The notes under the pieces: model-generated
Databases searched by the model: none
Told to the model about the DNA's origin: nothing
What the model saw: only the letters and a program-made list of their open reading frames with translations
In this document: piece after piece, positions 1-64,000 of the stretch
How positions within the stretch are numbered: the stretch's first letter is position 1
Layout: every line of letters begins with the position of its first letter
Assembly: GCA_001599295.1 (NCBI GenBank)
Contig: BCGN01000004.1
Span: 1,120,138-1,184,137, forward strand
From: Sporopachydermia quercuum
Lineage: Eukaryota
DNA length: 64,000 nucleotides
Direction: 5' to 3'
Program-made: the position numbers and the translations under genes

Positions 1-777
1 TTCGCTTTTTCTTAAGTTTTGACTTCTTGAACGAAATCGTTCGATTGAGTCACCATCAAAGGGTGTCAAACTATTGCGGGATAATGTTTGTTTTCCACTA
101 ACATCATCATAAAGGGGAATCACTGCTATACTATCAGTATCAAAAAATACCCCTTTGGAGCTTTTCCGGCTGCTATTATTGCTACTGTTATTTCCGATAT
201 TGCTTACATTCGTATTACTGAAATTGTCAATGGTATTTCCGCCAAAATGACCTTCAACTGTTGTTGGCGATATGGATCTCATTGAATGCTCACTTATTCT
301 GTCATTCTCTGAGAAAGATTGCTTCCGTGATTTGTTTGAATAGCTGTCTTTAGCAATTGATGTCGGTTTTGATGTATAACTATCCCTTCTACCACTGGAT
401 TCTCTTCCTTTCTCTTTGTTGAGTTTTGCAGCCGTTTTCTGTAGCGAGTCCTGATTTGAGATTGACTTTGGAGAATTTTTCAAACTATTCAACCCAAAAC
501 TGCGTATTGCATTTGAGTTGCTCCTTAAATCCGGTGTTGGTAAGCTTGCGACTTTTTGGAGACCATTAGCTTCATTCCGAAAAAAACCTTCAGGTAGCTT
601 TGATAGTTCCTTTGTTTTTTCTTTTAATTCCGCTAAAGATGCATTATACTCTTTTGGATTCTCGTCGGACCGTAATATCGTGGTTTTTGGTTTTCCTGAA
701 TCAGTAGGTGATGGTGGTGATATCACAACCTCTGGTTGAGGTACATGATGTTCCGGACCTTTGTTATTGAAGCTCAT
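1..777 (-). CDS. 5' part of an unidentified Ser/Asn-rich protein, running off the left edge
   Basis: ATG at 777-775, then 259 codons without a stop to position 1 (MSFNNKGPEHHVPQPEVVISPPSPTDSGKP...RSRSQNLRKSE). Absent from the ORF track because its stop lies outside the window. Confidence 0.75.
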   Translation of the reverse strand, partial: MSFNNKGPEHHVPQPEVVISPPSPTDSGKPKTTILRSDENPKEYNASLAELKEKTKELSKLPEGFFRNEANGLQKVASLPTPDLRSNSNAIRSFGLNSLKNSPKSISNQDSLQKTAAKLNKEKGRESSGRRDSYTSKPTSIAKDSYSNKSRKQSFSENDRISEHSMRSISPTTVEGHFGGNTIDNFSNTNVSNIGNNSSNNSSRKSSKGVFFDTDSIAVIPLYDDVSGKQTLSRNSLTPFDGDSIERFRSRSQNLRKSE

Positions 778-1518
778 TGCAAATACAAATTATTCTGTTC
801 CACTGAATTACATCTCATGAGGTTCTTGAAGTTGTAATCTTATGTATATAATATATAATATCATGAAATGCTCATCCGCACTCAAACAACAGTCATCATA
901 TAGGCGTGCATGTCTAAACAAATCAGTATAGCAGAGTACAGTTGAGTACAGAACCATAGGATCTTACTCTCAGTATCCTCAGGTTACTGGTTGGAACGTT
1001 TTTTCGTACAAAATTTTGGAATAGACTTCAATATTCAACCCTTCCGTTCCCAAACAACCACTATGAAACCAACTACCTTCTCCCATTATTGTTATTGCTA
1101 CTTATCAGTCAGTTTTTAGTCAATCAATCAATTATTTGAATCACATGTGACAGACTCAGAATCATGTAAAGAGAAGCCGGGTAATGAGTTATTTCCCTTA
1201 TAGGAAATTAGAAATTTGTACTCCGATGGGGAATTTGTATGAGAAGTTGTATTACAAATACAAATTAATCTTTTGGATCTGCGATTTACCTAGCCATTAG
1301 ACAGTTAATACAAAGCTGAAAGGCTCATCATATGCTATTTATGTATATAATTACGGGATCAAGAAGGATCTTCTATTATCTTCTGAGTCAGATAAAGAGT
1401 GGAAAAATTTAGGCCGAAGCGAATCGATCTGCTTGATTGTGACTAGAAAGGTTTTCAGTGAAGTAAAGGAAAGTCTAAGGTCTTGATATAATAGAGGTAC
1501 TTATATGCAACAATTGTC

Positions 1519-1959
1519 ATGATGATGCGAATTACTAGTATGCAAACGAGCAGAAGCTTGCTACGGCAAGTGCCTAGAAGAATGCTGAGTTATGGCTCAA
1601 TGCGAACTTTTAATCAAAACAGGCTGAAAGACGGACACCATGTAAATCTGACATCAAGCAGTATGTTACTAAATAGGTTGGGAGTACGAATGTATTCTGA
1701 ATCAGCTGAAAATGCAGAAGCCTCCGGTATGGATAGTTATGAACAGCATATCTATGATATTTTACAAAAAGAGTTGGAACCTAAAGTTCTTGATGTACGG
1801 GATGTATCTGGCGGTTGTGGATCTATGTTCGCCATCACAGTATTCTCAGAAAAGTTCAAAGGAAAACCTATGGTGAAACAACATCGATTAGTGAACGAAA
1901 TTTTAGCTGATGAGATTGCGAAATGGCATGGNCTCCAACTTCGAACTAAGGCTGTTTAA
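1519..1959 (+). CDS. AIM1: Mitochondrial BolA-family protein (Bol3/Aim1)
   Basis: DVSGGCGSMFAI and KQHRLVNEIL...WHxLQL BolA3 motifs; Arg-rich presequence; near SPC72 and GEM1 as in S. cerevisiae YAL046-048. Confidence 0.9.
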   Translation: MMMRITSMQTSRSLLRQVPRRMLSYGSMRTFNQNRLKDGHHVNLTSSSMLLNRLGVRMYSESAENAEASGMDSYEQHIYDILQKELEPKVLDVRDVSGGCGSMFAITVFSEKFKGKPMVKQHRLVNEILADEIAKWHXLQLRTKAV

Positions 1960-2207
1960 ATCTAGGATTATATTAATGGGATGATAATTGTATATATTAC
2001 CGAATCTAATGATAATACACAGAACTTTGTAAATAAGTTATTGTCATGAGTAGAACTCTCAGAAATCAATAGGTATCAATAAATGGATGTCATTGTACAA
2101 CAATTATTAAATGAAAGTCCTAAAGCTTACGTAGGACGAATAAGCCTTATAAACTTTTATCCATTGTGTGTACGTAGTTATTTATGAAAGGATTGAATTA
2201 GCGTAAT

Positions 2208-4385
2208 TCACTCTACCACTTCCTCAGTTTCCTCTAAAACTATCTCCTTGATTTCTTCAATCACCATAGAGTTTTCGTCAGCAATTTCGGTAGGATCATA
2301 TTCCTTAAGACCAAGAGCGGCAATCTGGCTCCTAACGGATTCTCTCCATGAGTTCCATTCAGACAACAATCTCTTTCGTAAAAGAATGATTTCTCTGGAG
2401 GCCGAATTGGCTTCCATAAGATCTTCTTCTTCGAATTTTCTGCTGTAATTTCTCAACTTCTTCGCGACTTCCTTCTTGTCTCCTTCTGTCAAAACGGAAG
2501 GAGGTCTTGGTCTCCATTGAAGAGCTTTGAACTTTTCAATCAATTCTTCGGAAACAATGTCTCCCTTGAGATCAAAGATCTTGTATCCATTTTCAATATT
2601 ATGTCTCCAAGATGATGACCAAGTAGACAAATATCTTCCAGAAGGATCCCATGCAATGTCTGTTAGTCCATAAGCTTCGATGTTATGAATTAACTTAACG
2701 GAAGCGGCAACATCCTTTTCGGAGCTGTCTTTCTTCTCACTTGGAGTACCTTCGAAATCAAAGTCATAGAATTCAAGCTCACAACCACCAGAAGAACCCA
2801 AAGCACCAACAACCAAAAATCGGCCTTTAGGAGACCAAACCAAAATATTAGAATGCTTCTCGGGAATGGTCTTGAAAGCCTTCCAACCATTCAATCCAGC
2901 AACAGTTTGTTGCTTGCTGGCTTTAGATATCTCGGGAGCATAGAAAGTAACAGTGTTTCTAATGGAAGCAGGGTTAACACCAGGTTGAACAACATCACTT
3001 CTAGAAATAGTAGCAAATCTGTCACCATTGGTTTCCCAAGCAAATGAGCTTACTGTATCTTTTGTCTCTATAACTTCTAAAGGAATATCTTTTTCGTCGA
3101 TTCTGAGTAATTCTAAATTCGTGTAAGTAGATTTCTTGGACTTTGTGTATCTAACAACCTTAACACACAAATATTTAGCAGCAGATTGCCAGAATATCTT
3201 ACAATCTTGCACGTTGAATAGATTAACGGATCTAATGACTTTCTTAGAAGGAACTTCGAGAACACACATTCTAGCGGTTTGATTAGGTGTTTCAGGAGTC
3301 CAATAACATAAAAGATGAGAATCAGGATCCTTGGAACCCTTCAAATGAACAGGTGCAGGTGCCCATTCAAATTCAATAATATCATCAATCTTGATAGACT
3401 TCTTATCAACCAAAGACATAGTAGCAGATTCATAAATGGATAGTTGACCAGGTGTAATTCTAGCAAAGTATTTGTCATCGTGAGACCATTTGAATGGAGG
3501 CCAGGTCAGTTTTCTTTCTTTGATGCTGCTTGGAGGGATAGAGAATGATCTCAATTTTTCACCAGATCGAATATCAAAGATAATCAAATTCTTGCCCTCA
3601 TCGGCCTCAGTGAAAGGAGGTTGATTCTGTAAAGGAGTAGGCGAGAAAGTAACAACATAGTTTTCCTTTGGTGAAAAGGCAAATCTTTTTACATCTGGAT
3701 GGAAAAATCTTTGTCTGACATCAAAATCTTGACCAGCCCAGCTTTGAATACCTTGCGGATGAATAGTAAAGAGATAAGTTCCCAATGGTGACCATTCACT
3801 GAATAATGTAGTCCAATGATCCTTCTTGATAACTTCTTGAGGGCCAGTAGTCTTATTGTTGTAGTAAACACCCAATTCTTCACCTTTGTATAAATAAAAT
3901 TGATCTCTTCCATTATAATCGGCCAACCAACTTCTCAAATTACCCTTCTCAATATATGGTTCAATCTTGGGTTCTACGAATTCTTCGGTCAAGTGTTCAT
4001 TCAAAACATACTTTTCAATATCTGATAACTTGTTAACCGAAAGCCTATGTTTGACATCTAACTTCTTATGGTTCAGTTGTCTAACTGCTTGGATTGCACT
4101 TTCAGGTTCTTCATAATCAATGAAAACAAAACCTCTTGTTTTTCCATTCTCAACGGGAATGTAGAAACCATCTTCCTTGATTTTTCCTACTGAAGAAAAT
4201 AGCTTCTTTAAAACTTTTGATAAAACTTCAACCTTTGATTCAGGGGCAACTGGGGCTCCATCAACAACAATGGCAGTTTCCAATCCTTCATCTAGTGTAA
4301 CAGCATACTTCTCTTCTAGATCACTGAAATCTAGCCCACTGACGTCGATTTCAACTTCGTCAATGTTAACTTCATCGGCAGTCAT
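2208..4385 (-). CDS. PRT1: Translation initiation factor eIF3 subunit b
   Basis: N-terminal RRM (IVVDGAP, GFVFIDY), beta-propeller (WSPLGTYL, WSPKGRF, WDPSGRY), WRPRPP. First ATG is at 4385; the ORF track uses an upstream TTG. Confidence 0.97.
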   Translation of the reverse strand: MTADEVNIDEVEIDVSGLDFSDLEEKYAVTLDEGLETAIVVDGAPVAPESKVEVLSKVLKKLFSSVGKIKEDGFYIPVENGKTRGFVFIDYEEPESAIQAVRQLNHKKLDVKHRLSVNKLSDIEKYVLNEHLTEEFVEPKIEPYIEKGNLRSWLADYNGRDQFYLYKGEELGVYYNNKTTGPQEVIKKDHWTTLFSEWSPLGTYLFTIHPQGIQSWAGQDFDVRQRFFHPDVKRFAFSPKENYVVTFSPTPLQNQPPFTEADEGKNLIIFDIRSGEKLRSFSIPPSSIKERKLTWPPFKWSHDDKYFARITPGQLSIYESATMSLVDKKSIKIDDIIEFEWAPAPVHLKGSKDPDSHLLCYWTPETPNQTARMCVLEVPSKKVIRSVNLFNVQDCKIFWQSAAKYLCVKVVRYTKSKKSTYTNLELLRIDEKDIPLEVIETKDTVSSFAWETNGDRFATISRSDVVQPGVNPASIRNTVTFYAPEISKASKQQTVAGLNGWKAFKTIPEKHSNILVWSPKGRFLVVGALGSSGGCELEFYDFDFEGTPSEKKDSSEKDVAASVKLIHNIEAYGLTDIAWDPSGRYLSTWSSSWRHNIENGYKIFDLKGDIVSEELIEKFKALQWRPRPPSVLTEGDKKEVAKKLRNYSRKFEEEDLMEANSASREIILLRKRLLSEWNSWRESVRSQIAALGLKEYDPTEIADENSMVIEEIKEIVLEETEEVVE

Positions 4386-4557
4386 TTCAATAAATTTCTG
4401 ATAAACCTGAAACAAAAACCAACAAATAGATACTTGTCTTCAATTCACCATATACTTGGAATCTACTGAAACTGTATGAGATATCAACTATCACGATATA
4501 CTTTCTTTGAATCAGTAGTTCTTACTGTATTACTTTTAATGCTGACATGATCGACCT

Positions 4558-4567
4558 GAAAATTTTC
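4558..4567. promoter_or_regulatory. RRPE-like element upstream of PRT1
   Basis: TGAAAATTTT about 175 bp from the ATG. A similar AAATTTTCA occurs upstream of TSR3 at 34256 and 34438. Confidence 0.4.
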
Positions 4568-4857
4568 CATTCTCAAAACAAATGTAAGTGCTGTAGTTTA
4601 CCTCACGTCCTGCGTAATACTAAGCATGAGCTCCTTATTAGATCTTCACATCATAGTAATTACTGACCCTGGATTTGGGACGAATGTTATCTAGAATAAT
4701 ATTTGATGAAACTCATAAATCTTGCCTTATCTGAATATATAATCATTTATTATCATATAACAAATCAACTTTCATGAGCCCAGATGAAAAAGACTTAATT
4801 ATGAATGCTATTTAATTGAATAGAAAAAGATAAAACAGAAAACTCTTTCACTGTTTT

Positions 4858-4956
4858 ACGCGTTTTATGAATGTTTTGATGTTTTAAAGAATCATAGCTG
4901 GTTATTGGCGGTTTAAAGAGTGCAGAAAAGGTGTTTTGACACTGTACTTCACGCGT
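4858..4956. promoter_or_regulatory. Two MCB (MBF) elements upstream of the SPC72-like gene
   Basis: ACGCGT at 4858-4863 and 4951-4956, fitting G1/S expression of a spindle pole body gene. Confidence 0.55.
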
Positions 4957-5110
4957 TACTCTTTTGTTCAATATTCATAATAACAAACAACCTGTTTTCT
5001 ATTGGTAGCTTCTTGAGTATGGTTGAGTCAATTGACAAATTGGAGAACAAATGAAAACTGATGGATGGAATAGGAAGAAGTTATAGTTAATATTTCATGG
5101 TCTTTAAAGG

Positions 5111-8100
5111 ATGGCAGAACAACCACAATCATTAGGAGAAGCAATGTCTATACTGAAAGCCGCAGACTCACCAGATCGAGATCCGGAATCATCAAGTAGT
5201 GGAGTATCCGAAGCTGAAAATACTTTTTTCTCGGACGCTGCAATAGAAACTTCACCGGTGAGACCAAACATCAAGACTAATGTATCTTCTACTGATATTT
5301 TCAATATGTCATTTCCCATGTTAGGTTTGTTGGAATCAGGTGAACCACCTTTGATATCAACCCCAACTCCTGCTCGAACTTATTCGATGGCTGGTAAAAG
5401 CATCGAATTAAGAAAACCTGTGAATATTGCCATATCAAGCTTTGAGCAGAACTCTTCCTTTAGTAGTTTACTGAAAATTTCACCAACAGAAGATACTCGA
5501 GACAATGGAAGCTTGGTAGTGGTGGGTGAAGATTTAGATGCTGATGCTGATGTTGAACCTCTCTCTGAAGTTGAAGGGGAACAAGCTACTGAAGGCAAAT
5601 CCGATAAGAAAACTAATTATGATTATAAAAATAATGGAAGTCAATTATTTAAGGGAGAAAGTGGAGATGAAGTTGGTAGTATTGCTGATGTTGAAAGCTT
5701 TGGCACCGAAGCAAAAATTGATAATCACTCTGAATACGAAGATAAACAAGTTGAATCAAATAATTCATCGGAAAGTAAAGTGGAAAATGAAAGCGAACCT
5801 GAAACTGACGATTTAATAGCAATAAATAGCACGTCTCTCGAAGATATAAACGCCAGTGCAAGATCTATACAAGCAATCCAATCTGATAGTGAAGTAGTTC
5901 AGCTAGAATCATATGTCGAATCATCACCAGAGCCATCAATATCTGATGTCACAGGACATTCTGAAGCAGACTCATCTTTACAAGGATTAGATTCCGTAAC
6001 TAATCCTCTAGGAGATGAGGTAGACGAGAATGAGCTGCAAAGACAACAATCAAATGAGATTAATATTGACACAGTGGAGAAACCAGTATTGCCAATTCCT
6101 GAGCAAACACCGATGAAATGGAGACAACAAGCTCAACCTTCTACGGCAATTAGAAGATCTCTGCGTAAATCATCTATTCAATCAAAGCTTAAAGGATTCA
6201 ACAGTCACTCAAAAGTCTCTTCTGTTTTCGATTCTTCAGAAATTAACCCTCAGAATGCAACTGGAAGTGTTACTGATTCCTATCAAATCAAAGAGCTACA
6301 AAAGAAAATACATGGCTATCAAATACAGTATAAATTGATGGAAACTGTATTAAGAGATGCATTAGATGAAATTGGATTAAATGATTCCAACAGAAAAGAA
6401 GAGCTTGCTTTAAGAGTACCAATTGACAGCTCAGATTTGGCCTCACCAGATACTTCTAGAGTAGAATCACAAAGGATTCAAAAAGAAGTTGAGCTAGAAC
6501 GGCAAAGAAGAAACATTATCACGTTAGAAACCATTATAGAGGAAATGAAAGTAAAACTTGCATACTTTCAGAAAGACATATCTACAAAAAATCAGAATAT
6601 CATGCAATTGGAGCTTTCTAATTTCAACCATAAGAAGATACAGGACATAATAATAACCGCATTGATTTCTGAAACTAAATCTGAGTGTGATATCGACCTA
6701 TTTAATGATGCGCAGACTAAAAGTTTCCTTTCTTTTTTTTTCTCAAGATGGAGTGAATTTTATACAATGTCCAAAAAGGTACAAGAATTAGAGGAGACAC
6801 TGCTTAAAACCCAGAATGATTCCAGGGATTTGATCTCATCACCCGGTGTTAAAGGAGTGTTTATATCTTTGAAAGAACATGACAAATTTAAGAATGCCCT
6901 TCATGAACGTGATGTATTGCAAGAAGAACTTGAAGTTCAGACAATTAAAGTGGAACAACTAACAAACAAACTGAAAAGTTCTTCTGGCATTTCTTATGAT
7001 GAATCTGACGTTGATTTGGATGCTTTAGAAACGACACTAAGGAAAGAACTGGATTCTATAAAAGAAGGATTCCAACAAGAACTAAAGACAATGCAAGACG
7101 AAAACACTAAAGAAGTTAATGAATTAGTTGAAAGATTGAAAACTGAGTCAGAATTGAAAGTCCAGCATGAAATTGAAGTTTCAGCGTTACAGGAAAAATT
7201 CATTGAACTTGAAAATCATGCTCTGGATAATGACCAGTTGTCTAAGAATGTTGATCAACTGCAGACTGAAATACAAGAATTAACAAAAGAACTCCAAGCT
7301 GCACAAATGACTCAAGAGGAGACAGAAAGACAGAAATCAGAAATACAAAAGAACTACTTGCGTACTGTCAGAGAATTGGAAAGTCAGCACGAAGCACGAG
7401 TGGCTTTGGAAAACCAAATAAGTCTGATTTCTAAAGAGTTTAACAATTCTGTTAAACAGAAACAGGATGAAGCGAAGGAGGCAAAAAGTGGGTTCATTTC
7501 TGCAGTTGAAAAACAAAGAAGTCTTTTGGTAGAAAGAAATAAGCTGAAAGTTTTGTTAGACAAACGGGAGAAGGAAAAGAAATCTCTTGAGAGAAATTTA
7601 GAGATTTTAGCAGAGCAGTTAGCGAATCAGTCTAAGGATAATAAATTAAATGAAGAAGAACATGAGCAAGAGCANGAGGATCAAATTCTGTTATTAGAAT
7701 CAAGAATCTTGACTTTTCAAAAAGGCCTCTGCAGTGTTTTCATTGAAATGCTTCAACAATTGAAAAATCATGCTGAGCCTATTGAATACAATAAAATCAA
7801 ACAAAGAATCAATGAACTGAATGGTCTACCTCCAATGAGCAGCGATACCTTGAAGTTAACGGATTCTGTCTCCAGTCGTTTAATTGAATTGATCAAAGCA
7901 TTAGTTAAGCAAACAAATTCCTTGCAGAGACATAGTAATAGTACTGGGAAAGTTAGTGCTTCTATTGAATCTGATGCTGAGTCTGATGCTGAGTCTATCG
8001 TGAGCACTTCAAAAGAAATGAAACAAGAAACTTTGGCTCTTAGGCTTCAAGCTATGACAAAAAAATGGAAAAACGAAAGGGAAGCTAGAAAATCTGAAAA

Positions 8101-8221
8101 CGAAAACTCAAAACTCAGACTCAAGGAATTAGAGGATGAAAATGATTCATTGAGATCAGCTTTAGATGAGCTGAAAACTAAACATGGTGTTTCCAACAAG
8201 ATACTGAATGAGTCTATGTAG
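5111..8221 (+). CDS. SPC72: Gamma-tubulin complex receptor of the spindle pole body (Spc72/Mto1/ApsB family), long coiled coil
   Basis: C-terminal LALRLQAMTKKWKNEREARK...LKELEDENDSLRS resembles the Spc72/Mto1 MASC motif; CM1-like QIKELQKKIHGYQIQYKLM; lies between AIM1 and GEM1. Confidence 0.75.
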   Translation: MAEQPQSLGEAMSILKAADSPDRDPESSSSGVSEAENTFFSDAAIETSPVRPNIKTNVSSTDIFNMSFPMLGLLESGEPPLISTPTPARTYSMAGKSIELRKPVNIAISSFEQNSSFSSLLKISPTEDTRDNGSLVVVGEDLDADADVEPLSEVEGEQATEGKSDKKTNYDYKNNGSQLFKGESGDEVGSIADVESFGTEAKIDNHSEYEDKQVESNNSSESKVENESEPETDDLIAINSTSLEDINASARSIQAIQSDSEVVQLESYVESSPEPSISDVTGHSEADSSLQGLDSVTNPLGDEVDENELQRQQSNEINIDTVEKPVLPIPEQTPMKWRQQAQPSTAIRRSLRKSSIQSKLKGFNSHSKVSSVFDSSEINPQNATGSVTDSYQIKELQKKIHGYQIQYKLMETVLRDALDEIGLNDSNRKEELALRVPIDSSDLASPDTSRVESQRIQKEVELERQRRNIITLETIIEEMKVKLAYFQKDISTKNQNIMQLELSNFNHKKIQDIIITALISETKSECDIDLFNDAQTKSFLSFFFSRWSEFYTMSKKVQELEETLLKTQNDSRDLISSPGVKGVFISLKEHDKFKNALHERDVLQEELEVQTIKVEQLTNKLKSSSGISYDESDVDLDALETTLRKELDSIKEGFQQELKTMQDENTKEVNELVERLKTESELKVQHEIEVSALQEKFIELENHALDNDQLSKNVDQLQTEIQELTKELQAAQMTQEETERQKSEIQKNYLRTVRELESQHEARVALENQISLISKEFNNSVKQKQDEAKEAKSGFISAVEKQRSLLVERNKLKVLLDKREKEKKSLERNLEILAEQLANQSKDNKLNEEEHEQEXEDQILLLESRILTFQKGLCSVFIEMLQQLKNHAEPIEYNKIKQRINELNGLPPMSSDTLKLTDSVSSRLIELIKALVKQTNSLQRHSNSTGKVSASIESDAESDAESIVSTSKEMKQETLALRLQAMTKKWKNEREARKSENENSKLRLKELEDENDSLRSALDELKTKHGVSNKILNESM

Positions 8222-8419
8222 TGTATATTAGGTGAGGTGGTGAAATCAGCTCCATATAATGCAATTTAATGAATATGTGGTAAACGAAGGAAGCAATTAA
8301 CTTCTATGTAAGATGTAACTGAAGTAACGAATCTAGGCAGGCTCTTGGTGCAGAAAGTAATGTTTACATTGATTAAGGCTAACATGAATTAGAATAACTA
8401 ACTATTTAGTCTAATTAAA

Positions 8420-9485
8420 TTAATCCTCCATTTCCTCATCTTCATCTTCCGAATCTTGTGCAAGTCTTATAGCTTCCAGTAATAAATCTTTAGGAACTTC
8501 TTGATGTTTACCATTTGTTTCGGAAACACTAACCCATGACATTTCTAATTCAAATTCTTTGTCCTTGTTGTCTTCATGAGCTAGATATATTATTCTTGCT
8601 GCTTCTTTAACCCCTTCTCTAACTGATATATTAGGTAAATCTAGTTTTTCTAATTCTGATTTGGCAGTTTGTCTACCTTTTCCAGTAGCAGCTCCCAAAT
8701 AACCCCAGCAAACTCCGTTTGGTTCTACCATAAACAACTGAGGCCCATCTTCATCTACACCAGCAATAATACATGATACACCGTATGGTCTCAATGAACC
8801 GTGTAATGTGTGAAGTTGTACCATAGATGAAAGTTGATCGGCCAAGGAAGCAATGCCAATTGGCTCTTTGAATGTCGATCGGTAAGATTCTGCTGCTTCT
8901 CTTCCTGTATTGACAAAATTCCTTCCATCAGGAAGAATACCAGAATATGTCTGAAATGTTAGAACACGATACCTAGCAACAACACTACTCCAAGAAGACA
9001 CTCAATTGATCAATTGATCCTCATTACAATACTTACAATGCCGGTATGTCTGTCAACAGTCTGAATACGCTTGTTACCGCCTGGACGAAGAAGTTTCGAA
9101 GTAATGATTTTTTCCACCGCTAAAACAACACCATCTTTACATTTTATACCAACAGCTGTTCCTCCATTTTCAACTGCCTTTTGAGCGTATTCCACTTGGA
9201 ATATCCGACCATCTAGATAGAATCATGAATTAGTACCTCATCAGAACTACCAGGGCCAATCTTCACTTATCAAATATCAGATCACGATCGTTATAAAATA
9301 ATGGAGTCATNTAACTTACCAGGACTAAAGACACTGTTGGCTAAATCGTATCCTGTTCCAATAGATGTCTATTTATTGACATAGTTAGTAGCTCGTCACG
9401 GATACTTCAAGCAATTGTATGCTGCTAAGCTGTAATTAACTAGTCCAATCAAAAATTACTCCATGATTCAATCGATACTTACCAT
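8420..9485 (-). CDS. PRE10: 20S proteasome alpha-7 subunit; exons 9485-9483, 9368-9320, 9212-9037, 8950-8420
   Basis: Spliced product [34 protein letters not shown]...[14 protein letters not shown]; three GTAAGT...YAG introns with CTAAY branch sites restore the frame. Confidence 0.95.
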
Positions 9486-9810
9486 TTTCAGTATCTATGT
9501 GTCTACTTTTCTCGTTGATAATTGGTTCCCAATTCACGTCCAATACACAATGTTTGATTCAATGATTTGTTGCAAGACACATACACAATCTTCAGTACAA
9601 TACAATACAATCAAATCCAATTCAATGCTAACAAAGACTGTTCTTCAAGCAAAATCTCAGTAATTTATCTGTATCTATCATATACTAAAGCCGTTTGCTG
9701 TACTACAATAAGGGGTCAATTGATTGTGATCAGAGTTGTATTATTGTATTGGTGTGATGTTGTCAAACTGTCATCAAAATATAATAATGCCATTATATTA
9801 TTTCAGAGTG

Positions 9811-9821
9811 TTTTGGCCACC
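9811..9821 (-). promoter_or_regulatory. PACE-like (Rpn4) element upstream of PRE10
   Basis: GGTGGCCAAAA on the minus strand about 330 bp upstream of a proteasome gene; canonical PACE is GGTGGCAAA. Confidence 0.45.
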
Positions 9822-10197
9822 GAAATAGAGGAGAAAAGTCAGAAATATAGAGTATGCACCTTCGTAAATTCTTACAGATGTCAACATGCACCTGCATGCT
9901 TTTGCATATCATATGACTGTAATATTATTCTTTAATTCAACCTCTCGAGCCATTTGAGCCATCATTGTTAGCATGGGCTACCGCCAAGTGGCTTAACNGA
10001 ATGGATCAATTGATTGAAAGCGGACTATAGAACTAGTATCAGTGAGCTGATGATCGATTGATACAACCAGGTGAGCTTGTTACACTTTTTGTGATGATTT
10101 CCGTTTATAGTTCAATTCATCATTACACGCAGTAGTCATTTGCATAGTGGGAAGCATATCANTATAGAGTAACCATAGATTGAGTGTTATTCTCGAA

Positions 10198-12551
10198 ATG
10201 TCAACAGAGTCGATCAGAATAGTAGTGTGTGGAGATGAAGGTAAGTTGATGTTTTGACAACGGGCTTTGGGCGTTTAGCCTGTCATTTGAGTTTTGAGTG
10301 TCCATTTATGTAAATCAAAAAAAGCATTCTAACTAAGTATTACTTTAGGTGTGGGGAAATCAAGGTATGTTAGTGGATTAGCTCATCAGCAGTTGTTGCC
10401 TGAACTGCTATGAATTGGACCCATTGAATAAGATGTTATTTAAATTAATTGTCAGTGGCAGCTAACGAATCATTTTAGTCTTATAACATCGCTTGTAAAA
10501 GAGGCTTTCGTTCCTAATATCCAAAAAGTTTTACCCCCAATTACTATACCAAAAGACTATTCATCGCAGTTTGCACCTACCAACACTGTTCTAGTTGACA
10601 CNTCATCTAGTCCACAAGATATATCAATTCTACAGAAAGAAATAAGGCAAGCGGATGTGATATGGCTTGTTTATTCGGATCAATACTCTTGCGAGAGAAT
10701 ATCTCTATATTGGATGGAAATGTTTAGATCCATGGGTGTCAATCTACCAGTTGTACTGTGTGCTAATAAATCTGATTTGATTCCGACCGAAGAAGGTAAG
10801 CGAGTTCTTTCCGATGAAATGATACCAATTTTGAAAGAATATAAGGAAATTGAATCTTGTATTAGAAGTTCGGCTAAAAACCACTATAACGTTAATGAAG
10901 CATTCTATCTATGTCAAAGAGCAATTACACATCCAATTTCACCATTATTTGATTCAAAAGAAGGAAATCTCAAACCTTTAGCGGTTGCAGCTTTGAAAAG
11001 AATTTTTTCTCTGTGTGATAAAGATCAAGATGGGTTCCTTTCTGATTCAGAGTTAAGTGAACTGCAATCGAAATGCTTTAAGAAATCTTTAGAGAAAAAT
11101 GAAATCAGTCACATAAAAAGNNCTATCAAGAAAGAGTTACAGCTTGATGATGAAACCATGGCAAAAGGTCTAAGTACTGAAGGGTTTATTTTGTTGAACA
11201 AACTATTTGCAGAAAAGGGAAGACATGAGACAACATGGGGTATCCTAAGAACGTTTCACTATACAGATTCTTTATCCTTGAACGATAAGTTCTTACATCC
11301 CAGATTTGATGTACCTCCAAATGCCTCGGTAGAACTAAGTCCTGTGGGAAATAGATTTTTTGTAGATTTATTCTTGTTGTTTGACAAGGACAATGATGGT
11401 AGGCTCAATGAAAATGAACTAGGAGCATTATTTCAACATACTCCAGGTATTCCTAAACTATGGAAAGACTCAGATTTCCCTAGAACTACTGTTAGCGATG
11501 AACAGGGCTATATTACACTACAAGGCTGGCTAGCTCAATGGAGTATGACAACTTTACTAGAATACAAAACAACATTGGCTTACTTAGCTTACTTGGGTTT
11601 TGAGTCTCAAGTTAAAGGAAAGACGACAACAGCAGCTTTGAAAGTTACGAAGCCATTGAGGAAAAAGCAAGTTGGAGGTAAAATATATAGAACGGATGTT
11701 TTGGATCGTACAGTCTTTAACTGTTTTGTCTTAGGTGCTAGTGGTAGCGGAAAGGTAAGCTTTAGATTTCTTGGTGTTTCGCTGATCTGATATGCTAATC
11801 TGATATATGTACTCTTATGAATTTCATGAGAGTAATATTATTATTTATGGTAATACTAACAGAATTTCTAGTCGTTATTATTAGATTCATTCACTAATAG
11901 ACCTTTAACAGATTTGCATACACCTACGATCCATTCTAGAATGGTAGTAAATAGTGTTGAGATGCGAGAAGGTAAGCAGTGCTATATCATCGTATGTGAA
12001 GTGTTTGGATGACTGTTACTTTGAAATTTAGTGTCCTTATTCATAATCTGAATACTAACTAATATATTTCATAGCTTGAAGAGTTAGGTGAACTAGAACC
12101 AGCGATTCTGGAGAATCCTCAACGGCTAGATGCATGCGACGTTTTATGCTATATATTTGATTCGTCAGACCCTGATTCATTTTCATATCTTGTTGAGTTG
12201 CGAGAAAAATATCCCTACTTAGATCAGCTACCTTGTGTCTACGTTGCATCAAAAGCCGACTTAGATAGGCAACAACAACGTTCTGTTGTTCAACCTGATG
12301 TTTATACAAGACAACTGCATTTACAAGGACCATTACATGTCAGTGTGAAATGGGGATCCTCTTTAAATGAACTATTTGTTCAATTAGCTGAGGCAGCTCA
12401 GAGACCAAGAAGCTGTACTCCTGGTTTAGACGACCAACCCGAAAATCAAATTATGATACCGCCTATTTATATAGCAGGAGGAACAGCGGGACTCATAACA
12501 TTGGTCAGTTTATGGATTTGGGGCAGCTCCAGAGCGCATTCATCTCGATAA
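10198..12551 (+). CDS. GEM1: Mitochondrial Rho GTPase (Miro); exons 10198-10240, 10349-10364, 10479-11754, 11872-11991, 12075-12551
   Basis: Spliced P-loop [15 protein letters not shown], two EF hands ([18 protein letters not shown]), second GTPase domain GASGSGKS, C-terminal TM anchor; four canonical introns. Confidence 0.95.
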
Positions 12552-12936
12552 TTACGGTGATAACACGTCATGGAATCATAAATCTAAAGGGCTATAAATT
12601 AAGTTAGATAATACAAATATTAAATATAATACACAAGGTAATTAAGCCAACCTCAGTCATAACTCAAACTAGTATATTGAATGCTAAATATCCTTCCTAA
12701 ATACATTATAAAAAGACAAATCAACGTCCCAACGTAATATATGTATATGTTGATAATGATAATGATAATACGAATGCANTAATCATATTGAATTGCCATG
12801 TGCTTTCTGTAAACATGATTTATGAATAGCTCGTCTGAGCGTTCTATCGATCAGACGTTTATTGCGATAACCATAATGCTAATGCAGCTTCTAAATTGAA
12901 TAGTAACTTAATGGTAAGTATATGCTTGTGTTGAAG

Positions 12937-14016
12937 TTATTCAGTCCTGCTGAAAAAACTTGAGAACTTCAAATACGATGTCGGACTGTCCCTTTCTGTC
13001 GATGGTGTGTTTGCTGTGGAAGTAGTAGGTGACTCGTTATCGGAAGAGTTTGAGGAATCGAATGACTTTATTTCCAATCCGATTGCTTGGGCCAATGTAT
13101 CGGGAACACAATGACCAAAAAAGATTCGTCCACTATTAGAATCAGTGGGAACAGATGTCTGAGGTTTTGAATTTGTCTTCATTCTCTTCCTTTCTCCATT
13201 ATCATTGTCATCTATGGCGATTATACGCTGTGGTTTAGTTGCCGCTGCTATTATGTCTGTTGCTTTCTTTTGGATTTCTAATCTATAATTATTTTGAGTA
13301 CTAGGTGCTTTAAGAAGTTTAGGCGGTAATTGAATGCTTGAGGGGCTATCTACCAGTTTATCTTGATTTATGGTTAAAAATGATACGATCGGTTTCATTT
13401 TGTCACGCCCATATTCTTTCGTTAGAGATAGTTGCACCACTTTCACTATTGATTTTAAACAAGTTTTGGTAACTCTACGTTTCCGTAATTCATTTGTAAT
13501 TTTTGCTGACAGTTCAAATAAGTCGTCCTGCTTCTTTAACGTTAATTTTCCCAAATATTCATTGATGAAAGATTCTGGAAATGCAACTCGTGCAATACGA
13601 GATATATAGAATAGATTTAGTAGTGGATACACATTGGACTTGTCGGATATACTTTGATCAACAAGATATTGCAGTATCTTCGTTATCAGTGATGTGATCT
13701 GAATTGTTGATTCACGTTTATTTGCACGTTTATTTGCACGTTTTCTGTATACTCTTCGCTTTCTCGTTTTTGTTTGAGTGGTTGTCTTACCGGCCTGCTT
13801 ACCATCTCTATTATCCTTTATTGTTTCACTGCCTGTTGAAGCAGTGACACTGTCTGTATTCTTGGCTGTTGGGGTTCTTTTGCTTATATTTGATTTCCCA
13901 TTTCTTTGTATATATTTAGATGAGAGTTTTACTGCAGGAGCACTGGGATGGATCTTGACCCGTCCTGAACCAACTGGTAACATTCGACTATTACTGTTAT
14001 CAATAAGAGAGCTCAT
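12937..14016 (-). CDS. Hypothetical basic protein, 359 aa
   Basis: Long ATG-initiated ORF in AT-rich DNA with NLS-like KTRKRRVYRKR; no family recognised. Confidence 0.65.
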   Translation of the reverse strand: MSSLIDNSNSRMLPVGSGRVKIHPSAPAVKLSSKYIQRNGKSNISKRTPTAKNTDSVTASTGSETIKDNRDGKQAGKTTTQTKTRKRRVYRKRANKRANKRESTIQITSLITKILQYLVDQSISDKSNVYPLLNLFYISRIARVAFPESFINEYLGKLTLKKQDDLFELSAKITNELRKRRVTKTCLKSIVKVVQLSLTKEYGRDKMKPIVSFLTINQDKLVDSPSSIQLPPKLLKAPSTQNNYRLEIQKKATDIIAAATKPQRIIAIDDNDNGERKRMKTNSKPQTSVPTDSNSGRIFFGHCVPDTLAQAIGLEIKSFDSSNSSDNESPTTSTANTPSTERDSPTSYLKFSSFFSRTE

Positions 14017-16043
14017 TCTCCTCTTTAAACAGGGATCATCACCCTTTTAAGGCCCTACGACGAATGGGAATAAAGGAGGCACCAACAGTTATTACAGATC
14101 AATAGTGCTATCTCTAAAAGTAATTAATGACTTCAACCTTGCAAGTATCAGATAATCTATTGTCTTGATAGCATCAATGGTATCCAAAAGAAAAAATTAA
14201 AATACTGCCAGAAACTACTTCTAAATATGTTATTTACGTTTACGTTTGACATTGTTNCTGAATTCTGTTTGTTGATCTGAATGAGTTTGATGTTTATGTT
14301 TCATCTTTTCTTTTCTTTAGTCCGTGACATGTTGAGAAGCAAATCTGGGTTCTAAAGTGTACAGTTCAATCCGTAAATCTTTTATACGTAAGAATTAGAA
14401 TATTGGATTTGTAANAAGTTTTTGACTTAATTTTTAATATCGAGCAAAAANAGATACTCTTATAATCGACGTCCTTTCTCTAATTTTCAATTCATTCTTT
14501 TGTATCTATCTTATCTTATCATTACACCAAATGTTTGACAAGTTAGCTCCTGAGGTTTGATGAATAAATCGAAAAAGAAAATGAGCATTTCTATAATTTT
14601 AGCCCATTCTTTTATCTCTTCCGGAATCGATGAAGGCTTACTTTTTCATTGGAAAGAAGCCTTAGGTCCGTTTACGAATACCCAACCATATAACCATATG
14701 ATTCTCTTACGAGAAGATATTCAGGTTTAATTTTTCATAAATTCTTTTTACTATCAGACTATGGAATGATTATAGATAATAATAAATAAAAAAAATAAAG
14801 TAAAAACGAGATAAGAATGAGACTTATGGAAGGAACAGCATCTCTATTGTTTGATTGTTTACTTCCCAATTAACTATTCAATGATATCCTTCCGTACAAC
14901 AGCTTAGGAGAATAGGCCTTATTATATTTTTTGGTCATCTAGGATTCTCTCAAATAATCGAATCCTACTACATCGTACAACTCTGTGAGCGAGTATAGAG
15001 GTATTTGGTTGGTTGGGAACTATTCAACAATGCAGTNAAATACAGTAGAAGTTAGATTAATAAGGTATGTAAAGGGTTTTGGTTGCAACGAATTGCAACA
15101 AAAACGATAAGATGAAGTTCCAGGGGTTATAACCTTCTGTGACAGGTATTGGAAATGGTTTGAATGGGTGATGGATCATTTGTTTGACGCTTTTTCTGTA
15201 TTTATCGCAACAGGTCTTGATCCCTGATGTTACGTTTGATTGTACAAGCTGTAATTTCTCCTTTTTTATTAGGGTAATTGTATCTTACATTTAACTGAGG
15301 TACTAAATTCATACTTGAATATGTGTTCAAATTATGTCGTATTATTATTATTAATTATCAAATTTCTCACTACGCGTTGACATCTGTGGATAAGTAATGC
15401 ATTGTCAATAGGCAAAAGATATGGCCACTAGAAAGTACCAACTTTACTATATATTCGTTCACTAGAAGCTCTAATTTANACTTGTGAAACTTCCTTGTTC
15501 TTCCCAAAATTACTCCCTACACTTAGCTTCTATTCTTCTGAAGCTGATATATCTCTTCACTTCGTTTCATATTATTAGTGGACTTTATCGCTGTGTAGCT
15601 CAGACAAACAAGAATGAAATAAAGGTGCGATTCTTGAATTGCAGATACATAATTAATGATTACGTAATAAACCATTAGGAAATATTGTATATCCGAATTG
15701 ACTCTAGACAACGACCTGATAAAACATATATGATGAATAGAGAAATTACGCGGCTTCCAATAAAAAAGGCATATGAGTTTTTGTACCAATTTTAAGAGGG
15801 TANGAAATTAATAGACAACACAATTTAGGTGGGATGTAGATTCTAGCGTTCCCATTAATAGAGTATTAAGATTTTGATGCACTACCATTAGCAGCTTCTA
15901 AACTAGATATCAGCAAGCAGGATAGTTAAGCGGTTAGAGACTTCGATTAAGAAGAAGCCAGTGAATAGGACAATCGAATAATGCTCAATTGAGAAACATT
16001 TGCGGGACGTACAAATTAAAGCGTATTATCATTATTTATCAAA

Positions 16044-17021
16044 ATGGTTGATTCATCAAAGTATACATACTCTTTCAACACATCTATTCTACTTGCATTC
16101 CTTCTGACATTTGTATATGTAGGGTCATTGTATACTCTTCGNTCAACTAGAGTTTCAACCGCCGTTTTCAGAAACGATGTTGAAGTTGTATATATGAGAT
16201 GCATTGTGATCTGTTTGGTGACACTCTTACTTATTGCATTAACACCGACGATTGTTTACGCCTTAGGTGGATCTAAAACATGGATCACAGCTTTTGCCTC
16301 GATGAGAGTGATAATCGGGTTATCTTTGAAGAAACGACAAGATATACCAGTGTTTAGTTTGATATCAGCAATAACAACATGCAATGATTTGATCAAAGTC
16401 ATTATCCTTACAATGACTTTTTACTCGGGTTCGATATTGGAGAAATTCTTACTGAGTCATAGATTGCAACCGTGTAATACTTGGAATCACGTAACTGAGA
16501 ACGTCAATAAGATTAACGACAGTGTATTAGCATTTGTTCATCAGACTGATATGAACAACATATATCATTTACGAGACTATTTTATTGGACCACTTACTGA
16601 GGAGATTGTTTTCAGATCATGCCTCATGGCAGTTTCTCTGCCATCCAAACCGCCTGTCAGTTATCTACTTTTCATTACGCCGCTTTACTTTGGCGTTGCC
16701 CATATTCATCATGCTTACAATTTATATCTGGAAGGAGTTCATTCAGTAAAAATGATAGTTTTCTCTACTGCTTTTCAGTTTCTCTATACATACTTGTTTG
16801 GGATTTATGCCACTTTTCTCTTCCTTCGAACTGGCACCGTTTGGAGTTGTGTCTTAGCCCATATTGTTTGCAATTTATTTGGCGTTCCTTTTATAGGAAG
16901 AATACCTGGAAGTCTTTGGAAGACTTCGGTTTATTATTTCATTTTGGTTGGTGGGTTTGTCGCTTTTGGTTTTCTATTATTCCCACTTTCTGTCAGTGGA
17001 CATTCGATAATTCAGTGGTAG
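16044..17021 (+). CDS. RCE1: CAAX prenyl protease 2
   Basis: GPLTEEIVFR, FGVAHIHH and AHIVCN motifs; multiple TM segments. Confidence 0.93.
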   Translation: MVDSSKYTYSFNTSILLAFLLTFVYVGSLYTLXSTRVSTAVFRNDVEVVYMRCIVICLVTLLLIALTPTIVYALGGSKTWITAFASMRVIIGLSLKKRQDIPVFSLISAITTCNDLIKVIILTMTFYSGSILEKFLLSHRLQPCNTWNHVTENVNKINDSVLAFVHQTDMNNIYHLRDYFIGPLTEEIVFRSCLMAVSLPSKPPVSYLLFITPLYFGVAHIHHAYNLYLEGVHSVKMIVFSTAFQFLYTYLFGIYATFLFLRTGTVWSCVLAHIVCNLFGVPFIGRIPGSLWKTSVYYFILVGGFVAFGFLLFPLSVSGHSIIQW

Positions 17022-18058
17022 ATCGGTTGGTATTTCTTATGTATTATAGTTAATGACATAGACTTGCTTTTTTTTGGTGACTACGAAGAGTTAGAATGAA
17101 TGTATGAATTGAATAAGTAGATTTTCTTGGTACATTGATTGTATATCGATCGACAATTGAGTGTTCTGCCTTGATTAGAATTAAATATGAAGAATCGATT
17201 ATTTCATCTCTATTTTGCGTACAAGTAGTATTGAATGCTTCATCAGGGAGATGTTTGAGAAAAGGGGCTACAGCTAGTATAAACCAGTGCTTGATGATAC
17301 CTCTTGAATATTTCTTGTTATTGTAATAGGTGACTCAGCTTAGGCCTAAATCTATACTTATCTTCATAATTGAATGTTGTGTTATATTTGTGATACAAGC
17401 TCTGAGCATCAAGCATGCAATTTGTTATACTTTGATTTTTTATCTCTTTTCACGCTATAATTTGATTCAAAACATATTATTCTTTTTTCTATNTTATTCC
17501 TTTCGTGAGGATATATTAATTTTGCTGCATCAATCAACGAAAACTAGTACCAAAAAAAAAATTCTTATTCATTTACTNTGCCCTTCCTCATCGCATCTCG
17601 NGTACTTAACCGGTCAACTACTACTCTAATACCATGCACTTTCAACCTATCCATCTTATATATTACTATAAATATAGATACNGTTTGTAGTTATTATATT
17701 TCTATTAATTTATAAACCATCAACGTTTCCTTCATCATAGGTTTTATTTATCTATTNAGTTCCCTTACTTCTTGTCATTTACATTGATCCGTTTCTCTAT
17801 TTTTTCTCTTTGCATATGTTCAGAAATTAGCTTACCGCGTTATTAATTGTACGTTTCTTTTTTNTTGTTCCTTTTTTTTTTACACGCTAATGAAAATGAA
17901 GATCTAATATTTACTCTGTGGTGACAAGGTATTATTTTTACTTCAGAAATTTCTTCTACTATTTACTATACGATAGACAATTCACGTCATAAAGAAATTA
18001 AAGCTCAATAATAGAGCGATCAAATCATTTCTTAAAACCCTGTAGTAGCAGTCGACTG

Positions 18059-18064
18059 ACGCGT
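18059..18064. promoter_or_regulatory. MCB element upstream of RAD18
   Basis: ACGCGT about 40 bp upstream of the ATG of a DNA-repair gene. Confidence 0.4.
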
Positions 18065-18104
18065 CATAGTACCAGCTACTCACTTCAAGCGTTAATAAAT
18101 CACA

Positions 18105-19637
18105 ATGGAAATACCAGATCCTTCAGATTGGAAGGGAACAGCAGTACCAGGACTAGCGGAATTAGAGTCGTTATTATATTGCCATGTTTGCAAAGATTTT
18201 TTAAAAGCTCCAGTGATAACATCATGTAGTCATACCTTTTGTTCTCTATGTATTAGACGCCACCTCTCCACGGAGGCTATATGTCCAGTGTGTCGGGAAC
18301 AACAATTGGAAGTTCAATTAAGAAAAAACACAGCAGTTGAGGATTTAGTAATCTGCTTTCAAAGAATACGGCNGGACTTATTGGCACTAGCTAAAGCTAA
18401 GGAAAACTGTCCTCAGAGCATTGATGACCATGAGAGTGATAGAGAGAAAGAAATTGATAATGACTATGAAAATGAAAATGGAAAGGTGCATGATGAAATA
18501 GAAGTCGAATCTGATTCTTCTACAACTCACAAGGATATTTTATATGAAGTCAGATCTGCTGAGAAGAGAAAAGCCACAAGACAAGAGCGTCAGAAGCAGC
18601 CGCATGTGAATTGGGATAATTATGAAGATTCAACCGATAGTCTTGGAGAGAACAAAGACACTTCATTGATAATTTTATCAGACCAATCTGAATACGAAGA
18701 TCCTGAAGATAGTACATTCAACATAGATGAACATGAAAATAAGAAGCGGAAAGTAAAACAAATTAAGAATAGATCAGCTACTAAAACAAGTACATCATTT
18801 GCACCTTGTCCAATTTGTCATAAGATGTTCCCAATTAAAGATCTGGAAACCACCCATATTGACGAGTGTCTAAATAATTCTCAATTTTCCTCTGTCAATA
18901 ATTCAACTAAATCTTCAAAACACTCAACTCAAGCTACATTATTACCTCAGAAACATCAAAAAGTGAAAACTAAACCAACTTATCGTTATGCACCTTCTAG
19001 TTCCTCTACTACCAGTTCAACCACTATATCTAACGAACCAAAAAAGAAACTTTCCAAGATAAATTTTAATCTGCTGAAAGATTCCAAATTGAAAGACAAA
19101 TTATCTCAACTAGGACTACCGGTAAACGGGAATCGGACTTTACTTGAGAGAAGATATACTGAATGGTGTAGTTTATGGAATGCCAATTTAGATGCGAAAA
19201 ATCCTCTTTCTGAGCGACAGTTGAAAAGAAACTTGAATGCTTGGGAGGACTCATTCAAGGCATCATTAGAAGGCTCCAAAGAAAAAAAAGATTTTGATGC
19301 AAAGGAATGGGCTGAAAATTTCAATGGAGATTTCAAAGATTTGATAGAAAAAGCTCGGAAAGGGTTGCAACAAAATGGATCGGCCGAGGAAAATACTAGA
19401 CCAAATGGTCGTAGCATTACCACAGATAGCTGTGTCAATGATGAGAATCAATCAGATAGCAATACCGTCACCAAAACAGATACGGGCTCCGTCGAATTAG
19501 GTCGTAAATCAAATGCAAATCAAAATACTGACGATCAGAATACAAGTGACAATCAAAAAGTGATAGAGGATAAATCAACAAACATAGAGGAACTATTTCT
19601 ACCGACAGAAATAATAAGTTCAAGTGAAGGTCCATAA
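18105..19637 (+). CDS. RAD18: Postreplication repair E3 ubiquitin ligase
   Basis: DPSDW N-terminus, C3HC4 RING, UBZ4 finger (CPIC...HIDECL), SAP domain with LWNANLD. Confidence 0.95.
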   Translation: MEIPDPSDWKGTAVPGLAELESLLYCHVCKDFLKAPVITSCSHTFCSLCIRRHLSTEAICPVCREQQLEVQLRKNTAVEDLVICFQRIRXDLLALAKAKENCPQSIDDHESDREKEIDNDYENENGKVHDEIEVESDSSTTHKDILYEVRSAEKRKATRQERQKQPHVNWDNYEDSTDSLGENKDTSLIILSDQSEYEDPEDSTFNIDEHENKKRKVKQIKNRSATKTSTSFAPCPICHKMFPIKDLETTHIDECLNNSQFSSVNNSTKSSKHSTQATLLPQKHQKVKTKPTYRYAPSSSSTTSSTTISNEPKKKLSKINFNLLKDSKLKDKLSQLGLPVNGNRTLLERRYTEWCSLWNANLDAKNPLSERQLKRNLNAWEDSFKASLEGSKEKKDFDAKEWAENFNGDFKDLIEKARKGLQQNGSAEENTRPNGRSITTDSCVNDENQSDSNTVTKTDTGSVELGRKSNANQNTDDQNTSDNQKVIEDKSTNIEELFLPTEIISSSEGP

Positions 19638-19778
19638 TTGAATGTTTAATTTGATAATTCATACTAGCATACTAACTTACATAATCATTTGCATTATAAG
19701 TAACATAACATTAATTCAAATTCAGATATCTTCAAGAACTATTTACATTACTTCTTCGACAGAATCTCCGTCAGGATA

Positions 19779-21857
19779 TTATTGAGCATCTGGTGCTACT
19801 TCATCACCAATAAAATTTTCAATTGCATTAACTGCATCGACAATGTTCTTTGCTGCATCTACAATTTTTTCTTGTAACGGCGTTTCCTCNGATTGTTCAG
19901 CCTCAGAATCAGCTTCAGGGACGGTCTCAGCATCAGCATCGGAATTAGCACCAGAATCAGTATCAGTTGTTTCTGGTTCCTTTTCAATACTGCTTTCTAC
20001 TGTAGCTGTGTCATCAATAACAGTTTCTTCAGAAGCATCAATTTCTGAATCATCATTTACAAGAAAATCAGTTGAAGCTTGTTCCTGAGAATCAACAGAT
20101 GTATCGGATATCGTTTGAGTTTTGGTGACTGTTAATGTCAATGTTTCAGTTTCTTCCTCTTTTTTATCATTACCATCAACAGGCTCATCAACAGACTCCT
20201 CGACATTTTCAGCGTCTGCATTTTTGGAGGCAATGGTATATTCTTCGTCTTCTTTTTCATCCTGTTCTTTTTCTGCTTCTTTTCCCTCTTCTTCAGTTTC
20301 GTCGCTCCCCAAGATCAGTGTCTCTGTAGCTGTTTCATCCTCACTCTCTGTTTCCACAATCGACTCACTTGCCTCAGCCAGTTTCTTTGCTTCTTCCTTT
20401 AAAACTTCATGCTCAATAACCTTTTCTGCTTCCATTTTATCAACAATAGACTCAGCAGCATACAATTTTTCATATATCTCTTCAAGAACAGATACATCTG
20501 TAGGTTCAATCTGTATATGCAAATCACTCAGGACTTCCAACTCTTCTTGCTCAAGACCAGTTATAACTGGCTCTTCAACAGATGTCAAACTTGTTTTACC
20601 CAAAACNTTCAAATTCTTTGATTCAATGATTTCTATCAAATCATTGAGAAGCCTTTCTTTGGTAACCTTTTCAATGATGACTGCAAACAATACAATGAAC
20701 AATACACTGAGAAGTGAATACACTAACGTGTCACGCGATTTATGAATGTCACCTGAAACAGGTAAACGGATCAGATTCAACGTATTGGCAGCAGAAGTAG
20801 ATGCAAGTATAGCGCCAGAAGGACTAAATGTTAATGAGGTGATGGCAAATGGATGGATATAATGGAAAATAGCTTCCTGTTTGAAAGTCGATGGATTGAG
20901 GAGTATAATTGATATCGAAGATGTAGCAATTGCAATGAAATTAGGAGCGATGGATAAAGCCGTAACTCCTTTATCTTTCTTGGAGAAAACCCTTGTTCTA
21001 ACAAACTTTTGACTTCTGATATCAACTTCGCCTAATGAAATTCCTCCTCCTGTACTATATGCAATAATGACTGAATTTTCGCCTTTAAACCTCATACGAG
21101 AAAACTTGCCCTTTGACCCCAATGTCTTTATTGATACTGAGGCTATTTGCTTCAATCGTTTTTCACTTTCAGTTAAATCATACACTTTCAGCTCAGTAGA
21201 GGTAAGAACAGCCAGTTTTCCTTCCTGTGTTATATCTAAATCTGCAATAGAAGCATCCAATGTAAGATCAATGACAATTTCCTGGGGGGTATTAAAATTA
21301 AGGCAAATTCTCAATTCTGCTTTATCGTCAGAAGAAGCAACTATCAAAGCACTTGCCACCGCAGGTTTCTCATCTCCTTGGTTATCAGATGAAAAATGTA
21401 CCATTCTGACAAATTTTTGATAAACAGAAGGGTCCTTTGACTTGAAAACCTGTAGAGATCCTATAGGTTTCAATTTGTAGTCATTACTATTCTTACCCTC
21501 ACTTAAACTATTGCTTCCCAGTTTCAGAATTCTCAAATGATCATTCTCACCTTTCTCAACCACAGCAGTATTTCGATTCACACCAGCAAGTAAGTTCTTA
21601 CCAACCAGATCAACATCCGCACTCATTACACAATCTTCATTTTCTTCAAACACATAATGTGACAAAACGCTAACTTTGGCATTTTGTTCTTCGTTGATAC
21701 CAATGCTTGTGTCAATATCAAGAATCGTCACCTTATTCTTGACCCCATTTTTGCCTTCTCCACCACCACCAGCAACTAGTAGAACATTCTCCGAAAGAAA
21801 CTGACTACAGTATAGTGGATATTTCAAATCCGTGGTATTATCTGTTGATATCTTCAT
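19779..21857 (-). CDS. SEC12: Sar1 guanine nucleotide exchange factor with a long acidic luminal tail
   Basis: AGGGGEGKNGVKNK K-loop, HPFAITSLTFSP, single TM (LVYSLLSVLFIVLFAVII); adjacent to RAD18, BUD17 and ATG15. Confidence 0.92.
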   Translation of the reverse strand: MKISTDNTTDLKYPLYCSQFLSENVLLVAGGGGEGKNGVKNKVTILDIDTSIGINEEQNAKVSVLSHYVFEENEDCVMSADVDLVGKNLLAGVNRNTAVVEKGENDHLRILKLGSNSLSEGKNSNDYKLKPIGSLQVFKSKDPSVYQKFVRMVHFSSDNQGDEKPAVASALIVASSDDKAELRICLNFNTPQEIVIDLTLDASIADLDITQEGKLAVLTSTELKVYDLTESEKRLKQIASVSIKTLGSKGKFSRMRFKGENSVIIAYSTGGGISLGEVDIRSQKFVRTRVFSKKDKGVTALSIAPNFIAIATSSISIILLNPSTFKQEAIFHYIHPFAITSLTFSPSGAILASTSAANTLNLIRLPVSGDIHKSRDTLVYSLLSVLFIVLFAVIIEKVTKERLLNDLIEIIESKNLXVLGKTSLTSVEEPVITGLEQEELEVLSDLHIQIEPTDVSVLEEIYEKLYAAESIVDKMEAEKVIEHEVLKEEAKKLAEASESIVETESEDETATETLILGSDETEEEGKEAEKEQDEKEDEEYTIASKNADAENVEESVDEPVDGNDKKEEETETLTLTVTKTQTISDTSVDSQEQASTDFLVNDDSEIDASEETVIDDTATVESSIEKEPETTDTDSGANSDADAETVPEADSEAEQXEETPLQEKIVDAAKNIVDAVNAIENFIGDEVAPDAQ

Positions 21858-22521
21858 TATAACTATTGTGATATCGTTCCTAGTTCCCGTCTATGCAAAC
21901 AAAGCCCTAGAAATCCTTAAATCTGTTTAAATGAATCAATCAGCCAGCCAATCAATCAATAACTCAATAATAAATTCCATTCAATGNACATGAATCAAAC
22001 TCTGCAGAAATAAATCAATCAATTACCATACAAACTTGCTAATGTTAATTCCAATGNATTCATAGCCTTGTAATAGCTAATTATGGATGGTCTTAATCTA
22101 ATCTCAAGCAGTACCCATCACCTTAATTGTGGAGATGGTGATGAAAAGAAAACCCGCATGACATGTAACCCCCCAAAAAAGAACCAGCTTTCAATTACAA
22201 TGTATGGCCATAATGTAACTCGAAGCAGGGGTGTACAGGAGACGTTTGCGAAAGAAAAACCAAGGGTCATTCTAAAGATGATAANATCTCGAATACCCTT
22301 CATCTCTCATTACGGCTGTAAGCTCAGATGAAAAGTTAGCGTTTATTGACTACCGAGAATATTGAAAAGGCTCCTCTTGCTTGTGCGTATGACGAGTAAT
22401 CTGTAATAAATGATGGAAGGCAGTTATTAATGTGGAATGAGTTGATTGGAGCATGTACAGTACGATTTAGGAGCGTTTGAGCTTTTTGATTGGAGGAAAG
22501 AGATCGGATTATACATAGGTA

Positions 22522-23394
22522 ATGACGAAAGATATACTGTGCATTCAGTCACATGTGTCACATGGATATGTTGGTAACAGAGCAGCTGCATTTCCTTTAC
22601 AATATTTAGGATGGAATGTTGATGCGTTGAATACGGTACAGTTTTCAAATCATCCAGGCTACGGGAGATTTGGCGGATCAAGTTTTACTGGTGAAGAAAT
22701 CGGGACTGTATATCAAGATGGATTGAAAAAAATTGGTCTGAAATTTGATGCTCTTATAACTGGTTATGTTAGAGACGAAGGAGGATTGAAAGCGATAGGA
22801 AAGATCGGTCGTGACTTACAAGAAGAAAAACAGGGCAAGCTTGTATGGTTATTAGATCCAGTTTTAGGCGATAATGGTAAACTATATGTACAGGAATCCA
22901 TAATTCCTGTGTATAAAGAAATATTGAAGGCAGGTGGAGTATCAATAGTAACTCCTAATCAATTTGAAGCTCAAATACTTTCCGGCGTTGAGATTACTGA
23001 TAGAGCAAGTTGCGAGAAAGCCATTTCGGTGCTACAGAATGAATTCAACATTCCAATTGTTGTCATCACATCGTGCGAGTGGGAAGGTAAACTGTATTGT
23101 CTAGCCAGCGATAGCAGAGTCAAAGGAAAAGTAATACACGACTTTGAAATAGAGAAATATCCCTGCGGCTTTGCTGGAAGTGGTGATCTGTTTGCTGCTC
23201 TTATTATTGACAAATTTTTCAAATATAATCAGTCCGATATTAAATCAACAATCGCCGACTGCTTGCAAATTATTGGTGAAGTATTGAAACTGTCGTATCA
23301 AAATCAGCTGGAACACAATAATAAACAAGGCATTGACTCAGTCTCTTATGTATATAAACTTTCTTTAATACAGTCAAAGCAATGGTTTGTATGA
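22522..23394 (+). CDS. BUD17: Pyridoxal kinase (Bud16/Bud17 family)
   Basis: IQSHVSHGYVGN, DPVLGDNG, TPNQFE, GSGDLF; adjacency to SEC12 favours BUD17. Confidence 0.85.
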   Translation: MTKDILCIQSHVSHGYVGNRAAAFPLQYLGWNVDALNTVQFSNHPGYGRFGGSSFTGEEIGTVYQDGLKKIGLKFDALITGYVRDEGGLKAIGKIGRDLQEEKQGKLVWLLDPVLGDNGKLYVQESIIPVYKEILKAGGVSIVTPNQFEAQILSGVEITDRASCEKAISVLQNEFNIPIVVITSCEWEGKLYCLASDSRVKGKVIHDFEIEKYPCGFAGSGDLFAALIIDKFFKYNQSDIKSTIADCLQIIGEVLKLSYQNQLEHNNKQGIDSVSYVYKLSLIQSKQWFV

Positions 23395-23791
23395 ACAATT
23401 GTTTTGAATTATTAATTACCAAATATCCGTCTACTCCATTATCTACCTCACTATCGACTACTAATCCGTATCTCCCTGATTTCGTTTAATGATTACATAA
23501 TACTATAAAACACACCCTCTTATGCAACATCATGCAGCTGCTTCAAAACCTTATTCTAAATGAAGTTAATCAGCACTAATCACCTTGCTAAATCCTTGGG
23601 TTAAATGATATCATTCTTCCTGGTATTCACTATCATATAGTATATTGTTATTTAACCTAGTTCTTTTTTGTTCATTCAAACAAATCCTTAGCTCTTGTTT
23701 CTCGCTATTCAAAGATTAAATACTTACCTTTCAATGGTTTCCTATAAAGGTTTAAACGACAATCTCCTCGTCTTTCTAAACCATTTCTATT

Positions 23792-25762
23792 ATGTATAAC
23801 CCATTCCACAACATTGGCCACCAGGCGGCAGGTTATGAGAAACTGTCTCAGGAAAGTGATCGAAGCCAGAGACCTAGTAGAAGGAAATTCCGGGGTTTTC
23901 ACATCATACTCAGTTTACTGATAAGCTCTTCTATACTTTTTATATCTCTATGGCAAAATAAACGATACCTCAATGACCATAGTACCAGTGAATATCACCA
24001 GCACAAACAACATGACCATCAAGAGCTATCGTCAGATGTACCCAACGAAAACTCAATCACATCAGAATTTGAATTCAGAGAAATCATATACAACCCAAAC
24101 TGGTTAGCAGGTAGCAAAAGTGTTAATGACAAAGTGTCTAACTGGGATTTCTCTTCAGAGTTTCCAAGCATCCGAATCAAAGATCTCAATATAAGTCACG
24201 AGAAGTATATGCAATGGGCTAAAGATCATACAGATAGAATCCCAAATTTTTTTATACAATCAGACATTGATCCATTTACGACTAAACTGCAAATGCGTTC
24301 AAGTTTGGAGCCAGCCCTAGTACCAAATTATCAAAACTCTCTCAAGGATTACTTTACAACAATGTTAACTATTGAATCATCACCAGAGGAGAAGATAATG
24401 GCTCAAGACTTCTTAGTTGAGTTCTCAGCAACAAATATGATTTTACCCAATGTTACTGATAAACTAACAATAGTTAATCTTGCTGTTATGTCAGCCGATG
24501 CTTATGTGATTTCACCAGACGATGACTCATGGAATAATGTTATTGGAACTCCTGCTTTCAATGAAACTAGTAATGGATTTGGTTGGAATGCTACAGGAGT
24601 TAGAGGACATGTGTTTTCAACGAGTGATAACTCAACTGTGGTAATATCATATAAGGGAACCTCAGCAGCTTATCTGGATTCTGCAGGAGATACAGTTGAC
24701 AACGACAAACTGAATGACAATTTATTCTTTTCTTGTTGTTGCGCTAGAGTGAATTCTCTTTGGGCAACATCTTGTGACTGTTATGAGAAAGCATTTACTT
24801 GTAATCAACCATGTTTAGAAGCAGAGTTGTTTCATAGGGATCATTACTATAAACATGCTTTACAAGTTTTCGAGCAAGTTAAAAGGAACTACCCCAATGC
24901 TCAGATTTGGCTAACAGGTCACTCTTTAGGTGGTGCTTTAGCGGCTTTAGTTGGAAGAACTTATGGCATTCCAGTTGTATCATTTGAAGCACCTGGTGAA
25001 CTATTAGCTGCTAAAAGGTTACATTTACCTTTACCGCCATCGATTCCTTCTATAAGAGATAACATCTTTCATTTTGGCCATACTGCAGATCCTATATTTA
25101 TGGGTGTATGTAATGGAGCTTCATCAAGTTGTTCAATTGCTGGTTATGCTATGGAGAGTCAATGTCATTCAGGGTTAATTTGTGTTTATGATGTTGTGAC
25201 AGACTACGGATGGCATGTAAATATGCTTAACCATCGTATTCATGTCGTGATTGATGATATTCTTGAGTTCTACAGCCAAGCGGCTCCTTGTTTAGTACCG
25301 CCTCCTTGTAAAGACTGTTTTGATTGGAATTACGTTTGGAAAAAGTTCACTGAACCATCAACTACTACAGATGCTACTGCAACTTCAACCTCAACTATCA
25401 GTTTGAATCTCAGTAGTATATCGACAGAAACTTTCTCTACTCGTCCTTTACCATGTAAGAAGCGGAATTGGTACGGATGGTGTATTGAATATGGAACAGT
25501 TGATGAGTCAAGCTATAGTCTTATCACTCGTACTGATAACAGTAGTTATCAGTCTACAATTCCATCGACATGGGTGACAGCATCATTCACAGCATCAGCA
25601 TCAGCATCGGCATCAGCAACCGTCTCTTTTCCAGAGCCAACATCCATAACATCACATATTGATTCTGAACCAACGGAAACACCTACAACTACATCATCAG
25701 AATCAACAGATTTTCAAGGTTGTAAGGGAAGAAATTGGGTCGGCTGGTGCACGAAATGGTAG
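23792..25762 (+). CDS. ATG15: Autophagy-related vacuolar lipase
   Basis: GHSLGG lipase motif, DNLFFSCCCARV, N-terminal TM, Ser/Thr-rich tail ending CKGRNWVGWCTKW. Confidence 0.96.
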   Translation: MYNPFHNIGHQAAGYEKLSQESDRSQRPSRRKFRGFHIILSLLISSSILFISLWQNKRYLNDHSTSEYHQHKQHDHQELSSDVPNENSITSEFEFREIIYNPNWLAGSKSVNDKVSNWDFSSEFPSIRIKDLNISHEKYMQWAKDHTDRIPNFFIQSDIDPFTTKLQMRSSLEPALVPNYQNSLKDYFTTMLTIESSPEEKIMAQDFLVEFSATNMILPNVTDKLTIVNLAVMSADAYVISPDDDSWNNVIGTPAFNETSNGFGWNATGVRGHVFSTSDNSTVVISYKGTSAAYLDSAGDTVDNDKLNDNLFFSCCCARVNSLWATSCDCYEKAFTCNQPCLEAELFHRDHYYKHALQVFEQVKRNYPNAQIWLTGHSLGGALAALVGRTYGIPVVSFEAPGELLAAKRLHLPLPPSIPSIRDNIFHFGHTADPIFMGVCNGASSSCSIAGYAMESQCHSGLICVYDVVTDYGWHVNMLNHRIHVVIDDILEFYSQAAPCLVPPPCKDCFDWNYVWKKFTEPSTTTDATATSTSTISLNLSSISTETFSTRPLPCKKRNWYGWCIEYGTVDESSYSLITRTDNSSYQSTIPSTWVTASFTASASASASATVSFPEPTSITSHIDSEPTETPTTTSSESTDFQGCKGRNWVGWCTKW

Positions 25763-26394
25763 AAAAAGCTCTGTCATGTATTTGGGGGGATACACATTAG
25801 TTTTAATCAATGTCAGCATTCATCAAATATAATGGTTTGTATAAAACAACTCAACATAATGAATGCAATGATACAGACATAAATAATTGATATGCTGATA
25901 GTACAAATCTCTTTTTCTTGTTTTTTCTTTTCTTTTCTTTTCTTTTACATTTTTCTTTTGCTAAGTGAACTTGGGCATTGTTCGGATTGAGGGTTCTAAC
26001 TTTTATCTTTTTATTCTTTTGGCATTCCAATATTTCAATATTCTAATCATTTTCTGAAAGAATAATAATCAAATAGTGAATAATGGTTTTTATTGATTCA
26101 TATTGTATACAGTTTACTTGATCTTCCACCCGGTATTCATGTTTCTTTTACTTATATTGCTCATATACTTTTAAAAGGATACAACAATTTATTTCTTAAT
26201 AATGGCTAGTGCTTACTACTTATTTACTATATACATAAAACCACCATGAAATTCTACTCGATGGTTGATTATTTAAGCTCGACATTCAATTTCAGACACA
26301 ATATTGCAGTGTTAATAGTCATTAGCTACTTAAAAGCAAAATAAAATCACTAAAATCACCTTCAGTTCCCTTGCTCCTAGTTTTGCTCATCTGT

Positions 26395-27600
26395 TTATAA
26401 TAATCTGAATGACTCATACTCACCATCGCTTCTTCTAAGTTTCAACTCCATCTTCAGTATTTGCAAATGTTTTCTGTGCTCATTATCTAAAGCAGCTTCA
26501 AAGCTAACTAAACCATCAATACTTTTGAGTGTCAAATGACCTGCATTAGAAACACTAGAAGCCCCTGTCGTACTGCCACTACTAGATTTTTTCTCATCAA
26601 TAGGGTGAATATCATCGGAGCCTGAGACTATTTGATTTACTAATTGCTCGGTATGTACATGCTTTGAATTAGAAACATCAACATCTCCTTTAACAATGAC
26701 AACATATTCACCAGCAGTTTCTTTCTTGTCAATACTTAAAGGAGCAGGGATCTCATGGTAGGATGGTTTATTCATTAAATCAGTAATGTTTGGTCGTTGA
26801 TTGCCAGTAGCTTTCAACTCTTTNAGAGATAAAGGAGGTCTCAGCTTTTTGATTGCTGATTTGATAGAGTTTATTTTCCTTCTATCAAATGAAATAAATG
26901 GGGCTTCTTTACTAATAGTAATACCCCAGAATGACGGATCAATCTCTTCAATTCTTATCTCAATCTTTTCAAAGCTGTCTCCTTTNACATATAAAGGCAA
27001 ACCAAATAAATCCTTCATTATATGATTTGTTGATAACTTTTCCAGCAGTTTCACTTCTAGTAATTCTTTTATATCATCAACATCAAGTTCGTACTTGCTT
27101 GGTGTTCTTTTACTTCTCCACATATAAAACGGGAAAAATACTTTACCTTGACTGAGTAAACTGTTTTCATTATGTTGATAATCCAGATAGTTGAAACCAA
27201 CTGCTCCTATTACCACAATGGTACCACCTGCTGCCAATATACCAATTAATACACTTTTCCATGGTGAGCTAGATGATGACCCATTCGCTGATTCAATGTT
27301 TTTGAGGATAGCTCTATTTATCTCGGATTGAACCCACTCTGGAGGTATCTTACCATTCCCCTTAGAAGTGTACTTAATTCGTTGGTTTCCGAATGAATAA
27401 TCTGTAGGTTTCGATTTCCAAGAATAAATCGACCTCTTCGAACATAATGCTCCCTTTTTTTCATTGTATAGTAAAGTGCTATTTCCAGCATACCTACTGT
27501 TTATCAATTGACTCACACAGCGGGCGCTACTAGATGATGAATGTGATGCATACGCATGGTTCAACAAGCACCTGCTTTTACTTAGACAATTGATCATCAT
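26395..27600 (-). CDS. Probable single-pass mitochondrial membrane protein (possibly Aim39-like)
   Basis: 401-aa ORF with presequence-like N-terminus and one TM (VLIGILAAGGTIVVIGAVGF); family assignment is tentative. Confidence 0.6.
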   Translation of the reverse strand: MMINCLSKSRCLLNHAYASHSSSSSARCVSQLINSRYAGNSTLLYNEKKGALCSKRSIYSWKSKPTDYSFGNQRIKYTSKGNGKIPPEWVQSEINRAILKNIESANGSSSSSPWKSVLIGILAAGGTIVVIGAVGFNYLDYQHNENSLLSQGKVFFPFYMWRSKRTPSKYELDVDDIKELLEVKLLEKLSTNHIMKDLFGLPLYXKGDSFEKIEIRIEEIDPSFWGITISKEAPFISFDRRKINSIKSAIKKLRPPLSXKELKATGNQRPNITDLMNKPSYHEIPAPLSIDKKETAGEYVVIVKGDVDVSNSKHVHTEQLVNQIVSGSDDIHPIDEKKSSSGSTTGASSVSNAGHLTLKSIDGLVSFEAALDNEHRKHLQILKMELKLRRSDGEYESFRLL

Positions 27601-28312
27601 AATGTTGGTAATTGATAAACAGTACTAAAACCTGTCTAATAATATGTATGAATATATCAATCTATTACTTCATCAAGATAACAAAAGCCCCTGCCTTCTC
27701 TCAGAACTGGTCAAGTCGTGCTCTTGATGATAACAAGAAGGATGGTATAAGAGCAATCAGTGCTTCACAAGAGGAGAGTAAGCTTTAGAATAGTAAACTC
27801 GCTAATTGAACTATCGAACAAACAGCTTTCTCAATACATCTACTGGTTTGATTTATTGCTTGATAATGAGTTATTACAATAATAGTACAACGAATTAGTT
27901 ACAGATATATTATGTTGTCTATCAGTTGAGTAGCTATTTATTTGTCTAGAATGTGCCTGGATAAAGTTTGATTGGAGAGCATGGCAAGAGAGGGCATCTG
28001 AGAGATTCATATATTGTGCATGATGGTGCATGAGTTTGCAGGAAAGTGGAATATTTATTCTGTGCGATTTCCCAGATATTGAACCTGCCAGTATTATACA
28101 TCTATAGCAACATAAGGACTGAACGAAATTGATTATTTCTTGATTATGTTATCTTAAGCCTACGAACCATGTGAATAGTAACATGTATAACTATGCAGGG
28201 CATAGTAAGGTACCAAATCTTAAAGAGTATCAACCAGTATCAAACTGATAACAATTACTAGAAATACCATAACTATTATTAAACGTTGTCCTAACATAAA
28301 CTAATACGTCAC

Positions 28313-31300
28313 TCATATAACAGGAAAGTTTTCCTCTGCTAATCTTGTAAAGTTTTCGTAACATTGGATTGCCCATTCAGAAGTAACTAATCGAGCAGGC
28401 CTCTTCCGTCTAGTATGACAATATGTTTGTTAGTTATCAGTCTTCTGAGGATCGTTCAGTCAGTCAAAGAACAAAAATATTAATATTAATTCAAGTAAAA
28501 TATAACTTACAATGCTTCAATTTGCCTGATTAGAGGTAGCCTTGATGAATTTGAATCTGAAATCACTACTGACAATAAATCATTATGAATAGTACTCGTA
28601 ATATTGGCTCCCATGAACTGACAACAACGAGCAGCTTTTTCCAGCCGGAAATCCTTCTCAAACAATTCCGACTGGGAAGGCAAACCTTTTCTCTGTTCCT
28701 CATTCAAATTAAAATTCTTCTCCGCTTGGCTGTTGAAATCAGTAAACACGGTTAATCCTCGCAAAGGCAATACATCATGTAATAAATCTGATATTTCAGT
28801 ATCTAACACAGTTTTACTAACAGTCTTATCAGTTAGCTCAATCCTCTTCAACAATTCACTTAACTCATCCATATTTACAGCAAGAGTGTAACTATCCCCA
28901 AACTTGTCAACATGATTTTGAGCAGCTTTCATTGTTTCCTCTCTTGCAAAATGATAATGGGTAGGCTCTATTGGAATCATCATCTTCCTAGATATACAAT
29001 CTAAAATCCAACAAGGTTTCACTATATCATAAGTGCCCTTTCTAATCAGCGTAACTGCTTTCACAACATTTAAATCGGATATAATGAACAATTGCTCGCC
29101 AGGTGCTAATCTAACATTGGGACTATATGCCAATGTCCCACCGTTTCTCACAACAAGTTTCTCAATATCTTTCAGGAACATTCTTTTAGGTTTGACCATA
29201 TCAGATAAAATATCTGAAAAAACACACAAATAGCTTGTTAGTATTAATACAGCCTGATTTTAGTATGAGTTTATGGACAGAAATTGCTCACCCGAAGTTG
29301 CATTTCATCTTCCATTCATAGGTCATACAATTAAGAATAACAGTACTTACAAAAATAATGACCTTGGAAAATAAATGTTTCTTTCCATTTACTAGCATCC
29401 TCCTTCCCTTTATAATCAACTACTTTATATTCTTTCTTTCTTTTCTTCATCTGCTTTCTTCTATTCTCCGGTATCTCGGCCGAGTTCTCTTCATGCTTTG
29501 TTTCTACTTCATTTCTTAACNAAATGAACTCTGCAATATTAATAAAATCACATTCAGTTAGTAAGGTTTTTAACCATAACGCTTTATCCATAGCAGAATT
29601 AAACACGTCACAGCCATCATACAATTAATAAATAACATACCAGAATATGACAAACAAGACTTCCAATCTTTATCTTCTCTTATTTTCCTAAACCTTGGGA
29701 ATCTCAAACTCATTCCAGATCTATATTGTGAGCTATAAATCACTTGAGATGCTTTAATTTCTATGACTATACTATCCATTGGTTTGATCCAAACGTCAGG
29801 TCGTTCGTAATTATTATTTGGGCCGGCTAACTCCATATATTGATTAACTTCTAAATTGGCATCCCATTTATGCCATTTACCTTCGGTTAAATGTTGAATT
29901 CTCGAATAATCAACAACAGAAAATCCTCCCCCTACTTTACAAAATGACCAAAACTTATTATAATCACTACTATATTCATCANCACTTGCTCGCACCCCAC
30001 ATAAGAAACTCGCAAGTTTTCTGCTACGGCTTCCCTGTCCATAAAAGCCTCCAATGATACATAAATCTAAATTCTCACCGTATTCTTCCATATATTCCGG
30101 TTTCACTTTGATCCAATCATCATTTCTTTCATTCACCTTATATTTACTCAAAGGATTCTTTATAACCAGGCCCTCGCATGACATTTCAACTATTTTCTTT
30201 AAATTGTCATAGATTTCATCTGGTTTAGTAGCAATAGTAAAAGGAAGAACTTTCAAATAACCTTCTTTATCCTTTAGGATTCTTCTTAATGCTGCTTTCC
30301 TATCTCTAAGGGCATAGTTAACCAAAGGCTTATCATTCAAATAGACTAAATCAAATGCAATAAACATTGGTCTAGTCATACCGGCATCGAGACTTTCTTG
30401 AATAGCAGCAGTTTTCAAAGTACCAAAAGGGATAATCAAATCGTTTTCTGGATCATAAGCGACCATTTCTCCATCAATAATACAGTTTCTTACATTTGGT
30501 AGGAAAGCATCTGTTAAATGCTTTGTTAAACTGCCATTTTTATCATCTAAGCTACTGCCATACAGATAAGAGTAATCTTTTGCCTTTCTACTCCAGAATA
30601 CAAACTTGGCACCATAATTATCCATATGAAGTTGAATTCTTTCTCCGTCTATTTTCTCTTCCATATAGAATCCACTTTCCGGCATTTTGGAAACCATTTT
30701 ACTATAGGAGTANTTCTGAAATTGTGCAAGTTGTGGTTGAAAACAAGACATGAGGGATACTTCTTGACGTTTTGGTGATAATGTGATTTCCGGATTGTAT
30801 AATTCGTAGCACACTCGTTTCAGATTTGATGTCACATTGAATAGCCCCATAGCTTCAGGATGGAATAAGTTGAGAAATGTTCTCTCTGATGCACCTAAAT
30901 GCATAACTAAAACAATAAATAGTTAGTAGCGAAGAGATGAATAGGTAGCAAATTAGCAGTACTTACATTTGAGAATGATATTGATTAACCATTTCATCTC
31001 ATCTACATTCATATTATCGTAAAACCATTTTAATACTTCTAGTTGATCATTACTATAATAAACATAAAATGTTAGTTCAAATAAACCGAGTCTTCCCTTG
31101 ATTTATGCCAATTAAATTTCAATTTCCATTTCCGCGAAAAGATTAGTTTGATATGAGGTATGCAAGTGAAACCAAGAGGATCCGCCAGAAGCTCAAGCTC
31201 CAATCATAACATATCATTGCTGTTCTTTTTCTCTTTCTCTACCTCCCAGCAAGCTGAGAAGGCAATTTCTAAACCTCTAAAAGCTGGCTTATTGTGGAAA

Positions 31301-32168
31301 CTTTCATTTATCTTGATGATACGAAATATCCTTCCTCAAACATACCTTTTAGCCGAAGCACTCAATTTATCCAAACCATCATTGACATCATCTATTGTAA
31401 GGGATCCATATTCGAATTTAGTAGAACGTTTTCTTATAACCTNGTAGCATCTTTCAGCGAAATTACCAGCGGACGATTTATTTCCTTGCTTCCAATTTTG
31501 AATCGCTTTTCCATCAGCACTATCAACAGGTATATTGACCAACTAAAAACAAAGAAATTCATTCTGTTAGAACTAGAGTACACGAGAATATGAACAGATC
31601 AACTTTCCGGCTTTTATTCACATTAATACATTTATCCCTATGAACTTACTTTAATTATAAGCTTACCAAGTGCATTTTCCTTCAAACCATACATCTGTCT
31701 TTCTCTATCTTTCTGAATAACAGCATTATTAATATCAACCATATAGCTATCAACCATGTCTAATTGAGAGATTCAACTCTAACTATTTAAACTTACATCT
31801 GGCATAACTGATTTGATTAGTCGGTCAGAATCCCCACTTTTTTATCAAAATTCCTTCTTTTCCATCTATCTATACTTAAATGAAGTTCTCATTCACGAAA
31901 AAATGATATACATACTCAGTCTAAAAAAAGGATAGAAATTCTCCCCAACTTCTTTCCTCCACTTATCATAAAACTTTATGATGATTTCCTTTTTCATCTC
32001 ATTTGGCTTCTTCTTAGTAATTTTACTGAGCTTTTGGAAATCCTTCTTTAAAGGAAAAAATAAGTCAGTGATTAGTACACTGAACGGTAATGGAGCACCA
32101 TGGTTCTTTGGAATGTATGCTAAATCAACAGCTTCAGGTTCTTCTACTTTCACCTTAGTTTGTTCCAT
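28313..32168 (-). CDS. DNL4: DNA ligase IV; exons 32168-31916, 31807-31797, 31712-31650, 31542-31346, 31052-30967, 30906-29641, 29530-29351, 29213-28511, 28409-28313
   Basis: EEKIDGER adenylation motif, EGLVIK, WIKVKPEY, SLRFPR, two BRCT repeats; eight GT-AG introns join the ORF fragments in frame (RLIMPD|KDRERQMYGLKE). Confidence 0.93.
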
Positions 32169-33100
32169 TTGAGATCTTTGCCTTTATTATAAAGAATGAC
32201 ATATAATATATTAAATGTTTAGAAACACTAGCAGTAGAAACCTGTTAAAAATTGCTAACAGATGAGTGTCAGAATGTATAAACGAACAATACTTCAATGG
32301 TTGCAATAGTGCACATTTCTGAGACTGATTAGGGATGGGTCCATCTAAGCAGAAGAAACAAAACTAGAGCCAAAACCTGAAAATTATATGCATGAGTCTC
32401 TAACTTTCTCCTAGAATTACTCCTTCCGTATTAGTCTTATTTTAGCTATTCAACTAAGATGACCAGGAAGAAAAAGCTGATAATGAAATTATAAGGGAAA
32501 GGAAGACAAAACATAAAAACGATGAACAGAGGTTGGAAATAAGGTTGTATATATGTTTAAAGTTCATGTAGCTAAATGCAGGTACGTCAAATCATAGAAT
32601 AGAAGGAGTGGGGACTGTCTTTTCTGTTAATGAAGAAGACGACAGTAGGCGATTAGATAGAGATGGAAAAACGCCGATATGTTTAGATCAGGGGATATAA
32701 TTTAAATCTTCAAGCTTTGAAATAAAATCTCATCTAATGCTTTCAATGCAAGTACGAAACTGGTGCCTGCATTGTAGCTCTAATGTAATTAATTATCATC
32801 AAGGCAATATTTAAGGTTTGGTGGGAGCAGCTTGACATACATAACCAGGAAGCCTGGCAAGTCGTTAATTATTTGTTTATTTGTTCTCATACAAAAAACA
32901 CTGAAATAGGATAAGTTCTGGGATAAACAATCATGAAATGAGTTTTGAGATATTCGCTTGGTTTGTTTTATTTCAGTAACCATACATATATATGAAGCGA
33001 GTAATGCGCTCCTCAAGTACTTGACACTGAACGTCAACTAGTAAACCACTTATACTTTATAATACATGAATATATCTATATGAAATCCTTTTTGCTATTA

Positions 33101-34221
33101 TTATAGTGATACGTTTTGAATCTTTTGTGCCAGTTCTGTCTCTTCGGCTTCATTAGAGTATTCATGGGTTTCATTATCATCCTCATCTTTTTCCTTTCGC
33201 TCGCCTTCTTCCTCTTCCTTTTCCTTTTCCTCTTGCTCTTGCTCTTGCTCTTGCTCTTGCTCTTGCTCTTGCTCTTGCTCTTGCTCTTGCTCTTGCTCTT
33301 GCTCTTCACTATCGCTCACTTGCATGCGATTTGTATTTCCTTGCATCCAAATATCTTCATCTTGATTAGTCCTTTTTCGTTCTTCAAATTCCTCATCTAA
33401 TTTTTGCAACCATGCAGCTTCCGCTTCTTTCACACTATCACTATCAGTACATTGCTGATACACTTCAATCAGTTCTCTATTGATTTCTAAAAATGATGGT
33501 CCATACGAAAAATGAGACAATAACTCTTCTGCCCATTCTAAATGTCCTACAATAGCAAAACATGCTGCTAATGCCTCAACACAATTTAACCTCCAGGGCT
33601 TTCCGTAATTTACTGTATTAGCAGCAACTAGATACGGCACTGAAAAGTACAGGTTAGTAATCCCATATTAGTCAATCAATCCGAACCTCCATCGCTAATA
33701 TTTGTTCCCCAGTATTCGAAATCAAACATACGTAGTCTTTCATGTTTACCTCCAATTTTTGAAAAAGGAATTTCTTCCAATCTTGCCCATGAACATTCAA
33801 CCACTGCTGCACCTGACTCTTCAACTACTGGTCGATCGTCAGGACAAACCACTCCTTTACCGTTAGGACTAAATTTATATTGTTAGCATCGCCTTTCAAG
33901 TGCTGTTTTCTTGCACATTTATAATAAATAACCCATTATTAAGTAATCCTTCACTTACGTAACAATAATTCCCTGAAATTTCTGTCCAACTCTCAAAGAT
34001 CTAATCAAACCAAGTCTCTCTAATTTCTTACCACTACATCGTTTGGGATCACACTGATCAAAATCCCACATCGCCAGCTTCACAGGAAATTTTTGCCCAC
34101 CCACTCCGGATCCGTGATGTTTTGTTTCTCTTTGTTTTCTTCCATGATGGTGTCCTCCTCCGGCTCCTTTTNCTTTGCCTGTTTTATGACTTTCATGTTC
34201 CTTATTCTTACCCTTAGCCAT
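33101..34221 (-). CDS. TSR3: 18S rRNA aminocarboxypropyltransferase; exons 34221-33959, 33868-33732, 33639-33101
   Basis: [51 protein letters not shown]; two canonical introns. Confidence 0.95.
33230..33306. repeat. Perfect hexanucleotide microsatellite (CTCTTG) x ~13, encoding an (EQ)n tract in Tsr3
   Basis: Uninterrupted tandem repeat read directly from the sequence. Confidence 0.95.
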
Positions 34222-34900
34222 GATTCCTGAACTCTGAAACCACCCAAATTGCAATAAATTTTCAAACTTCTTAAATGATTTCTATCAAATCAGTAGGGAT
34301 CTCATATCCGGCATCATTTGCTCTCCGTCACGGTCAATAGAGATCTTNACATCGTACAATAAACTCTCCATTCATAAACCTCCATCTGCATGATCACATC
34401 ACTTTCCTTTAGAGATAAATTTCACTGTCCGAGAACAAATTTTCATTTGTATGTAAGTGTCCGAATCATAATTGTCGTCCCAAAATACCACAAATTTATC
34501 ATGTGATAAACTCTGGNCAACGGAATCCTAGTGACAAAAGGGATCGATATAACAATAAGTAGATGGCCTAAATAGATAGGCCCTTACATTTAACTCTATC
34601 ATTAATTTAATATCGTATCAGACGATTAGAAGAAAACTAGTAAATCACATAGTTGAAGCTATTGAGATAAAGCGTCAATAATTTTAAACTACTGAAAGAA
34701 CCACAGAATAACTATTGACTCGTACGTACATCGAATTATAGTTCTAAATTTCTATCTGTTAATCATCTAAGGGGCACAGATCTTCTCATCACGTTATGTG
34801 TATTTGCAAATCAATGGACACACATATCAGTTGTCAGTAAACCATGAATATTGAAAACCCTTAGAAATTATAGAGACTATATCTAGTATAATAGTCCAAT

Positions 34901-37900
34901 ATGACAATCGAGCCGATGGGTCGAGGGGCGGTTCAGTTTATGAACCCATTTCTTAACCAGGTGTTTAACAATCCAGACCCATGGTCAAGCACCAGCAAAT
35001 CATACATTCAAGCTTTGAGANATAACCCAGAGAGTTATGTTATTCTGGTACCATCATCGGCCATTTTACTGTTTTATGATGAGAGTATTTCTAAAAGNAA
35101 GTACGAGAGGTTATGTCAAAATGAAGATTTCATCTTATCTCATATAATAAAGATTCCTTCACCTTTGGGTCCTAAACCACCAAGTCATCTTGGCGTCAAA
35201 AACGGTAAGGCTTATAATACGTTGAACAACAAGATTCTTGCTGTTAATGGTGATACAATATATGATGTCTCTGGTTATAGAAGAAGTGTGACTGCTAAAA
35301 TTGTCGATGAAATACTTCTAACGTCTCAAACACCATATTTCCCTGCAAATGCTAAATTCATGGTGCTGGTCGTTTCCAGGCCATTTATAGGCAAACCAAT
35401 AGCAAGAGAAGAAACAGATTTTGGTGGAATTCCTATGAGTTATCTGTTTAATAAGTACGATTTGATGTTCCTGGGTCCAAATCATGAACTGGAGGATACT
35501 AATTCCCAGAACAATCCATCAGTCAACAATAAGGCATATAATTCATCAACAACAGCTTCAACAATCTCAGCAAACTCAACAGAATCAGCTTCTCTCACTT
35601 CCTCCTTAACATCAGTGGATCCCAAATATTCCACAAATAGCATTGATCCTATATCAAAACTTGGTAATGTTCCTCCTCTTGGTGATGTACTTACAAGATT
35701 CCCTTTCATATCTCAACAGATAGGCAGCAGATTCTCTTCTTTATTCAAAAGGTTTACTTGTAAAAATATTGAAAACGAAATGGAGCTTATTGAATCTTTC
35801 AACAATTTGATCAGAAAAGCAATTGAAATATTCAGGTCTTTGGACTCTGCTGTAATTGTGGATCTGATATCAATAACAGGTTATTCTAAAGAAGATCTTG
35901 AACGATCACTACATATATACATTGAAAATAACATATCAGACAAATTATGGAGGAAAATAGTAGAACTGAANACTGCTTCAAGAGATACTATGTTCCAGAA
36001 CTATACAGATAGACTTGATTACTTTGAAGATGACAAACTAAGAGCTCATCTACACAATATTAGCATTGGTCAAGTAGGACTACCAGATATGCATTATGAA
36101 AAGCTCCAAGAGCTTGAAAGAAGAGCAGTACTTGCAGTTAAAGAGTTCGAAGGTTTGAATAGAACCACAAACACTGATGCTAAATTGAAGATCATTTTCA
36201 ACACATTAGACCTTCTGAATGACTCATCAGTAACTCCTTCGTCATCTTCAGCAACAGCCAAAGTGACTATATCATCTCTCGATGCTGATACGCTCATTGG
36301 ACTGATGTTATTTGTTCTTTTACGTAGTGATGTTCCTGATTTGCATATTCATTTGTTTTATATAAAAACATTTGCATTTGATGACATTGAATCAGGTTCT
36401 ATTGGCTATGGATTGTCTACGTTTGAAGGTGTGCTATTTTACTTGGAGGATCAAGAGAATTTAAGTAGGCTGAGTCAAATATGTAAAGAAAACTTTGAGA
36501 TATGGAACACTGTCAAAGAGGATGATTCTATAAGACTACAAAGAGCCTGGGAAAGTGGGCTTCGTTCACTTCTCACAAGTCAAGAATCTATGTTTTATAT
36601 TAAAAATAAATCATTTGACAGCATTTTGATGGTAGCTATTCAGTTATCTAGTAAGAATGTTCTTCAAACACTTTTATCTCATTCAGAATTATTTCCCTAT
36701 GGAAGAATCATGTGCGAGAAAAGTCATACAACTGGTATGACTCTCTTATGTGCAGCGGTTCAATCAGGTGATGAAGAGTTAATTGATATGGTACTTGATG
36801 CTGTTGATGATGCTCCTTTCGAAAGAAAGATTGCTTACTTCCGAGAAAAAGATATATATCAACGAACTATTGGTCATTATTTGTTCTACTACAGAGATGC
36901 GTTATATGAATTAGGATTGATGATTCAATGGGATGATAGAGATTTGAATGGTCAAACACCATTATTTGCTATATGTAGATCCTATGACCATGCTTACTAT
37001 GATCAATTAGTATCGGAAGCGTTTATTATATGTGATACATGGTATAAAGAAGTTCTGGGAAGAAAAGGAATCGATTTATATGATCATGTTGATAATAAGG
37101 GTAATAGTATTCTTCATGTGATTTTTACCACCAAAGCAGTTAAAACTGTATTGAAATATAGGGCAGATGTCAATGCTGTTAATAACAAAGGTATAACCCC
37201 ATTGATGATTTACTCAAAATATGCTCGTATAGAAGCCATGAAGGCATTGTGCGCAACGAATGAAGTCGATTTTGACAAAAGAGATCTTAAAGGTTTAACA
37301 GCTTTGGATATAGCCAAAAATACCCAAGTACAAGAAGCTATAGATGAAATTTACTTGTTCAACTACGCACCAGTAATAGATGGTAAACGATTGGCTGGCG
37401 TTATTAGGCCTATTTTCATTAATGGCCAATTACAATTAGTTGTGAAAAGTATTATGATGAATTTAGATCATCAGTCAAATGGTAAGCCATCCATAGTATC
37501 TGCACCACCATTAGATGAATCTAAATATAATAATGGTTATTATAATCATTATTTGAATAATGAAAAGAAACTATTTTCTGTTACAAGATCTATTGCTGAT
37601 TTCCAGTTTCTTTGGAAATGGTTAAGATATGAGAACCCTTATTCTTGGATACCTACTATTGAAGAATCTTTAAGCTATAACGAATCAGTTAAGAGATTCC
37701 GGGGGAAAACGCAGCATCACCAAGATATGGTGTTATTTCAGTTAGGATTACCATTCAAATTTTCAAGGAAGAAAATACAGGAATTGGCCAAAAGTCTCAA
37801 TTCATTCCTATGGTTATTATTATATCATCCGGTATTTGGGTCTCATGAATTACTATGGGAGTTTCTAATAGTGCAAGAACTAGATTTCAATCATTGTATC

Positions 37901-38779
37901 ACCAGATGTAAACGGAAGCTATCAAATAACGAAGAAAAATATATGGGTTTAACATCTAGCACTAGAATTGATAGTAACGATAAACTAGAAGTATTACTGA
38001 ATGGGTATGGTGTTTTAGGTATTGAAGAGATATATGAAATGAATATGTTTGTTTCTCATTTCAGTGAAAGCTTGAATGATTTGATTATCAAAGTACGACA
38101 GCTTTTAAGTATATCTGAAATGTATGTGACTAAAAGCTTTGATTTGGCTGAAAGTATATCTATTCTATGTCAAATCGGCGAACATATGAGTATATCTATC
38201 GATGGTAAAACTTCAAATGATAAAATGAACAAAGTATTCTTTGCACTTAAGAAGCTAAATGATAACATATCTCCAGCTTTAGGTCCTGACACGTTTTATA
38301 AATTGATAATGTCAATCTCTGTTACTTGCACAACTGTGAAATTGAAATTGGATCAATTGAAAGAAACTGTCACTGATTATAGGCATGGTCTGGCTCAAGA
38401 GGAGCAATATAATAAAGCCTTATCGGAGATAAGCGGTGCTATAAAGAAGCAACAACAAGAATCTGAGATTGCAGATGCAAGTATTATCAATATGAAGAAA
38501 CTTAATATCGTGGGAACAATGAATGATACCAAAAGGAGGAAAGACGAACAAAAGATAAAGNAGGATTTAGCTGTAATATCAGAGAAGAAGATTAAGCAGT
38601 CGGCAATGATTAGAAATTTGCATGAAACTGTAGCTGCGGAAATTGGTGAATTTTTTCGTGTTAAATCTGTATTTATCCGGGATGCAATAACAAAGAAAGC
38701 AGCATGTGAGATTAAAAACTTGAAGAGTAAACTGCTTTTTCAGGAAAGCTTATTAGAATCATATAGAAACTGGAATTAG
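34901..38779 (+). CDS. VRL1: VPS9-ankyrin-PX-BAR protein (Vrl1/VARP-like)
   Basis: VPS9 motif DADTLIGLM...GYGLSTFEGVL, ankyrin repeats (GQTPLF, GITPLM, GLTALD), PX-like RSIADFQFL...HELLWEFL, C-terminal coiled coil. Confidence 0.85.
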   Translation: MTIEPMGRGAVQFMNPFLNQVFNNPDPWSSTSKSYIQALRXNPESYVILVPSSAILLFYDESISKXKYERLCQNEDFILSHIIKIPSPLGPKPPSHLGVKNGKAYNTLNNKILAVNGDTIYDVSGYRRSVTAKIVDEILLTSQTPYFPANAKFMVLVVSRPFIGKPIAREETDFGGIPMSYLFNKYDLMFLGPNHELEDTNSQNNPSVNNKAYNSSTTASTISANSTESASLTSSLTSVDPKYSTNSIDPISKLGNVPPLGDVLTRFPFISQQIGSRFSSLFKRFTCKNIENEMELIESFNNLIRKAIEIFRSLDSAVIVDLISITGYSKEDLERSLHIYIENNISDKLWRKIVELXTASRDTMFQNYTDRLDYFEDDKLRAHLHNISIGQVGLPDMHYEKLQELERRAVLAVKEFEGLNRTTNTDAKLKIIFNTLDLLNDSSVTPSSSSATAKVTISSLDADTLIGLMLFVLLRSDVPDLHIHLFYIKTFAFDDIESGSIGYGLSTFEGVLFYLEDQENLSRLSQICKENFEIWNTVKEDDSIRLQRAWESGLRSLLTSQESMFYIKNKSFDSILMVAIQLSSKNVLQTLLSHSELFPYGRIMCEKSHTTGMTLLCAAVQSGDEELIDMVLDAVDDAPFERKIAYFREKDIYQRTIGHYLFYYRDALYELGLMIQWDDRDLNGQTPLFAICRSYDHAYYDQLVSEAFIICDTWYKEVLGRKGIDLYDHVDNKGNSILHVIFTTKAVKTVLKYRADVNAVNNKGITPLMIYSKYARIEAMKALCATNEVDFDKRDLKGLTALDIAKNTQVQEAIDEIYLFNYAPVIDGKRLAGVIRPIFINGQLQLVVKSIMMNLDHQSNGKPSIVSAPPLDESKYNNGYYNHYLNNEKKLFSVTRSIADFQFLWKWLRYENPYSWIPTIEESLSYNESVKRFRGKTQHHQDMVLFQLGLPFKFSRKKIQELAKSLNSFLWLLLYHPVFGSHELLWEFLIVQELDFNHCITRCKRKLSNNEEKYMGLTSSTRIDSNDKLEVLLNGYGVLGIEEIYEMNMFVSHFSESLNDLIIKVRQLLSISEMYVTKSFDLAESISILCQIGEHMSISIDGKTSNDKMNKVFFALKKLNDNISPALGPDTFYKLIMSISVTCTTVKLKLDQLKETVTDYRHGLAQEEQYNKALSEISGAIKKQQQESEIADASIINMKKLNIVGTMNDTKRRKDEQKIKXDLAVISEKKIKQSAMIRNLHETVAAEIGEFFRVKSVFIRDAITKKAACEIKNLKSKLLFQESLLESYRNWN

Positions 38780-39087
38780 AATAGAGATAAATCAATGCTA
38801 TGGTTCTGTGTAGGTATTACTATAAGGATCTACAAGCAAACAAATATTAATGTCATAAATTAAGGTGATGATCAAGTAAACATACATACATATAGAATTA
38901 TAGATACAAGAAAAATTGATGAACCTAATGGCATTCATTATTGACCACTATTACCATTGTAAAAGATTGAAAAGGGCTTTCGGTGTGGACTTTTTAATAA
39001 ACGATGATGATACAATTCACGTATTAAACAGCTCTGCCAAACAAGAAAGCGTATCTGAAAACCAATATATTTCCTTATTGAAAATAA

Positions 39088-40059
39088 TTACTGAGGACTA
39101 CCTCTTCCACCGAGACCAAATTGCTGAGCCATTTGTTGAAGTTGAGGATCATTTAATAATGATTGCATAGCTGCTGGATTTGACATCATTTGTTGAGCGG
39201 CTTGCATTAATTGAGGGTTACTGAGTAAAGAGGCGAAATCGAAGCCGGGAGCTCCTCCTGCTCCACCTGCCCCACCGGCCCCACCAAACATTGAACCTAA
39301 AGCAGACAAATCAGGGAATCCACCAGCACCAGCTCCTGGACCAGCGGCTCTGTTTTCTGTTGAAGTTGAATCAATCTCAGTAGAAGGAGTAGGGTTAGAA
39401 GCACCTGAATCAGCAAGTTCTTCAACACGTCTTTTAGCTGTTTCGTACCCTCTCTTCATGGCTTCAGAACAAGCATCACCTTCAACTTCCATACCCTTTT
39501 TATAAGCTTCCATTGATCCAGCAGCATCACCTAAAGCATATCTAGCAAGGCCTAATCTTGAGTAAGCCTTAGGATATCTAGGGTCGTGTTCTATAGCTTT
39601 TTGAGCATCCTTAACGGCTAGTTCATGCTTTCTTAAAGAAGAATAAGCAGCAGCTCTATTAGATAAATAAACTGGGTTGGTTGGAACTAAAGCAATGGCT
39701 TCTGAATACTTCTCAACAGCTTCTTCATATTTCTTTTGAGCCATAAGCTTGTTACCAGCGATCTTCAACTCATCAGCTTCAGCGGTCTTGTCAACTTCTG
39801 ATTTCTCAACTTTTACTGGTATTTCAACACTGTCACTAGCAGGTGTTTCATCCTTGCTATTACTTTCATAAGCAGCAAGTATATCGGTAAGGGATGTTGA
39901 TTTGAGCTCATACGAATCAATATCACTTTCCTCCACATCGAAAACTTCAGTAATACAGTCGATAGCCACATCTAATGATTCAGCATCATCTGACTTCTTG
40001 GCTGCCTCTTTTAGAAAGTTGATAATAGCCACAGCTGTGGTCTTTTCATTAATAGCCAT
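39088..40059 (-). CDS. SGT2: TPR co-chaperone of the GET pathway
   Basis: ESLDVAIDCI dimerisation domain, three TPRs (YLSNRAAAYS, KAYSRLG), Gln/Met-rich STI1 tail; likely start MAINEK at 40059. Confidence 0.95.
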   Translation of the reverse strand: MAINEKTTAVAIINFLKEAAKKSDDAESLDVAIDCITEVFDVEESDIDSYELKSTSLTDILAAYESNSKDETPASDSVEIPVKVEKSEVDKTAEADELKIAGNKLMAQKKYEEAVEKYSEAIALVPTNPVYLSNRAAAYSSLRKHELAVKDAQKAIEHDPRYPKAYSRLGLARYALGDAAGSMEAYKKGMEVEGDACSEAMKRGYETAKRRVEELADSGASNPTPSTEIDSTSTENRAAGPGAGAGGFPDLSALGSMFGGAGGAGGAGGAPGFDFASLLSNPQLMQAAQQMMSNPAAMQSLLNDPQLQQMAQQFGLGGRGSPQ

Positions 40060-40259
40060 CTTCAATAATATCTCTGATCTAGATCTACTAAGGCAATGCA
40101 CTACTAATACAATACGTTCAATTAATCCTCAACAATTAAATAATTCACAACACAAATATATTGCTTCTAATATTTCTGATCGCTCAATCAACTCTCTTCT
40201 CTCTTACGTCTTCTCTGAATGTATATACAAGCATATATTCTGAACTGATCATCAAACAT

Positions 40260-41775
40260 AATTTAAGCACACAGACCTATATCTGCGGACTGTGCTTGCC
40301 ACGTTCAGGCAATTCACACTGATCTCCTGAAGGCCCCACTACTTTTCCTTTCCTTTTTGGTTTCAAGGTCAAGCTTCCCCTCTTTGGACAAACCACCCGA
40401 ACACCTTAAATACATCATGTCTCACTCTATTACCCCAGAGTTTGCTGCTGGGATAAGATGGAGATTACAACGAATGACAGAGTGAGTGGTTAAAATCATT
40501 GTGAGCTGATTGAACAGGGTCAAAGGAGCAAGCTTGAGTTTTTATTTTGGATTGGTAATTTAGTATATTGTGTGTAAGGGGAATTTCTTGAAAGGTAGCT
40601 GGATAAGAAGTGAAGAGAGGACATGTAAAAGTTGAGAAATTCATGAACAAACGGGAGTGGTACTGGATTTGTAGCTTGAGTATGATGAATAAAAAGACTT
40701 GCCCTTTCTCTCTTTTCCATTCACTCTGATTTTAACATTGATTGATAAGAGGATGTTTTTTTTTGCAAAGTTATTTTGAAGAGTAAATACCCATGCTAAT
40801 GTCAACAATTGATATCTCATACAAACTGATTTAGTTCACTTCATTCTTAATACCCACGGCATCACATTTTTTTACTAATATTAAGGTTGTAGACGGTTAT
40901 TGACAATTTTCTTGCTGTTAGCGAAGGAAATGAGACCCAATTAGTAAGATGGTAAGGTAGGATGCCTTCTTGATGGTCATTTCAATGGATTGATTACATC
41001 TATTATGAATAACAAAATTTTTAGAGCCCATTCCCAAGTAAAACGTCTGGCGGTTAAAGAATTAGCTTTCACTGACTGAATAAAGATGTGAAGCTATTGA
41101 ATTTGAAATTGAGCGGATTGATTCTGATGAAGGTAGATAGATGGTCACCAGGGTTAAAAAGAGGAAAGCGTTTAGAACTGTTAGTTCAATATTCATCCTG
41201 TATCCAAAGTTTCTAGTAACTTATATTACATTTTCACAATTTATATTGTCTACCTTCCTAAATACTGCCGCTGTTCTATGTCTATTTCTACCCAATAGCT
41301 CTAATATATCAATTCTATGGACTATATGAATTTGACACTCCGCAACCTTTCTCATTTTTATATGCAGCGAATCTGTACAAAAATCTTAATTTCCGCAGTT
41401 AAAGATATAAGGTTTGTTAAATATTTCCTATTTGAGGTATTCTCTATTATTGATAACTCAGAAAGTACCGGGCAATACATAGGAAATCAAGAACTCAAAA
41501 TAAAAGTTGGAAATGGGCTAGTTCATCAAGTCTTATAAAAATCATTGAAAGAATCCCTCTTTTTCAATTTCTTANATAGAGAGAGTCATGTTGTTTGTTC
41601 TTCTCTGATCTCCAGTTAGATTAACCTTAAGTAAAACGGCAACTAATAATTGAATAGGCAGGCTATCTCTTGGTTATATACTCCCCAAAAAGAACACTAT
41701 AACTAGCAATATTATTATTGCTTCTCTAAGTGTTAGTCAATAATTTGTCAATATTATCTGTGCTTATTTTTTCTT
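40260..41775 (+). ncRNA. Large structured non-coding RNA, candidate telomerase RNA; ends approximate
   Basis: No credible ORF; more than 10 mutually nested helices, with G-U pairs mostly favouring the + strand; template-like CACCCGAACACC (40394-40405) between a boundary hairpin and a GAATG-containing hairpin. Confidence 0.6.
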
Positions 41776-41886
41776 TCCTCATAACCTAGCTTTATCAGTT
41801 TTTCTATACTAGTCGACAGATCAACAATGGAAATCAACTTACCTTTTGGCGCTAAGATTTCATCTAAAGTATTTAACGTTCTGGAA

Positions 41887-41893
41887 TGAGTCA
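41887..41893. promoter_or_regulatory. Gcn4 site upstream of ARO8
   Basis: TGAGTCA about 290 bp upstream of an amino-acid biosynthesis gene. Confidence 0.55.
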
Positions 41894-42183
41894 AATAGTG
41901 TAACCTTATTTATTCCATAATTCAAAGTAAAAATTATAAAACCTACCAAAAATCTTACAAAGGAGTTNGTTCGTCCTGAAAAACCTTCATATTTAATTTT
42001 GCTAAAGGTGGATTTGGTCTTATTGAATAAATTGGAGTCAAAGTCCAAGTGAAGAGAAGATTCTGTTTGTTTGGTGCATCTTTTTGTAATCAAATTCTTG
42101 ATTAATAAATTGGGGAACTAATAACTGAAAATCTAGCATTTGTTTATTTGTTATAATCATCAACCGGAAAGACAATTTTCATC

Positions 42184-43710
42184 ATGACAGTTGCGAAGGA
42201 TTCCCAATTGCCAAAGGCAAAGGATATGTCCCACCACTTATCTGTGGAGGCTCAATCCAGAAGATCATCACCATTGAAAACTGCATTCAAATACTTTAAT
42301 AACCCCGATATTGTTTTCTTAGGTGGTGGTTTACCTCTTTCAGATTATTTCCCATTCAAAGAGATTGATTTCCAAGCACCTAAACCACCATTTGCTGAAG
42401 GAATTTCCAAGGTCCCAAGTGGAGATGAAAAGAATGATGACACTGTTTTTGCATCAGTTCCTCGTTCATCAGACTTAGCCAAATCGACAATCTCACACAA
42501 TGGATATGATGATGTTTTGCTCAAGAACTCACTGCAATACGGCTTCACTGAAGGTCAACCAGCTTTAAGACAATTCATTTATGATCATACTAAATTGATC
42601 CACAATATTCCTTACGAAGATTGGAATGTTGTTAGTACTGTTGGTAACACCCAAGCCTGGGATGCAACTCTTAGAACCTTCTGTTCTAGAGGTGAAACCA
42701 TTCTCGTTGAAGAGTACTCTTTCTCCTCTGCTTTAGAAACTGCTCATGCTCAAGGTGTTACTTGTTTCCCTCTTCCTATGGATAATCATGGTATAATTCC
42801 TGAAAAGTTAGATGAAATTTTGNCCAACTGGAACTATAATGATGACAAATCAAACTTCCCTAAACTTTTATATACAATTCCTACTGGTCAAAACCCTACT
42901 GGCTCTACTTTATCTTCTGAAAGAAGAAAGGCTATTTATGATGTCTGTTCCAAGTTTGACATTATCATTATTGAGGATGAACCATACTATTTCTTACAAA
43001 TGGAAACTTACACCCAAGATGCAGAAGCTCGTGCTACTCAAGGTGTTGCTGATTCTAAAGAATTTTTGTCCTCTTTAGTCAAATCTTTTTTGAGCTTTGA
43101 TGTAGATGGTAGAGTTCTTCGTTTAGACTCTTTCTCCAAGGTCATCGCCCCAGGTTCTCGTATTGGCTGGATTGTTGGTCAAGAAAAGCTCTTAGAACGC
43201 TTTGTTAGGTTACATGAAGTATCAATTCAAAGTCCTTCTGGTTTCGCTCAAAGTTCCATTCTGGGTTTATTGGCAAGATGGGGACAATCAGGTTACCTTG
43301 ATTGGTTGATTGGCCTTCGTAAGGAGTATACTCACAAAAGAGACGTTGCCATCGATGCTGTTCAAAACAATGTACCTAAATCAGTTGCTTCATGGGTTCC
43401 ACCTACTGCTGGTATGTTTTTCACTGTTCAAATTGACGCATCAAAGCATCCTAATTTTGCTACTGAATTCAATTCCGATCCAGCAAAAGTTGAAGAAGCT
43501 ATCTATGAAGTTGGTTTGAAGATTGGAACTTTGATGATTCCTGGTTCCTGGTTTGCAGTTTCTGAAAACACTGAACCTCCTCAAGAAATCGTTGTTAGTG
43601 ATCCTAACATTATTTTCTTCCGAGGTACTTATGCAGCTGTACCATTGGACCAACTTGTCTTAGGTATTACGAGATTCGGTGAAGCAGTGAAGACTGTATA
43701 TGGTTTATAA
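42184..43710 (+). CDS. ARO8: Aromatic/aminoadipate aminotransferase I
   Basis: LGGGLP, SLQYG, PTGQNPTG, EDEPYYFLQ, PLP lysine in DSFSKVIAPG. Confidence 0.96.
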   Translation: MTVAKDSQLPKAKDMSHHLSVEAQSRRSSPLKTAFKYFNNPDIVFLGGGLPLSDYFPFKEIDFQAPKPPFAEGISKVPSGDEKNDDTVFASVPRSSDLAKSTISHNGYDDVLLKNSLQYGFTEGQPALRQFIYDHTKLIHNIPYEDWNVVSTVGNTQAWDATLRTFCSRGETILVEEYSFSSALETAHAQGVTCFPLPMDNHGIIPEKLDEILXNWNYNDDKSNFPKLLYTIPTGQNPTGSTLSSERRKAIYDVCSKFDIIIIEDEPYYFLQMETYTQDAEARATQGVADSKEFLSSLVKSFLSFDVDGRVLRLDSFSKVIAPGSRIGWIVGQEKLLERFVRLHEVSIQSPSGFAQSSILGLLARWGQSGYLDWLIGLRKEYTHKRDVAIDAVQNNVPKSVASWVPPTAGMFFTVQIDASKHPNFATEFNSDPAKVEEAIYEVGLKIGTLMIPGSWFAVSENTEPPQEIVVSDPNIIFFRGTYAAVPLDQLVLGITRFGEAVKTVYGL

Positions 43711-44323
43711 ATTTGACAGTATGTACATAGTGATCTTTGTTTTAATACTAACAAATTGCTGTGATAAAAGTCCCGCCTAAGATTTGAGATAAATAATTGA
43801 ATTCTGTCTACTACTTTATGGGTTTCAGCCTATTCTCTTTTCCTATCCAGTATAAATATTCTATAGACCCAATACGTGTATTATTGTTTTCTGGAAACTT
43901 AGACAGAAAGTGCTAATAACAATGCAGCTGGTAGTCTCGATTACTGTGATTCCAAACGATTCCAAACACTCTTATAAAACGATACCAAAGAGTTCGTCTG
44001 TTTACTATTTACTATATACACTTATCATTCTGGTCATTCCACTCCCTTGCAAATCATTCTGGTAACTCATTTAATCAATCTTTCATTTTTTTCAGTGAGC
44101 AAAATTCAGAGCTCCTACCTCATTCTCCGATATTTTTCTCCCCATCAAATGAGACCTGAAGTTCACTTTTCATTCTCTATGAAGATGACAAATCGAATAG
44201 CATTGTTTAGTACTGTCTTTTATTCCTTCTCCCAATTTACCAGAGAACANAGAGATCACTAATTCAATCCAAGCATGAAACCAAACTAAATATTGTTCCC
44301 AAAGCCTTTGACGTACAAGTAAA

Positions 44324-47300
44324 ATGCATATTTTGAAGCTCCCGTGGCTCGGCCACAATGATGAGCACAGAGCTTTCGAAGTGTACTCAGTAAGCATATC
44401 AGGAGATGGGACACGATTGGCTTCAGGAGGACTTGATGGTAAAGTGAAGATATGGTCTACAAGTGACTCTGTATACTCAGAATTACCAAATGAAGAGAAT
44501 AGCACAAACAAACCCGAAGTTTTGAAAAAGCCATTGTGCAGCATGAGCACGCATACAGGTGCGGTTACAGTGGTTCGATTCTCACCTAATGGGAAATACC
44601 TAGCAACAGGATCTGATGATAGAGTGCTGTTGATATGGGAAAAAGATGAGGATTTTGTTAGATCGGAGTTTGGCTCAATGGGAGAAGAAGATATAGAACA
44701 TTGGGCGGTAAGGAAACGTTTAGTTGGTCATGAGAATGATATTCAAGATATCGCATGGAGTCCGGACTCTAGTATGGTGGTGTCAGTTGGGTTAGATAGT
44801 TCAATTATTGTTTGGAATGGGAATTCTTTCGAGAAAATCAAACAACTCAATATTCATCGGAGTTTAGTGAAGGGAGTTGTGTTTGATCCTGCCAATAAGT
44901 ATTTTGCTACAGCTTCTGACGATCGAACGGTTCGTATAATTAGATATCATAAGACATCTCCGACCGATATTACATTCACTCAGGAACATATTGTAAAGGA
45001 TCCTTTCACCAATTCACCACTTACTTCTTATTTCAAAAGACTTTCATGGTCTCCTGATGGAAGTTTTATTGCAGCACCTTCTGCAACAAATGGACCTGTT
45101 ACCTCAGTATCTATTATAAACAGAGGTAATTGGAGCACAGATGTTTCATTAATTGGTCATGATGCACCTTGTGATGTCACATGTTTTTCTCCAAGATTAT
45201 ACACAACTAAAAGATCAACTAAACTTGTTTTACCGGACAAACAGAAACGATTAAAGGAACCTATAATGAATCTAGTTGCAACTGGTGGTCAAGATTCTAC
45301 ACTCGCTATATGGGCTACATCCAGCCCAGCACCTGTAATGGTGGCGAATGATTTGACCACGAAACCGATAACCGATATAACATGGTCTAATGATGGAAGG
45401 AATATTTTTGTTAGTTCCCTTGACGGATCAATCACTGCATTATGTTTCAATGATGGAGAATTAGGATATGTGATGTCAATGGAACAAAACGAAATCGAAT
45501 TACATAAATATGGTGGAAATAATGATTCATTGTCTTTTCCTGAATCAGTAGCTCAATTGTTATTAGAAGATAAAGCTACAAATGCTGAGAAGCAAGCAAA
45601 TGAATCACGAATGGATCAACTCATGTTAACAAACACTACTTCCATTGCTNGCTCGCCGACTATTAAGGATTCAACTGGTAACCCTGTCCACCCTATTTCA
45701 GGACCATCATTGCCATCTCTGCATCAATCGTTAATTCCATCGGCTAGCAAAGTGATTGAACATGAACAAAAACATTCTGTCAAATTACAAGCTCAAAAAG
45801 TGTCGTTGACTAAAGATGGTCGTAAGAGGGTTGCCCCACTGTTGGTTTCATCAGGGCCAAGTGTTAAGAGAGCAACTTTGGCAACTAAATCGACCTCAAA
45901 ACTGTCAAAGGTATCTTCCTTCTCTTCTACTGACTCGGTAATTCCAACTTCTTGTGAAGGCTCCTCGCTGTTAACAAAGAAATCAACACTTAAGGCTAAG
46001 AAAGCAGATTTATCCTATCCTTCTTACACTCTTCCAAGAAATGGATTACAAGTGATAGTTATGGGTCAAAGGAAAAGAGAACCGGTGAAAGAGGATTTTG
46101 AAGTAGCAGCTCAGCAGGATCAACACGATGAAACGGAAGAGAATCAAATCAATAAAATAAGAACAGTGACAAGAATTAATGATGATTTTCGAAATAGTAA
46201 TGCAATTGATGCTTCAAGTCTTACATTATCAATTTTCAAATCGAAAAACAAAGGAAATAGAGGCAAAACGATAGGAAAAAATAACAATTCAGCAGATAAT
46301 NCTAACATTGGCTTTATTCGTGATGCATTATACACTCCTGAAGTCATTTACTCTGAACCTAAGCTTAGAGGTGCCAAAAGGCTCGTATTCAAAAGTCAAG
46401 CCGCTTCAATTACTGATGAGGCTAAGCAGTTTATCCCACTTACTTCTTTTCTAGAAGTAACAAACTTTGATGAGGACATTGATGGTACTACTGGAAATAA
46501 CGATAACAACCATAGTAATAGTTTTAATACTGGTAATAATAATAATAATAGCAGCACCGCTAATAATAGTAATAATGTCACTTCAGATCATTTAGAAGCT
46601 GCCAAGATAGTTGGAATTAAAAACGGTAATGTTCAATTCACTAATTTTATTGGCAGCAATGTTATTCGAGCTGTTGGTATTGAAGGATCATTTTGGGCAT
46701 TAGCAACTAATAAATCAGAGATTTATGTTTATTCTTCAAATGGGGCCCTTATGTTGCCTCCATTAGAATTAGATAGTTGCGGAATTGCAATTTTTGAAGC
46801 TAGAGGTAAATTTTTACTTGCTGTAACGAATAATGGACTAGTTCAATGCTGGAATATAAAACAGAGGATTGCGTTGTATGATGAATCTATTTCACTAGTG
46901 CCTATTATTGATTCTGAAACATATCTCAATGTACCAGTTGGGTCTTCTGCCAAAGTTAATAAATTTGAGATAAATCGTAAGATTGTTTATGCTACAATCA
47001 CTGAGAAAGGTGTGCCGATATTTCAACTTGATAATGGANATGTCTTTTGTTTCAATAATGATTTGCAATGTTGGTTGAGGATTGGGGATGAAGATCTTAT
47101 GAACGATGAAATGATTGGATTTCACTCAACTTTGCTATCGTTTTTAATGGCTAGAAAGAGAAGGCTTTTGGATAAGAAGGACGGTGAGAATGATAATAAT
47201 GGTGATGATGATGAAGCAAAGAATGGTCATCATGAAGATAATGTGCCAAATGTTTCAACTAATAATATTGAGAACGATCATAAACAAGATTCCATCTATG

Positions 47301-47455
47301 ATAAACGATCAATGTTTCTGGAAAGAGTTATATCTTCACTTTGGTCATTAGACATGTCAGATTGCGAGGATATGAACAACATTAAGAAGGTCTATCGAAC
47401 GTATCTACAAAATAATAACATTGGAAACAAACTTGAAGAGCTGGAAAGCATTTAG
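44324..47455 (+). CDS. HIR1: HIR complex histone chaperone subunit (HIRA family)
   Basis: N-terminal WD40 (RLASGGLDG, FDPANKYFATASDDR), B-domain TKDGRKRVAP, C-terminal Hira-like region. Confidence 0.92.
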   Translation: MHILKLPWLGHNDEHRAFEVYSVSISGDGTRLASGGLDGKVKIWSTSDSVYSELPNEENSTNKPEVLKKPLCSMSTHTGAVTVVRFSPNGKYLATGSDDRVLLIWEKDEDFVRSEFGSMGEEDIEHWAVRKRLVGHENDIQDIAWSPDSSMVVSVGLDSSIIVWNGNSFEKIKQLNIHRSLVKGVVFDPANKYFATASDDRTVRIIRYHKTSPTDITFTQEHIVKDPFTNSPLTSYFKRLSWSPDGSFIAAPSATNGPVTSVSIINRGNWSTDVSLIGHDAPCDVTCFSPRLYTTKRSTKLVLPDKQKRLKEPIMNLVATGGQDSTLAIWATSSPAPVMVANDLTTKPITDITWSNDGRNIFVSSLDGSITALCFNDGELGYVMSMEQNEIELHKYGGNNDSLSFPESVAQLLLEDKATNAEKQANESRMDQLMLTNTTSIAXSPTIKDSTGNPVHPISGPSLPSLHQSLIPSASKVIEHEQKHSVKLQAQKVSLTKDGRKRVAPLLVSSGPSVKRATLATKSTSKLSKVSSFSSTDSVIPTSCEGSSLLTKKSTLKAKKADLSYPSYTLPRNGLQVIVMGQRKREPVKEDFEVAAQQDQHDETEENQINKIRTVTRINDDFRNSNAIDASSLTLSIFKSKNKGNRGKTIGKNNNSADNXNIGFIRDALYTPEVIYSEPKLRGAKRLVFKSQAASITDEAKQFIPLTSFLEVTNFDEDIDGTTGNNDNNHSNSFNTGNNNNNSSTANNSNNVTSDHLEAAKIVGIKNGNVQFTNFIGSNVIRAVGIEGSFWALATNKSEIYVYSSNGALMLPPLELDSCGIAIFEARGKFLLAVTNNGLVQCWNIKQRIALYDESISLVPIIDSETYLNVPVGSSAKVNKFEINRKIVYATITEKGVPIFQLDNGXVFCFNNDLQCWLRIGDEDLMNDEMIGFHSTLLSFLMARKRRLLDKKDGENDNNGDDDEAKNGHHEDNVPNVSTNNIENDHKQDSIYDKRSMFLERVISSLWSLDMSDCEDMNNIKKVYRTYLQNNNIGNKLEELESI

Positions 47456-47681
47456 TGTATAATATTTTATAGGGTATATATAAAGGCATATATAGTGTTT
47501 AAAAGATGTATTGAGACATCTGGTGTATTTTTAGTGANTTCAGTTTCATTATACTGAATAGGACTAAATAATTGTTTGTTCTACATTGTAAAAAAGGAGA
47601 AATGATCAGTTTCCACGTTTCATTCTTAAGCCTCAATATACATCATAATATACAAGATGATCTGTTCACAATCATATTTAT

Positions 47682-48656
47682 CTAGCGGTTCTGCCTCGTT
47701 TTGAGAAATTTATTCAATTCTTTTGCCGGTAGTGCAATGCCCTCAGTATCCTTAGAGCAAACGAAACAGTTTGGAGATTTCCTGACTCGAGCAAGAAAAC
47801 AGCTTTCGCAAAAGTAGTGATCGCAGCTGGTTTTAATAGGATCCTTATAATCAGATTTACATATCACGCATTTGAAAGGAACGTCTTTCAATGTTGGTGG
47901 GATCCCATCATCATCATCTGCTTTATCCCCTTCCTGATGATGTTCATTTTCTGATATCTTTTTAGAGTTGATTTCCCATTCACGGTCAAGTTGCCATCCT
48001 GCCTTATAGTCTTCTCTTAAATGAAGGAACTTACAGGTATCACCATAACCACAATAGCCTGTTTGCTTATAATCTTTACAAACATCAGGTTGGTAATCCG
48101 TAACCATTGTGCTTCTTATGTTTGCTGCTGCCTTCATTGGACCAAATTTCTTCATTTTTGAGTTTTCTGTCTTGGTGATAAACTTCGCAATGCTCTGGTT
48201 CTTGCTTCCTTTATATACATTATCGAAATCAGAACTGTCATTATCGTCAATATTTGAATTTGCATCTTTTTCTTTTCTTGCTTGTTTTTCTAAAGCATCT
48301 TCCTCTAAAAGTCTATCATACTTGAAAGTGTCATGGTTTTCTTTTAATTCTATAGATTTTTCAGCTTCATATTGTATTCCTTTTGTTATTATACTGTTGT
48401 CGTTTGATCTAGCTTTATCTTCTATCTTATTGTTAGCTGCATTGATTCCAACTACCTTGCGTTTCTTAAATACTATAGGTTTACTATTCAGTACGGAGCT
48501 TGAGTTCGAATCAAATTCATCTGATGAGATATCACTATCTGATTCCGAGTCTGATCTTGCAAAATCCCGGTTCGTTTTCTTAGGATCATTACCAGTAGAT
48601 GCTATAACTTGCTCGGTGCGATTTCCATTTCCCTTAATATTTCGCTTCTTGAACAT
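47682..48656 (-). CDS. CWC24: Pre-mRNA splicing factor with CCCH and RING fingers
   Basis: DYQPDVCKDYKQTGYCGYGDTCKFLHLREDYKAGWQL and C-terminal RING. Confidence 0.96.
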   Translation of the reverse strand: MFKKRNIKGNGNRTEQVIASTGNDPKKTNRDFARSDSESDSDISSDEFDSNSSSVLNSKPIVFKKRKVVGINAANNKIEDKARSNDNSIITKGIQYEAEKSIELKENHDTFKYDRLLEEDALEKQARKEKDANSNIDDNDSSDFDNVYKGSKNQSIAKFITKTENSKMKKFGPMKAAANIRSTMVTDYQPDVCKDYKQTGYCGYGDTCKFLHLREDYKAGWQLDREWEINSKKISENEHHQEGDKADDDDGIPPTLKDVPFKCVICKSDYKDPIKTSCDHYFCESCFLARVRKSPNCFVCSKDTEGIALPAKELNKFLKTRQNR

Positions 48657-49705
48657 ATTTACAGGATTTTAAATCTCCAGTCTAATTATGCTTCATATAT
48701 TCTGTAAAAATCCTTCTTAATCTTATCTTTCCATCAATCCAAGGAGAATAAAAAAGCTCTATTCAACTATGCAAATTTCCATCACCACATATGCAGTGTA
48801 GCATTTCCAATTCCAATAGTGCCCGACTACAACAGAAAACCAATAAAAGCCCTTTCTGTAATATTTTGGTATCCGAAAAAGCTATACAGATCAAATAATC
48901 TTTGTCTTTTATCAAATCAATGAATAACAAATACTCCAACAGAGAGAAGATGCTTTCTAAGTAAGTGCGGAATTCCTTACAAGCTTCAATTCATATGTTG
49001 TCACGTGAGTGATTGATTTGCCGCTCGAACTTGATTATGTAATAAACAATCAGTATATTATTCTAATAGTGATTATGTGATCTATGATATGTTTCTGACG
49101 CAATAGAAATTAACTTTATTTTAATTGTATCTAATGAGCCTAACTAATTTGCATGAAGAAGGAATCCAATTTATAGGCTTGTTCATTGATGAAAAGACCA
49201 AGAAACTGAGATATAATAAATATATTAGAATATTAGAACGAATCAAATTGTTTGGATGATATTAGAGGGAAGTGATGCACAGGTCCTTTAAACAGCGAGG
49301 AGTGTTCTATTCATCAAGCTTGATATCATACTTATTTGAACTGAGCTGTCTGTGGCATTATCAACATTGAACCATTGTTTAGATTCGATCATTGACTGAT
49401 GTATGACTGGATCAGAATCTACTTATCCTGAGTTAAGATTTTTGAAAACGTTCGGAAAGAATCGTTGATTGACTGAATTTGTAGTTGATTTAATATTGGA
49501 AGTCGTTCCTTGTTCAATAGTTTGACTCAATATTTGAGGTTACATGGTTGGACGTGAATTGCCCCAAAGAGAAAACTTAGCTTCGACTGTGTTAATCAAA
49601 TAGAGTCTATTTGTATATGTGTGGAGACAATTCATAATTGGTGGTTTTTTAATTGTAAAGAGATAAAAAGCACTGCTTGGAGCTAGATTTTCAGAGATAG
49701 AAAGT

Positions 49706-51292
49706 ATGGCAGGAGGTACTTCTACTGCAGGATCCGTACAAGGTACTCCTGATGGATCTGCTGTAAAAGCTCGGTTCTCAGCGGCTGAAAATGTTGTTGA
49801 TCCTTTACGAAGGTCGAGCTTTCAATTTCCCTGTAGTACAGAACACGAAATGGACACTGATTCTACTTTAGACCTGACGGTGAAACGAGAAGACATACCA
49901 AAGAATGATGGTGCTGATAGTTACATAAATGAGGAAACAGCATCAAACCCAGGGTCAGTTCAATCTAATCAATTTTCCATTGGAGCATCGCCATTATTAT
50001 CGATAACCCCAGCAAGTATATCATCTGCATTAATGAAATCATATCCATATTTAATTGCAGCGGATAAAATATTGTCTATAATTACTTGGACAAATGACGA
50101 TATATGGGTGAACATTGCTGGATTATGTATACTCATCTTCGGAGTATTGTACTGGTCAGTTATTGTTCAGTATGTAGGCCATCTTCTAGCTGTAGCATGT
50201 CTTTGGTGGTACATGGTCTTTGTAAGATCTATTGGTCAATATGAAAAAGAGAATGCCACCTTTGATTCGGTAGTGCAAGTTCTAAATTCTGTGTCTACAA
50301 GGATGGACTTGTTGATATCGCCTATAAGTTTATTAGCCTTAACAGAAGATGATCTGAAGAGGTTCTTGTTCACTGTTTTATTTCTAACCCCTTTATTTCT
50401 TGTTGTATCATTGTTACTTTTATCCCCTAAATCTTTAACATTATTGGGTTTAGTTTTCATATACACCTATCACTCAGAATGGGCTAGAGTAACAAGAGCT
50501 GTGACCTGGAGATCGAGATATATTCGTTTATTGACGTTCTACGTCACCGGATTTGACTTCACAGGGGTAGGTAATAAGTTGCACCAATCAAACTACTCTA
50601 GTCCATTGACGAATTTCACCTCTCAACTACTAAATTCATCGTCAGCCGTTATCAAGAAAGCTATGACTTCCAATAAGCCGGTAAGGTTCACTTACTCGAT
50701 ATATGAAAACCAAAGACGTTGGTTAGGTATTGGTTGGACATCTAATTTATTGTCCTATGAACGGGGTCCTTGGACAGATGAGTTTCTCAATGAGGTCTCT
50801 CCTCCAGATTTATTCAAACTTCCTGATGTTGAAGGTTCTGGTATGAAATGGAGATGGATCGATCGAACTTGGAAACTGGATCTCACTAATGATGGATCAT
50901 TAATCTTACCTAATTCCAAAGTTAACCGTTTCACTGCTAATCCGAACAAAGATGATGGTTTTGTATATTATGATAACACATGGAAGAAAGCTTCATCTGA
51001 GGATTCATTTTCAAAGTATACCAGAAGAAGGAGATGGGTCAGAGCGGCCGAATTGGTACCACTAAGTACGATATCTGAGAAAGAACCAGAAGAGATAGAA
51101 GCTAGCACTACAACTAATGCAGCCACAAAAGAAATTGAGTCTGTTAAAACATCATTATCTGACTTATATGTCAATGAAATAAATAAAGCATTTGGAAGCT
51201 CGATTACGAATGCGAATCCGAATTCAAGTTCACCTACTGATTCCACTAGGAGAAAGAGCTTACGGTTCAGTGATGATATAAAAATTGATTGA
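49706..51292 (+). CDS. PEX30: Pex23/Pex30-family peroxin with reticulon-like and dysferlin domains
   Basis: YENQRRWLGIGW, WKLDLTNDG, FSKYTRRRRWVR; lies between CWC24 and RPL38 as in S. cerevisiae YLR323-325. Confidence 0.88.
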   Translation: MAGGTSTAGSVQGTPDGSAVKARFSAAENVVDPLRRSSFQFPCSTEHEMDTDSTLDLTVKREDIPKNDGADSYINEETASNPGSVQSNQFSIGASPLLSITPASISSALMKSYPYLIAADKILSIITWTNDDIWVNIAGLCILIFGVLYWSVIVQYVGHLLAVACLWWYMVFVRSIGQYEKENATFDSVVQVLNSVSTRMDLLISPISLLALTEDDLKRFLFTVLFLTPLFLVVSLLLLSPKSLTLLGLVFIYTYHSEWARVTRAVTWRSRYIRLLTFYVTGFDFTGVGNKLHQSNYSSPLTNFTSQLLNSSSAVIKKAMTSNKPVRFTYSIYENQRRWLGIGWTSNLLSYERGPWTDEFLNEVSPPDLFKLPDVEGSGMKWRWIDRTWKLDLTNDGSLILPNSKVNRFTANPNKDDGFVYYDNTWKKASSEDSFSKYTRRRRWVRAAELVPLSTISEKEPEEIEASTTTNAATKEIESVKTSLSDLYVNEINKAFGSSITNANPNSSSPTDSTRRKSLRFSDDIKID

Positions 51293-51788
51293 AGCGACAA
51301 TCTCATGTCTATTTATTTTTTGCATATATGGGTTATNAGATTTATCATAGGATACGAGTTTTACATATTTACCATTTACTGTAGTTCTTACTACTTGCTA
51401 ATGCATCTTATGGGAACAACATATTTTCACTGTTTCCATAAGTTTGCTCTCCGGTATTCGAACCGGCCGGTTAGCATATATTAACAACATTCCTACACAG
51501 ACCTTTCTTTCATAAGTACCTTGAAGAAAGACTATAGCTGGAATTACATTTCGTTTCTTCTTCTATTCAGATAACGAAGCAAAAACATTCGAGCAACCAA
51601 TACTATTATAATTTTTAAGGATTGGATGTCAATCATATGTTCTTTCGTAATTGAAAAACGGTTTGGAATAGTTTTGTAAATCATGTTGTAATTTTCTTAC
51701 GGAATTTATACTAATCAGTCACCTTTAAACCTTGCAAATTTTTATTGCGCAATTATTTTTTGATATTATATGTTGAATTGTAAATGAT

Positions 51789-52094
51789 TTAGGCGGAGAT
51801 TTCCTTGACCTTCAAAGTAGGAGGCAAGCTTTGAACCAATTTGTTGGCCTTGTCAGCATCGTTAACAACCAAAGTGTACAACTTGGAGGAACCTCTGATC
51901 TTGAACTTGGTTTGCTTGTACTTCTTACCAGCGGCGTTGATCTTATTATTTCTCTTGATGATGGCGTTCTTGACGTCGGCTCTTCTAGCCAAGTCAATGA
52001 ACTTCTTGATATCCTTAATTTCTTGCTATAGCATACGTTAGTGTGAGCTCACTCATTGTATTGAGTTAATGAACGTCTTTCAACTTACAGCCAT
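51789..52094 (-). CDS. RPL38: 60S ribosomal protein L38; exons 52094-52089, 52025-51789
   Basis: MA|QEIKDIKKFIDLARRADVK...TKFKIRGS; 63-nt GTAAGT-CACTAAC-TAG intron. Confidence 0.96.
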
Positions 52095-52689
52095 TGCGAA
52101 TATATGTACTGAGGTGTGTGTTTGTAGTTGATTGCAACTGGAAACCTCTAAATATGTNAATATATCTAAAATGTCTGTACTACACAATTGGTTTGAGATC
52201 TCTCCTGATGCATTATTAGTACAGGTCTTATTCCCAATTTCCAGTATGGGATGGTTCAGTGAATCTCCAATTCTCCACTGTCCCAATCTAGTGCGTGAGT
52301 TGGTTCTTTTTGTAATTTCTTGTAGGTTATTTTTATCCACATAATTAGATTATTTTAATGTCCAGTTTTAGGTTGAAGCCCTTTAGATATACACGTGATT
52401 CTATTTTATTTTTTGTCCGGATAACAGATTCAACTATTAGGACAATATATTCAGATATTGTTTCGGACTGTGTCCATTAAGCAAGACCCATTTTATAGGG
52501 TGTAACCTAACGAATATGGCGGTCCAACAAATCTTTCACTTTCAGGTTTTGTGTATGCTATCGTTATAATCAACAGTCCGGTTCTCGATACAATAAAATA
52601 CAAGAATCATTTGCTACAAGAATCAAATATCTTGTTTTTTGCCTTAGTTTTATTGACTGGTTTTTTCTCTTATAAAGGATATATCAATC

Positions 52690-53112
52690 ATGTTGTACGA
52701 ATTCGTTGGCATTGTCAGAAAACTGAGTACTCATTCGAATGAAGTCAAAGAGTAAGTGATGGTGAATGTTTAGGAAAAAGCTGTGATTAGAAGAGTTATT
52801 TTTAAAAACATTTGAAACTAACATTAAAATAGTGTTTGCAAAACTATGGGCAAACTGATAATAGAAAATAGAGGTGTAGTGAGAAGAATAGAACGACTGC
52901 CAATGACACAACTGCCAAGAATTGTTAAAAAGAATCAAGAGCGACATTTTCAAGGTGATCATTTCATAATACAGTTTGATGCGAGTGCTGCTGTCCAAAG
53001 GCAAGTTGTTAAAGCCATGATTTCGGATCCTCGATTGATTTATGGTAACGTTTTGAAGATCTCAGATTCCTCATTGAATGTTCCAATAGCGTTGAGATAT
53101 TTCCAACGATGA
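52690..53112 (+). CDS. MRP17: Mitochondrial ribosomal protein bS6m; exons 52690-52751, 52833-53112
   Basis: MLYEFVGIVR...GKLIIENRGVVR...HFQGDHF...DPRLI; GTAAGT-ACTAAC-TAG intron. Confidence 0.9.
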
Positions 53113-53895
53113 TCAAGATACTTAACATACACCTCTCTAATGATTTATCAGCATCTTATCAATCATTCTATCAAATCGTTCATTCAAATCCTATNGACTA
53201 ATGTTCTCATTTCATTACTGTAGATTGTAGTTAGATCTATTTTTGTATATATCAATATATCATATCACCTTTAAGTTAATACTGTATTGATCATAGAATA
53301 ATTACTAGTGCTTCCACAATGGTATCTACACCTTCGAAACCAAAGCTACGAAACGTGGCAAATCTCCAACCACATTCATCCATGTATTTCATTAATTCCA
53401 ATTCATTACCGTTGATTAAATCTACGTATTATGTCTAAGAGCTTATCTGGTCCTTTATATGTTAAAATATTGTTAATATTGTATTCAATAAACCAGTTCA
53501 ATGATATCAATGATTGTATATATGAAGTTCCGAATTGAGACATGAGGTCCATTCATGGTATCTCCTCCTCGCGCATATGATGTGTATGTAATCTCAATAG
53601 TATCATATAAGATAACAAAATACATTGCATATTCGAGTGTCGATTCTATGAGAATACTAGTTTATATTTATTATTTGTGCAGCAAACCGGTTTTCTTTCA
53701 CTTCAATAAAGATTTGAAAATAGTGGATGTCAAGGAAGCTTTTAATTGAATTGAAAGCCACCGCATCTCAGATCGTACATCCACATACTATTGAATGATA
53801 AAGGATAAGTAGATCTTGTGGAGATAGGTAGACCTTGTCTTTTTAGCATTTGCACAGACAAATAATAAAAAAAACTGAACAGATATATTGATAAA

Positions 53896-54998
53896 ATGAA
53901 ATTGTTTGAAGGCATATTTGGGAAGAGTATGACAACCCAGGAAAGGTTGAGAAAGGTATGGATGGATTCAGAGTGTTTAGTCCTCTATCATTGTTTGCTA
54001 TTTCACAGAGAAAGAAAGCAATAGTCTTAGTGTGGTCTTATTGTTCAATCGGCCTCACACTCTTAAGGAATAAACAAATCACTAACGTACTCAATTATTT
54101 GATTCTGTCCATAATAGCATCAAAGAGCCCTTGAGAGAACGCAGAGAGAGTTAGATAGAGAAAGAACAAAATTAGAGCAACAGGAGAAAAAGCTAATTGC
54201 TGATATTAAAAAGAATGCCAAAGCAGGTCAAATTGGTGCCTGCAAAATCCAAGCAAAGGATTTGGTTAGAACAAGAAAGTATGTGTTGGTTGCTTATTAT
54301 TAGGAGTTACTGTGTGAAGTAATGCATTGTTTTACGATTAATTTTAACTCTCAATCTTAGTTACATTAAGAAGTTCTATCAAATGAAAACTCAGTTGCAA
54401 GCAATTTCTTTAAGAATCCAGGTATGTTTGATCAGGTAGATTTCAATAAGCCAATATATAGAAGCCTGGTAGTTTCTTTTTTAGAAGGATTGAGCACTAA
54501 CATTTGAACATCTGATTTAGACTGTGAGAAGTAATGAGCAAATGATGCAGAGTATGAAAGGAGCTACAAGACTGTTGACATCAATGAATAGAAGCATGAA
54601 TCTACCATCATTGCAAAGAATAGCCATGGAATTTGAGAAGCAAAATGATATTATGGATCAACGTCAAGAAATGATGGACGATGCTATTGACGATGCCATG
54701 GGAGATGAGTTAGATGAGGAAGAAGAGTCTGAAGAGATTGTCAATCAAGTTCTAGATGAGATTGGAGTTGACCTCCGGAGCAATGTATGTTTAGGCTTGT
54801 CGTTTGAGAATAATGAGTGCTTTCCTTTATATGTTCTGTTAAAGCTGAGCTAAGCTAACATTCAAATTACAGCTTGTAGATGTTCCCACCAGTGTTTCGG
54901 CCGAGGCCAATAAGCCTCAGAAAGTTGCTCAAGCAATAGGTGGTGGGGATCCAGATGACGATGATTTACAAGCACGGTTGGATAGTTTGAAACGCTAA
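53896..54998 (+). CDS. DID4: ESCRT-III subunit Vps2; exons 53896-53955, 54118-54278, 54361-54421, 54521-54784, 54873-54998
   Basis: QERLRK|HQRALERTQRELDRE...LQAISLRIQ|TVRSNEQM...DDLQARLDSLKR; four introns. Confidence 0.95.
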
Positions 54999-55192
54999 AT
55001 GTGTGTACGCATTGTGTGCTCGTTGAGGTGATAGGCGTTAGTCGGTTACCATTAATTCAATTGTAAAAAGGTAGGTAAAAGCACATTTCCTAATAGATTG
55101 TTCTATCTCAACTGATGAAAACAATTGTTCAGCAAAACATGGAGTATAAACTGATGATAAATGAAATTTATAAGCTATGTAATGAAAGGAAT

Positions 55193-55789
55193 CTAGATCA
55201 ACTTATTTTCTTCCAAATACTTCCCAATTTCTGCAACACATTCTTCAACAGTGTTCTCAGCAGTCTTTAAATGTATTTCAGCAGCTTCAGGGGCTTCGTA
55301 TGGAGCTGAAATACCAGTAAACTCCTTGATGATGCCTTCTCTGGCCTTCTTATATAAACCTTTGGGATCTCTTTGCTCAACAACTTCTAAAGGAGCATCG
55401 ACAAAGACTTCAATGAAAGGCAAATTGTCCTTCTTATGTAAATCACGGGCCTTGTCTCTATCAACTCTGTAGGGGGAAATGAAAGAGGTAATGGCAACTG
55501 TGCAGCTGTCGTTGAATAATTTGGCAACCTCAGCAATTCTTCTGATATTTTCATTACGGTCGGCTTCAGAGAAACCCAAATCGTTGTTAAGTCCAAATCT
55601 GATATTGTCACCATCCAATCTGTAAGCACTTATCTTCTTTGATAGAAGATATTGTTCCAAAGCACAAGCGATGGTACTCTTTCCAGATGCTGATAAACCT
55701 GTGAGCCAAATAGTGAGACCACGTTGACCAGTCAATTCTTTTCGCTCTTGATGAGTCAAATTTGGGTGCCAAGTGATATTAGTAGCCAT
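55193..55789 (-). CDS. MET14: Adenylylsulfate (APS) kinase
   Basis: [18 protein letters not shown]-loop, [26 protein letters not shown]. Confidence 0.98.
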
Positions 55790-56024
55790 TTTGTTCTATC
55801 CCTGAATATGTCTATATCCGTTTCAAAGCTAAGATATTGTCTATAATCTAAGAAGTTGATAGTCAAGTTGTTTTATCATTTCGTGATCAATTACTTTGGT
55901 AGTAATTTAATGATCAGAAAGAAGCTTTCACTCTTTTGATAGATATGTTTTTCTATAACATCAATGAGTTTTTCACTTCGATTCTTACTGTCCGTTGCCG
56001 AGAGACTAGGAGGGACAATATTTT

Positions 56025-56156
56025 TCACGTGACAAACTTTGGTAAAAGTAAGCTCAGATCATCGTATGCCATTAATCAACTGGACAATTGCTTACCGGAC
56101 AGCAAAGTTTTTTCATTGCTCGGGTTTGTGGAAAATGTATGAGAACATATCACGTG
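56025..56156. promoter_or_regulatory. Two Cbf1-type sites upstream of MET14
   Basis: TCACGTG at 56025 and 56150, typical of sulfur-assimilation promoters. Confidence 0.6.
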
Positions 56157-56367
56157 CAGTATGTTTGATTGTAGATTAATGTAAGAATATGAGATGAGAT
56201 AAGAATATTAGGACAACGAATAGTAGCCGATAAGCAGAGTTGAATTAATTCAGATTGAGAAATACCATTAAATAGTTATCTAAGAAAAATGAAAAGCTTA
56301 CAAAGTGATCGGATTTTATACCACGTTAATACCCAAATATGCCATTACTTTCTTATATCTACACGAA

Positions 56368-57912
56368 CTATTTTGATGTTTCTTCAACTGATGCTACGCT
56401 TGATGGAAACGACTCTTCATCGGATGATGGTGAATGCCACTCATCAAAAACGGAAGAAACAGTAGTGGATGACAATGAAGGACTATTCAGATTAGATTGC
56501 TGATCTGGAATAACCAATACAGGTCTTGATCTGGAATTAATGAGATTAGTAGATGTAGGAACTGGGTTGAAAATTGTTTGAGTTGTTGATAGACTTCGGT
56601 CTAATACGCTACCATTAACCTGGCTCGGTGATGCCGGCGCAATGAAGGATGCAGATGAGGATGAGGAAGTCGATCTTGCGTTATTCAACGGAAGAAGTTC
56701 AAACTCATTCTCCATTAAATCATCGTCATCAAAATATAATGACTCTTCATCGGCCACATGCTGACTTAAATCCACAGATTTTCTGTACTTGTAAGAATTG
56801 ACTAGCGATGCAGTACTGCCATTGTTTGCTATGCCGTTTGCTTGCTGTAATGCGACCGTTGGCACAGTTGAGAATGTGTAATACTGCACTGTGTCGTAAG
56901 ACCATCGGCAAAACTTGTCCATTTGCACAATTGGTAATTTATAGTAATACTTTGCATAGTTGAAAACAGTGTACGACAAAACAGCTCCGCCAATTAAATC
57001 AATGAAGTAATGATGCGTCAAATACATTGTACTCCACCAAATCCATAACTCGTATGCATAGAACAAAACAGAGAATCTTGGGAAAAGGTAAGAAAGGTAT
57101 AAAACTTCCATTGTTGCACAACCTGAATGCAGAGAAGGAAATGCTCCAAAGACCATCGGTGAGGCTCCGAAGGTACTTGAATACATATTCACACCAATAA
57201 TTTGATCGATTCTTGCTAATCCGCCAGGAGACCCAGGCATAGAGTAATTGGCGGGCTCCAAACCATGAGAATTCTTATACCATGGAGGAGCAGAAGGACA
57301 GAGGATTTGAATTGTCACGCCAAAAAAATTCATAAATCCGAAAGCGAATGCATAATTTCTTAAGGTTGTTGGAGGCGCAAACAAAAAAATCACAAGAGCA
57401 ACAACAACTGGGGCAGAAAAGTGAATTATTCCATATGGTAACCAAGCTAAAATATCAAGCAACGGCATTTGAAGAGATGACAAAACATCGCTCAAATTAC
57501 TGCCATAAAGAATGGTCTCTAAAGCAGGTAAAACACGTACTGAGATTGGGGGTCTCCAAGTACCAGGAATAAAGGAGCAGGAATAGAATAAAATTGCCCA
57601 GGTTATGATGGGCAAAGCACCGAAGAAAAATTGTGATGTGATAGGTAGTAAAAATGCTGTCGTTAGCAAAGCTGCCAGAAGAAAACGGAAAATGAAAGGG
57701 GGATTATCCACAATGATGAATGAGAGCAATAACGACAAGCCCATTATGACGTATTGCAGATCCATAAGTTCCCACTCATGGGTCTTCAATCTCTTAATAG
57801 TTACAGAAACATCAAAAGATAGTTCTAAGTCACCAATTGTGGCGCCTGGTGGTCGATCAGCTAGAAATATTTTCCGAAACTTCTTTACAACATATCTCTT
57901 GATGGACATCAT
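56368..57912 (-). CDS. AUR1: Inositol phosphorylceramide synthase
   Basis: VLPALETILYG, APPWY, FGAFPSLHSG, TMYLTHHYFIDL; first ATG at 57912. Confidence 0.96.
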   Translation of the reverse strand: MMSIKRYVVKKFRKIFLADRPPGATIGDLELSFDVSVTIKRLKTHEWELMDLQYVIMGLSLLLSFIIVDNPPFIFRFLLAALLTTAFLLPITSQFFFGALPIITWAILFYSCSFIPGTWRPPISVRVLPALETILYGSNLSDVLSSLQMPLLDILAWLPYGIIHFSAPVVVALVIFLFAPPTTLRNYAFAFGFMNFFGVTIQILCPSAPPWYKNSHGLEPANYSMPGSPGGLARIDQIIGVNMYSSTFGASPMVFGAFPSLHSGCATMEVLYLSYLFPRFSVLFYAYELWIWWSTMYLTHHYFIDLIGGAVLSYTVFNYAKYYYKLPIVQMDKFCRWSYDTVQYYTFSTVPTVALQQANGIANNGSTASLVNSYKYRKSVDLSQHVADEESLYFDDDDLMENEFELLPLNNARSTSSSSSASFIAPASPSQVNGSVLDRSLSTTQTIFNPVPTSTNLINSRSRPVLVIPDQQSNLNSPSLSSTTVSSVFDEWHSPSSDEESFPSSVASVEETSK

Positions 57913-58980
57913 TTTCGATTCAAAGTTACGTGGTGTTATAAGTTTGTGTAGAAGTTGCAAAAACGAAGATGTAACGTTTCTTCTAAATTTGCATGATAAT
58001 AATCCTGCACTTTCTATAACTCAACGCCAGGAAAATAACAGAAAAACTTTGTGATTGATTTGAATCGTTGTAATTGGCTTCCTGCCTTACTATGTGTCTT
58101 TGGTGTAAGAATTAGATAAGGCCCTTGTGAAATTCCGTTCACCCTAAGCTTTTTGGCAGCAATCCTAAGCTATAGACGAGATTTTGAAACAGTTAGACTG
58201 GCAACTGACCAGTGAATAGCGTAACGAATGCAGTAAATATTGGAATTAGATGAGCTCACTGGAATATCCCTTTCGCTGGTAGTCGGTACACAAGATAACA
58301 ATTCTATTGAATTCTGTGAGGTATGAGCTTTTTTTAATACTTTTAAGATTGAGACCAATTTCACTCTGTATGTATATCTTGCCTTTTCTTTTCTATTGGG
58401 CAACATGGAGAATGGTATCTGTAGAAATCAAAAGAGAGGAATTAAGTAAGTAAACAGAAACACAAGAGCAGAAAGAAAAATAAAGAGAGTTGAGTTTCTT
58501 TAAGAATTTGTCACGGAATCGTCTGCCGATAGAATCAAATGCAAGTAACGCCGTAAACCTTGACATAATTAGTATGAGGGAAAAGGGACGTTAACTCCAA
58601 ACTAAAGTTACTGATCGCAGTTTACATATTTGACTAGGGCAAAATGTCATTTATCCCTTATAAAATATTTTAAAGTTTTGGTAAACATCTCTTAGGCCTG
58701 TATGACTTGCACTTTAACGAAATTCCATGACATATCTATCACTCACTCAAATACTTGATAAGTTGTTAGTTAAAGTTGTATGAAAGAGTATTGTTGATGT
58801 TCAACTTGAGGGCCTCGACACAATTTTATCTCTTCAGTTGTAAGTTTTAAAGAAGTACGTAAAAGCTAATATTCTAAATTAGAGCTAAATTTATTTGCAA
58901 GACTTCAGCGATATAAGAATCTCCTCACAAGGAACGCAGGTTGAGTTTGCTGAAATTGGTTTGGTGGTGCAAGAAGAATA

Positions 58981-59004
58981 TTTCAATTGTCATGACAATT
59001 GAAA
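58981..59004. repeat. 24-bp perfect palindrome
   Basis: TTTCAATTGTCA|TGACAATTGAAA with no spacer. Confidence 0.9.
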
Positions 59005-60267
59005 ACTTTATGAGAATAAATTCTTAGTACGATATTTAGTTGATACGACTATTCCCAAAACCATGACTACTCATGGTATAAGCATTAGAAGAGAATACGA
59101 GGTATTTTATCTCCGAAGGTTATCAATAGATGCGGTTCTATTGTAATTGAGTATGGAATGTAATCACTGAAGAGTAAGTACAGTGCTAAGTCAATTTATG
59201 TATAGAAGAGTAACAATACTTTTTATAAAAAGAACTTGTAAATAGTAGGAAGCTGTCCCGCGAAACACCCAGCAGAGGGTTAACGCTCGGATCAAATAGT
59301 GAAAAGAGTTCGCACCGGATGGTTCCTCATAATAACTGCACCGTGTACCGTTATCTCATCCTCTTTAGTGAAAGTAATATGGATATTATAAGTAACTTAA
59401 AATCGGACTCTTGATAGTACTGAAAGATATCTATATCAATAAAAACCTGTTATCTTGTAAATATTACTTTTACAATTGCTATTCTTCTTGTCACGCAAGC
59501 ATCTCGAGATTCTCGGTAGGACATGTAGAAGATGTACCAGTAAGCATGTCATATCAGCAATCGCCTTGCTTTTACTCAATTTGTAGTTGGTGTGTTTATA
59601 CTCAAATCGTGGGATTCTTACTTCTTGAAAGCTGTGATTGTTCTTATCTTTACAACTTCTCCTTTCGGGATACTGCTGTTCTTCCAAACTATCTATCCCA
59701 TTGAAGATCATGCCATGTTATATCATTGTACATTAAAATTTCTCCATCGCATTTTTATAATTATTATTACGTCATCGTTAAATAATTTTCTATCATTTAT
59801 TTTATCACGTAATCTGTAAAACGCCACTTCTCACTCAGGCGACTAAGGTATCGTTTCTCATTATCAACTACCTACCTTATATGATATTGAGCTATTTTGT
59901 TGATTATTCTATTTGTTGGCCACATAGATATATATGTATTGTTGATAAAATTGAATACTGACATTGTGCCTGATATAGATCAAAAATTTAGCGTATTAGC
60001 TGATAGTGTTAATATATCAACTGCTACTTCAATTGAGCTCTGACTTTATTTTCTCACTCTGGGCATCGATCAGTAAGGTGGGTTGATGTTGTTAGGATAT
60101 TTACTGTAAATACGTTAGTTGTTGAAGCTATAGTTTCAATTTCTACATCTATTAGAATAGACAAAGATTACACACTCTGTAAATTTGGATCAAACTTTGT
60201 TGTAGTTTGATGAATATTGCTGCGGCCCTGTTAGCATTTGGTCTCTGGATTTAGGAAGTGTAAACCA

Positions 60268-62418
60268 ATGGTTGATGGCATTGTAGATCCTCCGGAAGCT
60301 GTAGATTTAGATGATGTCTTCCGGGAAGAATCGAGGAATGGCTTGATGGATTCGCCTATCGGCCAATCACAAGAAAGCGCCGTTTCAAATGAAGACGCAA
60401 ATGAAGAGCATACTGTTAAAATTCTTGATGAAGCTGAAGAGGATGATGCTGAGGTTGATGTTTATGAGCGAGAAGGATCAGATGCTGAATATATACAGAT
60501 TGAAGAGGGCAATCAGGAGGACGATAATGTTAGTGATGATGGATTAGACGATGGAGATTATCTTGGCGATTTAGAGGTTGTGGAAAGCCGAAAGAATGGA
60601 AATACTGATGAAGTTCCAATTCCTGAGAATAGTCGCCACAGTTCAGATGAAAGTCAAAGCCACCAGGTGAACAGTACTGACAAAGAGCATACAAATAGCT
60701 TAAACAATGATTTACCTGATGCTCAAGAGACGGGTAGTAGGAAAGCTTCAGAAGATAATGAGAACTCGAAAGCTTCTTCCGATGGTACGAAAGATGAGGA
60801 AGAAGAAAAAGAAGAAATGATTCCAGCAAGGAAAAGCGCGATAGAGCAGTTTCATAAAGCGATAAGAGGTATTCATATAAGTAACTCGCTGAAAAAGCAT
60901 TTACCAGCTAAATTGGATGATCTTTATGAAGATCTATCAATTGATCTTGAAAAGGCTGTNTTTTATCATTTTGGAGACCATAAGACATCTGATATCAGCA
61001 GAAGAGTGGGAGCTATTTACAGAGGTAAAGTCATTACCCTTATTAGCATCATAAAGGACCCCAGTAATAATCATTTCAACTATATGCTACTGACCAGGCA
61101 AATATCTCCAGATAAAGCAGTAACGACACCAAAGAATGAGATTTTGCTACTAAATCCTGAAATCGAACAGCTAGAGAAGAAAATCATGGAAGAGTCGTTG
61201 CAGCAGTCTATTTTGAAAGACGAACATCCAGAAGGGGGCCTCAGGATCAAACGAACGCATAAGGGAGAAGAGGTCATTGAAACTGATGACTACAATTATG
61301 GAGTAGATTCTGGAGAAATGTATGGGAGATTACCGAATCGACCATCAGAAGATTCTATGATGAACAAGAAGGTTAGGCGTAGCTCAGAAACTGAAAGAAA
61401 GAGCTCTAGAAATAATTCAAGGAGTAAGTCCCTTCCAGTTGTCAATCTAGATGAAGACTCTGATGATGAATTGTCTGGCGAAAACATCCAAACATTACTT
61501 GATGATAATGATATTGAAACAATAGTATCTAAGGGGTCAAGTTCCATGAAAGCCGCTACACCCAATGTAGAAAACAATATTTCGATTGAAGAAGCTGTTC
61601 AGGCAGTTATGAAAGATCCTGTTAGAAATACTATAGATCCTAACAATATTCCGCGGATTTGGGAAGGTTCAATAAGCATGCCGGGCGTAACAGAATGTCC
61701 AAGTGAAGTGTATCTGCTAAATGATGCGTGGGAATTCTTAGAAATTGACCCCGAAAGAAATCTTTATCGTAACGATCTTTTCCAAGTAGATAAAGATATA
61801 AGAATTGAAGGAAGAGTGGACAAAACGGCAGCTATTGATTATTTAGCTGGCAAACAAGCCAATTCAAGATTAGTGGTTATTCAAATAGCACCCAACTGTG
61901 GATCTGGAGTTACCAAGTGCTATAATGAAAGAAAGATTCGGTCATCATTTCTCTCGTTATTCAGTTACTTTTACGATAGAAACAAGTATGGCATAATTTC
62001 AAGCAAAGGGCCTATTGTCCGTGATGCTTATTTGGTAGCTCTTAAGAAAAAACATAGGTACTTGATACCCAGGGTTTTACGAAATGCTGTTGATAAGGAA
62101 GTCTGGAAAGTAGTGTTTGATCATTGTGAAGAAGTTCTATTGGGTGTTTTCCTTATATCTGATAGCGCTGTGGAAGAGCACCTTAAACGTCTTGAAACTG
62201 AGGCAAAAACTTTACAGCCTGCATCAGCTTACGCATCTAGTTCCATTGAAAAAGCAATCAGAAGTGACAATGAAACAATGCTAAAATTAAAACGATTAGG
62301 ACTTTCCTCAGGCGAGATCAATTCTTTGAAAGAACTGTTTCAAAGCAATCCCCAGTTAATATCACTGGTTGAAAACAATCCAGATTCACTAGTCACAGCG
62401 TTACGAATGACTAAATGA
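60268..62418 (+). CDS. BYE1: Bye1-like RNA polymerase II-binding factor (TFIIS-like and SPOC domains)
   Basis: KRTHKGEE motif; SPOC segments WEGSISM, IEGRVD, YFYDRNKYGII, VRDAYLV; lies between AUR1 and RPL14 like YKL005C. First ATG at 60268. Confidence 0.82.
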   Translation: MVDGIVDPPEAVDLDDVFREESRNGLMDSPIGQSQESAVSNEDANEEHTVKILDEAEEDDAEVDVYEREGSDAEYIQIEEGNQEDDNVSDDGLDDGDYLGDLEVVESRKNGNTDEVPIPENSRHSSDESQSHQVNSTDKEHTNSLNNDLPDAQETGSRKASEDNENSKASSDGTKDEEEEKEEMIPARKSAIEQFHKAIRGIHISNSLKKHLPAKLDDLYEDLSIDLEKAXFYHFGDHKTSDISRRVGAIYRGKVITLISIIKDPSNNHFNYMLLTRQISPDKAVTTPKNEILLLNPEIEQLEKKIMEESLQQSILKDEHPEGGLRIKRTHKGEEVIETDDYNYGVDSGEMYGRLPNRPSEDSMMNKKVRRSSETERKSSRNNSRSKSLPVVNLDEDSDDELSGENIQTLLDDNDIETIVSKGSSSMKAATPNVENNISIEEAVQAVMKDPVRNTIDPNNIPRIWEGSISMPGVTECPSEVYLLNDAWEFLEIDPERNLYRNDLFQVDKDIRIEGRVDKTAAIDYLAGKQANSRLVVIQIAPNCGSGVTKCYNERKIRSSFLSLFSYFYDRNKYGIISSKGPIVRDAYLVALKKKHRYLIPRVLRNAVDKEVWKVVFDHCEEVLLGVFLISDSAVEEHLKRLETEAKTLQPASAYASSSIEKAIRSDNETMLKLKRLGLSSGEINSLKELFQSNPQLISLVENNPDSLVTALRMTK

Positions 62419-62627
62419 TGTGTAGATATAGAAATATATAATGATAGTGTACAATAGTCCTGTAGTAATATTTTGAAACACAATTCTATAGTATATTAAT
62501 CGGACATATAGCTGTAACTGCATTACGTCAGCAACGGTCAACATTGAATAAAAATTGAAAACATGGGCTTATGATACGTTCATTAATTTAAAAACTTTCA
62601 TTTATTAAGGAAGATATTTTGACTAAT

Positions 62628-63468
62628 TTAAGCCTTAGCCAAAGCTTTTTGGACAGAGTATCTCTTCTGCTTCTTCAAAACCAAAACCTTGAATCTGTCA
62701 AAGTCAGTTAATTGACTTCTCTTGGCCTTTTGAGCGATCTTACCAGCCCAGGCAGATTTGTTCCATTTCTCGGTAGCTTCAGCGGCTTCCCACTTCTTAG
62801 CAACGGTGGTGGACTTGGCACCCCTAGGTAAAGCAATGACAATAGGAGTCAAGGTGGAGTTAGCAATGGAAAAAGCTTGACGAGGAACACCGGTAACAGG
62901 ACCGTCAATCAAAACCTGTGAAAATATGTTAGTAAATATATCAATAAAACGCTAGACATGGAACAAATATTTAAAGGGCATTGATCAAAACGTGGGGTAT
63001 TCTAATAAACATTCGATTTTGCTGAATTTATTATTGATATCTTTTGAGCATTGTTCTTCAACTGTTGACTCTTATAGAAGTCAGTTATAGCCGGTGATAA
63101 TCCACTGATAGCACAATGAGAAATAACTACTAAAGCATGCAGAGTCAAATAATTACAGCATTTGTCGATTGTTATGCAAGATTGCTCCTTATACTTGGTT
63201 TTGTCCTTTTCTCAAATTTGATAATTGTTATCGGTCGGTCTACTAGTTGTCGTTGGATAGCATGTCCCTTCGCTNATCAGAATATTTGATAGTGCCCTTA
63301 ATTTTCCATTCTTCCAAATCAATATTCAATACAACTTACTCTCTTGTGGTCGATGATTTCAACGATGGTGGCAAGCTTACCAGCGTAAGCTCCCTTGTTG
63401 ATGAGCACAACACGGCCAACTTCAACATTTCGCCATTTGGAGGCTTTGACAACAGTTTCTGCGGACAT
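62628..63468 (-). CDS. RPL14: 60S ribosomal protein L14; exons 63468-63340, 62915-62628
   Basis: [10 protein letters not shown]...[15 protein letters not shown]...LTDFDRFKV; 424-nt GTAAGT-TACTAAC-CAG intron. Confidence 0.97.
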
Positions 63469-64000
63469 TCTGATATATGTATATGTTGGTTGATTGATTC
63501 GTCTAAGTCGGATGCTTTTATCTCCCTTCGATCACTAAACCGTAAGCACTTCGATATATGCAATATTGGAATATCCGATAGGCAATCTGAGTAGTATCAA
63601 ATAACGGTAGCTAAGGAATCAATCTAAGATACAACTGTCCTGGGCCATAGAGTGAGTCGGTTACTCTGAGTAAGCTTACTGTTGTTCCACACTCACATGG
63701 GACTGGGTCTGAGTTGTTTGGTATGCTTGCCGTAGACAAGAGTGAAAATTATTTGAAGGGTACTTTGTGGTATATCACTGTCCGGTCGCCAATATTCCAT
63801 AGGTTTGTGACAAAACCCTTGCCCTCTTTAATCATGTGATTTTCAAAGGTTGTATTTAAGGGTACTAGATCACGTGATAAGGATATCAATTGCGCAAACA
63901 ATTTTTTACTCTCTTTTTATTGATTGTTCTTGAGTTTCTTCTTCTTCCTTCGCTCTGCAAAGTGCGATCACTTATGTATAAATGTTATTTGGATTCTATA

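Follow-up and report, generated by a model that had tools for sequence, protein, structure and literature searches.

The telomerase RNAs (TERs) of yeasts evolve very fast, and most sequenced budding yeasts still have no annotated TER (PMC6115765). In Hansenula (Ogataea) polymorpha, HpTER has been validated by knockout, RACE and activity assays, and it sits between PDD4 and a homologue of aromatic aminotransferase I, the latter downstream of HpTER (Smekalova et al. 2013, PMC3851723). The same paper cites the motifs CS2 (GAAUG) and CS2a (CUUCA-A-GG), defined on Candida / CTG-clade TER1 RNAs, while the coordinates in the S1 table of PMC5033589 give published CTG-clade TER1 genes a length of 1.5-2 kb. 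For the three-way junction, Brown et al. (2007, PMC2094081) described stems 1 and 2 joined without a linker, stems 2 and 3 separated by a single A, a stem 3 with A/U at its first and third pairs and a GU linker to stem 1, and a position about 30 nt 5' of the Sm site.

In a 64-kb stretch of genomic DNA (the window), an initial annotation had placed a TER gene of about 1.5 kb on the plus strand, in the gap between an SGT2-like and an ARO8-like gene. The gap and the motifs were confirmed at the positions given there, but neither the compactness of the surrounding region nor pairing above chance was. The features considered in this study, in order along the window, are as follows.

39088-40062, minus strand: SGT2-like gene, with SGTA_dimer and TPR domains
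40063-42183, no strand: gap of 2121 nt without open reading frames (ORFs); the flanking SGT2-like and ARO8-like genes are divergently transcribed
40220-40229, no strand: palindromic TATA-like element TGTATATACA, which could serve both SGT2 and a plus-strand RNA
40264-40298, plus strand: hairpin with the arms TAAGCACA (40264-40271) and TGTGCTTG (40291-40298), present in the minimum-free-energy and centroid folds
40358-40395, plus strand: candidate template boundary hairpin, from the minimum-free-energy fold
40394-40405, plus strand: template-like element CACCCGAACACC, 12 nt, made of an 8-nt unit and a 4-nt terminal repeat
40440-40533, plus strand: long hairpin, candidate Est1 arm (predicted fold, z = -0.67)
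40539-40548, plus strand: U5-A-U4 tract, with a core UUUUUAUU complementary to 40688-40695
40688-40695, plus strand: A-rich tract AAUAAAAA, with AUGAUGA directly before it
40773-40779, plus strand: Sm-like site AUUUUGA, 3 nt 5' of the 5' splice-like site
40783-40788, plus strand: 5' splice-like site GUAAAU (A at +5, where the consensus is G), candidate point of spliceosomal 3'-end cleavage
40873-40879, plus strand: branch-site-like UACUAAU, with U7 before it
40890-40892, plus strand: UAG, which begins 17 nt after the branch-like site does and could be the 3' splice site
40948-40977, minus strand: rival template-like element ACCAUCAAGAAGGCAUCCUACCUUACCAUC, a 24-nt unit with a 6-nt terminal repeat
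41887-41893, no strand: TGAGTCA (Gcn4-type site), about 290 nt 5' of the ARO8 start and likely part of the ARO8 promoter
42184-43710, plus strand: ARO8-like aminotransferase gene

The gap indeed lacks a credible ORF, as had been claimed: the longest one entirely within it (ATG, GTG or TTG start) has 77 aa, the gap has no Pfam match (a scan of 20 stop-to-stop frames gave no E-value under 0.04), and protein relics were not found. Its length is not a distinction, because two more divergent ORF-free gaps of at least 2 kb share the window (14017-16043, 2027 nt, and 57913-60267, 2355 nt; none of 13 frames from them exceeded the curated Pfam cut-off), contrary to the description of the region as otherwise compact. 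The initial annotation had named an Rfam match to another RNA class as counting against a TER, and the window has no Rfam match at gathering score; a search of 39900-42300 at E-values up to 10 gave two chance-level matches only, with telomerase and snoRNA families absent. A missing telomerase match is to be expected for a TER from outside the narrow groups that the Rfam telomerase models (Sacc_telomerase and others) cover. The window contains no tRNA genes, and a tandem-repeat scan of it found no telomere-like repeats. One part of the gap does stand out in composition: 40163-40613 forms a GC island (0.41-0.43, compared with 0.337 +/- 0.033 in 375 intergenic 300-nt windows), whereas the GC content of 0.29-0.355 at 40900-41800 is spacer-like and low.

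We tentatively favor, with a confidence just short of an even chance, that the SGT2-proximal quarter of the gap (about 40240-40782, plus strand) is a compact TER gene of the H. polymorpha type, transcribed towards ARO8. RNA polymerase II would start downstream of the TATA-like palindrome, and the hairpin 40358-40395 would halt reverse transcription once it reaches the template's 5' edge (template 40394/6-40405); telomerase would thereby add GGGTGTTC repeats, the telomere repeat predicted from the template-like element. The GAAUG hairpin 40440-40533 would act as the Est1 arm, and the pseudoknot would include the U-rich and A-rich tracts at 40539-40548 and 40688-40695. The first splicing step at GUAAAU (40783), just behind the Sm-like site, may then produce the 3' end, with UACUAAU (40873) as the branch site and UAG (40890) as the 3' splice site. 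The mature RNA would measure roughly 0.5 kb, about a third of what was first proposed. What the sequence itself shows is the motifs, the order in which they come and how rare they are; their functional roles in this scheme are what we infer.

The single elements agree with this scheme to different degrees. The hairpin 40358-40395 abuts the template-like element, or overlaps its first 2 nt, but it is a weak candidate because the 111-nt segment folds at z = +0.36. The hairpin 40264-40298 is not a boundary helix, since 95 nt separate it from the template-like element. The 8-nt unit fits the TGNNNGGG class of 8-mers, a class listed for seven species in the PMC7857110 telomere table, and GGGTGTTC is not found in parts 1 and 2 of the 3 parts of this 204-species table. 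The GAATG had been placed in a long hairpin, which is correct: GAAUG (40472-40476, one of three GAATG on the plus strand of the gap) lies in an internal loop of 40440-40533, followed 43 nt later by UCAAAGG (40520-40526), which matches CS2a only in part. The tracts UUUUUAUU and AAUAAAAA are complementary and in the right order for a pseudoknot, but a strict scan for H-type, triple-helix pseudoknots missed the pair and gave no candidate downstream of the plus-strand template-like element; its one match per strand lay elsewhere and shuffles scored as well. A three-way junction with the features of PMC2094081 was not found by eye, a weak test made on the window sequence alone (40697-40782 folds at -6.3 kcal/mol, z = +1.78), nor was a P6.1-like stem. 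GUAAAU and UACUAAU are each one base off the signals read at the two probable introns of the window, where UACUAAC occurs at both and GUAAGU at the one with a placeable 5' site.

The comparison with HpTER rests on its published description (PMC3851723), in which the template, the Est1 hairpin and the pseudoknot tracts come in the order seen in the window for the template-like element, the GAAUG hairpin and the U-rich and A-rich tracts. Both have the same ARO8-orthologue neighbor and the same orientation towards it, and GGGTGTTC shares its 8-nt length and a GGGTG core with the HpTER repeat GGGTGGCG. The HpTER template starts 168 nt from the 5' end of the RNA, and the window element 165-172 nt after the TATA-like element; a boundary hairpin abuts the HpTER template, as the candidate hairpin abuts the template-like element, and the Est1 hairpin of HpTER, with GAAUG, starts 65 nt after its template, as the GAAUG of the window lies 66 nt after the template-like element. 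HpTER also has a non-canonical Sm-like site just before a 5' splice site, followed by a branch site and a short-range 3' splice site, to which the candidate sites of the window correspond, and it is small for a budding yeast, as the window RNA would be. The two differ in their left neighbor (SGT2 in the window, PDD4 at HpTER), in what would be the 5' splice site (GUAAAU and GUGAGU, respectively) and branch site (UACUAAU and UACUAAC), in the distance between these two sites (90 nt in the window but 30 nt in HpTER) and in size (about 0.5 kb compared with 680-689 nt). Unlike in HpTER, a convincing pseudoknot or three-way junction was not found in the window candidate.

In S. pombe TER1 (Box et al. 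2008; Kannan et al. 2015, PMC4299874), the Sm site is at, or within a few nt of, the 5' splice site, as the Sm-like site is here, and the first step of splicing, with suboptimal intron signals, generates the mature end, a mechanism that the motifs suggest for the window; S. pombe is distantly related, its telomere repeat differs and its RNA is 1.2 kb long. S. cerevisiae TLC1 (Rfam RF01050) has the same order of elements as the proposed gene (boundary helix, template, Est1 arm, pseudoknot, three-way junction, Sm site), but it is 1.16 kb long, has a canonical Sm site AAUUUUUGG and no splice-based 3' end, while the window has no Rfam match. CTG-clade TER1 differs from the window candidate in having repeats of 16-25 nt and RNAs of 1.5-2 kb instead of an 8-nt unit and about 0.5 kb. 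In Candida / CTG-clade TER1, splice signals have reportedly been noted downstream of the Sm site.

The position next to ARO8 gives a TER in this gap support from outside the window, because in H. polymorpha the ARO8 orthologue directly follows the proven HpTER (PMC3851723). The proposal of a plus-strand TER by ARO8 is thus plausible in its place and orientation, although the length, 3' end and terminal pairing first given for it do not hold. A second case may be present in a locus (L006) assigned to Brettanomyces bruxellensis by a named neighbor protein with 98% identity, where a 2.8-kb gap with ATG ORFs of at most 56 aa lies upstream of ARO8-HIR1. On the ARO8 strand this gap contains, in order, CCACCAACCAC, GAAUG, UUCAAAAGG, U7-ACCG directly followed by GUAAGC, UACUAAC and CAG; the candidate would span about 3900-4939 of L006 (plus strand). 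The two gaps share no sequence similarity beyond shuffles by blastn (best 24.3 bits, compared with 22.3-32.2 bits in 20 shuffles), and a literature search of paper listings and passages returned no Brettanomyces telomere repeat.

The initial annotation also mentioned ARO8 beside TER1 in some CTG-clade yeasts, which the loci examined here do not show. In the five loci assigned to the CTG clade, ARO8 is preceded by a RAD5-like gene at 0.7-1.4 kb (L001, L002, L003 and L005) or by an LRR-protein gene at 0.75 kb (L007), it is followed by HIR1 in all five, and no large gap is found; the TER-ARO8 arrangement is absent from these five and from one Saccharomyces-like locus. Among 80 loci with ARO8 relatives from metagenomes, none above 60% ARO8 identity, SGT2 was never upstream of ARO8 and HIR1 was downstream in seven. 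A literature search returned no report tying telomerase RNA to ARO8 in Candida, or to SGT2 in yeast.

The rarity of the ordered motifs was assessed with a composite pattern (a template-like element, GAATG within 30-200 nt and a splice module within 200-1800 nt), which matched three times in 545,110 strand-bases: in the window gap (plus strand), in the L006 gap (plus strand) and at one coding site. These counts are not blind tests, because the patterns were written after the window site and the plus strand of L006 had been seen. Taken singly, the parts are of uneven frequency: loose template-like elements occur 0.6-0.9 times per kb, TGNNNGGG-class 1.5-unit elements six times in the same 545,110 strand-bases and strict Sm/splice modules eight times in 1.53 Mb of strand, with a template-like element and GAATG upstream of two of the seven other strict modules. 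Folding does not favor the scheme. The compact RNA folds worse than shuffled sequence, with z = +2.16 for 40240-40782 (98 of 100 shuffles at least as stable) and z = +2.61 for 40240-40943 (20 of 20), and its five sub-elements range from z = -0.79 to +1.78.

These results have to be weighed against the simplest alternative, to which we assign a substantial probability, though somewhat below one half: that the gap is ordinary divergent intergenic DNA made of the SGT2 and ARO8 promoters and spacer, without a TER, and that the motifs are chance products of directed searching. This reading fits the presence of two further divergent ORF-free gaps in the window, 2.0 and 2.4 kb long, and the absence of Rfam matches, as well as folding that is no better than that of shuffles on either strand (mean z in local 120-nt windows, -0.07 on the plus and 0.00 on the minus strand). 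Pairing and repeat features of the gap are also at chance level. The C/A-rich 1.5-unit repeat of the initial annotation (CACCCGAACACC) is present where it was described, but repeats of the same kind occur in three of three control gaps; the extensive long-range pairing reported there amounts to 10 perfect 8-bp pairs 1300-1700 nt apart, compared with 9.1 +/- 3.9 in 200 shuffles. The TGAGTCA and TATA-like elements fit promoters, although the former is weak evidence because the window holds 17 such sites. Besides, plausible TER accounts can be constructed on both strands of the gap, and a telomere-like "template" was also found upstream of ARO8 in the Saccharomyces-like locus, where it is a false positive, since a tRNA gene and an LTR are recognized there by eye. 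What argues against a mere spacer is that the gap lies, with respect to ARO8, where H. polymorpha has its validated TER, that the ordered composite is rare (of its three matches in 545 kb of strand, two fall upstream of ARO8) and that the GC island is unusual for spacer DNA of the window. If the gap is only spacer, it would serve as a warning that either strand of an AT-rich gap can supply short TER motifs enough to make up what looks like a convincing gene.

The remaining readings keep a transcript in the gap but change its extent, strand or nature. A plus-strand TER spanning 40260-41775 (about 1.5 kb), in which TAAGCACA pairs with TGTGCTTA to close the RNA and the U tract at 41767 marks its end, would have the same 5' elements as the compact gene and would match in size the published CTG-clade TER1 genes (1.5-2 kb; PMC5033589), and the Brettanomyces candidate would also be about 1 kb or more; we nevertheless regard it as very unlikely. 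The motifs on which it was built are in place, with TGTGCTTA at 41759-41766 followed by TTTTTTC, but the terminal pairing is at chance (among 233 sliding 1516-nt segments from four gaps, 27 have an 8-bp match linking their terminal 100 nt), the fold of the 1516-nt RNA has z = +0.70 relative to 20 mononucleotide shuffles, its U tract lacks a G and is not followed by correctly ordered 5' splice-like and branch-like sites, and much of its length falls in the spacer-like, low-GC part of the gap. A 3' end at 41775 has no above-chance support, and the best 3'-end signals lie at 40773-40892. Very little weight can be given to a TER on the minus strand, with its template at 40977-40948 and GATGGTAAGGTAGGATGCCTTCTT as telomere repeats. 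This element is the longest telomere-like repeat of its form in the gap and the sole match of our first telomere-likeness filter in the whole window; its repeat has GGTAGGATG in common with the repeat proposed for Spathaspora passalidarum, and the GGTAAGG and GGATG cores with Saccharomycopsis and Candida repeats (PMC7857110), a GAAUG lies about 100 nt downstream of the template, and an 8-bp helix ends 2 nt before it. However, elements of this type are common (AT-rich loci totalling 208,555 bases contain 92 when overlapping motifs are counted, and the window contains three with a strict variant), and as the filter also flagged the Saccharomyces-like locus, we rejected it as a unique signal. The helix is equalled in 387 of 2000 shuffles, neither an Sm-like site nor a splice module was found downstream of the template, A-tracts precede U-tracts in the wrong order for a pseudoknot, the RNA folds at z = +1.49, and its orientation relative to ARO8 is opposite to that of HpTER (PMC3851723). 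The 30-mer 40948-40977 occurs once in the window and has no matches in metagenome_contigs or genome_contigs, and a literature search for the 24-mer repeat returned an unrelated plant primer only. A non-coding transcript of some other, unannotated kind that uses the splice-like signals at 40783-40892, for example an lncRNA with an intron or a host of snoRNAs, would account for the splice-like module and the GC island; yeasts other than Saccharomyces commonly encode snoRNAs within introns of non-coding host transcripts (PMC5033589). Yet no snoRNA or other Rfam family is credible at E-values up to 10, and a C/D box pair with a terminal stem was not found by eye, which leaves this reading scarcely probable.

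Returning to the compact TER, its full implications form a more demanding claim, which we hold to be rather unlikely as a whole: that it is the smallest budding-yeast TER yet (about 0.5 kb), in a lineage without a described TER, cut by the spliceosome at a non-canonical GUAAAU by an AUUUUGA Sm site, and part of an old TER-ARO8-HIR1 linkage shared with Pichiaceae (Ogataea, Brettanomyces). If true, the TER-ARO8-HIR1 order could be used to locate TER genes in many unannotated yeast genomes, and the rule "upstream of ARO8-HIR1, on the ARO8 strand", together with the ordered motifs, would make a TER search tractable in Pichiaceae and perhaps their neighbors. At 0.5 kb, such a TER would be useful as a minimal model, and it would add another example of 3'-end formation by the spliceosome.

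In contigs of four sequencing runs, only two source-like assemblies and an identical 242-nt piece in X4 were recovered, with no relative and no telomeric loose ends. On the ARO8 tree, the organism lies on a long branch outside the Pichiaceae cluster, beside Lachancea, and this branch is not taken as its placement. CTG is probably read as Leu in this organism, and thus probably not as Ser, which sets it apart from the CTG-clade yeasts.

The gap between the SGT2-like and ARO8-like genes of Sporopachydermia quercuum may hold a compact telomerase RNA (TER) gene of about 0.5 kb on the + strand next to ARO8, a tentative reading based on ordered sequence motifs. If real, it would be one more TER of known type. 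The gap (40063–42183; 2121 nt, 33.3% GC) lies in yeast-like DNA (window GC 35.7%) between the two divergently transcribed genes, with an HIR1-like gene after ARO8 and a VPS9-ankyrin gene before SGT2. No credible coding sequence was found in 40063–42183, where the longest fully internal ORF has 77 aa and no stop-to-stop frame of the 20 scanned reached a Pfam E-value below 0.04. The stretch 40163–40613 is among the GC-richest intergenic 300-nt windows (0.41–0.43 vs 0.337 ± 0.033 in 375 windows). The following features were located, with structures taken from predicted folds:

39088–40062, minus strand: SGT2-like gene (SGTA_dimer and TPR)
42184–43710, plus strand: ARO8-like class I/II aminotransferase gene
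40220–40229, + strand: TATA-like palindromic element
40358–40395, + strand: predicted hairpin, its 3' strand running into the template-like element
40394–40405, + strand: template-like CACCCGAACACC, predicted telomere repeat GGGTGTTC
40472, + strand: GAAUG in the internal loop of a predicted hairpin, 40440–40533
40520, + strand: UCAAAGG
40539–40548, + strand: U5AU4, core complementary to AAUAAAAA
40688–40695, + strand: AAUAAAAA
40756–40764, + strand: U9
40773–40779, + strand: AUUUUGA, 3 nt before GUAAAU
40783, + strand: GUAAAU
40867–40879, + strand: U7-UACUAAU
40890, + strand: UAG

The 3' end would be made by spliceosomal cleavage near 40783, giving an RNA of roughly 0.5 kb. The precedent is the TER of Hansenula polymorpha (HpTER), identified via immunoprecipitation, knockout, RACE and activity assays, which adjoins the ARO8 orthologue and is oriented towards it; together with the ordered motif set, it makes a + strand TER beside ARO8 a serious possibility. 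In its description (PMC3851723), the 5' end of HpTER is 168 nt ahead of the template (170–187), the boundary hairpin spans 128–163, the Est1 hairpin 252–332 (with CS2 GAAUG and CS2a CUUCA-A-GG), the pseudoknot 368–457, the three-way junction 526–576 and a non-canonical Sm-like site 683–690; the splice signals are GUGAGU at 690 (5' site), UACUAAC at 720 (branch site) and a 3' site at 738, the mature forms measure 680–689 nt, and the 8-nt telomere repeat is GGGTGGCG. The repeat predicted here, GGGTGTTC, equals the H. polymorpha repeat in length and shares its GGGTG core.

The ARO8 strand of a Brettanomyces bruxellensis metagenome contig (L006) shows the same motif order as the + strand of the window. 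On it, an ADIP-domain coiled-coil gene is followed by 2.8 kb free of ORFs above 56 aa and then by ARO8 and HIR1, a layout that matches that of the HpTER locus; one neighbour protein has 98% identity to a B. bruxellensis protein of known name, so the contig also comes from the Pichiaceae. PDD4, the gene on the other side of HpTER, is presumably ATG25, a coiled-coil protein gene. The L006 gap is probably the unannotated telomerase RNA of B. bruxellensis, with these features:

3218–5991: ORF-free gap, 2.8 kb, upstream of ARO8-HIR1, syntenic with the HpTER locus
4018–4028, + (ARO8) strand: CCACCAACCAC
4153–4188, + strand: three GAAUG
4224, + strand: UUCAAAAGG
4940–5004, + strand: canonical-looking intron module, U7-ACCG|GUAAGC (4940), UACUAAC (4994), CAG (5004)

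No sequence similarity beyond chance was found between the two gaps. The ARO8 of S. quercuum forms a long branch of unsettled placement outside the Pichiaceae in the ARO8 tree, and its best homologues are only 64–66% identical, indicating that the libraries searched hold no close relative. Scanning the ARO8 alignment against metagenome contigs gave 80 loci, of which 7 have ARO8 adjacent to HIR1 and none has SGT2 upstream of ARO8. The initial annotation had ARO8 flanking TER1 in some CTG-clade yeasts, which is not borne out for that clade: among five loci assigned to that clade from their named protein neighbours, a RAD5-like gene (four loci, 0.7–1.4 kb upstream) or an LRR-protein gene (the fifth, 0.75 kb upstream) stands so close to ARO8 that a TER1 of 1.5–2 kb would not fit. 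Judging by the column identities in ARO8 and HIR1, S. quercuum probably translates CTG as Leu and so would not belong to the CTG-Ser clade: of the 4 informative CTG codons of the window, 3 fall in columns that are Leu or hydrophobic. CTG at ARO8 (42184–43710) residue 117 is an invariant Leu (21/21 homologues), at residue 360 it occupies an Asn/Ser column, and at HIR1 (44324–47455) residues 102 and 506 hydrophobic columns.

Pattern counts, made with patterns written after viewing the window site and the L006 + strand and carrying no sensitivity estimate from a validated TER, indicate how rare the motif set is: a composite of a template-like element, GAATG 30–200 nt downstream and a U-run plus splice module 200–1800 nt downstream matched three times in 545,110 strand-bases (the window and 20 AT-rich loci), namely once each on the + strand of the two gaps, that of the window and that of L006, and once within a coding region; a strict module (Sm site AU4-6GR at most 30 nt from a 5' splice-like site, then branch site, then YAG) occurred 8 times in 1,527,678 strand-bases, 3 of them with a template-like element and GAATG upstream; and 1.5-unit elements of the TGNNNGGG class numbered 6 per 545,110 strand-bases.

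Against the compact TER stands its poor predicted structure. Relative to shuffled sequence, where negative z is a better fold, 40240–40782 gave z = +2.16 and 40240–40943 z = +2.61, with five sub-elements from −0.79 to +1.78; the L006 candidate region gave −0.92 (+ strand) and −1.20 (− strand). Where the three-way junction would be expected, the predicted fold has almost no structure; a junction with the features given by Brown et al. (PMC2094081) was not found in the candidate, and a strict pseudoknot scan returned no candidate downstream of the template-like element. Speculatively, CAAGCU/AGCUUG pairing and a U/A helix could give a pseudoknot topology with an oddly placed 124-nt insertion. 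A 9-nt direct repeat, AGCUUGAGU (40531–40539 and 40673–40681, + strand), flanks the U-rich and A-rich tracts. The candidate GUAAAU and UACUAAU are each one base off the signals of the two probable introns of the window, which both have UACUAAC, with GUAAGU at the one whose 5' site could be placed. These introns, both on the minus strand, lie in a TSR3-like gene (about 33960–33642; UACUAAC 33659, CAG 33642) and at the 5' end of the gene 28507–29199 (29350–29216; GUAAGU 29350, UACUAAC 29243, CAG 29216). That the gap is an ordinary long spacer is about as likely as the compact TER. The surroundings are less compact than had been thought, as ORFs of at least 150 aa span ~55% of the window, and two further divergent gaps, 14017–16043 (2.0 kb) and 57913–60267 (2.4 kb), are without ORFs or a Pfam-recognisable frame; in this genome, long spacers are normal.

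The initial annotation had proposed a TER of 1.5 kb (40260–41775), a form that we consider very improbable. All its motifs are present where it placed them, and its long GAATG hairpin appears in the predicted fold of 40440–40545; its coordinates are accurate and its significance is overstated. Its interpretation is supported in part: the + strand, ARO8-adjacent location draws on the HpTER precedent and the motif order, and the pairing and Sm arguments do not carry it. Perfect 8-bp complementary pairs 1300–1700 nt apart number 10, vs 9.1 ± 3.9 in shuffles, and 27 of 233 control segments have a terminal 8-bp match comparable to TAAGCACA/TGTGCTTA. Each of the three control gaps has C/A-rich 1.5-unit repeats of its own. 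The 1516-nt RNA folds no better than mononucleotide shuffles (z = +0.70; by the same method, its reverse complement −1.19 and a control gap −1.88), and local-window folding of the gap gave a mean z near 0 on + and − strands alike. Rfam searches of the window, and of the gap region with a relaxed cut-off, assigned no telomerase or other family, as is expected for a yeast TER outside Saccharomyces.

A TER on the minus strand is also very improbable. Its template would be the element at 40977–40948 (minus; 24-nt unit plus 6-nt repeat), the longest telomere-like one in a listing of all elements built as a unit plus a repeat of the unit's own first bases. The repeat predicted from it has GGTAGGATG, GGTAAGG and GGATG cores in common with repeats in the table of 204 species of PMC7857110, and sub-strings of the 24-mer were absent from supplement parts 1 and 2 of that table. 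Downstream, however, the minus strand has neither an Sm-like site nor a splice module, its A/U tracts are in the wrong order, and the candidate folds at z = +1.49. Under a first telomere-likeness filter the element was the sole match in the window, a uniqueness that we discarded, as an overlap-counting variant gave 92 sites in AT-rich yeast loci totalling 208,555 bases and 3 in the window. The first filter also picked out sequence upstream of ARO8 in a Saccharomyces-like contig. In the Saccharomyces-like contigs L013 (4880–5520) and L012, the stretch before ARO8 contains, by eye, a Ty-delta-like LTR and a tRNA gene, and the 24-nt telomere-like repeat element there is a false match of the filter.

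Elsewhere on the minus strand, 41954–41726 carries a canonical Sm-like GAUUUUUGG (41954–41946), then GUAAGU (41842), GACUAAC (41738) and UAG (about 41727). The series resembles a TER 3' end, sits in the promoter region of ARO8, where an RNA body would have no space upstream, and may be due to chance; no ORF uses its intron-like signals. A (TCTTGC)n microsatellite of 16.7 copies (33207–33306) overlaps a minus-strand ORF of acidic (EQ)n composition.
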